Source of the DNA: Novosphingobium sp.
Lineage (GTDB): Bacteria; Pseudomonadota; Alphaproteobacteria; Sphingomonadales; Sphingomonadaceae
Direction: 5' to 3'
Length of the DNA: 64,000 nt
Assembly: GCF_019748365.1 (NCBI RefSeq)
Contig: NZ_JAIEPN010000035.1
Location: forward strand, 46,911-110,910
Shown here: piece after piece, positions 1 to 64,000 of the stretch
Numbering within the stretch: position 1 is the stretch's first letter
Layout: each line of letters opens with the position of its first letter
Made by a program: the position numbers and the translations under genes
The notes under the pieces: generated by a model
What the model was told of the DNA's origin: nothing
Seen by the model: the letters and a program-made list of their open reading frames with translations, nothing else
Database searches by the model: none

Positions 1-108
1 GGCTCGGCGGGGGTGCGGCTGTTCAACGTCTCAGGCGGCGAACAGGTGGTGAGCGCCGTGCGTCTGGCCGAGGAAGAGGGCGAGCCAGAAGCGGAAGCTG
101 AAGCGTGA
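1..108 (+). CDS. gyrA: 3' end of a gene running in from the left edge, probably DNA gyrase subunit A
   Basis: Frame 1 reads GSAGVRLFNVSGGEQVVSAVRLAEEEGEPEAEAEA*, resembling the last GyrA beta-pinwheel repeat plus acidic tail; only 35 aa visible. Confidence 0.55.
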   Translation, partial: GSAGVRLFNVSGGEQVVSAVRLAEEEGEPEAEAEA

Positions 109-449
109 GCCAGCTTGAGGTTGTCGCCTACAAGGTCCTGACCGCCGGGCAGATGGACATTCTGCTGCGGGACGGCGTGTTTGCCGGTGCGCCGATCGAT
201 CTGGCGGATGGCTACATTCATCTGTCTACCGCAGAGCAGGTTACCGAAACCGTAAACAAGCACTTTGCCGGGCAGACCGATCTTCATGTCGCGGCGGTGG
301 ACCTTGCGGCGCTGGGCGATGCGGTGAAGTGGGAGCCTTCGCGCGGGGGGCAGCTGTTCCCGCATGTCTACGCAGCACTGCCGCTGAGCGCGGTGACGGC
401 GCATGGGCCGCTGGCGCGCGGGAGCGACGGGGCGGTCGTCCTGCCCTGA
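105..449 (+). CDS. DUF952 family protein
   Basis: Motifs AYKVLT, DLADGYIHLST, GGQLFPHVYAALP; GTGA overlap with upstream stop. Confidence 0.85.
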   Translation: MSQLEVVAYKVLTAGQMDILLRDGVFAGAPIDLADGYIHLSTAEQVTETVNKHFAGQTDLHVAAVDLAALGDAVKWEPSRGGQLFPHVYAALPLSAVTAHGPLARGSDGAVVLP

Positions 450-462
450 AAGCACCAACCCT

Positions 463-544
463 CGTCATTCCCGCGAAGGCGGGAATCCAGGGCCCGAAAG
501 CACAGCGCTAGCCGCTCTGGATTCCCGCCTTCGCGGGAATGACG
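463..544. repeat. REP-like palindromic element
   Basis: Perfect 28-bp inverted repeat CGTCATTCCCGCGAAGGCGGGAATCCAG (463-490) / CTGGATTCCCGCCTTCGCGGGAATGACG (517-544) between convergent genes. Confidence 0.9.
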
Positions 545-547
545 AAG

Positions 548-1204
548 CTAGGGTGCAAAGAACTGCCCCCTGCGCCGCAGCGCGCCGATCACGCCGACAG
601 TGATGAGGAACTGGCCGAAATAGTAGAGCGGCCAGACCAGCAGGTGCGGGATTGCGCTCTCTGCCAGCGGCCCCATGCGCGCGAAGATCAGCAGGTCGGA
701 TAGCGCAAACATCGCGGCACCCAGCGCAACCCGCCGGCGCGGGAAGTCGCTGGCGAAGGCGGCAGCCGCCATGCCGCCGAGGCCAAATGCATAGAGCGCG
801 ACTTCCGGCCGCCGCGTCAGCTCGAAACTGAGAAAGGGAATGATAAGCAACAGGGCTGCCGTTACAGCGCGCTCCGCCGTGGGCATCACCTGACGCTGGT
901 GCTTGCGGTAGAGCGCGATGGCCATGAGGTGCCCAAGCACGAACGCCAACGCCCCAAAGGTAAAGTCCACTTCAAGTATCATGTCGCCCAGCGCGCCGAG
1001 CGCCATGACGAGCGCGATGCGGTGCGCGTCCGCCACCGGGTGGTGGCGCCAGGCGTAGACGGCAAGCAGGCCGACCCCCGCCCCTTTCCACAGGATGAGG
1101 TAGAGGCCGGGTATCCAGCTGCCCGCGACGAACCAGTAGCTGATCCCTGCGACGAGGCTGGCGAGCAGCCACGGACGTTGTTCGATCAAGGCGCGCTGCG
1201 GCAT
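548..1204 (-). CDS. YhhN / lysoplasmalogenase family membrane protein
   Basis: Start moved to MPQRALIEQRP; multi-TM; motifs WKGAGV, GALGDMIL, FALSDLLI, LYYFGQ. Confidence 0.8.
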   Translation of the reverse strand: MPQRALIEQRPWLLASLVAGISYWFVAGSWIPGLYLILWKGAGVGLLAVYAWRHHPVADAHRIALVMALGALGDMILEVDFTFGALAFVLGHLMAIALYRKHQRQVMPTAERAVTAALLLIIPFLSFELTRRPEVALYAFGLGGMAAAAFASDFPRRRVALGAAMFALSDLLIFARMGPLAESAIPHLLVWPLYYFGQFLITVGVIGALRRRGQFFAP

Positions 1205-1270
1205 GGCCTCCCCTTCCCTTGCGGTCCCTAGGGCTTGCGAGGGGCGGGGCGCAATGCCAATGCGCATTGC

Positions 1271-2641
1271 ATGACGCATCAGGTTCACATCATCGGCGGC
1301 GGCATGGCCGGAAGCGAGGCGGCGTGGCAGCTGGCGCGGCGCGGCATCCGCGTGCGGCTTTCGGAAATGCGCGGAGGCGGCGACAGCACGGCAGCGCACA
1401 ACAGCGATGGTCTGGCGGAGCTTGTGTGTTCCAACTCGTTTCGTTCGGACGATGACGAGAAGAACGCGGTCGGCCTGCTGCACTACGAGATGCGCCAGTG
1501 CGACAGCCTGCTGATGACGGCGGCGGCCAAGGCGCGGGTTCCGGCAGGCTCGGCACTTGCGGTCGACCGCGATGTGTTTTCGGCGGAAGTGGAGGCCATG
1601 CTGCGTGCGCAGCCGACGCTCGAGATCGTGCGCGAGCGGGTCGATGTGCTGCCAACCGATGGACTGACGATTGTCGCGACCGGTCCGCTCACCGCCCCTG
1701 CCCTCGCCACCAGCATCGGCGCGGCGACGGGCGCGGATGCCCTTGCCTTCTTCGATGCCATCGCCCCCATCGTCTACCGCGAGTCCATCAACATGGACGT
1801 CGCCTGGATGGCCTCGCGCTGGGACAAGGGGGCGGAAGCCAGCCTCGCGATGGGCGGCGACGGGCGCGACTACATCAATTGTCCGATGACGAAGGACCAG
1901 TACTTCGCCTTCCGCGAGGAGCTGCTCGCGGGCGAGAAGACCGAGTTCAAGGAATGGGAGGCCAGCACGCCCTACTTCGATGGCTGCATGCCGATCGAGG
2001 TCATGGCCGCGCGCGGGGTGGAGACCTTGCGCTTCGGGCCGATGAAGCCAGTGGGGCTCGACAACCCGCACTGGGCGACGGCCGAGCATCCGAACGGTCG
2101 CTGGCCTTACGCCGTGGTGCAATTACGGCAGGACAACAAGCTCGGCACCTTGTGGAACATGGTCGGCTTCCAGACCAAGCTGAAGCATGCCGAGCAGGTG
2201 CGCGTGTTCCGCACGATCCCGGGGCTGGAGCAGGCCGAGTTCGCGCGATTGGGCGGGCTGCACCGCAACACCTTCCTCAATTCGCCGACACTGCTGGACC
2301 GGCAACTGCGGCTGAAATCGGCGCCGCATATCCGCTTTGCCGGGCAGATCACCGGCTGCGAGGGCTATGTCGAAAGCGGTGCGGTGGGGCTGCTGGCAGG
2401 CTTGATGACGGCAGCGCAGCTGACCGGCCGCGACTGGACGCCGCCGCCGCGCACGTCCGCGCTGGGGGCGCTGCTGGCGCATATCACCGGGGATGCCGAG
2501 GCCGAGACCTATCAGCCGATGAACGTGAATTTCGGCCTGTTCCCGCCGCCGGATCCCTCGATCAGGAAGAAGCAGCGCAAGGAAGCCTATACGGCGCGGG
2601 CCAAGGTTGATCTGGCGGGGTGGCTGCCATTGGTGAGCTAA
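1271..2641 (+). CDS. trmFO: FADH2-oxidizing tRNA (uracil-54) methyltransferase TrmFO
   Basis: [59 protein letters not shown]. Confidence 0.95.
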
Positions 2642-2648
2642 GGAGGGG

Positions 2649-2816
2649 TCACGCAGAGACGCGGAGAAAGTAGAGAGGCGCACAGCGGTTGCGTTTGCGG
2701 CGAAGCCGCTCTCTTTCACCAATCTATGGCGGGGGGCGAACCGGGTTGCAGAAAGCCTGCGGCGCCTCACTCTCTCCTTCTCTGCGTCTCCCTGCTTCCT
2801 CTGCGTCTCCGCGTGA
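2649..2816. repeat. Second, unrelated palindromic intergenic element
   Basis: Imperfect terminal inverted repeats TCACGCAGAGACGCGGAG ... CTCTGCGTCTCCGCGTGA, with an extra internal CTCTGCGTCTCC unit and a GCGGCGAAGCCGC hairpin. Confidence 0.65.
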
Positions 2817-2822
2817 ACCACT

Positions 2823-3287
2823 TCAACACTTGCAAGCAGGCTTCTTCGCCTTTTTCTGCTTTGTCGTCGCAAACTCCCCGCGGTTCAGGCTGCCGTCGCC
2901 GTTCTTGTCCGCGGCCTTGAAGCGGTTGTCTGTTGCGACGGACCATTCATCGAACGTCAGCAGGTTGTTGCCGTCGACATCGAGCTTGCGGAAATCCTTG
3001 ACGCGCGGGCTGACCATTTCGGTGCGGGTGATCTTGCCATCGCGGTTCTTGTCGAGCCGGTCGAAGCGCTTCTGCTCGCGCGTGGCTTCATTGGCTTCGG
3101 GGAGGCCGGGGCCGATGGCATCGCCGGCTTCGGAATCGGGCAGTGCCTCCTCGGCAGCAGCCGCCGAGGCAAGCGCGAGTTGGGTCGGCGCCGATGGGGG
3201 CGAGACGGCCGCGCGGCCCTGCCACCAGAACAGGCCCGAGGCCATGAGCAGCAGCGCGCCAAGCGCGCCCACGAGCATTCGGTTCAT
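2823..3287 (-). CDS. Exported/membrane-anchored EF-hand protein
   Basis: N-terminal hydrophobic segment MNRMLVGALGALLL; EF-hand loops DKNRDGKIT, DVDGNNLLT, DKNGDGSLN. Confidence 0.8.
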   Translation of the reverse strand: MNRMLVGALGALLLMASGLFWWQGRAAVSPPSAPTQLALASAAAAEEALPDSEAGDAIGPGLPEANEATREQKRFDRLDKNRDGKITRTEMVSPRVKDFRKLDVDGNNLLTFDEWSVATDNRFKAADKNGDGSLNRGEFATTKQKKAKKPACKC

Positions 3288-3376
3288 TGCTGGGCCTCCC
3301 CTGGGGGTACAATCCTCAGGATAAGCTGCAAGGCGCCCATGCGGCAGGGGCAAGTCCTGCCATTTTGGTCAGAGAT

Positions 3377-3958
3377 TCAGCGCCCGATCAGGCCGATGCG
3401 GAGAATGGCGAGGAAATCGCGCAAGGGGCCGCCCGGACGGCTTGCCGCTTCGCGCAAGGCCATACCGCGCAGGATCACCAGCGGGCGCAGGGTTCCCGGA
3501 ACAATAGGTGTGCGACCCTCGGCGGGTTCAAGCCCCAGCCATTCGGCCGCGGCGCGGCGGATGCTCTCGCCGGGGCGCACGCCGCTGAGGCGCGCGAGGG
3601 CGCAGACCGCCTCGAGACGTGCCTTGCCGAGCTCTGCGCCGCCATCTTCGCCGACGATGCGGGCTTCCCAGCCATCGACCAACCCGCGCAGCGCCGCGCG
3701 TTCGGCATCCCATGCGCGGAGCAAGGCCAGCAACGGCTCACCCAACGGCCATTCGGCGACAGACTGATCGAACCGGTCGCGCCACCAGGCGAGGCGCAGC
3801 TGGATCATCAGCGGATCGCGCCCCTCACGCGCAGCATCGGCAAGCCGCCGGTCGAGCAGAAGGAAGCCCTCCCACAGCGCCTGATAGCGGCGCGGTGCAT
3901 AGAGCACCGCGAGCCGTTCAGGGGGGCTGAGTTCGATATCGCCTGCAGCAGACTCCAT
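3377..3958 (-). CDS. Squalene/phytoene synthase-like protein (degenerate)
   Basis: MIQLRLAWWRDR motif typical of this alphaproteobacterial family; follows pdhB by 4 nt. Confidence 0.55.
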   Translation of the reverse strand: MESAAGDIELSPPERLAVLYAPRRYQALWEGFLLLDRRLADAAREGRDPLMIQLRLAWWRDRFDQSVAEWPLGEPLLALLRAWDAERAALRGLVDGWEARIVGEDGGAELGKARLEAVCALARLSGVRPGESIRRAAAEWLGLEPAEGRTPIVPGTLRPLVILRGMALREAASRPGGPLRDFLAILRIGLIGR

Positions 3959-3962
3959 CAGA

Positions 3963-5318
3963 TCAGCGGTAGCAGACCTTCTTAACCGCCGCGATCACGC
4001 GCGCCGTATCGACCAGCGCGAGCTTCTCGAGGTTGGCGGCATAGGGCAGAGGGACGTCTTCATTGCAGACGCGCAGGACTGGGGCATCGAGGTGATCGAA
4101 GCCTTCTTCCATCGCGATGCCGATGATCTCCGAGGCGATCGAACAGAGCGGGAAGCCTTCCTCGACCACGACCATGCGGTTGGTGCGCGACAGGCTTTCG
4201 AGCACGGCGGCCTTGTCGAGCGGGCGCAGGGTGCGCAGATCGAGCACTTCGGCCTCGATGCCTTCGGCGGCGAGCTTTTCAGCGGCTTCGAGTGCGAGGC
4301 CGACGCCGATCGAATAGCTGACGATGGTGACATCGCGCCCGGCACGCATGGTGCGCGCCTTGCCGATGGGCACGGTGTAATCATCGAGCGCCGGCACATC
4401 GAAGCTTCGGCCGTAGACCAGTTCGTTCTCGAGGAAGACGACCGGGTCCTCGCTGCGGATTGCGGACTTCAGGAGGCCCTTGGCGTCGGCCGCATCATAA
4501 GGTGCGATGACGATAAGGCCGGGGACCGAGGCGTACCACGGCGCATAGTTCTGGCTGTGCTGCGCGCCGACGCGCGCGGCTGCGCCGTTGGGGCCGCGGA
4601 ACACGATCGGGCAACGCATCTGGCCGCCCGACATATAGTTGGTCTTGGCCGCCGAATTGATGATGTGGTCGATCGCCTGCATGGCGAAGTTGAACGTCAT
4701 GAACTCGATGATCGGACGCAGACCGCCCATGGCCGCGCCGGTGCCGATGCCGGCAAAGCCGTATTCAGTGATCGGCGTATCGATCACGCGGCGCGGACCG
4801 AATTCCTCGAGCAGACCCTGCGTGACCTTGTAGGCGCCCTGATATTCGGCGACTTCCTCGCCCATCACGAAGACGCGGTCGTCAGCGCGCATTTCCTCGG
4901 CCATCGCATCGCGCAAGGCTTCGCGGACCGTGGTGGGGGTCATGGTGGTGCCGGCGGGAACCGGCGCAGGAGCGGGAGCGGCGACGGGCGCGGGCGCCGG
5001 TGGTGGTGCGGCCATGACCGGAGCGGGAGCCGGAGCCGGGGCAGCGACGGCCGCGGGTGCGGGCGCGGCAGGTTCGTCATCGCCGGTGATCGTGGCGATC
5101 ACCGTGCCGACTTTCACGCCTTCGGTGCCTTCGGCCACCATCAGCGCGCCGATAACGCCTTCGTCGACCGCCTCGAATTCCATCGTGGCCTTGTCGGTCT
5201 CGATCTCGGCGAGAATGTCGCCGGACTTCACGGTATCGCCGGGCTTGACCAGCCACTTGGCGAGAGTGCCTTCCTCCATCGTCGGGGAAAGCGCGGGCAT
5301 CTTCAGATCGATCGCCAT
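3963..5318 (-). CDS. pdhB: Pyruvate dehydrogenase E1 beta subunit with N-terminal lipoyl domain
   Basis: [19 protein letters not shown] lipoyl motif, Ala/Pro linker, [23 protein letters not shown]. Confidence 0.95.
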
Positions 5319-5319
5319 G

Positions 5320-6432
5320 TCAGTAGGTCCCCACCAGCACGTCGGTATAGAGTTCGGCAGGTGCCGGTTCGGGTGAGCTTTCGGCGAAATCGGCCGCTTC
5401 GGAGACGATTGCACGGATCTTCTTGTCGATCGCCTTGATCGCATCCTCGCTCACGCCCCGGCGCAGCAGATCCTGCTTGGCGCCTTCGATGGGATCGTGG
5501 TGGTCGCGCATTTCCTGCACTTCCTCGCGGCTGCGATACTTGGCCGGGTCGGACATCGAGTGGCCGCGGTAGCGATAGGTGTTGAGCTCCATCAGCACCG
5601 GGCCATTGCCGGCGCGGACATATTCAAGCGCGACTTCGGCAGCTGCCCGCACTTCGAGCACGTCCATGCCGTTGACGTCCATGCCGGGGATGCGGAAGCC
5701 CGTGCCGCGGCGATGGAAATGCGTTTCAGCCGAGCCGCGCTTGACCGCGGTGCCCATGGCGTAGCCGTTGTTCTCGACCACGAAGACGATGGGCAGCTGC
5801 CACAGGGCGGCCATGTTGAAGGTTTCGTAGACCTGGCCCTGGTTGGCCGCGCCGTCACCGAAATAGGCCATGCACACGCCGCCATCGCCGCGATACTTGT
5901 GCGCGAAGGCAAGCCCGGCACCGAGCGGCACTTGCGCGCCGACGATGCCGTGGCCGCCGTAGAACTTGTGGTCGGTCGAGAACATGTGCATCGAGCCGCC
6001 CTTGCCGCGGCTGATGCCCGCGCCGCGCCCGGTCAGCTCGGCCATGATCACCTTGGGATCGATGCCGTAGGCCAGCATGTGTCCGTGATCGCGGTAGCCG
6101 GTGATGACGCTGTCGTGGCCTTCCTTGAGCGCCGACTGCAGCCCGACGGCAACCGCTTCCTGGCCGATGTAGAGGTGGCAGAAGCCGCCGATCAGGCCGA
6201 GGCCGTAAAGCTGGCCAGCCTTCTCCTCGAAGCGGCGAATCAGCACCATCTGCTCGTAGAAGTGAAGCAGTTCCTCGTCGCTCGCGTCATAGCGCTTGTT
6301 GTTGGCGTGGGCCTGCTGGAGGCTGCGCAGTGCGAAGGTAGCTTCATCCTCGGGAGCGGTGGCCGGAGCGGCCGGCGACTTTGCCGCTTTGGTTACGCGC
6401 GGCTTGGCGGGCGACTTGGCTGTCTGGGCCAA
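5320..6432 (-). CDS. pdhA: Pyruvate dehydrogenase E1 alpha subunit
   Basis: [34 protein letters not shown] motif, [11 protein letters not shown]; TTG start inferred. Confidence 0.93.
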
Positions 6433-6657
6433 TGCAGTGGTTCCTTGTCTGGCAGCCTGGGGAGGGCAGATGTCATGACAGCACCCCGTCTCAGAGGAGC
6501 GCCACAAGCGCCGCTATAGGACCAAGTGCCTGAAATCCGCAACGGCCAAGGCTTCCCGCGCGCGGCTTTCGTATACCTATTCGACGGGTATGCCGGCGCG
6601 GTTACGCACACGACCAAGCTGCAGCAAGGAAGCGCAACAACCAGCGATGTGGGGAAA

Positions 6658-6734
6658 TGGCGCACCCGGAACGATTCGAACGTCCGACCCTCAGATTCGT
6701 AGTCTGATGCTCTATCCAGCTGAGCTACGGGTGC
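6658..6734 (-). tRNA. tRNA-Arg (ACG)
   Basis: Reverse complement GCACCCGTAGCTCAGCTGGATAGAGCATCAGACTACGAATCTGAGGGTCGGACGTTCGAATCGTTCCGGGTGCGCCA; cloverleaf, ACG anticodon, encoded CCA. Confidence 0.97.
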
Positions 6735-6777
6735 GTGGAAGCGCGCCTCTATAGCCGCCTACCGGGCTTGGCAACCC

Positions 6778-7206
6778 CTAATGCAGGTTTTTTAGATGGC
6801 GCTGCAACGCGGCGGCCAGCGGCACATCGAGCGGCGGCATCGGTAGTGCCACCAGCGCCTCGGCGTTCAGCCATTGCAGCTCGCTCCCCGGCTCGGGCAC
6901 GGGCGTGCCTTCCCAGCATCGGCAGGTGTAGAGCAGAAGCACCAGCGGGCGCGCACCTTCGCCTTCAGGATTGGCGGCAAACATCAGTGGGACCATATCC
7001 GCAGCCCGTATGGTGACCGACAGCTCCTCTGAAATCTCCCGGACGAGTGCAGCTGCAGGCCCCTCCCCCGGCTCGACCTTTCCACCGGGAAACTCCCAGA
7101 GCCCGCCGTGGGCCCGCGTCTCGGGTCGGCGCTGCATCAGCACGCGATCGGAAGTGTCGAGAAGCGCCAGCGCCACGACGACAAGCAGCGTCGGCTTCGT
7201 TTCCAT
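6778..7206 (-). CDS. mutT: MutT-like NUDIX hydrolase
   Basis: Nudix box WEFPGGKVEPGEGPAAALVREISEEL. Confidence 0.8.
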   Translation of the reverse strand: METKPTLLVVVALALLDTSDRVLMQRRPETRAHGGLWEFPGGKVEPGEGPAAALVREISEELSVTIRAADMVPLMFAANPEGEGARPLVLLLYTCRCWEGTPVPEPGSELQWLNAEALVALPMPPLDVPLAAALQRHLKNLH

Positions 7207-7285
7207 ACTTAGGCAGTCCGTTTATCTATTGTTAGCCCTGCTGGCCTTATAGTCAGTAAAGACGCGGACAGGGGAACTCCGATTG

Positions 7286-7462
7286 ATGTGGGACTATGTC
7301 CGCAAGCCACTGGTGGATGACACCGGTGCTACCGCCATCGAGTATGGCTTGCTCATCGGCGTCATTGCAATGACGATGTTCATTGGCATGAACGCATTCG
7401 TGAACTCGCTGCATTTCATGTACAACACGATCGACACAAACCTGGTGAAGGCCAAAAAGTAG
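7286..7462 (+). CDS. Flp family type IVb pilin (divergent copy; absent from ORF track)
   Basis: Hand translation MWDYVRKPLVDDTG|ATAIEYGLLIGVIAMTMFIGMNAFVNSLHFMYNTIDTNLVKAKK*; Flp motif; GGGGAA RBS-like upstream. Confidence 0.85.
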   Translation: MWDYVRKPLVDDTGATAIEYGLLIGVIAMTMFIGMNAFVNSLHFMYNTIDTNLVKAKK

Positions 7463-7677
7463 GCCTTCCGGCGTATGATCGCCTTCTGCCTAACGGGAAA
7501 CGCCTACCCGGACCGACGCAGACATCAGCAAAGCCAGCAACAATTCAAGATAATGCGTCTTTACGATTTCGCAGGGAATGCCGGATATTTTGACACTGGC
7601 AATTTCGTGTGGCCGGGGGGTCGCAGGAGCGAAAGAGCAGGACAGCGGCGCCAGTCGCTATGTGGAGGACCATTCGT

Positions 7678-7866
7678 ATGACACTTCTCAAGACGCTTCT
7701 TCGGGACGAAGAAGGCGCCACGGCCATCGAATACGGCCTGATTGCCGCCCTGATCGCGGTTGCCGCGATCACCGCCATGGGCGCGCTGGGCAACTCGCTT
7801 TCGAACACCTTTACGCAAGTTTCCACCAAGATGAACAACGCCGCAGACGGCAAGGGTCCGTTCTAA
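7678..7866 (+). CDS. Flp family type IVb pilin (canonical PilA-like)
   Basis: MTLLKTLLRDEEG|ATAIEYGLIAALIAVA; GGAGGA RBS. Confidence 0.93.
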   Translation: MTLLKTLLRDEEGATAIEYGLIAALIAVAAITAMGALGNSLSNTFTQVSTKMNNAADGKGPF

Positions 7867-7898
7867 GGACTCTACCAATCCGGTTGCCCGGTCGAATG

Positions 7899-7928
7899 CG
7901 GGAGCGTGGTTCGCTGCGCTCCCGTTTT
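7899..7928 (+). terminator. Rho-independent terminator after second pilin
   Basis: CGGGAGCGTGG-TTCG-CTGCGCTCCCG followed by TTTT. Confidence 0.7.
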
Positions 7929-8042
7929 CGTATGTGTGGCAGGGAACGCCGGTCAAAACACAGAAACAGCAGCCGGTAACGGCCAGACTGCCGCCTGATT
8001 CCGGTTGTTGCTCTGGGCGCCTCCCCGATCAGGCGCAGGCCC

Positions 8043-9518
8043 TCAATAGACGATCAGTTTGACCCGCGAACCCGGCACGAGCGCGGTTTGCGCAGACATC
8101 GAATTGAGCACGAGAAACCGGTCGAGCGGGCGGTCGTCGTAGGCCATGCGCCGCGCGAGCGACTGCACGGTGTCGCCTTTCTTGACAGTCACCACCATCA
8201 GCCGCCGTGCCCGCACGGCACCGGCCTCGCCAATGGTGATGCGCCGCATCGACGAAAACATCGGATCGAAGGTGCTGGCCTGGCCGGCCGCACTGATCGT
8301 GGTAAAGTGGAATGCCTGCCCTGCCCCCCAGGCATAGGCGAAGACGACGACATCGCGCGCACCGTCGCTGGTGTTGACGCGAGTCATGCCATAGGCCGCC
8401 GGGATGCCGTTGACCGTGGTCGTGCGGACATCGTCGGGCGCAATGCGCTGCTGATCGGAAAGGCCGGCGAAGACGGCGCGGACATAGGCATCGAGATTGC
8501 CCGAATAGGGCGCCGTGGACATCTCCCCTTTCCCCGACTGGCCGCTGATCGAAACCGAGCGCGTGCCGTTGACGAGGTAGAAGCCCTGCGGAGCCTGGAA
8601 GCTCAGGCGGAAGCCCGGGTGGACGAACTTGCGCCCACTGACCACGCCCTGCTTGGGATCATCGCCATAGGTTATGCCGTCGACGCGGGTGAGGAAGAGA
8701 TCGCGGTTGGTCATGCCGCGCGCGTTCGGGCCGGCCAGCGCGAGCGCCGCTGTGACGCGCGAGGCGGGATCGGGGTGGGTGCTCGCCCATTCCGGCACTT
8801 TGTCGGCGGTTCCGGTGAGCTGGGCATCGAGCGCGGTCTGTTGCGCAAGGCTGCGCAGCACGGTGCCCATGGCACGCGGATCGTACCCGGCGCGCTTCAG
8901 ATAGGTGACACCTAGCGAATCGGCCTCGGTCTCCTGCCCGCGCGAATAACGCAAGGTGAGCAGCTGGCTGCCGGTGGAGAAGATCTTCTGCCCCAGCTGG
9001 CCGAGCGCCGAATTGCCGAGCACTGCACCCGCCAGCACCGAGCCGAGCACGCCAAGCACCGTGTTGCGCGTCGCCGCACTCTGCCGCTTCTGCGAATGGC
9101 GCGCGGCGACATGGCCGACTTCGTGGCCGAGCACGCCGGCGAGCTCTGCCTCATTGTTCATCAGCGCGACAAGCTGGCGCGTGACGTAGACATAGCCTCC
9201 CGGAATGGCGAAGGCATTGTTCACGGGCGAATTGAGCAGCGTCACGGTAAAGTCGCTGCGCGCATTGCCGAGCCCGGACTGGAGCGCAATCGTCTTGCCG
9301 ACGCTTTCGACATAGGTCGCCTGCGGCCCGGTCAAGCCGCCGCCGAACTCGGCGAGGAGTTGCGGATGAGCCTTGGCGCCCTGCGCCTTGTCGGCCGCGC
9401 TGATCGTGGCGACAGTGCCTTGCGCGCCGGCGCTTGTGGTCGGCACCGCAGGCCCCGCAAGCACGAGGCCGCCAGCCCCGGCAGCCAGCAGGAACGCGCG
9501 AAACGGGCGAATGGTCAT
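8043..9518 (-). CDS. M48 family (BepA/YfgC-like) metalloprotease with C-terminal LysM-like region
   Basis: Signal peptide; NAFAIPGGYVYV, HEVGH zincin motif, QETEAD, STHP; C-terminal VKKGDTVQSLA. Confidence 0.85.
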   Translation of the reverse strand: MTIRPFRAFLLAAGAGGLVLAGPAVPTTSAGAQGTVATISAADKAQGAKAHPQLLAEFGGGLTGPQATYVESVGKTIALQSGLGNARSDFTVTLLNSPVNNAFAIPGGYVYVTRQLVALMNNEAELAGVLGHEVGHVAARHSQKRQSAATRNTVLGVLGSVLAGAVLGNSALGQLGQKIFSTGSQLLTLRYSRGQETEADSLGVTYLKRAGYDPRAMGTVLRSLAQQTALDAQLTGTADKVPEWASTHPDPASRVTAALALAGPNARGMTNRDLFLTRVDGITYGDDPKQGVVSGRKFVHPGFRLSFQAPQGFYLVNGTRSVSISGQSGKGEMSTAPYSGNLDAYVRAVFAGLSDQQRIAPDDVRTTTVNGIPAAYGMTRVNTSDGARDVVVFAYAWGAGQAFHFTTISAAGQASTFDPMFSSMRRITIGEAGAVRARRLMVVTVKKGDTVQSLARRMAYDDRPLDRFLVLNSMSAQTALVPGSRVKLIVY

Positions 9519-9649
9519 AGTCTCTCCCCTGCGCCAGCCAGAGCCTTGCCCGATCCGGCGATGACGTCAGGCTAACCTAGCCTTGCCTGCTCCGGCAAGA
9601 CCAGAGGCTTCTGACCCCGGATGATCGGATCAGGCAACGTCGCTCTCCG

Positions 9650-9735
9650 AAAATGGGGACAGTCCCCATTTTTGGAAGCATCACTTGGGCGCGTGAAACG
9701 TTTTAAGATCAAAAAGATAAAAGGGGACTGTCCCT
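9650..9735. repeat. GGGGACAGTCCCC-type paired palindromes
   Basis: AAAATGGGGACAGTCCCCATTTT at 9650-9672 and inverted partner AAGGGGACTGTCCCT at 9721-9735 around an AT-rich spacer. Confidence 0.7.
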
Positions 9736-9740
9736 GTTAT

Positions 9741-10685
9741 TCAATTGCCGATGCGCAGGAACCGTTCAGCGCGAAGCGCGCGCAAGGTATCGGCGGGCTT
9801 GCCGGCGAGCGCGGAGAGTTCCTCGGCAATCGCCTTGCCAAGCGCCACCGCAGCCCCGGTGCCGTCGCGGTGTGCGCCGCCCACAGGCTCCGGCACGATG
9901 CGGTCGATCACGCCGAGCGCGAGGAGGTCCTGCGCGGTCATGCGCATGGCCTCGGCGGCTTCGGGGGCCTTTTCGGCGGTGCGCCAGAGGATCGAGGCGC
10001 AGCCTTCCGGCGAGATCACCGAATAGACGGCATGTTCAAACATCAGCACACGCTCGGCGCTGGCGAGCGCAACCGCGCCGCCCGAGCCGCCCTCCCCCAC
10101 GATCGCGGCGACCATCGGCACGCCCAGCGCGAGGCAGGCTTCGGTGCTGCGCGCAATGGCTTCTGCCTGGCCGCGCTCTTCGGCCTCGATCCCCGGGAAC
10201 GCGCCCGAAGTATCGACCAGCGTGACGACCGGCAGGCCATAGCGGCTCGCCATTTCCATCAAGCGGATCGCCTTGCGGTAGCCCTCGGGCTTGCCCATGC
10301 CGAAGTTGTGGCGAATGCGGCTCTGGGTATCGTGGCCCTTCTCGTGGCCGATCAGCATGACCGCGCGGCCTTCGAGCGTGGCGAAGCCGCCGACGATGGC
10401 ATGATCCTCGCCGAACTTGCGATCACCGCCCAAGGGCATGAAATCGGTGAAGGCCTTGCTGACATAGTCGCGGAAATGCGGGCGCGAAGGATGGCGCGCG
10501 ACCTGCGTCTTCTGCCAGGGCGTCAGCGAGCGGTACGTGCTGGCGAGCAGTTCGGCCGACTTGGCTTCGAGGCGGCGAATCTCGGAGGTGATGTCGAGCG
10601 CGCCCGTTTGCGCCGTTTCGCGCAGTTCGGCGATGCGCGCCTCGAGCGCGGCGATCGGCTTTTCGAATTCGAGATAGGAAATCAT
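9741..10685 (-). CDS. accA: Acetyl-CoA carboxylase carboxyltransferase alpha
   Basis: [47 protein letters not shown]. Confidence 0.96.
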
Positions 10686-10695
10686 TTGCGCCGCG

Positions 10696-11637
10696 CTAAG
10701 GCTGGCTCGCCGCCGGGTCAACCTTTGCGGCCGTGTTTTGCGCCGGCGCCGTTTGCATTCCTGGACCAAGGGGATGGCGGCTGTTGACCAGCGCGACGAG
10801 CCGGGCGGCATCGACATGGGTGTAGATCTGTGTCGTCGCGATATCGGCATGGCCGAGCAGGGTCTGCAGCACACGCAAGTCCGCGCCGCCTTCCAGCAGA
10901 TGCGTGGCAAAGGCATGGCGCAGCACGTGAGGGCTGACCTTTTCAGGATCGAGCCCGGCACGGAGCGCAAGATCGCGCAAGAGCTGGAACAGGCGCACGC
11001 GCGTGAGGTGGCCGCCACGCGGGCTGGGAAAGACCCAGCGCCCGCCCTTTGGTCGCAGCGTCAGCCAGCGGGCGAGTGCGGCACTTGCGCGCTGGCTGAC
11101 CGGGACCATTCGCTGCTGGCCGCCCTTGCCCGTAATCATCAGGAAAGGCGCATCGCGCGGGACGGCTGCCAGCGGCAGCGAGACAAGCTCGGTGGCGCGC
11201 AGGCCCGAGCCATAGAGCAGTTCGAGCAGGGCCAGCATCCGGGCGCCCTCCCCCGCCTCCGCCTCGCTCTCAGCCAGCGTGAACAGCGCAGCGATATCGG
11301 CGTGGCCGAGCAGGCGCGGCAGCGGGCGGCGGATGCGCGGACGTGGCAGCGCAGCGGAGGGGTCGTCGCTGCGCAGGCCCTCGTCCGCGAGGAAGCCGTA
11401 GAACTGGCGCAGCGCCGAGGATTTCCGCGCCAGGCTGGAGGGGGCAAGATCGCGCCAGGCTTCGGCGAGGCTGGCGATGGCTGTGCTGTCTGCCATGACG
11501 AGATCGCCGATTTCCTTGCGCGCGGCGCGCAGGTCGCGTCCATAGGCGGCGAGCGTGTTGGCAGCGGCGCCCCGTTCGGCGGCGAGCATCGCAAGGAAGG
11601 CGGCGATGGGATCGCCAGGGGTGGCCCGCGGCGCCAT
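10696..11637 (-). CDS. xerD: Tyrosine recombinase XerD
   Basis: [54 protein letters not shown]; housekeeping context. Confidence 0.88.
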
Positions 11638-11642
11638 CCCCG

Positions 11643-13541
11643 TCAGACCCGCGCCACGGCCTCCGCCGCGATCATCCGCGCCTCGCCCTCAAGCCCGGCC
11701 CGGCGCAGCGCGGCGACGATGTGGTAGAGGTGCAGCGGGGTCATCTTGTCCCACCCGCTGCCTTGCATGCCGAACCCGGCGAGCAGGGCGACCAGCACGG
11801 GATTCTCCGATGCGGCTGCGGCATCGATGGCCTGTGTCCAGCGCGTCTGGCGTGCGAGGTCCAGCTTGAGATCGCCCGCGACGCGGCGCGCGGTGGCGGG
11901 ATCGACCCGGCCGAGGCCCATCAGCCCCGCAAGGAGAAAGCGCGAGCGCAGGCCGCCGGTGCTGGTATCGCCCGACTGGAAGGTGCCGAGCGTATCGGCG
12001 CTGATCGGGGCAGACTTGGCGGGTGCGGCGAGCGCGATCAGGCCCCAGGCCTCGCTGCCCGCAGGCACCATGCTCGCCCAGCGCGCCGCATTGCGATCAA
12101 GCCCGGCGGTGAGCATCGAGGCGATCAGCGCCTTGGCATCGCCCGAGAGATTGGCATCGGGCGTAATGCGCGCGGTGGCATAGGCGGTTAGCACAAGGCG
12201 CGAATAGGCGCGGTCCGGATCGCTGGCATCGCCCCACAGGCTGCGGATGGCCGAGAGCCGGTCCGCCACATCGGCAGCGAGATAGGCGCTGCGCAGCGTA
12301 TCGGCGAGCGGGCCCCAGGTGCGATCGGGCTCGTCCAGCGCGTGGATCTCGCTGTAGAGATCGACCATCGCGGCGGACGAGAGAATGCCGCGCTCGGCCG
12401 CGATATCGGCCGCTTCGGCGCGCGCGGTGAGCGGGAGCATCGGCGCGCGCACCGCCAGCACGGCATAGGCGGCGCCCGCCTGCTTGCGCAGCGCTTCGGG
12501 CGGTTCGAGGCCGGTGGCGAGCGCGAGGCCCGTGCGCCACGGCGTGAGGCCATCCACCCCGGCCCACTCGATCTTCACCGCGCGGTGGCCCTGGCTGGCG
12601 GCACCCGCGAACTTCTGGGCGAGGAGGATATCGATCTTGGGCGCGACGCCCTTGCGCATGGCGTTATCGAGCACGGCGAGCGCGGGCGCGCCTTCCCCGC
12701 CGGTGAACGCGGTGCAGATCGCGCGGGTCAGCGTCCAGTCCCACCCCGGCCGACCAGCGGCGGTAAGCGCAGTGATCGGGCAGAGGCCGACCGGATCGGC
12801 CGTCGCGAGGAAGCTGCCCATCGCCGCGTCCTCGAGCGTCTTCGTATAGAAGCCGCTGTCGACTTCCTGCACCATGGCGCGCGCTGCGTCGGCCTCTCCC
12901 ATGCGGAGGAGCACCTGCGCCCGCAGCGCCGCCCAGTCCGCGCCGTTCATGCCGACGGGCGTATCGAGACGGCTGGCAAGGGCACGGCGGAGCATGATGT
13001 GGCCCCAGCGCGAGACAAGATCGCCGCCCATCCTGCTGAGCAGCCCGGCGACGAAGGGGCCGTTCAGATAGTGGCTGGAGACCGCAGGGAAGCCGCCATC
13101 GGCCTGATCGAAGAAACCGACGCGCGAAAGGCTGCGCTGCGCCTGGGGCGGGATGTCCGCCCGCGGCTTGGCACTGGCGATCAACTGGTCGACGAGCGCC
13201 GGATCGATATCGGCAAGCCCATCGGCGGCTGCGGCCGGCGCGGCGGCCGCTGGCGCGGGATTGCCGGGGACCGGCTGGACCGTCGGCACGGCAACAGCCT
13301 GCGGTGTGGGCGAGGATGCCGGGCGCTGCACGGTGACCACGGCGGGCGTGCCCGAACGGGCCGGTGCGGGCGCGCTGATGGCGCCAGGTCGTGGCGGCGT
13401 CTGCGGCTTGCGGACCGGAGCGGCCGGCTTGTCGTCAAAACCCGGTGGAAGCAGCGATTCCTGCGCGGTTACGGCCAGCGCCGATAGCGCACCGATGGCG
13501 GCGCAGCTCAGCGCGGCAAGGCGAATGCGGCGCAGGTTCAT
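11643..13541 (-). CDS. Conserved exported hypothetical protein with Pro/Ala-rich N-terminus and helical repeats
   Basis: 632-aa ORF with typical codon use, signal peptide, QESLLPPGF start of mature chain. Confidence 0.7.
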   Translation of the reverse strand: MNLRRIRLAALSCAAIGALSALAVTAQESLLPPGFDDKPAAPVRKPQTPPRPGAISAPAPARSGTPAVVTVQRPASSPTPQAVAVPTVQPVPGNPAPAAAAPAAAADGLADIDPALVDQLIASAKPRADIPPQAQRSLSRVGFFDQADGGFPAVSSHYLNGPFVAGLLSRMGGDLVSRWGHIMLRRALASRLDTPVGMNGADWAALRAQVLLRMGEADAARAMVQEVDSGFYTKTLEDAAMGSFLATADPVGLCPITALTAAGRPGWDWTLTRAICTAFTGGEGAPALAVLDNAMRKGVAPKIDILLAQKFAGAASQGHRAVKIEWAGVDGLTPWRTGLALATGLEPPEALRKQAGAAYAVLAVRAPMLPLTARAEAADIAAERGILSSAAMVDLYSEIHALDEPDRTWGPLADTLRSAYLAADVADRLSAIRSLWGDASDPDRAYSRLVLTAYATARITPDANLSGDAKALIASMLTAGLDRNAARWASMVPAGSEAWGLIALAAPAKSAPISADTLGTFQSGDTSTGGLRSRFLLAGLMGLGRVDPATARRVAGDLKLDLARQTRWTQAIDAAAASENPVLVALLAGFGMQGSGWDKMTPLHLYHIVAALRRAGLEGEARMIAAEAVARV

Positions 13542-13678
13542 GAAGCGGCCTGCGCGCTCGGCGCCGCGACAGGCGTCTCGATCCAGCGTGTCGGCTGCGT
13601 ATCACCCATGATCCATGCCAATGCCACTATCGCCACCACCACCAAGAGGCCGCCCAATGCCAGAATTCGAGCTTTCAC
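13538..13678 (-). CDS. Small single-TM protein (46 aa)
   Basis: GTG start, MKARILALGGLLVVVAIVALAW...PTRWIETPV; ATGA overlap with the downstream 632-aa gene. Confidence 0.65.
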   Translation of the reverse strand: MKARILALGGLLVVVAIVALAWIMGDTQPTRWIETPVAAPSAQAAS

Positions 13679-13783
13679 CAAACACGCTCCTGCGGCCGCT
13701 GACCTCGCCCGCTTCCGGGGCTTCGCCGCAGCTCTTGCACAACCCTTGCGCTCGGCCCTAGCGCAACTATAGGCGGCGCGGCA

Positions 13784-14365
13784 ATGGAGCACGACGACCC
13801 CGCCTTCTCAGCCGCCGCGGTCCAGCGGCTGGCCGCCCGCATCGATCGGCCGATCGTGCTGGTCGGCATGATGGGCGTGGGCAAGACAACAGTGGGGCGC
13901 AAGCTCGCCACCATGCTGAACGTGCCGTTCTGCGACGCCGACGAGGAAATCGAAAAGGCGGCGCAGATGTCCATCCCGGAGATCTTCGCGCAGTTTGGCG
14001 AGCCCTACTTCCGCAGCGGCGAACGCCGGGTGATCGCGCGGCTGGTGGGCGAGGACGGCGCCCCGGTGCGCCGGGTGCTGGCGACGGGCGGCGGCGCCTT
14101 TGTCGATCCCGAAACACGCGCGCTGATCCTGCAGCGCGCGATTGCGGTGTGGCTCGACAGCGACCTTGACACGCTGGTGATGCGGGTTGGGCGCAAGAGC
14201 AATCGCCCGCTGCTGAAGAACGGCAACCCGCGCGAGATTCTGGCAAAGCTCAAGGCCGAGCGCGGCCCCGCCTATGCCGAAGCGCCGATCCATGTGAAGA
14301 GCGGCAACCAGCCCCATCAGGCCACCGCGCTCACCATCCTGAAGGCAATCGACGCATGGCTGTGA
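13784..14365 (+). CDS. aroK: Shikimate kinase
   Basis: GMMGVGKTTVG Walker A, FRSGERRVI, ATGGGAF, RPLL. Confidence 0.95.
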   Translation: MEHDDPAFSAAAVQRLAARIDRPIVLVGMMGVGKTTVGRKLATMLNVPFCDADEEIEKAAQMSIPEIFAQFGEPYFRSGERRVIARLVGEDGAPVRRVLATGGGAFVDPETRALILQRAIAVWLDSDLDTLVMRVGRKSNRPLLKNGNPREILAKLKAERGPAYAEAPIHVKSGNQPHQATALTILKAIDAWL

Positions 14366-15465
14366 TCCCCGTCAATATCGCCGGCGCGCCTTATGAGGTG
14401 CGGATCGAAGCCGGATTGCTGGCGGCGGCGGGCACCCATTGCCGGCCGTTCATTCGCGGCGGCAAGGTTGCGGTCGTGACCGACGAGCGCGTGGCCGCGG
14501 CATGGCGCGAAACTGTGGCGGGTTCGCTGCTTGCGGCCGGCATCGCCAGTGAATGGCTGGTGCTGCCCGCAGGCGAGAGCACCAAGAGCTGGGAGTTCCT
14601 CGCCCGCACCGCCGAATGGCTGCTCGAGCAGGGCGTGGAACGCAAGGACAGCGTGATCGCGCTGGGCGGCGGAGTGATCGGGGACCTGACGGGCTTTGCC
14701 GCATCGATGGTCAAGCGCGGCTGCGGTTTCATCCAGATGCCGACGACCTTGCTGGCGCAGGTCGATTCGAGCGTGGGCGGGAAGACCGCGATCAACACCT
14801 CGGCGGGCAAGAACCTCGTTGGCGCATTCCATCAGCCGGTGCTGGTGCTGGCTGATCCGCTGGCGCTCGATACACTTCCGCTGCGAGAGACGCGCGCGGG
14901 CTATGCCGAAGTCGTGAAATACGGCCTGATCGACGATGCCGAATTCTTCTACTGGTGCGAGGCGCATGGCCCGGCGCTGCTTGCAGGCGGTGCCAGGGCG
15001 CGCGAGCATGCGATTGCCAAGAGCGTTGCGGCCAAGGCGCGGATCGTGGCGGCGGACGAAAAGGAAACGCTGGGCGTGCGCGCGCTGCTCAATCTGGGCC
15101 ATACCTTCGGCCATGCGCTGGAGGCCGAGACGGGCTTTTCGGACCGGCTGCTCCACGGTGAGGGGGTCGCGCTCGGCATGGTGCTGGCGGCGCGCTATTC
15201 GGCGCGGATCGGGCTGATGAGCGGGCAGGATGCGCAGCGGGTGGCAGCGCACATCGGCGCAGCAGGCCTGCCGTCATCGCTTGGCGCGCTGGGCCTTGCG
15301 TGTGATGGCGCGCGGCTCAAGGCGCATATGCTCCACGACAAGAAGATGGACGCGGGCACCCTGCCCTTCCTGCTGATGCGCGGGATCGGGCAGACATTCC
15401 TCGCCAAGGACGTCGATCTGGCGGACGTCGCCGCGTTTCTCGATGGGGAATTGGCGCGCGGCTAG
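14356..15465 (+). CDS. aroB: 3-dehydroquinate synthase
   Basis: GGGVIGDLTGF, PTTLLAQVDSSVGGKT, LNLGHTFGHALE, LLHGEGV. Confidence 0.96.
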   Translation: MAVIPVNIAGAPYEVRIEAGLLAAAGTHCRPFIRGGKVAVVTDERVAAAWRETVAGSLLAAGIASEWLVLPAGESTKSWEFLARTAEWLLEQGVERKDSVIALGGGVIGDLTGFAASMVKRGCGFIQMPTTLLAQVDSSVGGKTAINTSAGKNLVGAFHQPVLVLADPLALDTLPLRETRAGYAEVVKYGLIDDAEFFYWCEAHGPALLAGGARAREHAIAKSVAAKARIVAADEKETLGVRALLNLGHTFGHALEAETGFSDRLLHGEGVALGMVLAARYSARIGLMSGQDAQRVAAHIGAAGLPSSLGALGLACDGARLKAHMLHDKKMDAGTLPFLLMRGIGQTFLAKDVDLADVAAFLDGELARG

Positions 15466-15914
15466 GACGGATCGTCCGGCAGCAGATCGACGGCTTCAAA
15501 CCCCGGCAGGACCGCCTCGCGCAGCAAAGTGCGGTGGCATTCGGCGGCGGCGCGCTCGTAGCACAGCAGAGCAACCTTGCGCTCGGAAGCCAGCTCGGCC
15601 AGCACCGCACCGGCTGCAATCGCCTCGGGCAGTTCGAGCTGCGCGGCATAGATGCTGGAAAGCGCCGCGTGATCGCCGCGCCGTGCCGCCGCGCGGCCAT
15701 TGGCAGGCGTGCCCAGCGCCTTGAAATGGCGATATTCGATCCCGGCTTCGTGCGCGGCCCCGGCCAGCGCGGTCTTGGAAAAGCCCGGTCGCCGCGAGAG
15801 CGGGAGTGCGCGCACATCGGCGAGGACTTCCACCCCGGCGCGCGAAAGGGCGGCCATCAGCCCGGCCACGGTCGCCTGTTCATAGCCGATGGTCCAGATG
15901 GTCTGGCCGGGCAT
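15462..15914 (-). CDS. DUF488 family protein
   Basis: TIGYE, DVRALPLSRRPGFSK, LLCYERAAAECHR. Confidence 0.85.
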   Translation of the reverse strand: MPGQTIWTIGYEQATVAGLMAALSRAGVEVLADVRALPLSRRPGFSKTALAGAAHEAGIEYRHFKALGTPANGRAAARRGDHAALSSIYAAQLELPEAIAAGAVLAELASERKVALLCYERAAAECHRTLLREAVLPGFEAVDLLPDDPS

Positions 15915-15919
15915 CTGGG

Positions 15920-16291
15920 TTAAAACAGCCGGGCGCCGTTGGGCACCTTGCCGTCCAGCGCGAAGAGGACCACGCGGCCTTCCTCGTCCGGGAAGCCGAC
16001 CGTCAGGACTTCGGACATGAACTTGCCGATCTGGCGCGGCGGGAAATTGACCACGGCCGCGACCTGTCGGCCAATCAGCTCCTCCGGCGTGTAGAGCGCG
16101 GCGATCTGTGCGCTCGAACGTTTGACCCCGATCCCCGCCCCGAAGTCGATCGCCAGCTTGAGGCTGGGCTTGCGCGCTTCGGGATAGGGTTCGGCGCTCA
16201 CGATCGTGCCCATGCGGATATCGACCTTGAGGAAATCGTCAAAGCCGATGAGATCTGCCGCTGGGGCTGCAGGATCGTGTTCGAGATGCAT
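15920..16291 (-). CDS. csaA: CsaA-type tRNA-binding/export chaperone
   Basis: DFLKVDIRMGTI, IDFG, SSAQI, VVNFPPRQIG, GARLF. Confidence 0.85.
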   Translation of the reverse strand: MHLEHDPAAPAADLIGFDDFLKVDIRMGTIVSAEPYPEARKPSLKLAIDFGAGIGVKRSSAQIAALYTPEELIGRQVAAVVNFPPRQIGKFMSEVLTVGFPDEEGRVVLFALDGKVPNGARLF

Positions 16292-17073
16292 TACTGACCC
16301 TTGAAGTCTGCTTTCCGCTTTTCGAGGAAGGCGCGGATGCCCTCGGCAGCGTCGGCGCTGTCGCCGGCCTTCCACTGGCCTTCCGCTTCGATCAGTAGCG
16401 CGGCGGGGAGATCGGTTTCAAGCGCGCGGGCGACGTTCTGGCGCATCACGCCGAGCGCCACGGTCGGCCCGTTGGCGAGGCGTTCGGCCAGCGCCATGGC
16501 TTCGTCCATCAGCGCACCGTCGTCGACCGCCTTGTAGATCATGCCCCATTCCTCGGCCTTCTCGGCGCCAATACGCTCGCCCAGCATCATCATCTGCAGC
16601 GCGCGCGACTTGCCGATCAGGCGCGGCAGAACCCAGCTGGCGCCGCCATCGGGCACGAGGCCGATGTTGACGAAGGCCTGCAGGAAGTAGGCGCTCTTTG
16701 CCGCGAGCACGAAATCGCCCATCAGCGCGATAGAGCAGCCGACGCCGGCGGCAGGGCCATTGACCGCGGTGACCAGCGGCACGCCAAGACGCGAGAGCTT
16801 GGCGATCATCGGGTTGTAATGCTCAGTCAGCGCCTTGTAGCTGCCAGCACCGCCTGCCACGCTGCGCTTGCCGGTCGCGGCAAGATCCGCGCCCGAGCAG
16901 AAGGCGCGGCCTTCGCCGGTGATCACGACCGCGCGCGCACCTTCGAGATCATAGAGCGCATCGCCGATCTCGACCGCCATGTTGGGCGGGCAGGCGTTGA
17001 GCCGTTCCGGACGGTTGAGCACGATGCGGCGGACATTGCCGACCATTTCGACGCGGATCGTTTCGTAGGACAT
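16291..17073 (-). CDS. Enoyl-CoA hydratase/isomerase family protein (PaaG-like)
   Basis: LNRPERLNA, RAFCSGADL, GPAAGVG, GLVPDGG, AFLEKR. Confidence 0.85.
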   Translation of the reverse strand: MSYETIRVEMVGNVRRIVLNRPERLNACPPNMAVEIGDALYDLEGARAVVITGEGRAFCSGADLAATGKRSVAGGAGSYKALTEHYNPMIAKLSRLGVPLVTAVNGPAAGVGCSIALMGDFVLAAKSAYFLQAFVNIGLVPDGGASWVLPRLIGKSRALQMMMLGERIGAEKAEEWGMIYKAVDDGALMDEAMALAERLANGPTVALGVMRQNVARALETDLPAALLIEAEGQWKAGDSADAAEGIRAFLEKRKADFKGQ

Positions 17074-17181
17074 CGCTCTTTCCCTTAATCGCTCGGTTAA
17101 GGGCATGGCTAAGCCAGCCTTGCCTGCTTGGCAAGCGGGTTCAGCCGGTCCTCACAAAAGCGCCAAGGTTCAGCCCAGGTA

Positions 17182-18147
17182 TCAGGAATGCGCCTGCGCG
17201 AAGGCCGCTGCCGCCCCGAACAGGCCCGGCTGGGGATGGGTGATGAGCTTGACCGGCATGGCCGCCATCAGGCTTTCGAACCGGCCCTTCGAGGTGAAGC
17301 GTTCGGCAAAGCCCGAGCGCACCAGCGTATCCTTGATGCGCAGGCCAAGCCCGCCCGCCATGACCAGCGCGCCCGCGCCGTGGGCCAGCGCCAGATCGCC
17401 CGCCACGCTGCCGAGCGAGAGACAGAAGCGGTCCACGGCGGCGGCGGCAAGGCTGTCTTCCCCGCTGGTGCCGAGCGCCCAGAGTTCCTTGTCGGTCAGC
17501 GAAGTGATCGCGCGGCCTTCAATGCTGGCCAGCGTTTCGTAGATATCGACGATTCCGGGGCCGGCCACGACGCGCTCTGCCGAGACGCGGCGGTGACGCC
17601 CGCGCAGCCGGGCGAGGATGGCATCCTCGATCTTGTCGAGCGGGGCGTAATCGATGTGGCCGCCTTCGGTGGGCTGGACATGATAAGTGCCGCGCTGGCG
17701 CCAGAGCTGCGCAACCCCCAGCCCGGTGCCGGGTCCGACGACGCTGATCGTGCCTTCTTCCGGCAGCGGCACTTCGGGGCCGCAGAGATGGAGGAAGTGC
17801 GCATCGTCTGCCTGCGCGACCGCATGCGCCACGGCGGCAAAGTCGTTGACAACGACATAGTCCGGCGCGCTCAGCTTCTCGGGGATCAGCCCGGGGCGGA
17901 TAATCCACGGGTTGTTGGTGAAGCGGATGATCTCCCCGCCGACCGGCCCCGCAACGGCAATCGCCACAGCCGGCGGCAGCGTGCCGCCGGAGATGCGCGC
18001 AAACTCTTCCCAGGCCAGCTGGAAGCTGGGGTGGTCGGCGGTCTTGAGCGTGACCGCCTCCCCCAGCGAGACAACGCGCCCGGCCTCGACTTCGGCCAGT
18101 GCAAAGCGGGCGTGCGTTCCGCCGATATCGACCGCGACCAGTTGCAT
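17182..18147 (-). CDS. glk: Glucokinase
   Basis: [31 protein letters not shown]. Confidence 0.93.
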
Positions 18148-18204
18148 GTTCTTCGTCCCCCCTCTTCGCGTCCGGCTTGTCGTGCCGGTTCGCCTATCCT
18201 GCGC

Positions 18205-20025
18205 TCAAAGCCCGCCCAGCGCCAGCATGGCCGAACCGCCACGTTCGGCGGGATCGGCAAAATGTCGCATCATGGCGAAAAGCTCGCGGCCGACGCCGAT
18301 CGCCTCTTCCGGTGCTTCGGCGGGCTGGCGGGCGGCCCATTCGGCTTCGTCCACCAGCGCCACGAGTTCGCCGCTCTCCGCGCAGACGCGCACCAGATCG
18401 CCATCCTTGAGAAGCGCGAGCGCGCCGCCTTTCTTGGCCTCGGGCGAAACATGGATCGCGGCGGGAACCTTGCCCGAAGCGCCCGACATGCGGCCATCAG
18501 TGACGAGCGCGACGCGGAAACCCCGGTCCTGCAGCACGCCGAGCGACGGGGTGAGCTTGTGCAGTTCGGGCATGCCATTGGCCGCCGGGCCCTGGAAGCG
18601 CACGACCACGACGACATCGCGTTCAAGTTCGCCCGCCTTGAACGCCTTGAGCACATCGTTCTGATCGGAGAACACGCGGCACGGTGCCTCGATGGTCCAG
18701 CGGGTGCGGTCTACCGCACTGACCTTGATCGTGCCGCGGCCGAGATTGCCATGAACGAGCCGCAGCCCACCTTCAGGCTGGAACGGATCGGCCACCGGTC
18801 GCAGCATCGCAGGATTGAGGGTTTCGGCAGGCGCCGGATCCCAGCGCAGCGTATCGCCATCGAGCACCGGCTGTTGGGCGCCTTCGAGCAGCGACGCGCC
18901 ATAAACGGTGCGGATATCGCCGTGGGCGAGGCCATTCTCGATCAGCTCGCGGATCACGTAGGGCATGCCGCCCGCTTCGGCGAAACCGTTCACATCGCCC
19001 GAGCCATTGGGGTAGATGCTCGCGATCAGCGGCACGGCGCGGGAAAGCTCGTCCATATCGTCCCAGTCGATCTGCACACCGGCGGCGCGGGCGATCGCGG
19101 GAAGATGGATCACATGGTTGGTCGAGCCGCCCGTGGCGAGCAGGCCGACGATCGCATTGACGATGGCCTTTTCATCGACGCAGTGGCCCAGCGGGCGGTA
19201 GTCTTCGCCATCCCACGTGATTTCGGAAACGCGGTGGACGGCGGCGCGGGTCAGTTCCTGCCGCAGCTTGGTGCCGGGATTGACGAAGCTGGCGCCGGGC
19301 ATGTGGAGGCCCATCATTTCCATCATCATCTGATTGGAATTGGCGGTGCCATAGAACGTGCAGGTGCCGGCGCTGTGGTAGCTTGCGCTCTCGCTTTCGA
19401 GCAGTTCCTCGCGCGTCGCCTTGCCCTCGGCATAGAGCTGGCGGATGCGCTGCTTTTCCTTGTTGGCAAGGCCCGTCTGCATCTGCCCAGCAGGCACGAG
19501 GATCGTAGGCAGGTGGCCGAAGCGCAGCGAACCGATGAGGAGGCCGGGCACGATCTTGTCGCAGATGCCGAGCAGCAGCGCCGCCTCGTACATGCCGTGG
19601 CTGAGGCCGACCGCGGTACCCATCGCAATATTGTCGCGGCTGAAGAGGGACAGCTCCATCGAGGCCTGGCCCTGCGTCACCCCGTCGCACATCGCGGGCA
19701 CACCGCCGGCGACTTGCGCAGTGGCGCCGACCTCGCGGGCGAAGACCTTGATCTGCTCCGGGTAGCGGCCATAGGGCTGATGCGCCGAGAGCATGTCGTT
19801 GTAGGCGGTGATCACGCCGATATTGGTGCTCTTGCCGGTGCGCAGCGCGATCTTGTCGTCACCCGCCGCGGCGAAGCCATGCGCGAGATTGCCGCACGAC
19901 AGCACATCGCGGTTGACCCCGGCATCGCGGGCGCGGGCGATCAGGTCGAGATAAGCGGCGCGCGTCGCGGCGCTGCGGGCTATGATACGGTCGGTGACCT
20001 TGGCGACGATGGGATTGAGAGGCAT
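18205..20025 (-). CDS. edd: 6-phosphogluconate dehydratase
   Basis: [41 protein letters not shown]. Confidence 0.96.
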
Positions 20026-20636
20026 CAGGCGCTCCAGTAAATCGTGACAGGCGGTCCGTAGCCGCGCAGGAAATCGGAGACAGGATAGGCGTCGGACCCG
20101 GCGAGGACCTTCTCGATCAGCGCCTTCTTGGAGGCGCCGGTGACGACAAGGATGATCTCGCTCGTCGCCTTCAGCGCCCGCTTGTTGAGCGTCAGCCGGT
20201 CGAACGGCGCTTCGGGCGGCAGCGGGATCGGGGTGGTGGCGATCACGGTCGGGCCCGGGCGGACCAGCGCGTGCATGTGCGGGAACAGCGAGGCGACATG
20301 GCCGTCCTCGCCCATGCCGAGCCAGACGAGATCGAAGGGCTGAACCGGTGCGCCCTCTTCCAGACGCTCGAACACCGCGCCGGTTCCGGCGAGCGCGGCA
20401 TGGAGCTTGCCGAAGTTGCTGGCGGGGTGATCATCGGGCACGCGGCGATCATCGGTGAGCGCAATCGTGGCGCCGGTCCAGTCGAGCTCCTGCTCCGCCA
20501 GCAGCGCGAAGACCTTGAGAGGAGTGGAACCGCCGGTGAAGGCGAGCCGCTTCGGGCCGGGATTAGCGAGCACGCGGGCGATATGCGCGGCGACTGCGGC
20601 GGCATCGCCGGGATCGGCCCAGCTGACCTCAGTCAT
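20025..20636 (-). CDS. pgl: 6-phosphogluconolactonase
   Basis: [26 protein letters not shown]; position between zwf and edd. Confidence 0.88.
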
Positions 20637-22077
20637 GCCAGCTACGCCCGTCGCGCTCGGTGAGAGCAATGCCGGCATTCGGCCCCCAGCTGCCGGCGGG
20701 ATAGGGCTTCACTTCAAGCTTGGTATCGGCCCAGACGCGGCGGATCGCATCGACCCAGGTCCACTGCGCCTCGACCTCGTCCCGCCGGACGAACAGCGTC
20801 TGCTCGCCCTCGATCAGATCGAGCAGCAGGCGTTCATAGGCAATGCGGCGGCGCGCCTTGGCAAAGGCAGTGGTGAGCGAGAGATCGAGATTGACCTCGC
20901 GCAGCACCACGCCGCCGCGATCGAGCCCCGGCTCCTTGGCCATGACCTGGAGGCGGACGTATTCCTCGGGCTGGAGGCGGATGACGAGGCGATTGGCCGC
21001 CAGCTTGCCGCCGCGCTGCGAGAAGATGTTGTGCGGCACGCCCTTGAACTGGACGACAATCTCGCTGCGCCGCTCGGCGAGCCGCTTGCCGTGTCGCAGA
21101 TAGAACGGCACGCCCTGCCAGCGCCAGTTGTCGACATGCGCCTTGATCGCGACATAGGTCTCGGTGTCTGACGCGCCGCCGAGATCGTCGAGATAACCCG
21201 TGACTGCACTGCCGCCCACCGCACCCGCGCCATATTGCCCGCGCACCATTTCCTCGGCCTTGACCGGGCGGAGCGCGCGCAGGACCTTGACCTTCTCGTC
21301 GCGGATCGAGGTGGCGTCGAACTCGACCGGGGGCTCCATCGCGGTGAGCGCGACGAGCTGGAGCATATGGTTCTGCACCATATCGCGCAGCGCGCCGGTA
21401 TCGTCGTAGAAGCCCTTGCGGCCTTCGAGGCCCACGGTTTCGCTGACGGTGATCTGCACGTGATCGATCCCGGCGCTGTTCCACAGCGGCTCGAACATCA
21501 TGTTGGCAAAGCGCAGGGCGAGGAGGTTCTGGACGGTTTCCTTGCCGAGGTAGTGATCGATGCGGAAGATCTGCCGCTCGCTGAAACCGGCCGCCACCGC
21601 GTCGTTGATGCGGCGGCTGGAGGCGAGATCATTGCCGAGCGGCTTTTCGAGGCCGATGCGCACGCCTTCATGGGCGAGGCCGGCGAGGCGCAGGCCCTCG
21701 ATGGTCGGCTCGAACAGCGCGGGCGCGGTCGAAAGGAAGATCGAGAGGCCGCACGAGGTATCGCCGAGCTTCTCGGCAAGCCCGGCAAAGCCTTCGGGCT
21801 TCGAGGCATCGAGCGTCTGGTATTCGAGCCGCTCGAGGAAGCTGGCCAGCCGCGTATCGTCGCGGCGGTCGGCGGGCAGGAACTCCAGCAGCGCCGCGCG
21901 CGCCATCTCGCGGAACTCGGCGTCATCATGGACCGAGCGCGCGGTGCCGACGATGCGCAAGGTGGGATCGATCAGGCCGTCTTCGTGCAGCGCATAGAGC
22001 GAGGGCAGCAGCATGCGCCGCGACAGATCACCGGTCGCGCCAAACAGGAGCAGGGCGGAACAGCTGGTGGCGGCCAT
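20629..22077 (-). CDS. zwf: Glucose-6-phosphate 1-dehydrogenase
   Basis: GATGDL, EKPLG, RIDHYLGKETVQN, RWQGVPFY. Confidence 0.96.
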   Translation of the reverse strand: MAATSCSALLLFGATGDLSRRMLLPSLYALHEDGLIDPTLRIVGTARSVHDDAEFREMARAALLEFLPADRRDDTRLASFLERLEYQTLDASKPEGFAGLAEKLGDTSCGLSIFLSTAPALFEPTIEGLRLAGLAHEGVRIGLEKPLGNDLASSRRINDAVAAGFSERQIFRIDHYLGKETVQNLLALRFANMMFEPLWNSAGIDHVQITVSETVGLEGRKGFYDDTGALRDMVQNHMLQLVALTAMEPPVEFDATSIRDEKVKVLRALRPVKAEEMVRGQYGAGAVGGSAVTGYLDDLGGASDTETYVAIKAHVDNWRWQGVPFYLRHGKRLAERRSEIVVQFKGVPHNIFSQRGGKLAANRLVIRLQPEEYVRLQVMAKEPGLDRGGVVLREVNLDLSLTTAFAKARRRIAYERLLLDLIEGEQTLFVRRDEVEAQWTWVDAIRRVWADTKLEVKPYPAGSWGPNAGIALTERDGRSWHD

Positions 22078-22157
22078 CTATGGCAAACTCCTCATCCGGG
22101 CTGCTTCACGAAAGCGCCCGAAGGCTCCCTAGACCCGAATGCCTTGGGCTTCAGCAC

Positions 22158-22170
22158 GCATAAGTATGCA
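22158..22170. promoter_or_regulatory. Putative LacI (MalR-type) operator upstream of zwf
   Basis: GCATAAGTATGCA, one mismatch to the palindrome GCATACGTATGC derived from sites at 33352 and 34614. Confidence 0.6.
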
Positions 22171-22188
22171 AGTTGGAATGGACAAGCG

Positions 22189-23097
22189 TCAGCGCCGAAA
22201 GAGCCAGGCGAAGATCTCCGGCAGGCGCGCGGCCCAGGCGTTTTCCTCGTGCTCGGCGCCCGGGTAGACGCGGCTCTCGAAATCGCTGCCGCGCCGCCAG
22301 CCCAGCCTGACGAACTCGGCGTCGATCGGTTCCTGATACGGCGCGTAGAAGGCATCGAGCGTGGCGGTGCCGTGGTCCATCCAGATGCGCCGACCTGCAG
22401 GCGCACCGAGCGTGCGGTCGAAGAAGCCGGTCCACACCGCGAGCGTATCGGGATTGTAGCCCTTCACCGTATCGGGGCCGATGGCCGGCCAGTGCGAGCT
22501 GGCGCAGGCGGCCTGCCCATAGACATCCGGGCGCGCGGTGATGGCGTAGCAGCTCATCAGGCCGCCCATGCTGGAGCCGGCGATGGCGGTATCATCACGG
22601 CCCGGGCGCGTGCGGAAGGAGGCATCGACCCAGCTCTTGAGCGGCCCTGCCAGCCAGGCGAGATAAGCGTCCGAGATCACAGGGCCGCCCGCGATCTCGT
22701 CCATCTTCGCCTTGAGCGCGGGCGGCGCCGCATCATAGGCCGGTCGCGGGAGATACTGGCGGAAGCGGTCCTTGCCAGGGGCCCAGATGCCGACGATGAT
22801 GCGGGGCTCGATCCCCTGCGCCATGACCTTGAGCATCGCCTTGTCGGCGGCCCAGATCTTGTTGAAATTGCTGTTCTTCAGGTCGAACAGATTGTGCCCG
22901 TCGTGCATGTAGAGGACGGGATAGCGCTTGGCGGACGCGTCATAGCCCGGCGGCAGCCAGATGGTGAGGCGCTGGGGCGGGAGGCCCGCCGCCTGCACTT
23001 CGGTATACTCGATGCGCCGCCCGGTATCCTCTTGCGCCGCCGCGAGCCCAGGCAGGAGCAGCGCGGCAAGCAGGAGGAGGAAGCGCCGCACGGTCAC
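22189..23097 (-). CDS. Secreted alpha/beta hydrolase (putative esterase)
   Basis: Signal peptide, YPVLYMHDG, GSSMGG nucleophile elbow, HEENAW; GTGA overlap with GH97. Confidence 0.8.
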   Translation of the reverse strand: MTVRRFLLLLAALLLPGLAAAQEDTGRRIEYTEVQAAGLPPQRLTIWLPPGYDASAKRYPVLYMHDGHNLFDLKNSNFNKIWAADKAMLKVMAQGIEPRIIVGIWAPGKDRFRQYLPRPAYDAAPPALKAKMDEIAGGPVISDAYLAWLAGPLKSWVDASFRTRPGRDDTAIAGSSMGGLMSCYAITARPDVYGQAACASSHWPAIGPDTVKGYNPDTLAVWTGFFDRTLGAPAGRRIWMDHGTATLDAFYAPYQEPIDAEFVRLGWRRGSDFESRVYPGAEHEENAWAARLPEIFAWLFRR

Positions 23098-25172
23098 TTG
23101 CCCCGATGGAGCCGGATCGCCGCACCGCCGCCGGGGGCGAGCCATAGCGGAAGCTTGTCGCCCTTCTTCACCGTCATCGTCGCATAGGCGATCCTGTGGC
23201 GGGCATCGGTTGCGTAAGTCGCCCCTTCCCCGTCCTTCCAGATCGTCGCGGTATAAGTCTTGCCCGCATCGAGGAAGTCCATCGCAAGCGTGAGATCACG
23301 CGCGGTGGCATCGTTGACGCCGCCGACATACCAGTCCTCACTGTTGCGGTCCTTGCGCGCGAAGATCGCGTAATCGCCTACTTCGCCCGCGATCAGATGG
23401 CTTTCCGACCAGTCGGCGGGGACGGCGCGGATGAATTCCAGCTCCTTCGGATGCGCGGCGAGGCTCTCGATGAAGTCCGAGGCCATCTGGATCGGCGAGT
23501 AGATCGCGAGGTAGAGGCCGAGCTGCTTGGCGAGCGTCGAGGCGAGCGGCACGTGGTTTGCGCCTTCGAGGCTGAGCATGCCGGGGGTGAAGTCCATCGG
23601 CCCCGAAAGCATGCGGGTATAGACCAGCGTGGGCTCGTGGTCCGGCCCGTTGGCGAACTCGCCCCAGGCATTGTATTCCATGCCGCGCGCGCCTTCGCGG
23701 TCGATCCAGTTGGGGTATGTGCGGCGAAGGCCCGTATCCTTGACCGGTTCGTGCGCATCAATGGCGACCTGATACTTCGCGGCGGTTTCGACGACCTTCA
23801 GGTGGTGCTGCACGGTACGCTGGCCTTCGTGCCATTCCATGCGCACTTCGCCGGGCTTGTCGCCGGGGGCAATGATCCCGCCCGCATCCGCCACGTAGCC
23901 GGTCTTGACCGAATGCATGCCGAGCGACTGGTAGAGCTTCATCGCCGGTTCGAGCTGGGCTTCGTAGTTGGCGATATTCCCGCCGGTCTCGTTGTGGCCG
24001 ATCAGCTGGACCTTGTTCTTCGCGGCATAAGCGGCGACCGCCTTGAGGTCGAAATCGGGCACCGCTTCGGTGAAGCTGAAGTCCTGCCCGTGGCCGAACC
24101 AGTCACCGTTCCAGCCCTTGTCCCAGCCTTCGACGAGCAGCCCGCCAAAGCCGTTCTTCGCGGCGAAATCGATGTACTGCTTCGCGCGCGCGGTCGTGGC
24201 GCCGTGGCGCGGACCTTCCGCCCATGTCCAGTCGCCGCGGATCATGCCCCACCAGATGCCGATGTACTTCATCGGCTTGAACCAGCTGACATCGCCGATC
24301 TTGTTGGGCTCGTTGAGATTGAGTTCGAGGTCGTTCTCGACAAGGCCCGCTGCGTTGTCGGCAATGCGGATCGTGCGCCAGGGGGTGTTGAACGGCAGAT
24401 CGCGGATCACCGCGGCGCCGCGCGAGGAAGGCGCGAGCGTCGAGCGGAACAGCCGGCCTTCGGCGCGCTTGAAGTACATCGCCGCATAATCGACCAGCGC
24501 GGCTTCGTGGAACGCGAGGTGCGTGCCATCATCGAGGCGCATGGTGATCGGGGTCTGCGCGGTGGCGACGGCATCGATCGGCGTGCGCTGGTAGATCTGC
24601 TCCTCGCGGTTCCACTCGAGCCCCGCGACCCAGAACGCGGTGCCCGGCTGCGCGACATCGAACTCGGTCCATTCGTCGCCGATCTTCAGCGTCTTGATGC
24701 CGGGTTGTTCGGGCAGCTCGTAGCGGAAGCCAAAGCCGTTATCGAACAGGCGGAAGCGCACGTTCATGCGGCGGCCAGCATAGTCCGCGTTCTGCTCGAA
24801 GCGGACGAGCACTTCGTTGTGATGATCGCGCACGAAGCGCCGCTCGCCCCAGGGCTGTTCCCAGGTGCTGTCGGCGCTCGCGGTTTCGGAACCGGTGATG
24901 CGGAAGCCGCGCACCAGATTGAGCCCGTCGGTCAGCGTGAAGCCGAGCTTGGAGGCGCCTATCAGCAACTTGCCCTTGCGCGAGAGCGAGTAGACCGGAC
25001 GATCTGCGCTGTCGGTGGTGACGGTGAGGACGAGGCTGCCATCGGGCGAGGCGGCGGTGACAACGGCCTTCTGCGGCGCGTTCTGCGCCTCTGCGGTGAG
25101 CGGGAGCAGCGTGGCAGCGGCCAGTGCCGCAAGCGCGGCCTTGCGGGTCAGATGGAACATCGGTCTGGTCAT
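23094..25172 (-). CDS. Glycoside hydrolase family 97 (SusB-like alpha-glucosidase)
   Basis: Signal peptide; LNLNEP, YIDFAA, VEGWDKGW, REGARGMEY, GPMDFTPG. Confidence 0.9.
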   Translation of the reverse strand: MTRPMFHLTRKAALAALAAATLLPLTAEAQNAPQKAVVTAASPDGSLVLTVTTDSADRPVYSLSRKGKLLIGASKLGFTLTDGLNLVRGFRITGSETASADSTWEQPWGERRFVRDHHNEVLVRFEQNADYAGRRMNVRFRLFDNGFGFRYELPEQPGIKTLKIGDEWTEFDVAQPGTAFWVAGLEWNREEQIYQRTPIDAVATAQTPITMRLDDGTHLAFHEAALVDYAAMYFKRAEGRLFRSTLAPSSRGAAVIRDLPFNTPWRTIRIADNAAGLVENDLELNLNEPNKIGDVSWFKPMKYIGIWWGMIRGDWTWAEGPRHGATTARAKQYIDFAAKNGFGGLLVEGWDKGWNGDWFGHGQDFSFTEAVPDFDLKAVAAYAAKNKVQLIGHNETGGNIANYEAQLEPAMKLYQSLGMHSVKTGYVADAGGIIAPGDKPGEVRMEWHEGQRTVQHHLKVVETAAKYQVAIDAHEPVKDTGLRRTYPNWIDREGARGMEYNAWGEFANGPDHEPTLVYTRMLSGPMDFTPGMLSLEGANHVPLASTLAKQLGLYLAIYSPIQMASDFIESLAAHPKELEFIRAVPADWSESHLIAGEVGDYAIFARKDRNSEDWYVGGVNDATARDLTLAMDFLDAGKTYTATIWKDGEGATYATDARHRIAYATMTVKKGDKLPLWLAPGGGAAIRLHRGK

Positions 25173-26797
25173 TCCTCGATCAGCAGGGCGCCGAATGGCG
25201 GCAGGGTGCCGGGGGCGGCGCCATTTACGGCGCTGAGAACACGGCCCGTAGGCGATGCGGCGGCAGGCCACGGCGCGGCGTGGTGCCCCATGTTGAACAC
25301 ACCGAGCACGCGCGAAGCTCCGGCGGTGCGACGGAACGCGAGCACGTTTCCTGCCGCATGCAGCAGAGTGAAATCGCCGGTGCGCAGCGCGGGGCTTGCC
25401 TTGCGCAGCGCGAGCAGCGCGCGCGTCAGATGCAGCAGTGAGGCGGGATCGGCCTCTTGCCGGTCGACCGCGCGGGTGTGGTTGTCATCCCCCAGCGGCA
25501 GCCACGGCTGGCCGGTGGTGAAGCCGCCCTGCTCGTCTTGTGCCTGCCATGGCAGCGGGGTGCGCGCGCCATCGCGCGAGAGAGTGAGGGGCCAGTTGGC
25601 GATCGCCTCGGGATCCTGAATCTGCTCGAAGGGAATATCGACCTGCGTCAGGCCGAGTTCCTCGCCTTGATAAATGATGATGTTACCGCGCAGCGCGGCA
25701 AGCAGCATGGCCTTCATCCGCCCGAAGGCCTCGACATCCTGCGGTGCGCACCAACGCGAGAGCGCGCGGGGGGCGTCGTGGTTCTCGAAGGCCCAGCTTG
25801 GCCAGCCCTTGCCCGGCGTATCGGGCCATTTGGCCTGCGTATCTGCCACGAGCTGAGGCGTCAGGCGGTCGGCATAGAGGAAGTCGAAGCCGTAGGCGCT
25901 GTTGAGGCGGTCATCCCCGGCAGTGAATTCCTGCATCTCGGTCTCGGCGAGATCGCCACCGACTTCGGCGAGCGTGAACACCGCGCCGTAGCGGTCGCAC
26001 AGGCTGCGCAGCCGCTCGATGAAGCCCACGATGCCGGGGTGAGACTGGTTGTAGATCTTGAGCTGGTAGTCGAACGGCCGGGTGCGGCGGCGGCCATCAT
26101 AGGGCGCGGGCGGATTGTTGCGCAGGCCCGGGTCGTGCATCAGGAAATTGAGCGCATCGATGCGGAAACCGTCGACGCCGCGGTCGAGCCAGAACTGCAT
26201 CACGCCCAGCAGCGCTTCCTGCACTGCCGGGTTGTGCGCGTTGATCTGCGGCTGGCTGCTGAGGAAATTGTGAAGGTAATACTGGCAGCGACGCGCATCC
26301 CACGTCCACGCCGGGCCGCCGAAGACCGACTGCCAGTTGCTGGGCGGCGAGCCATCCTCCTGCGGATCGGCCCAGACGTACCAGTCGGCGCGCGGGTTGT
26401 CGCGGCTCTGGCGGCTTTCCTCGAACCACGGATGCTGGTCCGAGGTATGGGCATAGACCTGATCGATCGTTACCTTGAGGCCGAGCTCATGCGCGCGGGC
26501 GACCATCCTGTCGAAGTCTGCCAGCGTGCCGAAGATCGGATCGACATCGCAGTAATCCGCCACGTCATAGCCGAAATCGCGCATCGGCGAAGTGAAGAAG
26601 GGCGAAACCCAGATCGCATCGACACCCAGCGCGGCGACATGATCGAGCCGCGCGGTGATCCCCGGCAGATCGCCGATCCCGTCGCCGTTCGCATCGCAGA
26701 AGCTGCGCGGATAGATCTGGTAGATGGCCGCACCGCGCCACCACGGGAGTTCCTGGGCGGCGGGTACGGGGTGGGCCTTGGCGGTCGCTTTGGTCAT
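25169..26797 (-). CDS. GH13 alpha-glucosidase
   Basis: WWRGAAIYQIYPRSF, DFGYDV, GFRIDALN, AEV, FENHD, IYQGEELG. Confidence 0.9.
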   Translation of the reverse strand: MTKATAKAHPVPAAQELPWWRGAAIYQIYPRSFCDANGDGIGDLPGITARLDHVAALGVDAIWVSPFFTSPMRDFGYDVADYCDVDPIFGTLADFDRMVARAHELGLKVTIDQVYAHTSDQHPWFEESRQSRDNPRADWYVWADPQEDGSPPSNWQSVFGGPAWTWDARRCQYYLHNFLSSQPQINAHNPAVQEALLGVMQFWLDRGVDGFRIDALNFLMHDPGLRNNPPAPYDGRRRTRPFDYQLKIYNQSHPGIVGFIERLRSLCDRYGAVFTLAEVGGDLAETEMQEFTAGDDRLNSAYGFDFLYADRLTPQLVADTQAKWPDTPGKGWPSWAFENHDAPRALSRWCAPQDVEAFGRMKAMLLAALRGNIIIYQGEELGLTQVDIPFEQIQDPEAIANWPLTLSRDGARTPLPWQAQDEQGGFTTGQPWLPLGDDNHTRAVDRQEADPASLLHLTRALLALRKASPALRTGDFTLLHAAGNVLAFRRTAGASRVLGVFNMGHHAAPWPAAASPTGRVLSAVNGAAPGTLPPFGALLIEE

Positions 26798-28641
26798 CGG
26801 GTCGTCTGGGTCCCTGGGGAGGAAGGGAGAAGGCGGCACACCGCGCTGCCGAACGCGGGGAGATCGAGCATGACGCTGCCCGGTGCGGCAATGCGCGCGG
26901 GGCAGGCGCCGAACAGCGTTTCAAGCTTTTCCGCCGAGGCACCGACCAGGCTTGCAGCATGGATCGGCGCATCGGAGGTGTTGAAAGCGATGAGATACTC
27001 GGCGCCGGTTTCCGGATCGAAGCGCGAGACGCTGAACAGACCGGGCGTTTCGGCATAGCCGCGCACCACCTGCCGTCCGCGTGCCAGCGCGGGATGCGCG
27101 GCGCGCAGGGCCGCAAGATCACGGATCAGCCGGTAGAAGGGGTGCGCGGGATCGAAGTGATCCGCAGCAGCCGGGCGGGTCGCTTCGAGAACGGGATTGT
27201 CGAGGTAGCTCGGCGTTTGCGAGGGGAACATGTCCTCGCGCGCGTCGGTATCGTTGCCATCGCCGACGAAGCCCTGCTCGTCGCCGTAGTAGATCACCGG
27301 CGAGCCGCGCAAGGTGAGCAGCATGACATGGGCGAGCCGGACGCGCGCCTCAAGTTCAGCCTGGCCGATGCCGGGGCGATCATGGCGGATCAGCGAGGAG
27401 AAGCGGCCCATGTCGTGATTGCCGAGGAACGTCGGCATGGCCAGCGCGGCCTGCTCGCCGCCTTCGTAGAGCACGTCGCCGTCGAACAGGTCAGCCAGCA
27501 TGCTGGTGCCCTTGCCCTGCCCCAGCACCGCGCGGACCGAGGCTTGGAACGCGAAATCGAGCACCGCCGGATAGCCATCGCGCCGGGTGTACTGCGCAAT
27601 GAAACCGTTGCTCGGCTCTTCCCGCGCGACTTCGCCGAAGATCGTGAAGTTCGGGATGCCCCTGGCTTTGGCGGCTTCAAGCATAGGCGGAATGAACGCC
27701 TGCCAGAAGCCGGGATCGACATGGCGCGCCGTGTCGATCCGGTAGCCGTCGATGCCGAAATCCTCGATCCATTGCTTGTAGATAGCGATCATGCCCTCGC
27801 GCACGCGCGGGTGTTCGGTGAACAGGTCATCCAGACCGACGAAATCACCGAAACGGCTGCTTTCGCCGGTAAAGGTGGTGTTGCCGCGGTTGTGGTAGAA
27901 CGCGGGATCGTTGAGCCAAGCGGGTACTTTCACGCGCTCTTCGCCAGCGGGGACGAAGGGCGTGTAAGCGAACGTGGGATCGGTGAGCTTGGCGAAGTTG
28001 GCGGGCGAGGAGTCCTCATCGCCGGCAAAACCGGGATTGATCGCCGGACCGCCCGTGCCGCCCTTGCGCGCATAAGGGTAGTCCGCGCGGGAGCGATAGG
28101 CATAGGGGACCGGACCGCCCTGCTCCCGGTACTGGATCACGTCCGCCGTGTGGTTGGCAATGATGTCCATGTAGACCTTGAGCCCGCGCGCATGGGCGGC
28201 ATCGACCAGCGCCTTGAAATCGGCATTGGAGCCGAAGTGCGGATCGACGCGGGTGAAATCGGTGATCCAGTAGCCGTGGTAGCCCGCGCTCTCCAGCCCG
28301 GGGCCGCCTTGCACCGGCTTGTTCTGGAACACCGGGCCGACCCAGACCGCGGTCGCGCCGAGGCCCTTGATGTAATCGAGCCGCTGGAGCAGCCCCTTGA
28401 GATCGCCGCCGTGGTAAAAGCTCTTGGTGGCGGGGTCGAAGCCGGTCTTGAGCCGATCGCCCTTGAGGCCCCCGCGATCATTGGCGGTATCGCCGTTCTC
28501 GAACCGGTCGGGCAGCAGAAAATAGATCACCTCGCCCGCTGCCGGACGCGCGCGAATGGCCTCGATCGGCACCTCGGCGCGGGCCGGCGCACTCGCCAGT
28601 GCCAGCGCAGCCAGCGCGGCAAGGCGGGCCGAGCGCTTCAT
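26794..28641 (-). CDS. Secreted GH13 alpha-amylase/cyclomaltodextrinase-like enzyme
   Basis: Signal peptide; YFLLPDRFENGD, YHGYW, DIIANH, GYRIDTARH, GEV, FLGNHD. Confidence 0.88.
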   Translation of the reverse strand: MKRSARLAALAALALASAPARAEVPIEAIRARPAAGEVIYFLLPDRFENGDTANDRGGLKGDRLKTGFDPATKSFYHGGDLKGLLQRLDYIKGLGATAVWVGPVFQNKPVQGGPGLESAGYHGYWITDFTRVDPHFGSNADFKALVDAAHARGLKVYMDIIANHTADVIQYREQGGPVPYAYRSRADYPYARKGGTGGPAINPGFAGDEDSSPANFAKLTDPTFAYTPFVPAGEERVKVPAWLNDPAFYHNRGNTTFTGESSRFGDFVGLDDLFTEHPRVREGMIAIYKQWIEDFGIDGYRIDTARHVDPGFWQAFIPPMLEAAKARGIPNFTIFGEVAREEPSNGFIAQYTRRDGYPAVLDFAFQASVRAVLGQGKGTSMLADLFDGDVLYEGGEQAALAMPTFLGNHDMGRFSSLIRHDRPGIGQAELEARVRLAHVMLLTLRGSPVIYYGDEQGFVGDGNDTDAREDMFPSQTPSYLDNPVLEATRPAAADHFDPAHPFYRLIRDLAALRAAHPALARGRQVVRGYAETPGLFSVSRFDPETGAEYLIAFNTSDAPIHAASLVGASAEKLETLFGACPARIAAPGSVMLDLPAFGSAVCRLLPSSPGTQTTR

Positions 28642-30188
28642 GCAGCAGCGCCCAGGTTGAGCGACGGCGCGGCGCAGTGGCGCGCGATGAAATCGGCGTG
28701 ACCGGGATAGCGCGCAACCTCGCGGGTATAGAGCGCGTTCAGCGTTTCGAGGTAGGACGTGAGGTCGGCCTCGTCGATCGTGTCTGCCAGCGCATGGCTG
28801 CGTTCGGGCACGATGCCCTGCCCGGCCATAACCTGGAACCAGCCCACTTCGCCGAACAGCTCGTCGCCATGGCGGAAGATGTGGCCATTGGCGCGGAACA
28901 GCTCGATCCGCTCGGCGAGGCTGTCGGGCAGCGGCATTTCGCGGCACGCCTGCCAGAACGGTTCGGGCCGCTGGTTCACGTGGTAGTGCAGCACGATGAA
29001 ATCGCGGATGCGCTCCATCTCGAACGTGAACTGACGGTTGTACTCGTCGCGCGCGACCTGCGTCTGGTCCTTGCCGGGGAGGAACTTGAGGATGCGCGAG
29101 ATGGCCGACTGGATGAGGTGAATGCTGGTCGATTCCAGCGGTTCGAGGAAGCCGCTGGAAAGGCCGACCGCGATCACGTTTCCGCGCCACGCCTCGGTGC
29201 GGCGTCCGGTGGTGAAGCGGATGGGGCGTGGATCGGCCAGCGCGGGCGCATCGAGATGCGCGAGCAGGCTCTCCGCCGCCTCGTCGTCCGAGGTGAAAGC
29301 GCTGCAATAGACGCGGCCGTTGCCGGTGCGATGCTGCAGCGGAATGCGCCATTGCCAACCTGCCGCGTGCGCGGTGGCGCGGGTATAAGGCGTGAAGTCT
29401 TCCACCCGCCCGCTCGGCACCGCCAGCGCGCGGTCGCAGGGCAGCCAGTTGGTCCAGTCGACATAACCCGCGCCCATGGTGCCGCCGATGAGGAGGCCGC
29501 GGAAACCGGTGCAATCGATGAAGAGGTCGCCGGAAATCTCTTCACCAGAGGCGAGGACAAGCGATGTGATGTCGCCGTTGAGCGGATCCTGCCGGACCTC
29601 GCCGATCCTGCCTTCGCGGCGCGTGACACCCCGGCTTTCCGCGAACTGGCGCAGGAAAGCGGCATAGAGCCCCGCATCGAAGTGGAAGGCATGCGGCATT
29701 TCGGGGACATTGCGGCTGGTAAGCGGCCCCCCGCGATGCATGCGCCCCGCGCGCGCGGCGACTTCGTTGATGGCATAATCGCCATGCGGGCCGGCAATGC
29801 CGAGACGGCGGCCGCGCGACCAGTAGTGATGGAAGGCGCAAAGCCCGAGATCGCGGCCGACATCGCCGAAGGCGTGCATGTAGCGCTCGCCCGGTGCGCC
29901 CCAGCCAACGAACTCGATCGCCAGCTTGAAGGTCGCCTGCGTCGCGCGGATAAAGGCATCTTCATCGAGGCCGAGCGCCTGGTTGAACATGCGGATCTGG
30001 GGGATCGTTGCTTCGCCAACGCCGACTGTGCCGATCTCTTCGGATTCGACTAGCGTGACGGTGAAGCCGGTATCAAGGAAGTGCCCGAAGGCTGCCGCTA
30101 CCATCCACCCGGCCGTGCCGCCGCCAGCCACGACGATGCGCACCGGACCGGGGTCACTCGCGCTGCCGCTGGTCTCAGTGCTGCTCAT
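28638..30188 (-). CDS. Tryptophan halogenase family flavoprotein
   Basis: GGGTAG, GVGEATIP, ATFKLAI (catalytic Lys), WQWRIP, FLEPLEST. Confidence 0.9.
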   Translation of the reverse strand: MSSTETSGSASDPGPVRIVVAGGGTAGWMVAAAFGHFLDTGFTVTLVESEEIGTVGVGEATIPQIRMFNQALGLDEDAFIRATQATFKLAIEFVGWGAPGERYMHAFGDVGRDLGLCAFHHYWSRGRRLGIAGPHGDYAINEVAARAGRMHRGGPLTSRNVPEMPHAFHFDAGLYAAFLRQFAESRGVTRREGRIGEVRQDPLNGDITSLVLASGEEISGDLFIDCTGFRGLLIGGTMGAGYVDWTNWLPCDRALAVPSGRVEDFTPYTRATAHAAGWQWRIPLQHRTGNGRVYCSAFTSDDEAAESLLAHLDAPALADPRPIRFTTGRRTEAWRGNVIAVGLSSGFLEPLESTSIHLIQSAISRILKFLPGKDQTQVARDEYNRQFTFEMERIRDFIVLHYHVNQRPEPFWQACREMPLPDSLAERIELFRANGHIFRHGDELFGEVGWFQVMAGQGIVPERSHALADTIDEADLTSYLETLNALYTREVARYPGHADFIARHCAAPSLNLGAAA

Positions 30189-30352
30189 CGCAGGCTCCCT
30201 GTGGTCCGAATGATGGGGCGGTCCGGATGGTGAATCTCGCCACCGCTTGGCAGTCCGCCGCGAAGGCAGACGCGGCGCGGCGGGCGCGGCTGACCGAAGT
30301 GCGGGCAACCAGCCAAGGTGTCTTGTTGGTTTCAGGCATCGGCGGAGGGTAC

Positions 30353-30386
30353 CGGGCGGATGGACTTGCAGCAAGCCATCCGCCCG
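30353..30386. terminator. Strong stem-loop just downstream of the TBDR gene
   Basis: CGGGCGGATGG-A-CTTG-CAG-CAAG-CCATCCGCCCG. Confidence 0.6.
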
Positions 30387-30401
30387 AACCCCGCATAGGT
30401 A

Positions 30402-33236
30402 TTAGAACTTGTAGCTGACGCTCACGTAGTATTCGCGGCCATAGCGCTGATAGTCGATCACCTGACGCGGATCGTCGTTCTGGAAAGTGATGAACGGGCG
30501 ATCGGTGAGGTTGCGCGCCTGGAACAGGATGGCCAGACCGTCGAGCTTCGTACCGGGCTGGAACTCATAACCGACCTGTGCATCGAGAATGCCCTCAGCC
30601 TTCGCAGTGCGGTAGGTCGGGTTGGCCGACAGACCCGCGACTTCCGCCAGGAACTTCGCACGATAGCGATACGAAGCGCGCAGCTGGACGCCATGCTTTT
30701 CATAGTAGAGCGAGGCGTTGCCAACCCAGTCCGACAAGCCCGGCAGCGTGATCGGGCCACTGTTATCGCCCAACCGGATCGTGCTGTCGGTGTACGAGCC
30801 GCTGCCGTAGAAGCCGAAGCCGTCAAGCGAGGGCGTGAGCAACGAGAAGGGCAGCGAGACCGTGATTTCAGCACCCTTCAGCGAGCCCCTGCCGTCGTTC
30901 AGCGGCTGCGAGACGACACCCTGCGTGGTGGCCAGCTGGTTGCGGATCTCCGGTGGCAGCGCAGCCGCGACGATGGCAAAGTCGAACGGCAGGTTCCGCT
31001 GCGGATTCACGAAGTCGGTCAAGCGCTTGTAGTAGCCCGCGACCGAAACGTACCCGCCCTTGGGGAAATAGTGCTCGATCGACAGGTCAACGTTGGCCGA
31101 GCGGTAGGGACGCAGCTCCGCGTTGCCACCCCGCGACTGGAAGAACGGCCGCAGCGGATCGTTCGCCGTGATGTTCTGGAAGTTGAAGGACAGTTCCTGG
31201 TTCACGCGCTCCTGATCAAGGCGCGGGCGGACCATGCTGAGCGACCCCGCCAGCTTGACGTAGGTGGCATCGGCCACCTCGAGCGCAAAGTTCGCGCTGG
31301 GCAGCACCCGCCAGAACTTGGCGCCGCCAACGGCCGGAACCACAAGCACATTTCCGGTAGCCGAGTCGAAGCGCGAGATCGAGCCCCGCGAGCTCTGGTC
31401 GGTATAGACGGCCTGAACACCGACCGACCCGGTCAGCTTCTTTCCGCCGACATCACCGTCCAGCTTAATCATGCCATAGGCGGTCCAGACCTTCTCGGTA
31501 ATGGTGTTGTCACGGACCAGCGATTCCGGACGGTTGTCGAAGACCGACGCCAGCGAATTGTTGACGAGATAGAGCGGGTTGAGCGCCAGCATCTGTGGCA
31601 CGCCGAGGTAAGCAAGCGGCACGGTACCGATGATGGCTTCCCGCGGGATCGGCGCGAACTGCGGGGTGCCGCTATCCACCGAACAGTTGCTGCCGGCGCC
31701 ATCGGGGCACAGGAAGAACGAGGTGAATGCCGAGACCTTCTTGCGGCGGCTGAAGTTGCCGCCGACCTGCCAACCGGCGATCGGACCAGCTCCTTCGATC
31801 GAACCATCGAGGTCGGCGCGCAGCGAGATGAGGTCGTCCTTGAACTTCGGACGGTTGAGGAAGCCCGCCTGCACGACGGCGCGGGTGCCGTTGTAGCCCC
31901 AGCCACGCGGGTCGGTCAGGCCGAACAGTGTGCTGTCTGCATAGTTCAAGGTCGGCACGATGCGGAACGTGCCGTTCGGGTTGGCCGAGACGTTGACCGT
32001 GTCACTTGCACCGCTCAGGCCGTAGCCGGTGCCGGTGTAGGTCTCGAGAAGATCGTCGGTGCGCTTGGCCAGGCTGTACGCCGCATCGAGGTTGAGATTT
32101 ATCTTGTCGCTGAGCTTGATCTGGTTGTTCCAGCCCACCGAGAAGTTGTCGGCATCGCGGAAGTTGCGGTCGTTGCGCTGGACGGCATGAACGCCCGAGA
32201 AAGTCGCGCTGGTCACAAGGCCGTTGCTGGCCTGGAGATTGGTCGCGACGGTGCCGCCGTCACCCCACGCCAGCGGGAACTCGATGCCGCGCAGGAGCTG
32301 GGTTTCCTTGAACTTCGAATAGAGCACATCGAGCGTCGAATGGAAGTTGTCGCTCGGTTGATATTCCAGCGTGACGATCGCGCCGTAACGCTCCAGCTTG
32401 TTCGACTGCACGTAGGGCTTGGCACCGCCGAGGATGAGATCGCTGTCGCTGGTCCGGACCGGGATCTGCGCGCCGGTCTGGTTCTGTCGCGGGAAGCCCC
32501 AGGCATTGTAGCGCTCGATCTGGGTCGGCGCGCTTGTTGCCGAAAGACCGATCGCGATGCCGAAGGTGTCGTTGGCAAACTTGTCCACGTATGCCGCAGT
32601 GGCGCGGTAGCCATAGCGGGTGCCGTCGGGGTTCAGCTTGTTCTGCCCGTTGAGCTGGCCGCGCAGCTGCAGTGCGACGATGCGGTCCTTCTGCGAGAGC
32701 GGACGAAGCATGCGCAGGTCGACCGTGCCGGCGATACCGGCGGCAACCAGTGACGGCGTCGGGGCCTTGTAGACAACGACGTTCTTGAAGAATTCGGCCG
32801 GATACTGGTCGTATTCGACGCCGCGGTTGTCACCGACGGTGACCTGCTCGCGGCCGTTCAGCAGGGTGGTGCCGAAGTCGGGACCAAGGCCGCGGATCGA
32901 GAGGCGCTGGTCGCGGCCTTCGAGGCGCTGCGAGGTGACGCCGGGCAGACGGGCCAGCGAGTCCGCGATCGACACGTCGGGCAGCTTGCCGATGTCTTCG
33001 GACGAAAGCGCCTCGACGATGGTCGGCGCGACGCGCTTGATCGAGGCCGCAGCGTTGAGCGAGCCGCGGTAGCCAGTGACGACCATCGGAGTCTCATCGA
33101 CCATCGCGTTGGCGTTGGCGTCGGCCTCAGGCGCCGGCGAGGCGGTCGTCTGCGCAAAAGCAGGCGCGGCAGCAAGAGCGGCAGCGGTCAGCGCGATGGC
33201 CGAACTGCCGAGCGTAAAAAGGGTGTGCTTAGCCAT
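30402..33236 (-). CDS. TonB-dependent receptor (MalA-like, maltodextrin locus)
   Basis: Signal peptide, VVTGYRGSL, EDIGKLPDVSIADSLARLPGV plug, C-terminal YKF. Confidence 0.92.
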   Translation of the reverse strand: MAKHTLFTLGSSAIALTAAALAAAPAFAQTTASPAPEADANANAMVDETPMVVTGYRGSLNAAASIKRVAPTIVEALSSEDIGKLPDVSIADSLARLPGVTSQRLEGRDQRLSIRGLGPDFGTTLLNGREQVTVGDNRGVEYDQYPAEFFKNVVVYKAPTPSLVAAGIAGTVDLRMLRPLSQKDRIVALQLRGQLNGQNKLNPDGTRYGYRATAAYVDKFANDTFGIAIGLSATSAPTQIERYNAWGFPRQNQTGAQIPVRTSDSDLILGGAKPYVQSNKLERYGAIVTLEYQPSDNFHSTLDVLYSKFKETQLLRGIEFPLAWGDGGTVATNLQASNGLVTSATFSGVHAVQRNDRNFRDADNFSVGWNNQIKLSDKINLNLDAAYSLAKRTDDLLETYTGTGYGLSGASDTVNVSANPNGTFRIVPTLNYADSTLFGLTDPRGWGYNGTRAVVQAGFLNRPKFKDDLISLRADLDGSIEGAGPIAGWQVGGNFSRRKKVSAFTSFFLCPDGAGSNCSVDSGTPQFAPIPREAIIGTVPLAYLGVPQMLALNPLYLVNNSLASVFDNRPESLVRDNTITEKVWTAYGMIKLDGDVGGKKLTGSVGVQAVYTDQSSRGSISRFDSATGNVLVVPAVGGAKFWRVLPSANFALEVADATYVKLAGSLSMVRPRLDQERVNQELSFNFQNITANDPLRPFFQSRGGNAELRPYRSANVDLSIEHYFPKGGYVSVAGYYKRLTDFVNPQRNLPFDFAIVAAALPPEIRNQLATTQGVVSQPLNDGRGSLKGAEITVSLPFSLLTPSLDGFGFYGSGSYTDSTIRLGDNSGPITLPGLSDWVGNASLYYEKHGVQLRASYRYRAKFLAEVAGLSANPTYRTAKAEGILDAQVGYEFQPGTKLDGLAILFQARNLTDRPFITFQNDDPRQVIDYQRYGREYYVSVSYKF

Positions 33237-33348
33237 GGAAATCAGATCTCCCCCATGCGGCCAGATCGTGGCCTCTACGTTGTCGGAACGCGATTTTTTC
33301 GCATTCAGTACGAGGTGTTGGGTAGAACCGGCCTGCTCGGACACGAAT

Positions 33349-33366
33349 ATGGCATACGTATACCAT
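33349..33366. promoter_or_regulatory. LacI-type operator in the divergent TBDR/lacI promoter
   Basis: Near-perfect CG-centred palindrome ATGGCATACGTATACCAT. Confidence 0.7.
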
Positions 33367-33544
33367 CGGGATTCCGCGGGGTTAGCGCACTCCATGAGGC
33401 CAAATCGCCACGCTTCAGACCTGCCGGACTCGCCGAAGGCACTGAGTCCTAGGGGGCAATTGCATCCATGCATTTCCATGCGTAAGCTACCAACCTGCCG
33501 ACCATGCGGGGAAAACCGCGGCGGCGTGGAGGAGGTTGCACGCG

Positions 33545-34579
33545 ATGGGCCGCAGGCCTTCCAACAAGCCGACCAGTTTCGACATCGCCTATCTGGCGGG
33601 GGTTTCGCAGCCGACGGTGAGCCGGGCGCTGCGCGGCAGCAAGTCGGTCAGCCTCGCCACGCGGCAGAAGATCGAGGCGATTGCTAGGCAGCTGGGCTAT
33701 ACGGTCGACAAGAACGCATCCTCGCTGCGCTCGCAGCGCTCGAACACGCTGGCGCTGCTGTTTTTTGAGGATCCGACCCCTGACGAATCCGGCATCAATC
33801 CCTTCTTTCTGGCAATGCTCGGCTCGATCACGCGGCACTGCGCGGCGCGAGGGCTTGATCTGCTCATTTCGTTCCAGCGGCTCGATGATGACTGGCACAA
33901 GCGGTATCAGGATAGCCACCGGGCCGATGGGCTGATCCTGCTCGGCTACGGCGATTACACGCTCTACGAAAGCCGGCTGCGCCAATTGGTGCGCAGCGGC
34001 GCGCATTTCGTGCGCTGGGGCGCGGTGGAGCCCGACACCATTGGCGCTACGGTCGGATCCGACAATTTCGGTGCGGGGCGGCTCGCGGGTGAGCATCTGC
34101 TGGCGCGCGGGCGGCGGAAAATCGCGTTTCTGGGGCAGGCGGACAGCCATTATCCCGAGTTCAAGAACCGCTATGAAGGCCTTTTGCGCGCGGTGGAAAC
34201 GGCGGGGCTGACGCATGATCCGGACCTTGTCGTACCGGCCATTTCCTCGGAGGAACTGGGCTACCAGGCCGCGCGCAAGCTGCTCGCCAGTGGCAAGCCG
34301 TTCGATGCAGTCTTTGCCGCCAGCGACCTGATCGCCATCGGCGCGATGCGCGCGCTGGCCGAGGCAGGGCTCAGCGTTCCCGGCGATGTCGCGGTGGTCG
34401 GTTTCGACGATATTCCGGCGGCGAGCCTCACGTCGCCCCCGCTCACCACCGTGATGCAGGACATGCGCCACGCCGGTGTGGCGCTGGTCGAGACGGTCAT
34501 GGCGCAAGTCGAGGACAAGCCGCCGCCCTCGCCCTTCCTGCCCACCCGCCTCGTCGTGCGCGGCAGCACCGGCGGATAA
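33545..34579 (+). CDS. LacI family regulator (MalR/MalI-like)
   Basis: TSFDIAYLAGVSQPTVSRAL HTH, VVGFDD, PPLTTV. Confidence 0.93.
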   Translation: MGRRPSNKPTSFDIAYLAGVSQPTVSRALRGSKSVSLATRQKIEAIARQLGYTVDKNASSLRSQRSNTLALLFFEDPTPDESGINPFFLAMLGSITRHCAARGLDLLISFQRLDDDWHKRYQDSHRADGLILLGYGDYTLYESRLRQLVRSGAHFVRWGAVEPDTIGATVGSDNFGAGRLAGEHLLARGRRKIAFLGQADSHYPEFKNRYEGLLRAVETAGLTHDPDLVVPAISSEELGYQAARKLLASGKPFDAVFAASDLIAIGAMRALAEAGLSVPGDVAVVGFDDIPAASLTSPPLTTVMQDMRHAGVALVETVMAQVEDKPPPSPFLPTRLVVRGSTGG

Positions 34580-34587
34580 TCCTGCGC

Positions 34588-34626
34588 TGCATATCAATGC
34601 AGGCATATGGATGACATTCGTATGCA
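34588..34626. promoter_or_regulatory. Putative LacI operator(s) upstream of the MFS transporter
   Basis: ACATTCGTATGCA at 34614-34626 and TGCATATCAATGCA at 34588-34601. Confidence 0.55.
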
Positions 34627-34720
34627 TTGCTGCCCAGAGGGTCATGCTCGCCTAGGGACAAGGCAGAGATAACAAAGCAGATGCCCCGGTAATCCGGGCG
34701 CATCGGGGGAGCCGAACCGC

Positions 34721-36193
34721 GTGACCACTCGCCAGAAACCGCAACAGACCTTCTGGGGGCTGTGGAACGTGAGCTTCGGCTTCTTCGGCATACAGCTCGC
34801 CTTCGGGCTGCAGAACGCCAACATCAGCCGCATTTTCCAGTCGCTCGGCAGCAGCGTCGACGAACTTGCCTTCCTGTGGATCGCCGGACCGGTGACGGGG
34901 CTGATCGTGCAGCCGCTGATCGGGCATTATTCGGACCGCACCTGGGGCCGGTTCGGGCGGCGGCGGCCCTACTTCGTGGCGGGCGCGGTGCTTTCGGCAC
35001 TGGCACTACTGGGCCTGCCGCAGGCGGGCGTGCTGCTGCTGGCCGCCGCATTCCTGTGGCTGCTCGATGCCTCGCTCAATATCGCGATGGAGCCGTTCCG
35101 CGCCTTCGTGGGCGACATGACGCCCGATGACCAGCGCGCGCAAGGTTTTGCGCTGCAGACCTGGTTCATCGGCGCGGGCGCGGTGATCGGCAGCCTGCTG
35201 CCGGCGGTTTTCACGCACTTCGGCATTGCGAACACGGCGCCTGAAGGCGTCATCCCCGATTCCGTGCGGCTCAGCTTCATCATCGGCGCTGCCGCGATGG
35301 TGCTGGCGGTGGCGTGGACCGCCTTCAGCGTGCGCGAATACAGTCCCGAGGAAATGGCAGCGTTCAACGGCGAACATGTCCACACTGCGCAGCCTGGGCA
35401 GGCGCTGGTCTATTCGCCGCGCGGGCCGATGTGGCTGCTGATCGGCGCGGGTCTGCTTACGATTGTGCGCGAGCTGGATCTCGACAAGCAGCTCTATGTG
35501 CTTGGCGGCGGGCTGGTCGCCTTCGGCACGGCGCAGATCGTGCTGCGCGCGACAAAAGCCAAGGGCGCGCTGGCGGAGATCATGAGCGACCTTGCACAGA
35601 TGCCTGCGCAGATGCGGCAACTGGCGGTGGCGCAGTTCTTCACCTGGACCGGACTGTTCATCCTGTGGATCTACGCGACCCCGGTCGTCACCAAGTACGC
35701 CTTCGGAGCGAACGACACCACCGGCGCGGCCTATAATGCGGGCGCGGACTGGGTCGGCGTGATGTTCGCGTTCTACAATGGTGTCGCAGCGCTCGCCGCG
35801 TTCCTTCTCCCCGTGCTGGCAAAGCGCATCGGCAATGCGCGCACGCATGCGCTGTGCCTGCTTGGCGGCGGCGGCGGCCTCCTGATGCTGCTTGTGCTGC
35901 GCGACCCGTGGCTGCTGCTGCTGCCGATGGTCCTTGTCGGCGTGGCCTGGGCCTCGATCCTCGCGATGCCCTACGTGATCCTGACCCGCGTGCTGCCGCC
36001 ACACAAGTTCGGCATCTACATCGGCGTGTTCAACATCTTCATTGTCGTGCCGCAGCTGATGGTCGCGACGATCATGGGCGGGGTGATCCGCAGCTTCTTC
36101 CCGACCGAGCCCAAGTGGACGATGCTGGTGGGCGCCGTTGTCATGGCCGCCGCCGCGCTCGCCATGCTGCGCGTGCGCGAAGAGCAGGCCTAA
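34721..36193 (+). CDS. MFS sugar transporter (MalY/sucrose-maltose GPH-like)
   Basis: NVSFGFFGIQ, VQPLIGHYSDRT, GRRRPY, MEPFRAFVGD, FNIFIVVPQ. Confidence 0.88.
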   Translation: MTTRQKPQQTFWGLWNVSFGFFGIQLAFGLQNANISRIFQSLGSSVDELAFLWIAGPVTGLIVQPLIGHYSDRTWGRFGRRRPYFVAGAVLSALALLGLPQAGVLLLAAAFLWLLDASLNIAMEPFRAFVGDMTPDDQRAQGFALQTWFIGAGAVIGSLLPAVFTHFGIANTAPEGVIPDSVRLSFIIGAAAMVLAVAWTAFSVREYSPEEMAAFNGEHVHTAQPGQALVYSPRGPMWLLIGAGLLTIVRELDLDKQLYVLGGGLVAFGTAQIVLRATKAKGALAEIMSDLAQMPAQMRQLAVAQFFTWTGLFILWIYATPVVTKYAFGANDTTGAAYNAGADWVGVMFAFYNGVAALAAFLLPVLAKRIGNARTHALCLLGGGGGLLMLLVLRDPWLLLLPMVLVGVAWASILAMPYVILTRVLPPHKFGIYIGVFNIFIVVPQLMVATIMGGVIRSFFPTEPKWTMLVGAVVMAAAALAMLRVREEQA

Positions 36194-37026
36194 TACTGGA
36201 AGGCCGCCTCGGGCACGGCGTCCATCAAGGCATCATTGCGCTCGCGCATCTTCTCGCGGAATTCGCCGTGGGTGACTATGTAGAGCCGGTTTGCGAGAAT
36301 GCCTTCGGTGACAATCTCACCCACCGTTTCGGGATCCATCCAGTCGTTGCCCGGCGGGCGCTCCAGCAATGTCGCCTCGCTCTGCCGGAAACCGCTGCCT
36401 TCGCGCAAATGGGCGGGGCGGTTTAGCGCGGCTTCGTGGATGTTGGAGCGCACGAAGGCGGGGCACAGAACGGACATGCCGATGCCATTCCCCGCCAGTT
36501 CCTCGCGCATGTTTTCCGACAAGTTCAGCACCGCGGCCTTGCCCGCCGCATAGATCGCGAAATTGGCCGGCATCCGCACGGCTGCGGCCAGCGAGGAGAC
36601 GTTGACGACATGCCCGCCGCGCCCGTGCGCGATCATGCGCGGGAGGAAGCTCTGGAGGCCGTTGATCACGCCGCCGAGATTGACGCCGAGCCCGTAATCC
36701 CAATCGGAATAGCCTGCCTCGAGCACCGGTCCTTCGACACCGACGCCGGCGTTGTTGACGAGAATGTCGATCCCGCCGAGTTCGATATCCATGCGCTCCG
36801 CGACGGCGGCGAACGCGGCGCGGTCGGTCACGTCGAGCGTGAGGGCGGCGACGCTGCTGGCAAAACCGGCCTCGCGGATTTCCACGAGCGCGCGGTCGAT
36901 GTGGTCGGGCCTCAGGTCGGCGATGACGACAAAGGCGCCGCGTTTCGCCAGCGCCTTGACGATGCCGAGCCCGATGCCGCTGGCGCCGCCGGTGACGAAG
37001 ACCCGCTTCTCGTGGAAACTGCGCAT
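36190..37026 (-). CDS. SDR oxidoreductase, LigD/LigL/LigO-like C-alpha dehydrogenase family
   Basis: TGGASGIG, NNAG, VNLGGVINGLQSFLPRMIAHGRGGHVVNVSS, YAAGK, VRSNIHEAALNRP, resembling LigD as recalled. Confidence 0.75.
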   Translation of the reverse strand: MRSFHEKRVFVTGGASGIGLGIVKALAKRGAFVVIADLRPDHIDRALVEIREAGFASSVAALTLDVTDRAAFAAVAERMDIELGGIDILVNNAGVGVEGPVLEAGYSDWDYGLGVNLGGVINGLQSFLPRMIAHGRGGHVVNVSSLAAAVRMPANFAIYAAGKAAVLNLSENMREELAGNGIGMSVLCPAFVRSNIHEAALNRPAHLREGSGFRQSEATLLERPPGNDWMDPETVGEIVTEGILANRLYIVTHGEFREKMRERNDALMDAVPEAAFQY

Positions 37027-37036
37027 GGCCCTCCCC

Positions 37037-37672
37037 TCAGCCCTGCCAGACCCAGTAGCGCGGCCCGAAGCGGGCTTCGAGTTCGGTGAGCTTGGCCTTG
37101 TGGATGGCCTGAATGGCGGCCGGCGTCGTCGCCTCATCCGCCGGAACTTCCTCAATCCGCACGCTGGTCGGATCCTCGTAGAGATGTTCGCCGGCAAGGC
37201 GGGCCTTGTCGTCATAGGGCCAGACAAAGGCCTGACGGCTCGAGACGTGGTAGAGCGCATCGGCCTTGGGCGCGTCATAGCCCATGGCGGCAAGGTCTGC
37301 GCCCTTGGCGAGCTGGTGGAAGGTGATCTCGTCGCAGATCCCCCAGTCGTTCACTGCGAGGCGGTCGTCGGAGTGCCAGAGCACGGCCTGCCCGACGCTG
37401 TTGTAGAAGCCTTTCACGCCTTCCTTGCCCTCGATCACCGCAGGGTTGGCGCCCCATGTGACCCGGTAGACCGGATGATCGACCATCATGTCGCTGGCGG
37501 TGATATCGTCATAGAGACCCGCGCCTTCGAGGTGCACGTGGCGCCAGAAGTTGAGCAGGATCGCCTTGTGCAGCGGGTTCGTCGTGGCGCCATACAGCGC
37601 CTCGGTGGGGTTCATGCATTCGAATACCGCGCGTTCGATGGCGTTGCTCGGCAGGGTCGTCGCGATGTTCAT
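37037..37672 (-). CDS. SnoaL/NTF2-like protein, possibly LdpA-related
   Basis: NPLHKAILLNFWRHVHLEGAGLYDDITASDMMVDHPVY and LAGEHLYED; family from memory. Confidence 0.6.
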   Translation of the reverse strand: MNIATTLPSNAIERAVFECMNPTEALYGATTNPLHKAILLNFWRHVHLEGAGLYDDITASDMMVDHPVYRVTWGANPAVIEGKEGVKGFYNSVGQAVLWHSDDRLAVNDWGICDEITFHQLAKGADLAAMGYDAPKADALYHVSSRQAFVWPYDDKARLAGEHLYEDPTSVRIEEVPADEATTPAAIQAIHKAKLTELEARFGPRYWVWQG

Positions 37673-37695
37673 CGGCCTCTCCTTTTGTCTCTTGC

Positions 37696-38703
37696 TCAGG
37701 TGCCCGGCGCGATCAGCACCTTGCACTGCTCGGTGCGGCGGCGGAGCGCTTCGAACACGGTGGGTGTGCTGCCAAGCGGGATGGTTTCGGTGACGAGGAG
37801 GCGCGGTTCGGCTGCACCCCGGTCCAGCGCATCGAGTGCGGCCTGGTACTCGTGCGTGGTGAAGAAAGCCGAGGTGACGAGGCGCACTTCCTTCGAGAGC
37901 ATGGCGAAGCTGTTGAAGGTATCGGGCATGGTGCACAGGCCCAGCAGCACAATAGTGCCGCGTGCGCGGACCTGCTCGACGCCTTGTGCAATGAGGCCGG
38001 GGACACCCACGCATTCGAATACAATGTCGGCTTTTCCGCCCAAGGCGCGTTCGGAGGCGCCGACGGGATCGGTGCGGTCCGCAATGAAATCATGCGCGCC
38101 CATAGCAAGCGCGCGGTCCTGCTGCCAGGTGGCGACATCCTGCACGACAACGCGCCCTGCCCCCATGCGGCGGGCCCAGAAGGCGGTGGCAAGGCCGATC
38201 GGCCCCGCGCCGAGGATCAGCACCTTGTCGCCGATGCGCATGCCGGCCATCGCCACACCGTGGAGCGCGACCGCGAGCGGTTCGATGATCGCGCCATCGG
38301 CGAGGCTGGCGGATTTCGGCAGCTTCACGCATTGGTTCGGATGCGTGAGCGCATATTCGGCATAGCCGCCGCCTTGCAGCCCGAACTTGTCGCACCACGA
38401 GACATTGCCGGCGAGGCAGGCCGGGCAGGCGCCGCAGCTCTTGAGCGGGCTGACAGCGACGAGATCGCCCTTGGCGAGGCCCTCGACGCCCTTGCCAAGC
38501 TCGATGACTTCGCCCGCAAACTCGTGCCCCAGGATCGAGCCCGCGCCCTGGCCGTAAGCCGGGTCCTCGGTCATGTGGAGGTCCGAGCCGCAAATGCCGC
38601 AGCGGCCGACCTGTATCACCACTTCGCCCGCGCCGGGCACCGGGTCAGGCACGGTTTCAACCGCGAGCGGCTTGTGCAGGCCCTGCATGACGGCGGCGCG
38701 CAT
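37696..38703 (-). CDS. Zn-dependent medium-chain alcohol dehydrogenase
   Basis: CGICGSDLH, GHEFAG, CxxCxxC...C structural Zn site, GAGPIG. Confidence 0.9.
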   Translation of the reverse strand: MRAAVMQGLHKPLAVETVPDPVPGAGEVVIQVGRCGICGSDLHMTEDPAYGQGAGSILGHEFAGEVIELGKGVEGLAKGDLVAVSPLKSCGACPACLAGNVSWCDKFGLQGGGYAEYALTHPNQCVKLPKSASLADGAIIEPLAVALHGVAMAGMRIGDKVLILGAGPIGLATAFWARRMGAGRVVVQDVATWQQDRALAMGAHDFIADRTDPVGASERALGGKADIVFECVGVPGLIAQGVEQVRARGTIVLLGLCTMPDTFNSFAMLSKEVRLVTSAFFTTHEYQAALDALDRGAAEPRLLVTETIPLGSTPTVFEALRRRTEQCKVLIAPGT

Positions 38704-38715
38704 GGACTTTGCTCC

Positions 38716-39465
38716 TCAGTGCGCTGTCTGGCCGCCATCGATGGCGATGGTGGCGCCATTGATGAAGCTGGCCGCTTCGGAGCAGAGGTGCAGCACGGTG
38801 CCCGCAATCTCTTCGGGCTGCGCAGCGCGGCCGCTGACATTGCCGGCGAAGAAGGCGGCACGGAAATTCGGATCGTCCGCCCAGTGCTGCGTCATGGGCG
38901 TGACCACGAAGCCCGGTGCGATGGCATTCACGCGGATGTTTTGCTGCGCATACTCGACTGCCGCCGCCTTGGTGAGGCCGGAAACGGCGTGCTTCATCGC
39001 GCAGTAGACGCTCATGTTGGGGTCCGCGATCAGCGCACCGACGGACGCGGTGTTGACGATAGCCCCGCCGCCTACTTTGAGGAAATGGCGGATTTCCGCC
39101 TGCATCGCGAAGAACACGCCCTTGAAGTCGACGTCGATCGCGAGGTTCATTTCCTCGGGCGTCACTTCATGGATGGGGCGCTGCGGCGGAAGGACGCCGG
39201 CGTTGTTGAAGGCGGCGTCCATCCGGCCGTAGCGCTGGATGCAGGCTGCGACGAGCGCGTCCATTGCCGCGGCATCGGTGACGTTGGCGTGCTGGAAGGA
39301 AGCCTCCCCGCCAGCCTGCTTGATGATCGCGACTGTTTCTTCGGCGCGTGGGTCAATATCGCCGATGATCACTTTCGCGCCCGCCCCAGCAAACGCCACA
39401 CAGGCTGCGCGGCCGATGCCGGTGGCGCCGCCGGTGACGAGGACGGCCTTATCCGCAAAAGTCAT
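38716..39465 (-). CDS. SDR oxidoreductase
   Basis: TGGATGIG, NNAG, NTASVG, YCAMKH, RVNAIAPG; ATGA overlap. Confidence 0.9.
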   Translation of the reverse strand: MTFADKAVLVTGGATGIGRAACVAFAGAGAKVIIGDIDPRAEETVAIIKQAGGEASFQHANVTDAAAMDALVAACIQRYGRMDAAFNNAGVLPPQRPIHEVTPEEMNLAIDVDFKGVFFAMQAEIRHFLKVGGGAIVNTASVGALIADPNMSVYCAMKHAVSGLTKAAAVEYAQQNIRVNAIAPGFVVTPMTQHWADDPNFRAAFFAGNVSGRAAQPEEIAGTVLHLCSEAASFINGATIAIDGGQTAH

Positions 39466-40349
39466 TCGGTCCATGCGGCCTGCTCCCCCTTGGCGACGCG
39501 CGAGGAATTGCCGAGGAGGAAATCGCCGAGCACGTCGACCGCGTCCGGAAAGGCCTTCTTCACCTTGTCGCTGAGCTCGGCACTGTTCTTCGAGGCGGCC
39601 ACCAGCTTGGGCCACTCGGCAATGTAGCGCCGGGTGAATTCGAGGCCGGAGGCATCGTCGGGCAGGCCCGGCTTGTTGTGCCCCGCAACGACGATCTCGG
39701 GCTTCAGCGCGATAAAGCCGTCATTCGCCTTGCCCCACGCGGCGATGGCCGCAGCATCGTGCTCGCCCATCCACAGGAACATCTGGTTGTAGACGAGATC
39801 GCCGGGGAAGAGCGCCTTGATCGAGGGTGCCCAGAGCGCGGTGGCATGGACATGGTCGCCCTGCACCGGGCCGAGGACCTTGAGCTCCTTGCCCTCGAGC
39901 ATGATCGTGTCGCCTTCCATCGCGGCGGGCGCGGTGGGATGGCGTGGCGAATTGACGCCGAGCACCGGATACCAGCGCTTCACCTTGAACGGGAGCGAGC
40001 GCCAGATGTCGGCAGCGACCACCGGGTGCGCGACGATTTTCGCATCGGGAAACGCATCCTGCAGCACTTCCATCGCGAAGAAATGATCGGGATGATCGTG
40101 CGTCACGAAGATGGTCGTGAGGCGCTTGCCGCTATCGAGCACCATGGCGACGACGCGGTGAGCATCGGCGCGGGTGAACGGCGCGTCGACAAGGACCGCG
40201 TCCTTCTCGCCCTTGATCAGCGCGATATTGGCGAACAGCGAGCCGCCGCTGGTGCGCAAGGTTTCGACGGTGAGTGGCTTTTCCTGCGCGTGGGCGGTGG
40301 TGGCGAGAAGCGCGGCGGCAAGCGCCAGAAGGGTTTTCCTGATCATCAT
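39462..40349 (-). CDS. Secreted metallo-beta-lactamase-fold hydrolase
   Basis: Sec signal (ATTAHA|Q), VLVDA, THDHPDH, H, PGDL, GH metal motifs. Confidence 0.85.
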   Translation of the reverse strand: MMIRKTLLALAAALLATTAHAQEKPLTVETLRTSGGSLFANIALIKGEKDAVLVDAPFTRADAHRVVAMVLDSGKRLTTIFVTHDHPDHFFAMEVLQDAFPDAKIVAHPVVAADIWRSLPFKVKRWYPVLGVNSPRHPTAPAAMEGDTIMLEGKELKVLGPVQGDHVHATALWAPSIKALFPGDLVYNQMFLWMGEHDAAAIAAWGKANDGFIALKPEIVVAGHNKPGLPDDASGLEFTRRYIAEWPKLVAASKNSAELSDKVKKAFPDAVDVLGDFLLGNSSRVAKGEQAAWTE

Positions 40350-41965
40350 GCAATTCCTGATTTGCCGGGGGCGAGGATATGGTTGGGGTCGAGCGCGTCC
40401 TTGAGCTTTGCGTTGAACGCGCGGTTCACGGCGCCGAATTGCTGCGCAACAAGGTCCATCGCGTGGACGCCGGTGCGGTAGCTGGCCCAGCCCCGTTCAC
40501 CGAAGCCGGTGACGAGTTCGCGGTAACAATCGTCAGCGCGCTTTTCCTCCGCCGGATCGGACTTGTCGTAGAGCAGCGCGATGATGTGGTGGAGTTCGCG
40601 GCTGCCGATGGCGAAAGCGGCGGTGTAGTCGAACCCGTGCTTGCCCAGGATCTGCTTGGCGAGCTCGACCTGCCCTTGCGTCTCGCTGCCCTTGGCGGGC
40701 GCGACGGGGGCGAACCATGCAAGGCCGCCGCCATTTCCGCGCCAGCGCGCGAGGCCGATCTCGTCCAGATTGAGGCCGCCCTGCATGAGGGTTGCGTGGT
40801 GGTGGAACCACGGGTTGTCGCCCATTTCGGCTTCGGTGAGGACTTCTCCGTCGATGGCGGCGAAGGCGGCGCGGATGATCTTCTCGCTTTCGGCGATCAT
40901 CCCTTCCGTGCCGTAGAGCGCGATATAGGTGTTCCACATGCCGAGGTTGTTGGCTGTGGCTGCCTTGGAGACTGCTTCATCCGTGATCGGGCCTGCGCCG
41001 TCCCACACCTCGCCGCGGCGCTTGAACATGGCGAGCTGATAGGCACCGCCCATCATCAGGACGACATTGGGGACAATGTTGGCAATGCGCAGCGGACGCA
41101 TCGCCTCGACGATCCGGGCGACGTCCTCCATCTTCCTGTGGCGGATGACGAAGGGCTTGTAGACCGGCGGCGCGGGCATCAGCCACATGCCCATCTTGGT
41201 GACCACGCCGAAGTTCGACTGGGTGAACAGGCCATCGAGATAAGGCCCGTAGCCCCACTTGAACGCCTGCCAGGCGGACGGATTGCGCGTCGAGCCCATG
41301 CCGGTGCGCAGGATCTCGCCATCCGCAAGGACGACTTCCATGCCGCACTGGACCATAAAGTGCTCGCCATAGGGCGTATAGCCGACACCGCGATCGAGCG
41401 TATTGCCGACCGGGCCGACCACCGGGCCCACGGTGGGTACGTCGATCCACAGCGGCAGGTTGTTTTCGACCAGATAGTCCTTGAGCTGGCGGTAGGTGAC
41501 GCCGGGCTCGACCAGCGCGGTGCAGAGCTCGGGATCGACCGAGATGATGCGGTTCATGCGCTTGAGGTCGAGGATCATCTGCCCCGGCATCGCGGTGGTC
41601 GTCTGGCCATAGCCCATGTTCTTGCCGGTGGAGACCGGCCAGATCGGCTGGCGGAACTGGTTGGCGATCTTCACGATGGCCTGCACCTGCTCGACGTTCT
41701 CGGGGCAGACCGCGCCGACGGGCACGTGCTTGCCGTAAGGATCGGGCGTGTAGGACTTCTTCCACGGCGCAACCGCTTCAGGATCGGCGAAGACCCATTC
41801 ATCGCCGACGACCTTGCGCATGGCGGCGACGGCGCCCTTGAAGTCGGCCTTCTTCACGCCGGGCGCGAGGACGGCCTTCGCCTTTGCACCGGTGCCGAGG
41901 CCCACAGCGGCGGCCGAAGCGGCGCCTGCGCCGAGAAGCGAGCGTCGGTCGAGACTGACGGTCAT
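40346..41965 (-). CDS. Tat-exported VAO/PCMH-family FAD oxidoreductase (flavocytochrome large subunit)
   Basis: Twin-arginine DRRSLLG; STGKNMGYG, EPGVTY, GNTLDRGVG, QSNFGVVTKMG, DPNHILAPGK. Confidence 0.9.
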   Translation of the reverse strand: MTVSLDRRSLLGAGAASAAAVGLGTGAKAKAVLAPGVKKADFKGAVAAMRKVVGDEWVFADPEAVAPWKKSYTPDPYGKHVPVGAVCPENVEQVQAIVKIANQFRQPIWPVSTGKNMGYGQTTTAMPGQMILDLKRMNRIISVDPELCTALVEPGVTYRQLKDYLVENNLPLWIDVPTVGPVVGPVGNTLDRGVGYTPYGEHFMVQCGMEVVLADGEILRTGMGSTRNPSAWQAFKWGYGPYLDGLFTQSNFGVVTKMGMWLMPAPPVYKPFVIRHRKMEDVARIVEAMRPLRIANIVPNVVLMMGGAYQLAMFKRRGEVWDGAGPITDEAVSKAATANNLGMWNTYIALYGTEGMIAESEKIIRAAFAAIDGEVLTEAEMGDNPWFHHHATLMQGGLNLDEIGLARWRGNGGGLAWFAPVAPAKGSETQGQVELAKQILGKHGFDYTAAFAIGSRELHHIIALLYDKSDPAEEKRADDCYRELVTGFGERGWASYRTGVHAMDLVAQQFGAVNRAFNAKLKDALDPNHILAPGKSGIA

Positions 41966-42279
41966 TGGCCATGCTCCTTGGGATCGGCAGCGCTGTTCTG
42001 GACCCAGACAGCGAGCGCCTTCAGCTCGGCGGGGGTGATTTCGGTCGGACGGAAGGCGGGCATCGCATTGAGGCCATGGCGGACCTGATACTCGACCGCC
42101 TCGGCAGGAAGGGCGCGCCCGCGGATCACCGGGCCGACATTCTTGCCGTGGCAATAGCCGCAGACGGCCGAATAGACCTGTTCCGGGCTGCGCTGCGCCT
42201 GCACTTCGCCCAGCTTCTGCGCCGCCTGCGCGGTTCCGGCGAGCGCGAGGCCCGCGGCTAGAAGAGCGGCCCGCTTCAT
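41962..42279 (-). CDS. c-type cytochrome subunit (PchC-like)
   Basis: Signal peptide, CGYCH, VGPVIRGR, VRHGLNAMPAF; ATGA overlaps on both sides. Confidence 0.9.
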   Translation of the reverse strand: MKRAALLAAGLALAGTAQAAQKLGEVQAQRSPEQVYSAVCGYCHGKNVGPVIRGRALPAEAVEYQVRHGLNAMPAFRPTEITPAELKALAVWVQNSAADPKEHGQ

Positions 42280-43115
42280 TGGAATTTCCCCAGCATCATG
42301 CCTCCATCGATCACGACATGGCTTCCGGTCATGTAATCGGAAGCATCCGACGCCAGCAGCAAGGCCAGCGGTTTGAGTTGGTCCGTCTCCGCCACCGCGC
42401 CGAGCGGCACGATGGCATCCCACGCCTTGCGCGCGACAGGGTCCTTCTTGAGCCATCCGCCGCCGATATTGGTAACGAAGGGCCCGGGCGCGATGGCATT
42501 GATGCGGATGCGGAACTCGGCGAGTTCGAGCCCAAGCGCGCGGACCATGTGTAGCACGCCCGCCTTGGCCGGCATGTAGGGCAGGCCGACGATGGGTTCT
42601 GTGACGAGGCCTGCGTTGGAAGCGGTGCAGATGATCGAGCCGCCGCTGCGGCCATTGGCGCGGCCGGGCTGCTTCATCACGCGCACGGCGTTGCTCACGG
42701 TGTAGAACACGCCCGAGAGATTGACCGAAATCGACTTGTCCCAGCGCTTCGGGTCGTAGGTATCGACCTGGCCATCGGGATTGCGGTGGCCGCCCGGGTT
42801 CCAGAAGCCCGCCCCGGTATCGATGCCGGCATTCGCGAAGGCGATGTCGAGCCCGCCATAGGCCTTGGCGTGGGCGTCGAATGCGGCGGCGACGGCATCG
42901 AAATCGGAGACATCAAGGCGGCCGGCGCGGGCTTCATGCCCCGCCTCGCGCAGACGGGCGGCTTCCCTTTCGGCGCCTTCGCCGTCGATATCGGTAAGCG
43001 TGACGGCAGCCCCGGCTTCCGCCATCGCCTCGGCATAGGCGAGGCCGATGCCCGAGGCCGCGCCGGTGACCAGAGCACTGCGGCCCTTGATGTCAAAGCG
43101 GTCCAGAATTGCCAT
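42276..43115 (-). CDS. SDR oxidoreductase
   Basis: TGAASGIG, ANAG, CTAS, YMPAK, RINAIAPG. Confidence 0.9.
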   Translation of the reverse strand: MAILDRFDIKGRSALVTGAASGIGLAYAEAMAEAGAAVTLTDIDGEGAEREAARLREAGHEARAGRLDVSDFDAVAAAFDAHAKAYGGLDIAFANAGIDTGAGFWNPGGHRNPDGQVDTYDPKRWDKSISVNLSGVFYTVSNAVRVMKQPGRANGRSGGSIICTASNAGLVTEPIVGLPYMPAKAGVLHMVRALGLELAEFRIRINAIAPGPFVTNIGGGWLKKDPVARKAWDAIVPLGAVAETDQLKPLALLLASDASDYMTGSHVVIDGGMMLGKFQ

Positions 43116-43147
43116 TGTCGTTGTTGTCCTCTCCTTCCGCAGCGGCC

Positions 43148-44218
43148 TTATTCAGCGGCTTGCGGTTGTCGTTCTCGATCAATCAGGCGTTGCAGCATGC
43201 GGCGCGCGCGCACGCCGCCGCCGTCGCCGTTCAGGATGACGGGCCGCAGCTCCCAGAAGTCAGCGCCGCGCATCAGGCGGTGGCTGTCGCGGATGAGCGG
43301 CATGTCTTCCTGCTCGAACGCGAATTCGAGCGCGCCGCGCATGCCGGCGCTGAACTCCGCATCGCCCAGCGCGAAATCGCGTGCGGTGGCCCAGAAGTAG
43401 TGGGTGGTGTCCGGCGTTTCCGGCGTGAAGGCGTGGAGCGAGGGCAGCAAAGTGCAATCCTCGCGCGAGGTTCCCGGAGGCCCGGCACGGAAGTCGAAAT
43501 AGAGCACGGCGGGGGCGTGCCAGACGACCCAGCCATAGAAATCCTGCTTCACCCCGACCCGCCCGAGCATCCCGCCGATGCCGTCGGAGAGAGTGTCGTC
43601 GAGGCGGATGTATTCCGAGTGCACCGTTTCGCCGTCCTGCCAGAACTTTCGCTCGCCCTCGGTGAAGGCGGCGGCAACCAGTGCAGGGTGGACGAAGTTG
43701 GCGTGGCTGAGATCGAGGATATTGTCGCTGTAGAGCTCGTAGTGCCCCTCGGCGACGGTCGCGCCGCGCACGGCTTCCCACTTGGGATCAGACAGCCAGC
43801 TGAAATCGGGGATCAGCGCGGGATCGGCCTGTGCGGCATCGCCCATCCATATCCACAGCAAGGCATGGCGTTCGACAAGCGGATAGACGTGCAGCCGGTT
43901 TTCCGGGAGCTGGCCGCCGGGATGCGGGTTGTGGACGCATGCCCCGGTGCCGTCGAAGCGCAGGCCGTGGTAGGGGCACATGAGCGCGCCTTCCACCACC
44001 TTGCCCTTCCCCAGCGGCGCCCAGCGATGCGGGCAGCGCCCGGTGACGGCATTGGCCTTGCCCTCCCCGTCGCGGAACAGCGCGACGGGTTCCTCAAGGA
44101 AAACCCGCTGCTGCGGAGCTTCGCCCAGATCTGAGGCCCAGCCTGCAACATACCACGTGTTGCGCAAGTACGTGCCCTGTGGCTCAGGACCGAGTTTGGG
44201 GACCCCAGCAGCGTTCAT
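43148..44218 (-). CDS. Rieske non-heme iron oxygenase alpha subunit (VanA-like)
   Basis: CPH...CPYH Rieske motif; DNILDLSHANFVH mononuclear Fe motif; FEQED. Confidence 0.9.
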   Translation of the reverse strand: MNAAGVPKLGPEPQGTYLRNTWYVAGWASDLGEAPQQRVFLEEPVALFRDGEGKANAVTGRCPHRWAPLGKGKVVEGALMCPYHGLRFDGTGACVHNPHPGGQLPENRLHVYPLVERHALLWIWMGDAAQADPALIPDFSWLSDPKWEAVRGATVAEGHYELYSDNILDLSHANFVHPALVAAAFTEGERKFWQDGETVHSEYIRLDDTLSDGIGGMLGRVGVKQDFYGWVVWHAPAVLYFDFRAGPPGTSREDCTLLPSLHAFTPETPDTTHYFWATARDFALGDAEFSAGMRGALEFAFEQEDMPLIRDSHRLMRGADFWELRPVILNGDGGGVRARRMLQRLIDRERQPQAAE

Positions 44219-44230
44219 GCCGGCCCCTCC

Positions 44231-44764
44231 TCAGAGATAGAGCTGCTTGTTGATCGGGATGTTGTGCTCCCTGCAATAGGTCTCGTAGTGGTTCATGAAC
44301 CACCAGACATCGAGCGTTTCGACGTGGTTGCCGTGCTCGTCGAAGAACTCGTTGGCGCCCTGCATGTGGAACAGCGCCTTCATCCCGTTTGGATCATCGG
44401 TGACAAGCGTGTGGGCGGTGCCCGGCGTTTCGGTGATGAACTCGCCCGGCTTGCAGACCCAGTCGTACTCCAGATAGCGGAACGAGCCTTCGAGCCCGAT
44501 CGCCCAGACCCGCCCGCGGTGCTTGTGCGTGCCGATGACACCCGGGCCCTTGATCCACAGGATGTTGACGTAGACGTTGTCGCGCACGTCGAACGCCAGG
44601 TGCCGGATCGCGGCGTTGTCGCCGAAGGGCACCCACGGGCTCTCGGCTTCCGAAGCGCCGACGTAAGTGCCTTCGACGCCCTTGGACTTGATCAGGGCGC
44701 CGTAAAGCTCGGGAACGTCGACGATCTTGTAGGCGCCTGAAGGCGGCGCGGTCATTGTGGCCAT
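44231..44764 (-). CDS. 2,4'-dihydroxyacetophenone dioxygenase family cupin (divergent paralog 1)
   Basis: PWVPF, GTHKHRG, RYLEYDWV, ETPGTAHTL. Confidence 0.8.
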   Translation of the reverse strand: MATMTAPPSGAYKIVDVPELYGALIKSKGVEGTYVGASEAESPWVPFGDNAAIRHLAFDVRDNVYVNILWIKGPGVIGTHKHRGRVWAIGLEGSFRYLEYDWVCKPGEFITETPGTAHTLVTDDPNGMKALFHMQGANEFFDEHGNHVETLDVWWFMNHYETYCREHNIPINKQLYL

Positions 44765-44777
44765 TGTGCCTGACCTC

Positions 44778-45314
44778 TCAGAGATAGAGCTTGGGATTGA
44801 TGGGAATGTCGTTTTCCCGGCAATAGGTCTCGTAGTGGTTGATGAACCACCAGACGTCCGAGGTATCGACGTACTTGCCGTTCTCGTCGAAGAACTCGAT
44901 CGGGCCCTGCATCCACCCGAACAGCTTCACGCCTTCGGGGTGCTCGGTGACGAGGGTGTGGCTTTCGCCAGGCACTTCGAGGATCAGCCCGCCAGGCGAT
45001 GCAACCCAGTCGTATTCGAGATAGCGCACGCTGCCTTCGAGGCAGACCATTACGATCGTGCCGCGATGGAGGTGCGTGCCGATCGTGCCGGGGCTCTTGA
45101 CCCACAGGATGTTGGAGAAGATGCCCTGCCGTACATCGAAGGCGAGGTGCTTGATCGCCGCGTTGTCGCCGAAGGGCACCCAGGGGCTGTCGACGTCGGT
45201 CTGGGCGTCGATATAGCGACCGCCCGGGCTCAGCCGCGCGACGAGGTCGCGGTGGGCAAAACCGACATCGACGATTTCCTTCTTGCTCGAAGGCGGTGCA
45301 GTCATCGCGTTCAT
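44778..45314 (-). CDS. 2,4'-dihydroxyacetophenone dioxygenase family cupin (divergent paralog 2)
   Basis: PWVPF, GTHLHRG, RYLEYDWV, EVPGESHTL. Confidence 0.8.
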   Translation of the reverse strand: MNAMTAPPSSKKEIVDVGFAHRDLVARLSPGGRYIDAQTDVDSPWVPFGDNAAIKHLAFDVRQGIFSNILWVKSPGTIGTHLHRGTIVMVCLEGSVRYLEYDWVASPGGLILEVPGESHTLVTEHPEGVKLFGWMQGPIEFFDENGKYVDTSDVWWFINHYETYCRENDIPINPKLYL

Positions 45315-45328
45315 GAGAAGCGCTCCTT

Positions 45329-45862
45329 TCAGCGGATCAGCGTATCGACGTAATCGGCGCCGATGCCGACCCGGTCGTAATGCTCGCGCGCATTCTTGAT
45401 GTAGTCAAACACATCGAAATGCCCGGTGGTGTTGCCATCATCGTCCAGCCACATGAGCGGGCCGGAGACAACGAAGAACACCTTCATCGGGTCTTCGTGT
45501 TCGTAGCAGACGAGCGTGTGGCTCTCGCCCGGCGTTTCGTAGATGAAGTCGCCAGCGGTCGCGGTCCATTCGTGCTCGAGATAGGCCCACTTGCCGCTGA
45601 TCGTGTAGGCCCAGATCGGATGCGGGTGGTAGTGGCGGTTCACCAGGCCCGCCGACTTCGACATGAGCACATCGGCCCACATGTTCTTGGTCGGGCTGAT
45701 CCAGACGGGCTTGGAGCTCACCGTCTCGCTGATCGGCACCCAGTAGCGTTCGTCGCCTTCCGCAATCTTGGACATGTAGACTTCGGGAAGACCGCCCTCC
45801 CGGAACACCTTCTCGACCGGCTTGATGCCTTTCCAGAATTCGGAATGCGCGGTTTCAGGCAC
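45329..45862 (-). CDS. dad: 2,4'-dihydroxyacetophenone dioxygenase (canonical DAD-like)
   Basis: SEFW, DERYWVP, AGLVNRHYHPH, YTISGKWAYLEH, ETPGESHTL, REHYDRVGIGAD; closely matches the Alcaligenes/Burkholderia DAD as recalled; GTG start. Confidence 0.82.
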   Translation of the reverse strand: MPETAHSEFWKGIKPVEKVFREGGLPEVYMSKIAEGDERYWVPISETVSSKPVWISPTKNMWADVLMSKSAGLVNRHYHPHPIWAYTISGKWAYLEHEWTATAGDFIYETPGESHTLVCYEHEDPMKVFFVVSGPLMWLDDDGNTTGHFDVFDYIKNAREHYDRVGIGADYVDTLIR

Positions 45863-45884
45863 GTCTGTCTCTCCTCAGGTGAGT

Positions 45885-45912
45885 GGGGCGGACGCCTCGC
45901 AGCGCCCGCCTC
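45885..45912. terminator. Stem-loop between TBDR and dad
   Basis: GGGGCGGACGC-CTCGCA-GCGCCCGCCTC. Confidence 0.45.
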
Positions 45913-45926
45913 CTCGATTTTGGCCT

Positions 45927-48491
45927 TTAGAACTTCACGCCGAGCCTTGCGTACCATTCGGCCGGACGGCTGTAGGTGCCGTAAATCTGGCCGCCGGCGA
46001 GCTGGGCCTGACCGGTGGTCAGGTAGCGCTCGTTGGTGAGGTTGGTGCCGCCCACAGTCAGCTCCCAGTGGTTGCTGGGATCACGGTAGGTCACGCTCGC
46101 ATTGACAACGGTGGTCTGAGGACGCTGCAGCAGGAATGTCCGCTCGGTGTCGTTCCACAAGCTGCTGGTGAGAGTCACGTCACCCAGGAACACCAGGCTG
46201 CCGTGGTTGCCAAGGTCCGCCTCATAACGCGGGCTGAAGTTCCACTTGAACTTCGGCGTCTTGGGCAGCGCAGCGCCCTTGAACACACCGGCCTGGATCG
46301 GGGTCGGTGCGACGAACGAGTTGTTGCCTTCGCAGAACGCCGGGAAATTGCCGCCCTCGCCGCAGATCACGGTGTACTTCGCATCGGTGTAGCCGACCGA
46401 ACCGGTGAAGGTCAGGCCCTTCGCGGGCGCCGCCACGACTTCGACCTCGAAGCCGCGGATGCGGGCATTACCGGTGTTCTGCACAGTGGGCGAGATGCCC
46501 TTCTGCGAGTTCAGCTGGATGCCGGTATAGTCGGTGGTGAAGGCCGCCGCGTTGATCTGCAGGTGCCGGTCAAGCAGTTCGGACTTCACGCCGATTTCCC
46601 AGGTCGACGCCTCTTCCGGCCCGAAGCCCGGAGCAAACGGCAGCGGGTTCGACAGACGGGTGGTCCAGCCACCGGTCTTGTAGCCCTTCGACCAGCTACC
46701 ATAGACCATCACGTCGTCGGTCGGGTGGTACTGGAGCCCGACCTTGGGTGCAAAGTTGTTGAACTTCTTGTTCTGCGTTCCGGCGATGTAATAGCGCAGC
46801 GGCTGACCGGGATTGGGGAACCCGCCAGCGGCCTGGCACGCGGCCGAGATCGTGGAGATGTTCTCGCAGCCCGGAACGCCGAGGAAGTTGAGGATCTTGT
46901 AGGTCAGGCCGTTGCGATCGGACTGAAAGCCTTCGAAGTCCTTGTCTTCATGCGTATAGCGGCCGCCCAGCGTGATGCCGAACTTCTCGGTGAACTTGTA
47001 GTCGACCTGGCCGTAGAACGCGAAGTTCTTCGTCTTGAGGTCGTTCGGGCCGTCGATCTGGAGCAGGCCTTCCGCGAACGTCACGTAATCGTGCAGATCG
47101 CCCGATTCCGTGAAGTAGTAGGCGCCGAACACGTAATTGAGCTTCTTCTCCAGCGCGCTGCCGGCCACCTGCAGTTCCTGGCTGAACTGCTTCTGGTTCA
47201 TGGTGAAGCTGGTGTGGAGGAAGTTCAGCGGCGAGTTGTCGAGGTCCATACCGGTGTTCCAGTGGAGCTCGCGGTAAGCGGTGATCGACTTCACCGTGGC
47301 ATTGCCGATGTCGTACTCCATCGTCAGCGCGCCGCCGCCGGACTTCAGCTTGGAGTAGTTGTTGCCGTTGGCGTAGCTGGTGTCGATGTTGTTCGTCACG
47401 AACCGGCTGTCATAGGGCAGGCGGTTGTTGGTCGGATCGGCATCGGCATTCACGCCGAAGATCGACGGCAAATCGTTGATTCCGTTAAGACCACCGCGAT
47501 TGCCGAACAGCGCGAAGGAGGGAGGACCACCTCCGCAAGTGGTCGTGTCACCCGGTGCTGCGATCACGCCCGCAATCGCGCAGTTGTAAGTCGCGGCAAA
47601 GACCGGCGCGAAGACCGAGATGACCTTGTTGGCGATCTGCGAGGTATCGACCCGCGAATAGTCGCCCGAAAGCACCGCGCGGAATGCGCCGCCGTTGTTG
47701 AAGCGGATCTTGCCGCGCAAGTTCCAGTTGTTGTCGCCACCTTCGGTGCCAAGCCCGATATTGTTGTAGCTGGCAGCCTTGAACCTGGTGATCGGATCAG
47801 AGGCAAAGTTCTCCGCACCCGGGAATGGCAGGCGGTGGAGGTAGCCGTCACGAGTCTTGACCGAGAAGGCGAGCGAGGACGACAGGCTGTCCGTCAGCGG
47901 CATATCAACCGTGCCGCGCGCCGAGAACAGCTTGTAGCTACCGGTCATCACATCACCGCGGAAGCGGAATTCGTTGCCCGGATCATGGGTGACGATCGAG
48001 ATCGCGCCGCCGATGGTGTTGCGGCCAAAGAGAGTGCCCTGCGGACCCTTGAGAACCTCGACGCGCTCCACGTCAGGCAGTTCCTGGTTCGCGCCGACCG
48101 AGCGGGCGAGGTAGACGCCGTCGAGATAGATGCCGACGCCCGGATCGATGTTGAAGGCAAAGTCGTTGGCGCCGATGCCGCGAATGTAGGCCGAGAGCAC
48201 CGACGACGAGCCCGAGAACGGCGTGCCGGCATCAAGCGTGACGTTGGGCGCGATGTTCGACAGCGAAGCGACGCTGGTCACCGCACGCTCCTGCAGCGCG
48301 CTCGCCGTGAAGGCCGAGATCGAGATCGGCACGTCCTGGACGTTTTCCGAGCGCTTCTGCGCGGTGACGACGATTTCGGCGATGCCGCCTTCGGGCGCGG
48401 CTTCAGCCTGGGCCTGCGGTGCGGATTGTGCCAGCGCCGGCGAGGCCAGTGTGGCCGCAAGCACGGCAAGCGATACCGATGCGAGTCTCAT
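45927..48491 (-). CDS. TonB-dependent receptor (aromatic island)
   Basis: Signal peptide, EIVVTAQKRSENVQDVPISI, RVEVLKGPQGTLFGRNTIGG, C-terminal VKF. Confidence 0.93.
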   Translation of the reverse strand: MRLASVSLAVLAATLASPALAQSAPQAQAEAAPEGGIAEIVVTAQKRSENVQDVPISISAFTASALQERAVTSVASLSNIAPNVTLDAGTPFSGSSSVLSAYIRGIGANDFAFNIDPGVGIYLDGVYLARSVGANQELPDVERVEVLKGPQGTLFGRNTIGGAISIVTHDPGNEFRFRGDVMTGSYKLFSARGTVDMPLTDSLSSSLAFSVKTRDGYLHRLPFPGAENFASDPITRFKAASYNNIGLGTEGGDNNWNLRGKIRFNNGGAFRAVLSGDYSRVDTSQIANKVISVFAPVFAATYNCAIAGVIAAPGDTTTCGGGPPSFALFGNRGGLNGINDLPSIFGVNADADPTNNRLPYDSRFVTNNIDTSYANGNNYSKLKSGGGALTMEYDIGNATVKSITAYRELHWNTGMDLDNSPLNFLHTSFTMNQKQFSQELQVAGSALEKKLNYVFGAYYFTESGDLHDYVTFAEGLLQIDGPNDLKTKNFAFYGQVDYKFTEKFGITLGGRYTHEDKDFEGFQSDRNGLTYKILNFLGVPGCENISTISAACQAAGGFPNPGQPLRYYIAGTQNKKFNNFAPKVGLQYHPTDDVMVYGSWSKGYKTGGWTTRLSNPLPFAPGFGPEEASTWEIGVKSELLDRHLQINAAAFTTDYTGIQLNSQKGISPTVQNTGNARIRGFEVEVVAAPAKGLTFTGSVGYTDAKYTVICGEGGNFPAFCEGNNSFVAPTPIQAGVFKGAALPKTPKFKWNFSPRYEADLGNHGSLVFLGDVTLTSSLWNDTERTFLLQRPQTTVVNASVTYRDPSNHWELTVGGTNLTNERYLTTGQAQLAGGQIYGTYSRPAEWYARLGVKF

Positions 48492-48622
48492 GTTGCTCTC
48501 CCTATCCAAATGTCACTGCCCGCTTCGCCCCCTGGCGGTCGGACATGCGCATTCGAATTCATACTCGGCTTCGGACCGATGGGCTTGGACTGGAGCGCAG
48601 GCACATCAGGACTGAAGCGCAA

Positions 48623-49561
48623 TCAGCCCTGATTCCGTCGCCATTCACGGGGTGAAACGCCAAAACGCTGGCGAAACGCCCGCGCAAAGTAGGCGCTGTC
48701 GTTGAAGCCGAGTTCGAAGGCCACCTCGGTTATGCTCGCCTCCGGTGCTGCACCAAGGCGCTCGGCAGCGCGGGCAAGCCGGCGCTCCAGAATATAGCCG
48801 CTGGGTGTCGTACCCATGCCGGCAAACAGATTCTGTATCGTGCGCACCGATGCGCCGCAGGCAGCCGCGAGGCTGAGCGTGCGCAGCGCCGGATCGGCAA
48901 GCTGCGCCTCGACGATCCCGAGAACGCGGCGGCGCAGCGCACTGTCGGCGGCGGGCGAAGCGGCATCGGGCTTTGCCGCCCCGCGCATCGCGAGCGCAAT
49001 GAGATCGTAGAACACCTGGCTCACCCCATCCTGCCAGTCGGGATCGACAAACCCCTGCTGGCTCTGCCGCCAGAGCGAGAGCAGGAAATCGTGGAAGACG
49101 CGTGCACCCGGCGTCGCACCGCTCATCCGCATGCGCAAGGCATCATCAAGGCCGGGAAACCGCTCGGCCAAGGGCGCGCGGGGAAACTCGACCACCAGCA
49201 ATTCGTGCGCGGCAAGGTCCATGGCATAGGCTTCGTGCGGGGAAGCGATGATGAAATCGCCCGCACCAAGCGTGGTTTCGGTGCCGCTCTGGCGGTGCAC
49301 GCTCGAGCCGCGGCATTGCAAATGAAGGATCAGCCGCTCGTCCGCTGTATAGCGCGGATCGCGGCCGACGAACGAGGCGGTCGAGCGCGGGCGGATCATC
49401 GCCAGATCGCCGACCTGCCAGGTCCACATCTCGCCGGTGAAATCCTCGCTGGCGCTTTTCACATAAGTGCCGCTGTAGACGCTGTCGACCAGCGCGTTCC
49501 AGAACGCGAGACGTTCGGGCGGTGAGATGCCATCGGTGGCGAACTTTTGCACTGCGGTCAT
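48623..49561 (-). CDS. AraC family regulator (FeaR-like ligand domain)
   Basis: Start moved to MTAVQKFATDG; ERLAFW; C-terminal GFNDSAYFARAFRQRFGVSPREW. Confidence 0.88.
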   Translation of the reverse strand: MTAVQKFATDGISPPERLAFWNALVDSVYSGTYVKSASEDFTGEMWTWQVGDLAMIRPRSTASFVGRDPRYTADERLILHLQCRGSSVHRQSGTETTLGAGDFIIASPHEAYAMDLAAHELLVVEFPRAPLAERFPGLDDALRMRMSGATPGARVFHDFLLSLWRQSQQGFVDPDWQDGVSQVFYDLIALAMRGAAKPDAASPAADSALRRRVLGIVEAQLADPALRTLSLAAACGASVRTIQNLFAGMGTTPSGYILERRLARAAERLGAAPEASITEVAFELGFNDSAYFARAFRQRFGVSPREWRRNQG

Positions 49562-49587
49562 GGCGGGCACATCCTTGGCAGTGAGGG

Positions 49588-50853
49588 TCAGGCGGGAAGA
49601 GGCGCGCGGCGGGCGACAACGCGCGGGGCGGATTCGACAAGGCCGAGCGCGCAGAACCCGGCAAGAATGCACAGCGCGAACATGAGCCACAGCGCAGCGG
49701 AGAGGCCGTAGACATCGGCCAGCGCCCCGGCAAGGAAGGGGCTGAGCACGCCGCCCAGCACCTCGCCGGTGCCCATGACCACACCGGTGAGCGTAGCGGT
49801 GAGACGCGGAACGACCGATTCCGAAGGGATCGTCGCCATGAACATCGGGAACAGGCCATTGAGGCCCCACCCGAAGAAGAAGATCGCCGCCAGCACCCAG
49901 GTCGAGCCGGTGAAGTAGAGCCCGCCGAGCGGCAGGATCACGCCGAGAAAGGAGAAGCCGATCATCACCGGGCGGCGCCCGATGGCATCGGAAATGGCCG
50001 GGACGACAAAGCTGCCGAGGCCCGCCGAAAGGCCGAGAGTCGCCATCAGCCAGCCCATTGTCTCGGGCGCGAAGCCGCGCTCCTTGGTGAGATAGAGCGG
50101 CATGAAGGCCCAGCAGACGACAAGGTAAGAGACGAGCAGCACCGAGATCACCGCGCAGAGCACGACATTGCGGTGGCGGAAGGCTTCGGAAAGCGGTACT
50201 GTCGGCTTCTCGCCAAACGCGAGATGGTGCGCTTCGGCGGGCGGTTCGCGCAAGGTAAACCAGATCAGCAGCGCGGTGAGGAGGCCGGGCGCGGCGGCGA
50301 GATAGAACCCCTCGCGCCAGCCATAAGCCGCAGCAACCGGGACCAGCAGAATCGGCGCAAGCCCAGAACCGAGCAGGTTCGAACCGAGGTTCTGCGCCAC
50401 GCCCATCGCCATGCCGCGCCGCTCGGGTGCGACTTCGCTGACGATCATCGAATGGCTGACCGGCATCACACCGCCCTCCGCCGCGCCCATCAGCAGGCGC
50501 GCACCGAGCAGCATGAAGAACGAGGAGGCAAGGCCCGAGGCGAAGGAGCACAGGCAGAACGCGATGGTCGCGACCACGACCACGGGTTTGCGCGAGCCGA
50601 GCTTGTCCGAAATGCGCCCCACCGCAAGGCCGGACAGCGCCCAGGTGAGCGAAAGCGCCGAGCTGAACATGCCCACCTGCGTGTTGCTGAGCTGCAGATC
50701 GGGCTGCACAAAGGGCATGAGGAAATTGAGCGCGTTGCGGTCGAAGAACAGGATCCCGAAGTTTAGGCTGAGCAGCCCGACAACCCAAGCCTGATAGCCG
50801 CCGCTGGCGCGCTGTGAGGCGTCCACGCTGGACGTGTGCGGGGCGCCGCTCAC
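49588..50853 (-). CDS. MFS transporter (aromatic acid/ACS-like)
   Basis: FFDRNAL, GRISDKLGSRK, ARLLMGAAEG, SDAIGRR; 12 TM pattern; GTGA overlap. Confidence 0.88.
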   Translation of the reverse strand: MSGAPHTSSVDASQRASGGYQAWVVGLLSLNFGILFFDRNALNFLMPFVQPDLQLSNTQVGMFSSALSLTWALSGLAVGRISDKLGSRKPVVVVATIAFCLCSFASGLASSFFMLLGARLLMGAAEGGVMPVSHSMIVSEVAPERRGMAMGVAQNLGSNLLGSGLAPILLVPVAAAYGWREGFYLAAAPGLLTALLIWFTLREPPAEAHHLAFGEKPTVPLSEAFRHRNVVLCAVISVLLVSYLVVCWAFMPLYLTKERGFAPETMGWLMATLGLSAGLGSFVVPAISDAIGRRPVMIGFSFLGVILPLGGLYFTGSTWVLAAIFFFGWGLNGLFPMFMATIPSESVVPRLTATLTGVVMGTGEVLGGVLSPFLAGALADVYGLSAALWLMFALCILAGFCALGLVESAPRVVARRAPLPA

Positions 50854-51404
50854 AGGAACGGCCTCACGGGCGCGGTCTCGCCGTCCCAATCCTGCGCGGC
50901 CTGCCACTGCGCGGTGAACAGCGTGTTCATGCCCTCGGTCGCGGGGATCAGTTCAAGGAAACCGGGCGCGGCGGGATCGGCGCTTTTGAGATAGGCGACC
51001 GAGCCGCCGGTGGGCACCGGCGCGCGAAAAGCAAGGGTGTGGCCGCGATCAAGGTAATCGGCAAGCGCCGCATCGACATCGGTGAAGGCAATGCCGAAGT
51101 GGTGGAAACCGTAGCCGCGCGCCTCGATGGTTTCGCGGTAGACGGACGGGTGATCATCAAGCGGCTGGATCAGTTCGATCTGCATGTGCCCGGCAAAACC
51201 CATCGCGATCGCGACATCGGCCTGCGACGGCGCGCCGCGATAGACCTGTCCCTCACCCAGGAAGTGCTCGAGCAGGAAGAAAGGCCCTGCCCCGCAGTCG
51301 CGCTGGAAGTGGGTGATTGCGGCATGGATGTCAGCCACCACGAACGCGGTCTGCACCACGCCCCCGATGCGCTGTCCAAAGCCCAGAGCCTGCACCATTC
51401 CCAC
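50850..51404 (-). CDS. VOC family protein (glyoxalase/methylmalonyl-CoA epimerase-like)
   Basis: QTAFVVADI, QIELIQP, GFHHFG, LELI metal-binding pattern. Confidence 0.8.
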   Translation of the reverse strand: MGMVQALGFGQRIGGVVQTAFVVADIHAAITHFQRDCGAGPFFLLEHFLGEGQVYRGAPSQADVAIAMGFAGHMQIELIQPLDDHPSVYRETIEARGYGFHHFGIAFTDVDAALADYLDRGHTLAFRAPVPTGGSVAYLKSADPAAPGFLELIPATEGMNTLFTAQWQAAQDWDGETAPVRPFL

Positions 51405-51474
51405 TCCACCCCTTCCCTCGCGCCCGCCGTTTGTCCGGCTGGGCCATTATGGTTCGGGCCTTTCGGCCCCAATG

Positions 51475-52488
51475 TCAGAGCGTAATCACCACCTTGCCGA
51501 ACAGCGCGCTGGACGACTGGTAGCGATAGGCCTCCAGCGCCTGTTCGATACCGAACGAGCGGTCGATCACCGGCTTGATGGCGTGCGTATCGATGAAGGC
51601 ATTGAGCCGGCTCGCCATGCCGCGCGAGCCGACGAAGATGCCGCGGATGCTGCCGCCCTTGAACATCAGGGGATGGGGATTGGTATCGCCCTCGCGGGTC
51701 AGCACGCCGATCAGCGCGATCTCGCCGCCGAAACCGACCGCGGTGATGCTTTGCTTGAGCGTGCCAGCACCGCCGACTTCGACGACATGGTCAACGCCGC
51801 CGCCGGAAAGATCAGCCGCAGCGGTGCCCCAGGCCGGCACTTCGCGGTAGTTGATCGTCTTGTCCGCGCCGAGCGCGGCGGCGCGGACGAGCTTTTCATC
51901 GGACGAGCTTGTCGCAATCACTTGCGCGCCGGCCGCCTTGGCGATCTGCAACGCAAGCAGCGAAACGCCGCCGGTGCCGAGCACCAGCACACTTTCGCCC
52001 GCACGGACCGGGTGCGGCCCTTCCATCAACGCGTTCCATGCGGTGACACCCGCGCAGGGCAGGCAGGCCGCTTCCTCGAACGAGAGGCTTGCCGCCAGCG
52101 GCACGACGCCGTGTTCGGGCAGAACGACAAGGTCCTGCAGCATGCCGGTCGCAGGCGGCGCCCCGAGTGCCGGGCCAGCGCCCGGGTTCGGCGGGCCATC
52201 GAGCCAGTTCTGGAAGAAAGTTCCGGCGACGCGGTCGCCCGGCTTTACCGAGGTCACCCCTGCCCCGACTGCAACGACTTCACCCGCGCCATCGGACAAG
52301 GGGACCGTATCCACTGCAACGGCGCCGCCCATATAAAGGCCCAGCGGGATGATCTGGTCGCGGTAGTTTAGCGAGCAGGCGCGCACCCGCACCAGAACTT
52401 CACCGGGGCCTGCCTGCGGCTCGGGCACATCACGCAGAGCCATGTCGCCCAGCGACGTCGCGCCCGCCCGGATCACCCACTGCCGCAT
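51475..52488 (-). CDS. NAD(P)-dependent MDR/quinone-oxidoreductase-like dehydrogenase
   Basis: ACSLNYRD, SDGAGEV, PCAGVTAWNAL, GTGGVS, FGKVVI. Confidence 0.88.
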   Translation of the reverse strand: MRQWVIRAGATSLGDMALRDVPEPQAGPGEVLVRVRACSLNYRDQIIPLGLYMGGAVAVDTVPLSDGAGEVVAVGAGVTSVKPGDRVAGTFFQNWLDGPPNPGAGPALGAPPATGMLQDLVVLPEHGVVPLAASLSFEEAACLPCAGVTAWNALMEGPHPVRAGESVLVLGTGGVSLLALQIAKAAGAQVIATSSSDEKLVRAAALGADKTINYREVPAWGTAAADLSGGGVDHVVEVGGAGTLKQSITAVGFGGEIALIGVLTREGDTNPHPLMFKGGSIRGIFVGSRGMASRLNAFIDTHAIKPVIDRSFGIEQALEAYRYQSSSALFGKVVITL

Positions 52489-52563
52489 GCTTTTTGCCTC
52501 CCTCGTGTTCTGAGCGCGATAGTCGCACAGGCGGCTGTCAATTTAATCAGCAAGACAAACTGA

Positions 52564-52578
52564 TTTCACATAGTGCAA
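52564..52578. promoter_or_regulatory. Putative IclR operator (leftward operon)
   Basis: TTTCAC-ATA-GTGCAA 15-bp imperfect palindrome in an AT-rich promoter region. Confidence 0.6.
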
Positions 52579-52609
52579 TTGCTGCAGGCTGCGATGCGCA
52601 AAAGACTGA

Positions 52610-53437
52610 TCATGCGGCATTTCCCGCAATCGGTGCATGGACCGATTGCGCAGCAACCGCCTGTCCGATCGCCAGCGCTGTCTGGTGCAGCGCATCGAGA
52701 TGGCGGTGCATCACCGCCTCATCCGTCCCGCGCTTGGCCGGCCAGGTCAGGTTGATCGTGGCAATCGGCGCGCCATTGGCCGTGATCGCAACCGCCATAG
52801 AGCGCCGCCCGTCGCGCAGCACAAGCTGCTTCGAACGATCCGGCCAGGGGTGCATCGGCTCGCGCAAGGCATAGCCGCGTTCGCGGGTTTCCTTGAGGAT
52901 CGCGCGCAAGTCTTCCTCGCTGCCCGCTGCGGCATCCTTGGGGCGTAGCCGTGCGATGATCGCCTCGCGCTCCTGCTCGTCACAGGCAGCGAGGTAGGCA
53001 CGGCCGGTGGCTGTGTGGATATAGGAAAGCTTCACTCCGACAGGACCAAGAATGGCGGAATCGAGCCGGAACAGCGGGCTGTTGGTCTCGAGAATCTCCA
53101 TGTGATCAAGGCGCGGGACGCCCAGCACCGAAGGCCACGCCACCTTGGTGGAAAGCGCTTTCATGTAGGGCGAGGCGATTTCGGCGATGTGCTCGACCGC
53201 GTTGCCGGTGCCGCGGGCCGCAGGGCCCAGATGCGGGAGATAGGCTCCATCGGCAAGCCGCTGCCAGATAAGCCCCTTACGCCCGAGCGTGAGCAGCATG
53301 CGCAGCAAAGTCGCCTTGGGAAGCCTCAGCGCCTGATGGAGTTCGTGCAGGCTGGCAGCGCGGCGCGCCTGCACTTCGATCAGCACATCGAGCCCGCGTT
53401 CAAGCGCGCGCACTGTCTTTACCTTGCGTTCCAGCAT
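52610..53437 (-). CDS. IclR family regulator (MhpR-like)
   Basis: VRALERGLDVL, LPKATLLRML, TATGRAYLA, RERGYA. Confidence 0.9.
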   Translation of the reverse strand: MLERKVKTVRALERGLDVLIEVQARRAASLHELHQALRLPKATLLRMLLTLGRKGLIWQRLADGAYLPHLGPAARGTGNAVEHIAEIASPYMKALSTKVAWPSVLGVPRLDHMEILETNSPLFRLDSAILGPVGVKLSYIHTATGRAYLAACDEQEREAIIARLRPKDAAAGSEEDLRAILKETRERGYALREPMHPWPDRSKQLVLRDGRRSMAVAITANGAPIATINLTWPAKRGTDEAVMHRHLDALHQTALAIGQAVAAQSVHAPIAGNAA

Positions 53438-53492
53438 CGCCTCTTCCCGGTGCTTTCTGCGCTGCCGGGTGCCCACCGGCTCCGTCAGCGTG

Positions 53493-53507
53493 TTTCACCA
53501 TATGCAA
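53493..53507. promoter_or_regulatory. Putative IclR operator (divergent iclR / carboxylase promoter)
   Basis: TTTCAC-CAT-ATGCAA, matching the 52564 site. Confidence 0.6.
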
Positions 53508-53581
53508 CGCGCACTTCGCATACCGTGGTGCAAAGTCAACCGCGATGACGCACTCTTGGGGCAGGGAGACAAGGGATAGCC

Positions 53582-54820
53582 ATGGCCGACACATCGCTGC
53601 CGAGCGTCATGCTCATCGTGACGCAGGATACCAAGGAAGAGGAATCGCGCTTTGTCCGCACCGTGCTGGAAGCGGCAGGCGTGCGCGTCGTGCATCTCGA
53701 TCCGAGCGTACGTCGCACCGTCGGCGGGGCCGAGATTTCGCCCGAGGACGTGGCGGCAGCAGCCGGCATGACCATCGAGGACGTCCGCGCGCTGGGCCAT
53801 GAAGGCAAGTGCCAGGACGCGATGATCCGCGGTTCGATCGCTGCGGCGCACGCATGGAACGCCAAGGATCCGATCTCCGGCATTCTCGCCGTCGGCGGCT
53901 CGATGGGCTCGGCGCTCGCCGGCGCGCTCATGCAGAGCTTCCCTTATGGCCTGCCGCGCATGATCGTCTCGACGATGGCCTCCGGTTTCACCAAGCCCTA
54001 TATGGGCGTGCAGGACATCGCGATGATGAACGCGGTGACCGACATTTCCGGGCTCAATTCGATCAGCCGCGATGTGTTCCGCAATGCCGCCAACGCCGTC
54101 GCCGGCATGGCCAGGGGCTATGATCCCAAGGCGGCGGCGGAAAGGCCGCTGGTGCTGATCACCACGCTCGGCACCACCGAGGCGAGCGTCAAGCGCATCC
54201 GCGAGGCGCTGGAAAACGATGGCTGCGAGGTCATGGTGTTCCACTCCTCGGGCGCGGGCGGGCCGACGCTCGATGGCCTTGCGGCAGGCAAGGATGTCGC
54301 GCTGGTGCTCGATCTTTCGCAGACCGAGATCATTGACCACATCTTCGGCGGCCTCGCCGATACCGGGCCGGACCGGGGCCGCGCGGCGCTGCTCAAGGGC
54401 ATTCCGACGATCCTCGCGCCGGGCAATGCGGACTTCATTATTGGCGGGCCGATCGACGTCGCGCGCGTGCAGTTCCCCGGACGGCGGTATCACGAGCACA
54501 ACCCGCAGTTGACCGCAGTGCGCACGACCTTCGAGGACCTCAAGAAGCTCGCCGATCACCTCGCTGCCAATGTGCGCGACGCCAAGGGGCCGGTGCGCGT
54601 GTTCACCCCGCTCCACGGCTTTTCCAACCACGACAGCCCGGCCGGCCACCTGATGGACCCGAGCGTGCCGCCGCCCTTTGCCGAGTATCTGCGGGCCGTG
54701 ATGCCCGCAGAAGTGCCGGTGACCGCAATCGACGCCCACTTCAACGAGACCGCCTTCTCCGACGCGATCATCGCCGCCGCGCGCGAGATGCTGGCCAATG
54801 GGCATGAGGGCCGAGCATGA
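53582..54820 (+). CDS. Tm-1-like ATP-binding domain protein (UPF0261)
   Basis: VTQDTKEEE, GGSMGS, PYGLPRMIVST, DIAMMNAVTDISGLN, VFHSSGAGG, HEHNPQLTAVRT, AHFN. Confidence 0.85.
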   Translation: MADTSLPSVMLIVTQDTKEEESRFVRTVLEAAGVRVVHLDPSVRRTVGGAEISPEDVAAAAGMTIEDVRALGHEGKCQDAMIRGSIAAAHAWNAKDPISGILAVGGSMGSALAGALMQSFPYGLPRMIVSTMASGFTKPYMGVQDIAMMNAVTDISGLNSISRDVFRNAANAVAGMARGYDPKAAAERPLVLITTLGTTEASVKRIREALENDGCEVMVFHSSGAGGPTLDGLAAGKDVALVLDLSQTEIIDHIFGGLADTGPDRGRAALLKGIPTILAPGNADFIIGGPIDVARVQFPGRRYHEHNPQLTAVRTTFEDLKKLADHLAANVRDAKGPVRVFTPLHGFSNHDSPAGHLMDPSVPPPFAEYLRAVMPAEVPVTAIDAHFNETAFSDAIIAAAREMLANGHEGRA

Positions 54821-55263
54821 ACGAGGACCTACCCCTTACCGCGGAGGATATCGCCGAAATCGCGGCGATCATCGAGGCCTCGCCCTATCGCGAGCTGGAC
54901 CTTTCGACGAGGCGGTTCCGCCTGCGGCTCGCACGAGGCGACGGGGCCGAAGCGGGCCTGACTCAGGAATGGCAGTGGGCGGGGAGCGGTCCTGAAGCGG
55001 CAGTCGCCGAGGCCGAGCACGCGGCCGATCCCGATACGATTGCTGCGCCACTTCCCGGCACCTTCTATCACGCGCCGCAGCCCGGTGCCCCGCCGTTCGT
55101 CGCGGTGGGCGATGCAGTCGGGCCGGAAACGGTCGTCGGCATTGTCGAGACGATGAAGCTGATGAACCCGGTGCACGCCGGGCGCGCCGGCACGGTAGCC
55201 GAAGTGATCGTGCCCAATGCGACGATGGTCGCCAAGGGCCAGCCCCTGATCCGGCTGGCCTGA
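54817..55263 (+). CDS. Biotin carboxyl carrier protein
   Basis: APLPGTFY, PPFV, VETMKLMN biotinylation motif. Confidence 0.92.
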   Translation: MNEDLPLTAEDIAEIAAIIEASPYRELDLSTRRFRLRLARGDGAEAGLTQEWQWAGSGPEAAVAEAEHAADPDTIAAPLPGTFYHAPQPGAPPFVAVGDAVGPETVVGIVETMKLMNPVHAGRAGTVAEVIVPNATMVAKGQPLIRLA

Positions 55264-55280
55264 GCGCAAAGGCCAGAACC

Positions 55281-56615
55281 ATGATCCGCCGACTGTTCAT
55301 TGCCAATCGCGGCGAGATCGCGCTGCGAGTGATCCGCACGGCCAAGGCGATGGGGATCACCACCGTGCTGGGTGTTTCCAGCGCCGATGCCGCCTCGCTA
55401 CCCGCGCTGATGGCCGACGAGACCGTGCTGCTCGGCCCCGGGCCATCCTCGCAGAGCTACCTCGACATCGACAAGGTCGTCGCGGCGATGGTTTCGGCCA
55501 AGTGCGACGCGGTGCATCCGGGCTACGGCTTCCTTTCCGAAAATGCTGCCTTCGCACGGGCTGTGGCGGATGCGGGGATCCGCTTTGTCGGCCCTGATAT
55601 CAAGACGCTCGAAGGCATGGGTGACAAGCTTGCCGCGCGCGCGCTGGCGCTTGAGGCGGGCTTGCCGGTCCTCCCCGGCGGCGAAGCTGCAACGCGCGGG
55701 GCGGTCCATGCCCGCGCCGCCGAGATCGGTTATCCGCTGCTGCTGAAAGCTGTCGCAGGCGGCGGCGGCAAAGGCATGCGCCGGGTCGACCGCGCCGAGG
55801 ACCTCGATACCGTGCTCGATATGGCGCAGGCCGAGGCGCAGGCTGCCTTTGGCAACAGCGCCGTCTATGTCGAGCGCTTCGTCGCCAAGGGGCGGCATGT
55901 CGAAGTGCAGCTCCTCGGCGATGGCAAGGCCGCCATCCACCTCGGCACGCGTGATTGCTCGATCCAGCGCAGGTTCCAGAAGCTGGTCGAGGAGGCCCCT
56001 GCCCCGGCCATGCCGGCAGAGGCTCGCGCGGGAATCGAGAATGCTGCGGTCCGCCTCGCGCAGCATATCGGCTATCGCGGTGCGGGAACGGCCGAGTTCC
56101 TTGTCGATGCGACCGACTTCTCGTTCTACTTCCTCGAGCTCAATGCGCGCATTCAGGTCGAGCATCCTGTGACCGAGGCAATTACCGGGGTCGATCTGGT
56201 CGAGCAGCAATTGCTCGTTGCGGCGGGCAAATCTCTTACCCTCACGCAGGCCATGGTCCGCCCGGTCGGCCATGCCATCGAAGTGCGCATCAATGCCGAA
56301 GACCCGGACGCCGATTTCTGCCCCGCGCCCGGCCGCGTGGCCCGCGCGGCCTGGCCCGCAGGCCGCGGCATTCGCGTCGATACTCACATCGCGGCGGGCG
56401 GCGAAGTCCCGCCTTTCTACGATTCACTGCTCGGCAAGCTGATTGTCCACGGCGCGACCCGCGAGGAAGCCGTCGCACGCCTCCAGTCGGCGCTTGCCAG
56501 CATCCGGATAGAAGGCGTGCCGACCACCGCCGGGCTCCACGCCCGCATCGCTGCCGATCCGCGCTTTGCCGCAGGCGGAGTTGACACCGGTTTCCTGACG
56601 GGGCTCGCATCATGA
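55281..56615 (+). CDS. Biotin carboxylase
   Basis: ANRGEIALR, HPGYGFLSENA, GGGGKGMR, RDCSIQRR, ELNARIQVEHPVTE, YDSLLGK. Confidence 0.94.
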   Translation: MIRRLFIANRGEIALRVIRTAKAMGITTVLGVSSADAASLPALMADETVLLGPGPSSQSYLDIDKVVAAMVSAKCDAVHPGYGFLSENAAFARAVADAGIRFVGPDIKTLEGMGDKLAARALALEAGLPVLPGGEAATRGAVHARAAEIGYPLLLKAVAGGGGKGMRRVDRAEDLDTVLDMAQAEAQAAFGNSAVYVERFVAKGRHVEVQLLGDGKAAIHLGTRDCSIQRRFQKLVEEAPAPAMPAEARAGIENAAVRLAQHIGYRGAGTAEFLVDATDFSFYFLELNARIQVEHPVTEAITGVDLVEQQLLVAAGKSLTLTQAMVRPVGHAIEVRINAEDPDADFCPAPGRVARAAWPAGRGIRVDTHIAAGGEVPPFYDSLLGKLIVHGATREEAVARLQSALASIRIEGVPTTAGLHARIAADPRFAAGGVDTGFLTGLAS

Positions 56616-58084
56616 CAACGCTAAAGCTGGTCGACGTGACCATGCGCGATGGCAACCAGAGCCTGTGGGGCGCCACCGGGCTCAACACTGCGCATATGCT
56701 GCAGGCCGCCGCGCTCACCGAGGCCTGCGGCTTTCGCGCCATTGACTTTACCTCGTCGAGCCACATGGCCGTCGCGGTCCGCTACTTCCGCAACAATCCG
56801 TGGGAACGGCTGCGGCGCATGGCATCGGCGATGCCCACCACGCCGCTACAGTTCATCACCACCGGCCTGCGCTTCATCGCCTGGCAGCAGGCGGACCCGG
56901 AGTTCATGCGGCTCGTCTACCGCGCGCTTCAGGTGAACGGCGTCGGTCGTTTCGTGCTGCTCGATCCGATGCATGAAGTGCCCGCGGTGATCGAGGCGGC
57001 GCGCCTGGTGAAGGAAGAAGGCAGCGCCGAAGTGATGTGCGCCCTCACCTTCACCCTCTCCGAGTTCCACACCGACCAGTTCTATGCCGATTTCGCCCGC
57101 GCCGTCGGCGAGAGCCCCGATATCGACCTTTTCTACATCAAGGACCCCTCGGGCCTCCTCTCGCTCGACCGGGTGCGTACGCTGGTGCCGGCGGTGAAGG
57201 CTGTGATCGGCAATCGTCCGCTCGAGATCCACGCCCACACCACGATTGGTCAGGGCATGCTCTCCAGCCTCGAGGCGGCGAGGCTGGGCATTTCGGCAAT
57301 CCATGTCGGCATCGGCGCGGCGGGTGATGGGTCTTCGCTGCCCGAGGCCAACCGCATGCTCGCCAATCTCGAAGAAGCGGGCCATACCGTCGAGATCGAC
57401 CGCGCGGCGCTGGCGAAGCTGACATCCTACTGGAACCGGCTGGCGCTTGCGGAAAACCTGCCGTTCGGACAGCCGCAGAACTTCGATGCAAGCTTCCTGC
57501 GCCACCAGATCGCCGGCGGCGTGATGACGACAACCGCGCGCCAGCTTGCCGAACTTGGCCTCTCCGACCGCTTGCCCGCTGTCATCGCCGAGACCGAGCA
57601 GGTCCGCGCCGAGCTCGGCTATCCGATTATGGTCACGCCCTTCCCGCAGATGGTCATGAGCCAGGCGCTATTCAATGTGATCGGGGATCGCCGTTATGCG
57701 CAAGTCTCCGATCAGGTGATCCGCTACTGCCTCGGCAAGTTCGGCAAGCCGACTTCGCCCATCGACAAGGGCGTGCTGGGGGCGATCATGGACCGGCCCC
57801 GCGCGCGCGAACTGGAGAACGAGCCCACTTTCCCCGCGCTCGGCGATCTCAGGCGCCAGTTCGGCCATGCCATGCCCGACGAGGAATTCCTGCTGCGCGC
57901 GGTCATGCCGCCCGAGCAGGTCGATGCGATGCTGGCCGCCGGGCCATCGCGCGCCACCTACACGCCCGAGGCCGCGCCGGTAATCGCGCTATTGCGCCAG
58001 CTGGCGGCAAAGCCAATCGCGCGCGACCTTGTCATCGAGCGCGGTGCGTTCCGCCTTGCCCTTCACGCCGGAGCCAGCCTGTGA
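56612..58084 (+). CDS. Stand-alone pyruvate-carboxylase-type carboxyltransferase (HMGL-like TIM barrel)
   Basis: DVTMRDGNQSLW, IKDPSG, EIHAHT, GYPIMVTP; no fused biotinyl domain. Confidence 0.88.
   Translation: MTTLKLVDVTMRDGNQSLWGATGLNTAHMLQAAALTEACGFRAIDFTSSSHMAVAVRYFRNNPWERLRRMASAMPTTPLQFITTGLRFIAWQQADPEFMRLVYRALQVNGVGRFVLLDPMHEVPAVIEAARLVKEEGSAEVMCALTFTLSEFHTDQFYADFARAVGESPDIDLFYIKDPSGLLSLDRVRTLVPAVKAVIGNRPLEIHAHTTIGQGMLSSLEAARLGISAIHVGIGAAGDGSSLPEANRMLANLEEAGHTVEIDRAALAKLTSYWNRLALAENLPFGQPQNFDASFLRHQIAGGVMTTTARQLAELGLSDRLPAVIAETEQVRAELGYPIMVTPFPQMVMSQALFNVIGDRRYAQVSDQVIRYCLGKFGKPTSPIDKGVLGAIMDRPRARELENEPTFPALGDLRRQFGHAMPDEEFLLRAVMPPEQVDAMLAAGPSRATYTPEAAPVIALLRQLAAKPIARDLVIERGAFRLALHAGASL

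Positions 58085-64000: not shown

Follow-up and report, generated by a model that had tools for sequence, protein, structure and literature searches.

The gene pair at positions 40346 to 42279 of the window (the entire 64,000-nucleotide stretch of Novosphingobium sp. DNA that was analyzed) most likely encodes a periplasmic flavocytochrome c of the PCMH/eugenol hydroxylase branch of the VAO/PCMH family, closely related to nsVAO, the "vanillyl-alcohol oxidase" of Novosphingobium sp. (WP_124809348.1; PDB entries 9FFK and 9FGE; Guerriere et al., ACS Catal 2025, PMC7617285). The enzyme type has already been published with nsVAO, and the window pair is a further member of it. That a PCMH-type enzyme can do without covalently bound FAD was proven by the crystal structure of nsVAO, and the window locus leaves this picture unchanged. 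It adds context, in that nsVAO is one of a large sphingomonad clade whose full-length members nearly all have an export leader and a coupled cytochrome, and in that the conserved neighboring genes provide concrete candidates in lignin-aromatic catabolism.

The flavoprotein and its flavin-linking positions

The flavoprotein subunit (539 amino acids, positions 40346 to 41965) is encoded on the minus strand, as are all genes and motifs assigned below, and was classified as an nsVAO-type protein of the EUGH/PCMH branch of the VAO/PCMH 4-phenol-oxidizing family. Its translation, which includes the segment DEIGLARWRGNGGGLAWFAPV, contains the Pfam domains FAD_binding_4 (PF01565, 3e-28) and FAD-oxidase_C (PF02913, 1.4e-8), corresponding to the FAD domain and the C-terminal cap domain. 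Both domains, along with the phenolate-binding Tyr/Tyr/Arg set, place it in the 4-phenol-oxidizing subgroup. The best solved match was nsVAO (9FFK, E value of 1.7e-251), with 351 identical residues among the 499 aligned positions by our count (~70%), whereas the HMMER alignment to PchF (1DII_A) gave an E value of 2e-165. The phenolate-binding residues Tyr119 (in a GYG motif), Tyr496, and Arg497 align with Tyr95, Tyr473, and Arg474 of PchF. Tyr119, His459/His460, and Tyr496/Arg497 were invariant in 79 to 81 of the 81 aligned sequences (the window protein and 80 loci), the remainder being truncated, and the GYG Tyr, the HH pair, and the SYR Tyr had been rightly described as retained in an earlier reading made from the sequence alone (the sequence-only reading).

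Neither of the residues responsible for covalent 8-alpha flavinylation, Tyr384 in PchF or His422 in VAO, is present. At the position of PchF Tyr384, which forms the 8-alpha-O-tyrosyl FAD link that is the hallmark of PCMH, the window protein has Ala406 (positions 40748 to 40750), as established by counting the 1DII_A chain numbers in the HMMER alignment to PchF and by direct reading of the codon. The position of VAO His422 is occupied by Leu415 (positions 40721 to 40723), according to the alignment, the published table, and the codon. It corresponds to Leu418 of nsVAO, which stands opposite VAO His422 in the published alignment and in Table 1 (PMC7617285). Ala450 (positions 40616 to 40618) aligns with Glu427 of PchF and Thr457 of VAO, the VAEFIV of PchF reading TAAFAI here. 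The alignment also showed that Thr178-Val179 (positions 41429 to 41434) is the pair facing flavin N5, which in nsVAO is Thr181/Val182 (PMC7617285). The replacements at the Tyr, His, and Glu positions had all been put forward in the sequence-only reading; the first proved exact to the base (GCG, 40750 to 40748), the second was read as CTT (40723 to 40721), and the PchF segment given there agrees with the PDB sequence. With two aliphatic residues at the linking positions (A406/L415, compared to L409/L418 in nsVAO) and T178/V179 at N5 (compared to T181/V182), the protein has the features of the nsVAO type.

nsVAO was chosen by its authors for the absence of both linking residues (L409/L418), and its 1.7-Å crystal structure contains non-covalent FAD (PMC7617285). 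By analogy with this ~70% identical protein, which has the same substitutions, FAD is probably also bound non-covalently in the window flavoprotein. Since the description of nsVAO, a covalent-link residue is no longer a defining feature of the 4-phenol-oxidizing subgroup. The nsVAO structure and the coupled cytochrome gene thus lend support, by analogy, to the earlier proposal of a non-covalent FAD flavocytochrome of the PCMH branch.

It could be argued that FAD has a covalent link at a residue distinct from both canonical positions, given that VAO-family members elsewhere use an N-terminal His or a 6-S-cysteinyl link and that the window copy differs from nsVAO at ~30% of positions. We consider this very improbable. 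There is no link in the nsVAO crystal structure, and the only invariant cysteines, C207 and C480, also occur in PchF. The earlier proposal had hinged on the absence of another Tyr, His, or Cys at the flavin 8-alpha position, and no clade-specific residue of this kind was observed at the linking positions in the 77 sphingomonad homologues. Likewise, no substitute Tyr, His, or Cys was detected at or near the linking positions across the 81 aligned sequences.

A sphingomonad clade with export leaders and coupled cytochromes

Judging from the aligned sequences, the loss of both linking residues is a clade-wide trait of sphingomonads. Among the 77 sphingomonad loci (59 to 97% identity), the Tyr position was invariably occupied by Ala, Leu, Val, or Ile and the His position by Leu, Ala, or Met. 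Three betaproteobacterial relatives (54 to 55% identity) retained the linking Tyr and had no leader. In a FastTree tree, in which branch supports are local SH-like values, the Tyr-less clade was monophyletic (support of 100) and nested among Tyr-bearing relatives. The nsVAO-like Leu subgroup, represented in this tree by loci L024 and L038 in place of the nsVAO sequence itself, lay inside the Tyr-less clade, and this position and the ~70% identity to 9FFK place the window protein in one clade with the characterized nsVAO type. An nsVAO-type gene is also present in Novosphingobium rhizosphaerae LY (L038, 71%).

The flavoprotein begins with a twin-arginine (Tat) leader (residues 1 to 31, MTVSLDRRSLLGAG...AKAKA; positions 41873 to 41965), read from the sequence, in which R7 and R8 did not vary among 21 aligned homologues. 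Such an RR leader, together with a cytochrome gene immediately upstream, was present in nearly all sphingomonad loci of full length, whereas the leader was absent from the Tyr-bearing relatives. Export of the flavoprotein by the Tat system is thus probable.

The second subunit (105 amino acids, positions 41962 to 42279) is a PchC-like monoheme cytochrome c with a Sec-type leader, identified through Pfam Cytochrome_CBB3 and its best PDB match, PchC (1DII_C, E value of 7.5e-10). C40, C43, and H44 of its heme-binding motif CGYCH (positions 42148 to 42162) are invariant, and the homologues all retained CxxCH and Met-Pro. As read from the sequence, the stop codon of the cytochrome gene overlaps the start codon of the flavoprotein gene by ATGA (positions 41962 to 41965), and the start codon of the cytochrome gene overlaps the stop codon of an upstream short-chain dehydrogenase (SDR) gene in the same manner (positions 42276 to 42279). 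The translational coupling to a PchC-like cytochrome that had been noted previously was therefore borne out, and the locus has the adjacent, co-translated monoheme cytochrome c of the PCMH type. The 4-base ATGA overlap between cytochrome and flavoprotein genes was found in ~70 of the 80 species-level loci, and in almost every locus having upstream sequence the cytochrome gene was located directly upstream of the flavoprotein gene.

A complex was modeled from flavoprotein residues 32 to 539, cytochrome residues 20 to 105, FAD, and heme. The model scored 0.95, compared to 0.00 for the best of three controls, although its likeness to the solved complex 1DII may explain this pass; 58 of 80 solved complexes attain that mark, compared with 2 of 110 mismatched pairs. 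Contacts agreed by at least 95% between runs, the partner pLDDT was at least 92, and the modeled interface comprised, among others, flavoprotein residues 398 to 414 against cytochrome residues 42 and 43. Because the similar PchF-PchC complex has already been solved, the pass is weak evidence and cannot separate true binding from likeness to that complex.

These data point to the cytochrome as the probable physiological electron acceptor, a role that has to be weighed against the name of nsVAO. In a physiological oxidase, the reduced FAD would be reoxidized by oxygen to generate hydrogen peroxide, and the cytochrome would be dispensable or have another role. Purified nsVAO is a slow oxidase that gained nothing from bovine cytochrome c, and it was named an oxidase by its authors; on vanillyl alcohol, the kcat was 0.29 per s with oxygen and 0.06 per s with bovine cytochrome c (PMC7617285). 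Furthermore, a Val beside N5 opens a tunnel to the flavin's re side, as in the oxygen-reactive VAD P151V, and the window protein has Thr178/Val179. However, oxidase function appears improbable, considering that the cytochrome gene is ATGA-coupled in ~70 of 80 loci with its heme ligands kept, that bovine cytochrome c substitutes poorly, a point made for VAD in the nsVAO paper (PMC7617285), and that the rate of nsVAO with oxygen is ~30 times below the one measured there for EUGO, a true oxidase. The complex model, with the 1DII caveat, also speaks against it. The nsVAO gene adjoins a putative cytochrome c gene, as listed by its authors, and the enzyme was assayed only without its own cytochrome. 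The presence of a leader and a coupled cytochrome in nearly all full-length members argues that "oxidase" is a laboratory label.

Gene neighborhood, proposed mechanism, and candidate substrates

The flavocytochrome pair is part of a row of genes headed by a TonB-dependent receptor (positions 45927 to 48464). Then follow three tandem DAD-like cupin genes (44231 to 45862), a VanA-like Rieske oxygenase identified by domain search (356 amino acids, 43148 to 44218), and the upstream SDR dehydrogenase (279 amino acids, 42276 to 43115). On the other side of the pair, a gene for a secreted MBL-fold (Vmh-family-like) hydrolase (295 amino acids, 39462 to 40349) overlaps the flavoprotein stop codon with its start codon by ATGA (40346 to 40349). 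Next to it lies the gene for a cytoplasmic SDR dehydrogenase (38716 to 39465), whose likely start at 39465 overlaps the MBL-fold stop codon by ATGA, an alternative ATG being present at 39474. This SDR was the most constantly linked neighbor, found in most loci, and an MBL-fold homologue was within the flanks in most loci; the score of the MBL-fold protein was below the Vmh family cutoff. The cupins were syntenic with the pair in 37 of the 80 loci and missing from about half, and the receptor and the three cupins were linked to it in 37 to 42 loci from several genera. Searches of PDB and NCBIfam with the two SDRs and the MBL-fold protein returned generic matches only, which fix no substrate, and the open reading frame at positions 37037 to 37726 had no Pfam match.

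Based on these features, we propose that folding of the flavoprotein around FAD takes place in the cytoplasm and involves no covalent bond, because Ala406 and Leu415 replace the link-forming Tyr384 of PchF and His422 of VAO, and that the folded protein would then be exported via the Tat system. On reaching the periplasm, it would dock with the cognate cytochrome c, a Sec-exported protein whose translation is linked to that of the flavoprotein on one message by the ATGA overlap. In analogy to other members of the family, a substrate with a 4-hydroxyphenyl group would bind as phenolate to Tyr119, Tyr496, and Arg497 and transfer a benzylic hydride to flavin N5, giving a p-quinone methide that would react with water or tautomerize to an alcohol, aldehyde, or ketone. 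The electrons would, again by family analogy, exit at the dimethylbenzene edge of the flavin and pass the loop containing residue 406 to reach the heme and the respiratory chain.

The DAD-like cupins and dehydrogenases syntenic with the pair are a hint that 4-alkylphenols may be catabolized to hydroxyphenyl ketones. Our tentative candidate substrate, which is derived entirely from synteny, is a lignin-derived 4-alkylphenol or guaiacol, whose benzylic alcohol the linked dehydrogenases might convert to a hydroxyphenyl ketone for the DAD-like cupins and marK-acv genes. The rates of nsVAO on vanillyl alcohol, eugenol, and 4-hydroxybenzyl alcohol were low, 4-alkylphenols being outside the substrate set tried, and this slowness fits a different natural substrate. 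In Novosphingobium sp. MBES04, a lignin model dimer reportedly induces both pchF/pchC and a DAD gene; their orthology to the window genes is putative. It is conceivable, albeit doubtful, that the nsVAO clade is not an oxidase family and instead provides the periplasmic entry enzyme of a conserved, undescribed sphingomonad route, in which a lignin-derived 4-alkylphenol or guaiacol, or a dimer bearing a side chain of this kind, is taken up by the TonB-dependent receptor, hydroxylated at the benzylic position by the non-covalent flavocytochrome, and oxidized by the linked dehydrogenases to a hydroxyphenyl ketone that is passed to the DAD-like cupins or to MarK-Acv. In this scenario, the loss of the tyrosyl link would have accompanied the gain of the Tat leader in the sphingomonad lineage.

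In the sequence-only reading, the pocket was instead inferred to be enlarged and to admit bulkier phenols or lignans, with pinoresinol hydroxylase as the comparison. On this view, an enzyme without Glu427 and the tyrosyl link would have room for bulky phenols such as lignans or lignin dimers. Ala450 in place of Glu427, the TonB-dependent receptor with which the gene row starts, and the slowness of nsVAO on every small substrate tried are in accordance with bulky phenols, and related flavocytochromes act on pinoresinol (PinAB) and imperanene (PinVW). We nevertheless regard such a specificity as unlikely. The Glu427 position is also Gly in eugenol hydroxylase, an enzyme acting on a small monomer, and its replacement by Ala or Gly is a general feature of the eugenol hydroxylase clade. 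In addition, the model places residue 406 at the flavin 8-alpha edge and in the predicted cytochrome interface, away from the substrate side. PinH and PinW share only 34 to 37% identity with the branch, and a PinW-like gene is present separately in the genome, next to a PinX-like gene of DUF3237.

Comparison with characterized enzymes

PchCF of Pseudomonas putida (PDB 1DII, 1DIQ, and 1WVE) shares with the window pair the Tyr/Tyr/Arg triad, Glu380, the His-His pair, and the organization as a flavoprotein and cytochrome gene pair, PchC being the best solved match of the cytochrome. In contrast, PchF has 8-alpha-O-tyrosyl FAD on Tyr384, Glu427, and Ala/Pro at N5, and neither its deposited chain nor the Tyr-bearing relatives in our set have an RR leader. 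EUGH shares 55% identity with nsVAO, and the published tree places nsVAO in the EUGH clade; nsVAO is poor on eugenol. Like the window protein, EhyAB (EUGH of Pseudomonas sp., Q8L385) pairs with a cytochrome, carries Thr as the first of the two residues at N5, and has a small amino acid, in this case Gly, where PchF has Glu427. It differs in that Tyr381, the linking residue, is retained and in that the second residue at N5 is Ile.

In 4-alkylphenol degradation, the benzylic position is hydroxylated by 4-ethylphenol methylenehydroxylase in Pseudomonas putida JD1 and, in Aromatoleum aromaticum EbN1, by a PchCF-like enzyme that acts with the Hped dehydrogenase; an SDR then forms the hydroxyacetophenone. 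Both hydroxylating enzymes are covalent tyrosyl flavoproteins. The order of a flavocytochrome followed by an SDR matches the route suggested for the window pair, and the linked SDR matched the Hped structure 4URE (E value of 5e-49), one among many generic SDR matches.

The pinoresinol hydroxylase PinAB (PinH) of Pseudomonas sp. SG-MS2 and the imperanene oxidase PinVW of N. rhizosphaerae LY, which act on lignans via a quinone methide, are translationally coupled flavoprotein/cytochrome c pairs of the same family. They fall in clades apart from the window protein, with published identities of 36% between PinH and nsVAO and 34% between PinW and PchF. We considered orthology to PinA/PinH or PinW and rejected it on these identities and on the separate, His-type PinW-like paralogue (37%) that the window genome harbors beside the DUF3237 gene. 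For PinW, its 34% identity to PchF also contrasts with the E value of the window protein to PchF, and strain LY has the 71% homologue as a separate gene.

The closest characterized protein is nsVAO. There are differences: nsVAO has Leu409 at the Tyr position, where Ala406 is found in the window protein, GWRDLHH in nsVAO corresponds to GSRELHH in the window protein, and the nsVAO gene is flanked by glycogen genes, a TetR gene, and a hydrolase gene, whereas cupins, a Rieske oxygenase, SDRs, and an MBL-fold gene surround the window pair. The two proteins are ~70% identical over the 499 residues, lack a covalent-link residue at either position, and have Thr/Val at N5. Both also show Ala in place of PchF Glu427, the segment GL(A/L)RWRG..GGLAWFAPV, and an RR leader, and each is encoded next to a gene for a putative cytochrome c.

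A gene row with a translationally coupled unit

The window has a GC content of approximately 65% and contains a minus-strand gene row between 36 and 48.5 kb, which includes the genes for the cytochrome and the flavoprotein. The cytochrome gene (41962-42279, minus strand) encodes 105 amino acids. They start with a Sec-type leader and contain the haem motif CGYCH as well as a segment reading Met-Pro-Ala-Phe; the product belongs to Pfam Cytochrome_CBB3, and its closest solved relative is PchC of p-cresol methylhydroxylase (PCMH) from Pseudomonas putida (1DII_C, E 7.5e-10). The flavoprotein gene (40346-41965, minus strand) encodes 539 amino acids with FAD_binding_4 and FAD-oxidase_C domains (Pfam), preceded by a twin-arginine leader (MTVSLDRRSLLGAG...AKAKA). 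The reading made from sequence only had described a PchC-like cytochrome coupled in translation to the flavoprotein, and an ATGA overlap at 41962-41965 agrees with this. In fact, ATGA stop-start overlaps, all read from the sequence of the minus strand, occur at four successive junctions (window 38716-43115): from a short-chain dehydrogenase (SDR) to the cytochrome (42276-42279), from the cytochrome to the flavoprotein, from the flavoprotein to a secreted MBL-fold protein (40346-40349) and from the latter to a second SDR (39462-39465). These five genes form one translationally coupled unit. For the MBL-fold protein (39462-40349, minus strand), the top NCBIfam match was the Vmh family, under the cut-off, and PDB matches were weak only; most of the loci studied have a homologue in their flanks.

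An alpha-glucan utilisation and Entner-Doudoroff block (16291-36193) directly adjoins this aromatic gene row. It holds glucokinase, Edd, Pgl, Zwf, an esterase, GH97 and two GH13 enzymes, as well as a tryptophan-halogenase-like protein, a TonB-dependent receptor, LacI and MFS genes. Glycogen genes also border the gene of nsVAO, a vanillyl-alcohol oxidase of Novosphingobium sp. (PMC7617285).

Flavin-site residues and the relative nsVAO

The flavoprotein was compared with PchF, the flavoprotein of PCMH, in a HMMER alignment to 1DII_A (E 2e-165; residue numbers counted along the chain). Tyr384, which binds FAD covalently in PchF, lies opposite Ala406 (codon GCG, 40750-40748), exactly where the replacement had been placed. 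The active-site Glu427 (VAEFIV) faces Ala450 (TAAFAI), while Glu380 is retained as Glu402. Also retained are the GYG Tyr, the SYR Tyr and the His-His pair: Tyr95, Tyr473 and Arg474 of PchF correspond to Tyr119, Tyr496 and Arg497, and the pair is His459/His460. The covalent His422 of VAO, located with the alignment that Guerriere et al. published and with their Table 1 (PMC7617285), corresponds to nsVAO Leu418, which is in register and identical with Leu415 (CTT, 40723-40721). Every statement of the earlier observation is thus correct, and its interpretation is partly supported.

The top solved match was 9FFK/9FGE (E 1.7e-251; by our own count, identical at 351 of 499 aligned positions) and not PchF. 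Deposited as "FAD-binding oxidoreductase", this protein is nsVAO (WP_124809348.1), in which L409/L418 occupy the linking positions and T181/V182 form the N5 pair (PMC7617285). It is thermostable and, with oxygen as acceptor, turns over vanillyl alcohol at 0.29 per s; with bovine cytochrome c it is slower. A putative cytochrome c adjoins its gene (Table S2, PMC7617285). The flavoprotein has the same N5 pair (Thr178/Val179), Ala at the Glu427 position and a leader of the same kind. Because nsVAO shares this pair, this Ala and the kind of leader with the flavoprotein, the central proposal of a non-covalent FAD is supported but restates a result published for a close relative; FAD held without a covalent bond was demonstrated for nsVAO, and we infer the same for the window copy. 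The flavoprotein thus belongs to a known, recently described kind of enzyme. The GWRDLHH segment of nsVAO and eugenol hydroxylase (EUGH) is GSRELHH in the flavoprotein (Ser455, codon 40601-40603), and this Trp to Ser change distinguishes two subclades, one with Ala and a nsVAO-like one with Leu.

Distribution and loss of the covalent link

In a scan with one genome per species, the best 80 of 245 relatives were studied, comprising 77 loci of sphingomonads and allies (59-97% identity) and 3 of Betaproteobacteria (54-55%). The closest among these 80 were Novosphingobium fuchskuhlense and freshwater Novosphingobium MAGs (97%). In their alignment, the Tyr384 position of the sphingomonad set was occupied by Leu (39), Ala (24), Val (11) or Ile (2), and Tyr was present only in the 3 betaproteobacterial proteins. 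The His422 position contained Leu (69), Ala (6) or Met (1), with Ser in the 3 betaproteobacterial proteins, and the N5 pair was Thr/Val, rarely Thr/Ile, as opposed to Ile/Pro in those three. An RR leader was found in nearly all full-length sphingomonad proteins; it was absent from the Tyr-bearing relatives and from the Tyr-type representatives of a wider search. Among these 80 loci, a PchC-like cytochrome gene lay directly upstream in almost every one with upstream sequence, the ATGA overlap of cytochrome stop and flavoprotein start occurred in approximately 70, and the haem cysteines, histidine and methionine of the cytochrome homologues were invariant. In four loci (L008, L011, L012 and L013; 92-94%), the loop predicted to contact the cytochrome is longer by five residues, RWRGAKEGGGGGGLAWF, inserted between the Tyr384 and His422 positions.

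A quick FastTree phylogeny, with local supports only, showed the Tyr-less sphingomonad clade as monophyletic, its sister being a representative in which Phe occupies the Tyr position. Since both are nested among Tyr-bearing PCMH/EUGH-like sequences, the loss of the covalent link is secondary. Outside the sphingomonad clade, the wider library search retrieved further relatives (42-57% identity) that lack both linking residues, with Phe/Ala (P0003), Leu/Asn (P0007 and P0008) and Leu/Glu (P0009) at the Tyr384/His422 positions. Absence of the link is therefore not as rare in this branch as the term "peculiar" would imply, and non-covalent members may have several separate origins. The Tat leader and the missing Tyr co-occur, but the Phe-bearing sister has no leader, so that there is no strict linkage and the association is a correlation only.

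The same genome encodes a second Tyr-less paralogue (L082, G000:C191:13911-15518; 66% identity) in which Met occupies both linking positions; it starts with an RR leader, has a cytochrome c gene of its own with an ATGA overlap, and groups with another homologous locus, L062. A third paralogue (L083, G000:C170:7552-9084; 37%) has His at the VAO His422 position. Together with the DUF3237 gene directly upstream, it resembles the published arrangement of pinX (lariciresinoate decarboxylase) and pinW (imperanene oxidase).

Predicted cytochrome partnership, candidate substrates and known systems

A complex of the mature flavoprotein (32-539) and cytochrome (20-105) was modelled together with FAD and haem, each protein with a 21-row alignment. 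Its score was 0.95, and the best of three controls reached 0.00. In calibration, 58 of 80 solved complexes and 2 of 110 mismatched pairs attained that mark, although our own alignments and riding ligands differ from the calibration set-up. At least 95% of contacts agreed between runs, with a partner pLDDT of at least 92. The like complex PchF-PchC is already solved (1DII), and the pass may reflect this likeness rather than binding. On the flavoprotein side, the predicted interface takes in residues 398-414, the loop with Ala406, and on the cytochrome side residues 42-43 of the haem motif; this fits electron exit at the flavin 8-alpha edge, as in PCMH. The near-universal translational coupling is a stronger argument than the model for a physiological flavocytochrome.

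By analogy with the family, Tyr119, Tyr496 and Arg497 would hold the phenolate of a 4-hydroxyphenyl substrate, a benzylic hydride would pass to N5, with Glu402 as the likely base, and the p-quinone methide would then be hydrated or rearranged. With Val at N5, the enzyme probably retains a slow reactivity towards oxygen, as does nsVAO. The RR leader implies folded export, so the holo-flavoprotein would leave via Tat and meet the Sec-exported cytochrome in the periplasm.

The earlier suggestion of a larger pocket for lignans was based on Ala450 and residue 406. However, EUGH carries Gly at the Glu427 position, making Ala450 unremarkable, residue 406 is located where the flavin faces the cytochrome, away from the substrate, and the pinoresinol and imperanene enzymes belong to other clades; we consider a lignan or dimer substrate unlikely. 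The gene context also hints elsewhere than lignans. A TonB-dependent receptor and three cupin genes precede the pair in 37-42 of the best 80 loci, in several genera, and the pair is flanked by SDRs and a Zn-dependent alcohol dehydrogenase, with a VanA-like Rieske oxygenase in the closest genomes; loci without the receptor/cupin set keep only the cytochrome, flavoprotein, SDR and MBL-fold genes. A 4-alkylphenol or guaiacol is a somewhat better, still tentative candidate, and the remaining probability falls to vanillyl-type alcohols or something else.

In the known 4-ethylphenol route, a flavocytochrome and an alcohol dehydrogenase lead to 4-hydroxyacetophenone, which is then cleaved, and the gene pattern at the locus recalls this route. 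In Novosphingobium sp. MBES04, a beta-O-4 model dimer induces a pchF/pchC cluster, likened here by gene name, as well as a DAD gene. The main worth of the locus is that it places nsVAO, published as an "oxidase", in a large clade of leader-bearing, cytochrome-coupled enzymes.

Follow-up and report, generated by a model that had tools for sequence, protein, structure and literature searches.

Among the three-histidine (3-His) Fe(II) dioxygenases of its fold family, DAD, which acts on 2,4'-dihydroxyacetophenone (2,4'-DHAP), is to our knowledge the one alpha-hydroxyketone cleaver to have been characterised to date. In the crystal structure of DAD from Alcaligenes sp. 4HAP (PDB 4P9G, 5BPX; EC 1.13.11.41), the iron site consists of three histidines, and Glu95 and Glu108 are not metal ligands (PMC4219425). 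Tyr93 hydrogen-bonds the alpha-hydroxyl group or the peroxo intermediate, Glu108 is the proposed O2 gate, and Phe129, which was called invariant among DAD homologues, lines the pocket of the peroxo intermediate (PMC4219425). In the same enzyme, Trp61 and Asp63 bind the phenol OH, Phe43 and Phe129 stack, and Ser49 and Tyr153 form a polar pocket. Dke1 from Acinetobacter johnsonii (PDB 3BAL), likewise a small 3-His Fe(II) cupin, uses O2 to cleave an aliphatic C-C bond, but its substrate is a beta-diketone. The DAD-like fold is also found in Reut_A0381 (3EBR) and Reut_B4571 (3CJX), two structural-genomics cupins from Cupriavidus/Ralstonia, which add no functional information.

In bacterial lignin funnelling, ring cleavage and the beta-aryl-ether route are well mapped, and the shortening of oxidised C2/C3 side chains is understood only in part. 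In Novosphingobium aromaticivorans, cleavage of GP-1, GP-2 or the corresponding diol is explicitly left without an assigned enzyme (Linz 2021), and the operon that lignin induces most strongly in strain MBES04 has no assigned function (PMC10866074). Cluster G-II/L-III of MBES04 comprises MBENS4_1161-1158, named 'DAD', 'tRNA modification GTPase', SDR and 'GroES' (Kumagawa et al. 2023, PMC10866074), and is induced 45-fold by GGGE and 89-fold by lignin. Beta-hydroxypropiovanillone (HPV/GHP), the strongest inducer, and 2,4'-DHAP both elicit a response from the cluster's promoter, whereas vanillin does not; MBES04 accumulates HPV/GHP and cannot use it (PMC10866074). In Erythrobacter SG61-1L, an SDR gene lies directly 3' of two DAD genes and 5' of a benzyl alcohol dehydrogenase gene, and the SDR acts weakly on two GGE stereoisomers as an NAD+-dependent C-alpha dehydrogenase. 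Here we analysed a 64,000-nt stretch of DNA (the window) from a freshwater Novosphingobium, which harbors three tandem DAD-like cupin genes, P1, P2 and P3.

Results

Gene layout of the three-cupin locus

A sequence-only reading of the window had described three cupins of 177-178 aa spaced 13-14 nt apart. The ORF list agrees with this (177, 178 and 177 aa, with spacers of 14 nt for P1/P2 and 13 nt for P2/P3), and every motif cited in that reading (MTAPPS, SPWVPFGDNAAI.HLAFDVR, GTH.HRG, DVWWF.NHYETYCRE..IPIN..LYL and RHYHPH...HTL) was found. Each cupin spacer contains a Shine-Dalgarno-like GGAG or GAGG, Rieske43 follows P3 after 12 nt, and the GC3 of the three cupin ORFs (0.84-0.88) matches that of the neighbouring real genes. 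Weak evidence of transcription comes from Logan contigs of ~90% identity that cross the P3/P2, P2/P1 and P1/TBDR (TonB-dependent receptor) junctions, in runs whose RNA labels are guessed and in which DNA carry-over is possible. A consensus scan for promoters and terminators was uninformative, calling no promoter at all and fewer terminators in the window than in shuffled sequences.

The aromatic context in the window includes a VAO/PCMH-type 4-phenol oxidoreductase, a VanA-type Rieske oxygenase and an acvCDEF-like carboxylase operon. FADox40 matched nsVAO from Novosphingobium sp. (PDB 9ffk; E 3e-251, residues 103-601), whose natural substrate is still unassigned (PMC7617285), and PCMH (1dii; E 3e-165), and Rieske43 matched DdmC (3gb4; E 7e-65). 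The N-terminal ~100 aa of the FADox40 ORF have no match, and the 312-aa reading of the AraC-family regulator sits inside a longer, spurious ORF.

Table 1. Genes of the three-cupin locus, in positions of the window
Feature	Position	Strand	Description
ADH37	37696-38703	-	Zn-dependent polyol/butanediol-type alcohol dehydrogenase; Pfam ADH_N + ADH_zinc_N
Extra SDR	38716-39480	-	Accessory; only some loci
MBL-fold protein	39462-40349	-	Signal peptide; accessory; only some loci
FADox40	40346-42154	-	VAO/PCMH-family 4-phenol oxidoreductase; accessory
SDR42	42276-43115	-	Short-chain dehydrogenase, conserved P2/P3 partner; Pfam adh_short_C2
Rieske43	43148-44218	-	VanA/DdmC-type Rieske oxygenase; accessory; Pfam Rieske + VanA_C
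P3	44231-44764	-	'Phe129-type' member of the same subfamily as P2; 177 aa
P2	44778-45314	-	'Gly129-type' member of the DAD-like subfamily; 178 aa
P1	45329-45862	-	Orthodox DAD orthologue; 177 aa; GTG start
TonB-dependent receptor	45927-48509	-	64 nt upstream of P1; Pfam Plug + TonB_dep_Rec_b-barrel
AraC-family regulator	48623-49561	-	312-aa reading from MTAVQKF...; Pfam HTH_18 + AraC_binding_2
MFS49	49588-50907	-	Transporter (Pfam); upstream part of conserved cluster
Glyox50	50850-51404	-	VOC/glyoxalase-fold protein (Pfam); upstream part of conserved cluster
Zn-ADH/quinone-oxidoreductase-like protein	51475-52488	-	Pfam; upstream part of conserved cluster

An orthodox DAD beside a divergent DAD-like pair

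Judged by its sequence, P1 is a true DAD, predicted to cleave 2,4'-DHAP-type substrates to an aromatic acid and formate. In the phmmer search, residues 4-177 aligned with Alcaligenes DAD (4p9g) at E 2.5e-83, with ~70% identity by eye over the full length, and the Pfam Cupin_7 model (PF12973) gave 39.2 bits against a cut-off of 27. P1 shares the metal ligands of DAD (His76, His78 and His114) and retains Tyr93, Trp61, Asp63, Phe129, Leu135, Trp137, Tyr153 and Ser49, so that the substrate pocket is conserved apart from Phe43, which is Ile. Together with the grouping of P1 with DAD in a neighbour-joining (NJ) tree, these features bear out the earlier description of this gene as a canonical DAD.

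P2 and P3 are identical to each other at 106 of 178 positions (60%; E 2e-79), whereas P1 shares 30% identity with P3 and 35% with P2 over the aligned core, as anticipated by eye for a pair of ~60% identity distant from P1. In the trimmed family alignment, both share 27-29% identity with DAD (E 6e-19 for P2 with 5bpx and 1e-19 for P3), and they also match 3ebr (E 4e-14 and 5e-12), with 20-23% identity to Reut_A0381 and Reut_B4571. The NJ tree, a phylogeny of the kind that had been proposed as a check, separates them from P1 and places them on another major branch of the DAD family. The AF2 monomer model of P2 (pLDDT 88.3, pTM 0.81) has the DAD-type monocupin fold with an N-terminal extension and a C-terminal helix, and its best Foldseek matches are DAD 5bpx and 4p9g (TM 0.84-0.85, normalised to the target), followed by 3ebr, 3cjx and then the 3-His C-C-cleaving Dke1 (3bal).

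NCBI and JGI label P2 and P3 as DAD family proteins. NCBIfam assigns neither P1 nor P2 to a family, and P2 (25.5 bits) and P3 (26.6 bits) fall slightly short of the PF12973 (ChrR cupin-like domain) gathering threshold of 27, with a precomputed match to this model on many P2 orthologues. Relatives of P2 occur in at least 516 species-level genomes. The pair had been called an uncharacterised subfamily, and indeed it forms a separate DAD-like clade for which neither the PDB nor the searchable literature yielded a characterised member; the papers found to touch on the subfamily are the transcriptome study of MBES04 and the survey of SDRs in SG61-1L, and a JACS 2025 paper merely cites DAD. Assignment to the ChrR family of anti-sigma-E factors was rejected, since P3 scored 18 bits with TIGR02451, from the cupin part alone, against a cut-off of at least 124.5, and these 177-178 aa proteins have no N-terminal anti-sigma domain.

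Catalytic site and substrate pocket

Residues are given in DAD numbering (Glu108 is Glu113 of P2), and conservation was assessed in 57 P1, 81 P2 and 60 P3 orthologues, plus 140 P3-type sequences. His76, His78 and His114 are kept in P1, P2, P3 and all orthologues examined, within G(X)3RHXHP ... EGHTLV in DAD and GTHLHRG / GESHTLV in P2 and P3. The earlier assignment of HxH...E...H metal ligands to all three proteins therefore stands for the histidines and falls for the glutamate, since the conserved Glu95 and Glu108 are not ligands in the DAD structure (PMC4219425). Tyr93 is invariant in the 57, 81 and 60 orthologues, and Glu108 in the window's three proteins, in 31 P2 homologues and in the divergent members checked. 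From the ~30% identity to DAD, we extrapolate that P2 and P3 would be dioxygenases acting on the alpha-hydroxyketone class.

The pockets of P2 and P3 differ from that of DAD. Trp61 is replaced by Phe or Tyr, Asp63 by Asn, Ser49 by Ile and Tyr153 by Phe, in all P2 and P3 orthologues, and Trp137 and Met156 are also replaced. P2 alone carries Gly, invariantly, at Phe129 and Ser, Thr or Ala at Phe148. The resulting signatures are [F/Y]61-G129-I135-[T/S/A/V]148 for P2 and Y61-F129-N135-L148 for P3, the latter invariant in 140 of 140 orthologues. Because two bulky residues of DAD have become small in P2, its pocket is probably larger. The remodelled pocket possibly fits a different alpha-hydroxyketone, which may be bulkier or methoxylated; the Hibbert ketones, benzoin-type dimers and opposite enantiomers named in the sequence-only reading are candidate substrates.

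Some of these replacements count against P2 and P3 as alpha-hydroxyketone dioxygenases. Phe129, 'invariant' in DAD homologues, is Gly in every P2, and the phenol-OH binders Trp61 and Asp63 are lost from both P2 and P3.

If P2 and P3 were redundant DAD isozymes sharing the substrate 2,4'-DHAP, the family naming at NCBI and JGI, the conserved catalytic residues and the induction of the MBES04 promoter by 2,4'-DHAP would all be readily accommodated. However, Trp61, Asp63, Ser49 and Tyr153 are lost from every P2 and P3 orthologue while the adjacent P1 keeps all four, and the two types hold different invariant pocket signatures apart across bacterial orders, which is not expected of redundant genes. 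We consider this redundancy quite unlikely.

Linkage of P2 and P3 with two dehydrogenases

The P2 and P3 types form reciprocally monophyletic sister groups, and P2/P3 pairs from the same locus are 56-64% identical. This low same-locus identity argues that no gene conversion has occurred and, together with the reciprocal monophyly, rules out a recent tandem duplication or gene conversion. The 'duplicated pair' of the sequence-only reading, taken as a local event, thus consists of two ancient paralogue types, each of which is also found without the other. Scored within a few kb, a range outside which an absent partner may sit elsewhere in the genome (as in L035, L055 and L119), the 68 P2-anchored loci contain P1+P2+P3 (43), P2 only (12), P2+P3 (8) or P1+P2 (5), and the 40 P3-anchored loci contain P1+P2+P3 (16), P1+P3 (12), P3 only (6) or P2+P3 (6).

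These counts bear on the suggestion that P2 and P3 are the alpha and beta subunits of one obligate hetero-oligomeric dioxygenase. The two genes are neighbours with a 13-nt spacer and are apparently transcribed together, the P2-P3 order is kept in 51 of the 68 P2-anchored loci as well as in MBES04 and SG61-1L, and DAD assembles as a dimer of dimers whose interface is strand-swapped (PMC4219425). Nevertheless, P3 is missing within range from 17 of the 68 P2-anchored loci and P2 from 18 of the 40 P3-anchored loci, many compact operons read P1-P3-SDR-ADH or P2-SDR-ADH, and Halomonas and Pseudosulfitobacter have a single cupin with an SDR and an ADH. In addition, P2 and P3 both have a complete catalytic site, unlike a typical pair of one catalytic and one structural subunit. 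The occurrence of each without the other argues against an obligate heteromer, the least probable of the readings considered here and one to which we give very little credence. We favour independent homo-oligomers, on the basis of gene co-occurrence and of each cupin being found alone with the SDR and ADH.

In 60 of the 68 P2-anchored and 34 of the 40 P3-anchored loci, SDR42 lies downstream of the cupin at a distance of at most 3.5 kb, and ADH37 directly follows it in most loci without the FAD oxidase insert. This linkage is held in Sphingomonadales, Halomonas and Pseudosulfitobacter; the identities in the latter two are 61% and 49% for the SDR beside the cupin and 63% and 54% for the ADH, and MFS49 is 60% identical to a gene adjoining the Halomonas module. 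The other neighbours vary: Rieske43 is present in 42 of the 68 P2-anchored loci and elsewhere a second Rieske type (33-39% identity) takes its place, Glyox50 and MFS49 directly flank the cupin in many loci, and the position of the TonB receptor is conserved among Novosphingobium loci. A Rhodococcus plasmid block of cupin-cupin-SDR-'2,3-butanediol dehydrogenase' was considered as a further P2+P3 pair and rejected, since a P3-like cupin (47%) follows a very divergent DAD-like cupin (25-27%) and the SDR is 30% identical to SDR42. The block is analogous in layout to the P2/P3 module and is not its orthologue.

The linkage also bears on a non-oxygenase role, in which P2 and P3 would be ChrR-like regulatory cupins or metal-dependent cupin isomerases or epimerases of alpha-hydroxyketones. 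As isomerases, they would convert isomers (e.g. GP-1 and GP-2, which are Hibbert ketones) or enantiomers into one another and thereby supply P1 or a different enzyme. Isomerases are common among cupins, phosphomannose isomerases and KdgF are among the distant Foldseek matches, the ChrR cupin-like domain is the top-scoring Pfam model, and a GP-1/GP-2 interconversion is part of the route proposed in N. aromaticivorans (Linz 2021). However, many P2 or P3 loci have the SDR and ADH without P1, and if P2 and P3 were isomerases the module there would have no cleavage enzyme. The anti-sigma N-terminal domain is absent (TIGR02451, 18 bits versus 124.5), and the DAD-specific Tyr93 and Glu108 are strictly retained. 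Such a role is very unlikely.

The two dehydrogenases have informative relatives. The closest solved relatives of SDR42 are the Candida parapsilosis carbonyl reductases 3ctm and 7dld (3CTM, SCR, is the closest, at a moderate E of 5e-38), and the PDB relatives of ADH37 are sorbitol, butanediol and idonate dehydrogenases. RCR, the counterpart of SCR, is a Zn-dependent medium-chain ADH. These reductases are reported to interconvert 2-hydroxyacetophenone and 1-phenyl-1,2-ethanediol; RCR and SCR, two dehydrogenases that handle both enantiomers of the diol via the ketone, are a model for what SDR42 and ADH37 may do upstream of the cupins. The Candida system is fungal and serves stereoinversion rather than catabolism.

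A lignin-induced counterpart of the module

The MBES04 cluster has the same four-gene core as the window (cupin-cupin-SDR-Zn-ADH), with an AraC gene (MBENS4_1157) adjoining it. Unlike the window, that locus has no P1, TonB receptor, Rieske oxygenase or FAD oxidase, and a tRNA gene precedes its cluster. In locus L017, where the gene order is P2-P3-SDR42-ADH37, the stretch abutting the 5' side of the P2 orthologue shares 87% identity with PClusterG-II, the promoter of the MBES04 cluster. From this synteny and the promoter match via L017, rather than from MBES04 protein sequences, we infer that MBENS4_1161 and MBENS4_1160 are the P2 and P3 orthologues. The promoter has no counterpart in the window, where the TonB receptor and AraC genes precede the cluster. 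Similarly, synteny rather than protein sequence suggests that gene 474 of SG61-1L is the SDR42 orthologue. The MBES04 cluster is the sole source of expression data for the cupin-SDR-ADH module, and the induction of this putatively orthologous cluster independently supports the relevance of P2 and P3 to lignin. A point against alpha-hydroxyketones as substrates is that the top inducer is a beta- and not an alpha-hydroxyketone, and it is accumulated in MBES04; inducer and substrate may therefore differ.

The same inducer could point to a Dke1-like reaction, with P2 and P3 as beta-dicarbonyl-cleaving dioxygenases of vanilloyl acetaldehyde, made from HPV/GHP by ADH37, and with the VOC (glyoxalase-fold) protein handling the 2-oxoaldehyde product of the cupin. 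HPV/GHP being the strongest inducer, the rank of Dke1 as the next functional structural neighbour after DAD, and the frequent presence of Glyox50 beside the cupin are in line with this scheme. Nevertheless, GHP accumulates unused in MBES04 despite the 45-89-fold induction of the cluster, and P2 is clearly closer to DAD than to Dke1 (TM 0.85 versus 0.76; identity 29% versus 16%), which also lacks the DAD-type C-terminal helix motif DVWWF.NHYETYC. Furthermore, Tyr93, which hydrogen-bonds the alpha-hydroxyl in DAD, is invariant, and PDB searches with Glyox50, as with the MBL-fold neighbour, gave no functional lead. We regard this scheme as unlikely, though it retains some weight.

Discussion

The features that P2 and P3 share with DAD (size, 3-His site, Tyr93, Glu108 and, for the P2 model, the fold), combined with a remodelled pocket and a conserved pair of dehydrogenases, suggest that they are independent Fe(II) dioxygenases cleaving aryl alpha-hydroxyketones made by the two dehydrogenases from lignin aryl diols, a reading to which we give about an even chance. 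For P2 and P3, we infer the reaction type, substrates, order of steps and oligomeric state as follows. Each of the three genes would encode its own mononuclear Fe(II) cupin dioxygenase, all of them members of the DAD family, with P2 and P3 each acting alone, most likely as homo-oligomers like DAD and each with its own fixed pocket. Phenolic 1-aryl-1,2-diols or related lignin side-chain alcohols (candidates are aryl-ethanediols, aryl-propanediols and arylglycerols) would enter via the TonB receptor and the MFS transporter, and the AraC-type regulator would sense aryl ketones and turn the cluster on. SDR42 and ADH37, whose stereospecificities may be complementary like those of RCR and SCR, would oxidise the diols to aryl alpha-hydroxyketones. 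P2 and/or P3 would then use O2 to break the C(=O)-C(OH) bond, yielding an aromatic acid of the vanillate or 4-hydroxybenzoate type and a short acid, and the two may divide the substrate variants by side-chain length, ring methoxylation, or regio- or stereo-isomer.

A bolder version, possible but with a somewhat less than even chance of being right, is that P2 and P3 are the missing side-chain-cleaving dioxygenases for C6-C3 lignin alpha-hydroxyketones, including the Hibbert ketones GP-1 and GP-2 and the arylglycerol-derived 2,3-dihydroxypropiovanillone. A cupin, one SDR and one Zn-ADH would then constitute a three-enzyme 'aryl-diol to aromatic acid' set that is portable and ranges from Sphingomonadales to Halomonas and Roseobacteraceae, in which the Gly129 and Phe129 types would split the substrates by regio- or stereo-isomer or by ring methoxylation. 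If so, the module would fill the G-diketone/GP-1 cleavage step in N. aromaticivorans (Linz 2021) and explain the purpose of the GHP-sensing operon of MBES04.

The analysis places the 'DAD-like' genes of the MBES04 operon in a separate, widespread subfamily with two stable pocket types that travels with an SDR and an ADH. Since P2 and P3 lie in a conserved module of cupin and two dehydrogenases that is induced by lignin fragments in MBES04, they are good but unproven candidates for the missing side-chain-cleaving step in lignin breakdown, and a concrete four-protein set is now at hand for expression and assay. Even if the proposal is false, the annotation of hundreds of genomes, where these genes are now called DAD, hypothetical protein or 'tRNA modification GTPase', would be corrected. 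If it is true, the module would yield vanillate-type acids directly from a heterogeneous mix of aryl diols and ketols, which would be useful for biological lignin valorisation, and would widen the substrate range of the 3-His Fe(II) dioxygenases that cleave aliphatic C-C bonds.

A tandem cluster of three DAD-family cupin genes

The sequence-only reading had placed three tandem genes for cupins of the 2,4'-dihydroxyacetophenone dioxygenase (DAD) family, here P1, P2 and P3, with spacers of 13-14 nt, and the ORF listing agreed with it to the nucleotide, leaving 14 nt between P1 and P2 and 13 nt between P2 and P3; the motifs quoted for the proteins were all present. Both spacers have a GGAG/GAGG-type ribosome-binding site. 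A Rieske oxygenase gene lies 12 nt beyond the third cupin and a TonB-dependent receptor gene lies upstream of P1 across a 64-nt gap. The third-position GC of the cupin genes (0.84-0.88) is the same as that of the surrounding genes.

Two long ORFs in the window are spurious: one of 721 aa (48623-50788, minus strand), which runs through real genes, as is expected of such ORFs at 65% GC, and one of 936 aa (45822-48632, plus strand), antisense to real genes. The C-terminal 312 aa of the former are the real AraC-type regulator. As listed, the MFS transporter and VOC genes share 58 nt; the true start of the MFS gene is probably further downstream.

Features of the cupin cluster, the divergent operon and an unrelated locus
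Feature	Position	Strand	Remarks
P1 cupin	45329-45862	-	177 aa, GTG start
P2 cupin	44778-45314	-	178 aa
P3 cupin	44231-44764	-	177 aa
SDR42	42276-43115	-	short-chain dehydrogenase (SDR)
FAD oxidase	40346-42154	-	VAO/PCMH-family 4-phenol oxidoreductase
ADH37	37696-38703	-	Zn-dependent polyol-type alcohol dehydrogenase
TonB-dependent receptor	45927-48509	-	
MFS transporter	49588-50907		
VOC protein	50850-51404		
Divergent operon	53582-58923	+	UPF0261 protein, biotin carboxyl carrier, biotin carboxylase, carboxyltransferase (PYC_OADA/HMGL-like), HAD hydrolase
Tryptophan-halogenase-family protein	28638-30374		unrelated locus
TonB-dependent receptor	30402-33479		1025 aa, halogenase locus
LacI-family regulator	33536-34579		halogenase locus

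P1 is an orthodox DAD, and P2 and P3 form a separate subfamily

P1 matched the crystallised DAD of Alcaligenes sp. 4HAP across its whole length (E = 2.5e-83). It retains the iron-binding His76, His78 and His114 (DAD numbering), Tyr93 and Glu108, together with the phenol-binding Trp61/Asp63 and essentially the entire hydrophobic pocket, with residue roles as in the structure paper (PMC4219425), and the same set was found in 57/57 collected P1 orthologues. P1 is therefore a canonical DAD, as had been proposed. By alignment, P2 and P3 are identical at 106 of 178 positions (60%, E = 2e-79), matching an earlier estimate by eye, and P1 is as distant from them as had been supposed, at 30-35% identity to either.

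P2 and P3 reached only ~1e-19 against DAD, and their Pfam Cupin_7 scores were just below threshold. Despite this weak sequence match, an AlphaFold2 model of P2 (pLDDT 88.3, pTM 0.81) superposed best on DAD (5bpx, TM 0.85); behind it ranked two Ralstonia cupins that are uncharacterised and Dke1, an acetylacetone dioxygenase with a 3-His site. Both P2 and P3 strictly conserve the three histidines, Tyr93 and Glu108. The proposed HxH...E...H ligand set stood for the histidines, which all three cupins keep, but not for the glutamate, since DAD has a 3-His iron site and its conserved glutamates are non-ligands (PMC4219425). At the level of sequence, the three cupins are intact members of the DAD family with complete catalytic sites.

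The substrate pocket differs from that of DAD in both P2 and P3 (Trp61 to Phe/Tyr, Asp63 to Asn, Ser49 to Ile, Tyr153 to Phe, Trp137 to Phe and Met156 to His) and further in P2 (Phe129 to Gly, Phe148 to Ser). Such a rebuilt pocket beside an orthodox P1 contradicts the view that P2 and P3 are redundant DAD isozymes, which we regard as quite improbable. Searching 1.84 billion cluster representatives with a profile yielded 1,040 DAD-like clusters, 52 of them at E<=1e-30. A neighbour-joining tree built from 90 full-length representatives placed P1 with DAD and put P2 and P3 in a small clade of their own, on another of the major branches. No characterised protein of this clade was found in the PDB or the searchable literature, bearing out the suggestion that the pair represents an uncharacterised subfamily.

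P2 and P3 are old and genetically independent paralogues

The P1, P2 and P3 types were each monophyletic in a set of 195 orthologues drawn from 80 genome loci. Identities were 73-100% within P2, 67-100% within P3 and 50-65% between types, with P2/P3 pairs of the same locus at only 56-64%, indicating that the duplication is old, that gene conversion has not occurred and that both copies are under purifying selection. At DAD positions 61/129/135/148, P3 has Tyr-Phe-Asn-Leu (140/140 sequences) and P2 has [Phe/Tyr]-Gly-Ile-[Thr/Ser/Ala/Val], with Gly129 invariant. Divergent relatives (63-70%) also carry Gly129 and a small residue at 148, with Asn instead of Ile at 135 in three.

A Novosphingobium MAG from a pond encodes a protein 100% identical to P2, and the N. 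fuchskuhlense protein is 98% identical. Relatives occur in at least 516 species-representative genomes, almost all of Sphingomonadales, and near-identical DNA was found in drinking-water, wastewater, biofilm and sediment metagenomes. Genomes were scanned with P2 and metagenomes separately with P3, and loci with enough flanking DNA were scored. The 68 P2-anchored genome loci held P1+P2+P3 (43), P2 alone (12), P2+P3 (8) or P1+P2 (5); the 40 P3-anchored metagenome loci held P1+P2+P3 (16), P1+P3 (12), P3 alone (6) or P2+P3 (6). One operon slot thus holds P2, P3 or both, with or without P1. Genetically, P2 and P3 depend neither on each other nor on P1, which argues strongly against a role as mere helpers of P1. 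The loci with P2 or P3 singly likewise contradict the hetero-oligomer proposed earlier, at least as an obligate P2/P3 complex, which now seems extremely unlikely.

The cupins belong to a conserved module with two dehydrogenases

SDR42 and ADH37 are the constant neighbours of the cupins, and SDR42 lies at most 3.5 kb downstream in 60/68 P2-anchored and 34/40 P3-anchored loci. Outside the Sphingomonadales, a Halomonas replicon carries, in order, a P3-type cupin (78%), SDR42 (61%), ADH37 (63%) and an MFS transporter (60%), and a plasmid of the diatom-associated Pseudosulfitobacter pseudonitzschiae carries a trio of cupin (58% to P3), SDR (49%) and ADH (54%) behind a XylR-type regulator. An analogous, distantly related set on a Rhodococcus qingshengii plasmid (NZ_CP077418.1, 566795-581226; locus L163) comprises two DAD-family cupins, an SDR and a '2,3-butanediol dehydrogenase'. 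Its neighbours (cytochrome P450, PDR/VanB-type reductase, IclR regulator, aldehyde dehydrogenase and formaldehyde-assimilation hxlA/hxlB) form a context typical of O-demethylation of methoxylated aromatics. The proposal that P2 and P3 are a non-oxygenase isomerase or regulator is contradicted by the many modules without any other cleavage enzyme and by the conserved O2-related residues, and is very improbable.

The nearest solved relatives of SDR42 are Candida parapsilosis carbonyl reductases (3ctm, 7dld), which interconvert 2-hydroxyacetophenone and 1-phenyl-1,2-ethanediol. ADH37 groups with sorbitol, butanediol and idonate dehydrogenases. These relatives point to a putative vicinal-diol/alpha-hydroxyketone redox chemistry for both enzymes.

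The variable accessories of the window are all predicted from homology to be enzymes of phenolic side-chain metabolism. They include a VanA/DdmC-type Rieske oxygenase (Rieske43), and further a TonB receptor, an MFS transporter and an AraC regulator. The FAD oxidase is a very close homologue of nsVAO of Novosphingobium sp. (PDB 9FFK/9FGE), with 838 bits over residues 103-601; nsVAO is an unusual member of the eugenol hydroxylase clade in that its FAD is bound non-covalently (PMC7617285). The location of the gene inside the cupin cluster suggests that the enzyme naturally acts on a para-alkyl- or hydroxyalkyl-phenol that feeds the cupin pathway. No match covers the initial ~100 codons of the ORF, which may encode a signal sequence or reflect a start called too far upstream. 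Where Rieske43 is absent, a second VanA-type Rieske, 33-39% identical to it, follows the cupin (L021, L023, L037, L039, L050, L052, L054, L060, L068 and L073); these loci mostly lack P3, which L039 and L050 have, suggesting alternative oxygenase partners. The TonB-dependent receptor next to P1 is 71-77% identical in L001-L009 (9/10 closest loci), where the neighbours examined all reach 82% identity or more, most of them 90-100%, whereas the receptor is 91-92% identical in L010 and L032, a pattern that looks like allelic replacement or diversifying selection.

The last four genes of the divergent operon correspond in order and domain set to acvC-acvD-acvE-acvF of the Sphingobium SYK-6 acetovanillone carboxylation system. 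In place of the phenylphosphate-synthase-like kinase AcvAB of SYK-6, the window operon has a UPF0261 (Tm-1-like, ATP-binding) protein, which may be an alternative activating enzyme; its gene adjoins the cupin cluster in most Novosphingobium loci. At the unrelated locus, the combination of halogenase, TonB receptor and LacI regulator is one often found beside sphingomonad polysaccharide-utilisation clusters.

Related genes respond to lignin fragments

In Novosphingobium strain MBES04, the tandem genes MBENS4_1161-1158, labelled 'DAD', 'hypothetical / tRNA modification GTPase', SDR and 'GroES', were the most strongly induced, up to 45-fold by the beta-O-4 dimer GGGE and up to 89-fold by eucalyptus lignin (PMC10866074). 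Beta-hydroxypropiovanillone (GHP/HPV) gave the strongest response of their promoter; 2,4'-DHAP was active too, and vanillin had no effect. That study states their function as unassigned. The 'GroES' label denotes a Zn-ADH N-domain. The GTPase label recurs on a P2 homologue of a Desulfuromonadales MAG (P0043; 79% identical to P2), and in the GenBank records of both this protein and MBENS4_1160 (GAM04457.1) is a propagated mis-annotation. The 3' 293 nt of the published 600-bp promoter are 87% identical to N. profundi DNA (L017) ending just before a P2 orthologue, where the order is P2 (87%), P3 (86%), SDR42 (69%) and ADH37 (71%). From the promoter match and the shared odd label, we infer via L017 that the MBES04 cluster is the P2-P3-SDR42-ADH37 core. 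The cluster context is aromatic and lignin-fragment-responsive.

HPV being the best inducer, P2 and P3 might instead perform a Dke1-like cleavage of vanilloyl acetaldehyde made from HPV, for which a glyoxalase-fold gene nearby also speaks; however, HPV accumulates in MBES04 despite induction and P2/P3 are clearly closer to DAD, making this reading unlikely.

RNA-labelled runs X25 and X26 of a non-bacterial 'organism A' gave short exact-match contigs across window positions 42200-48600, suggesting that this Novosphingobium was present at a low level in libraries made from other organisms. Runs X31 and X35, also labelled RNA, gave ~90%-identical contigs over the P3/P2, P2/P1 and P1/receptor junctions, suggesting polycistronic transcription in related strains, with DNA carry-over possible. 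In Erythrobacter sp. SG61-1L, an SDR encoded directly after two DAD genes and ahead of a benzyl alcohol dehydrogenase gene is reported to have weak NAD+-dependent C-alpha dehydrogenase activity on two GGE stereoisomers; its authors regarded it as native to another pathway. The Erythrobacteraceae loci L048, L061, L075 and L076 show this gene arrangement. For N. aromaticivorans, a stated gap is the enzyme that takes the side chain off the diol GD or the Hibbert ketones GP-1 and GP-2; GP-1 is the C3 homologue of a DAD substrate.

A proposed route for aryl side-chain cleavage

The route we propose would start with the import of aryl 1,2-diols or related side-chain alcohols, which SDR42 and ADH37 would oxidise to aryl alpha-hydroxyketones, possibly with one enzyme per stereoisomer (cf. 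C. parapsilosis RCR/SCR). P2 and/or P3 would then cleave these with O2 by the DAD mechanism to an aromatic acid and a short-chain acid: the substrate would chelate Fe(II) via its keto and hydroxyl oxygens, with O2 next to Glu108 and Tyr93 stabilising the peroxo intermediate. P1 would perform the same cleavage on 2,4'-DHAP itself. Judging from side-chain size, Gly129 and the small residue at 148 would enlarge the P2 pocket relative to P3 (Phe129/Leu148/Asn135/Tyr61), and each of the two may then serve a different part of the substrate range, set by side-chain length, ring methoxylation or isomer. In this picture, what concerns evolution and structure is nearly certain and the substrate class of P2 and P3 is close to an even call; the whole route, from diol through ketol to cleavage by independent dioxygenases, we consider evenly balanced.

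The family and fold were already known, and databases name the genes 'DAD family protein'. New are the standing of P2 and P3 as a subfamily of their own, uncharacterised and with two stable pocket types, their place as the core of a portable cupin-SDR-ADH module in hundreds of genomes, and the probable identity, via L017, of this module with the operon that lignin fragments induce in MBES04. The cleavage of side chains in oxidised C2/C3 lignin monomers can now be tested directly with four proteins.
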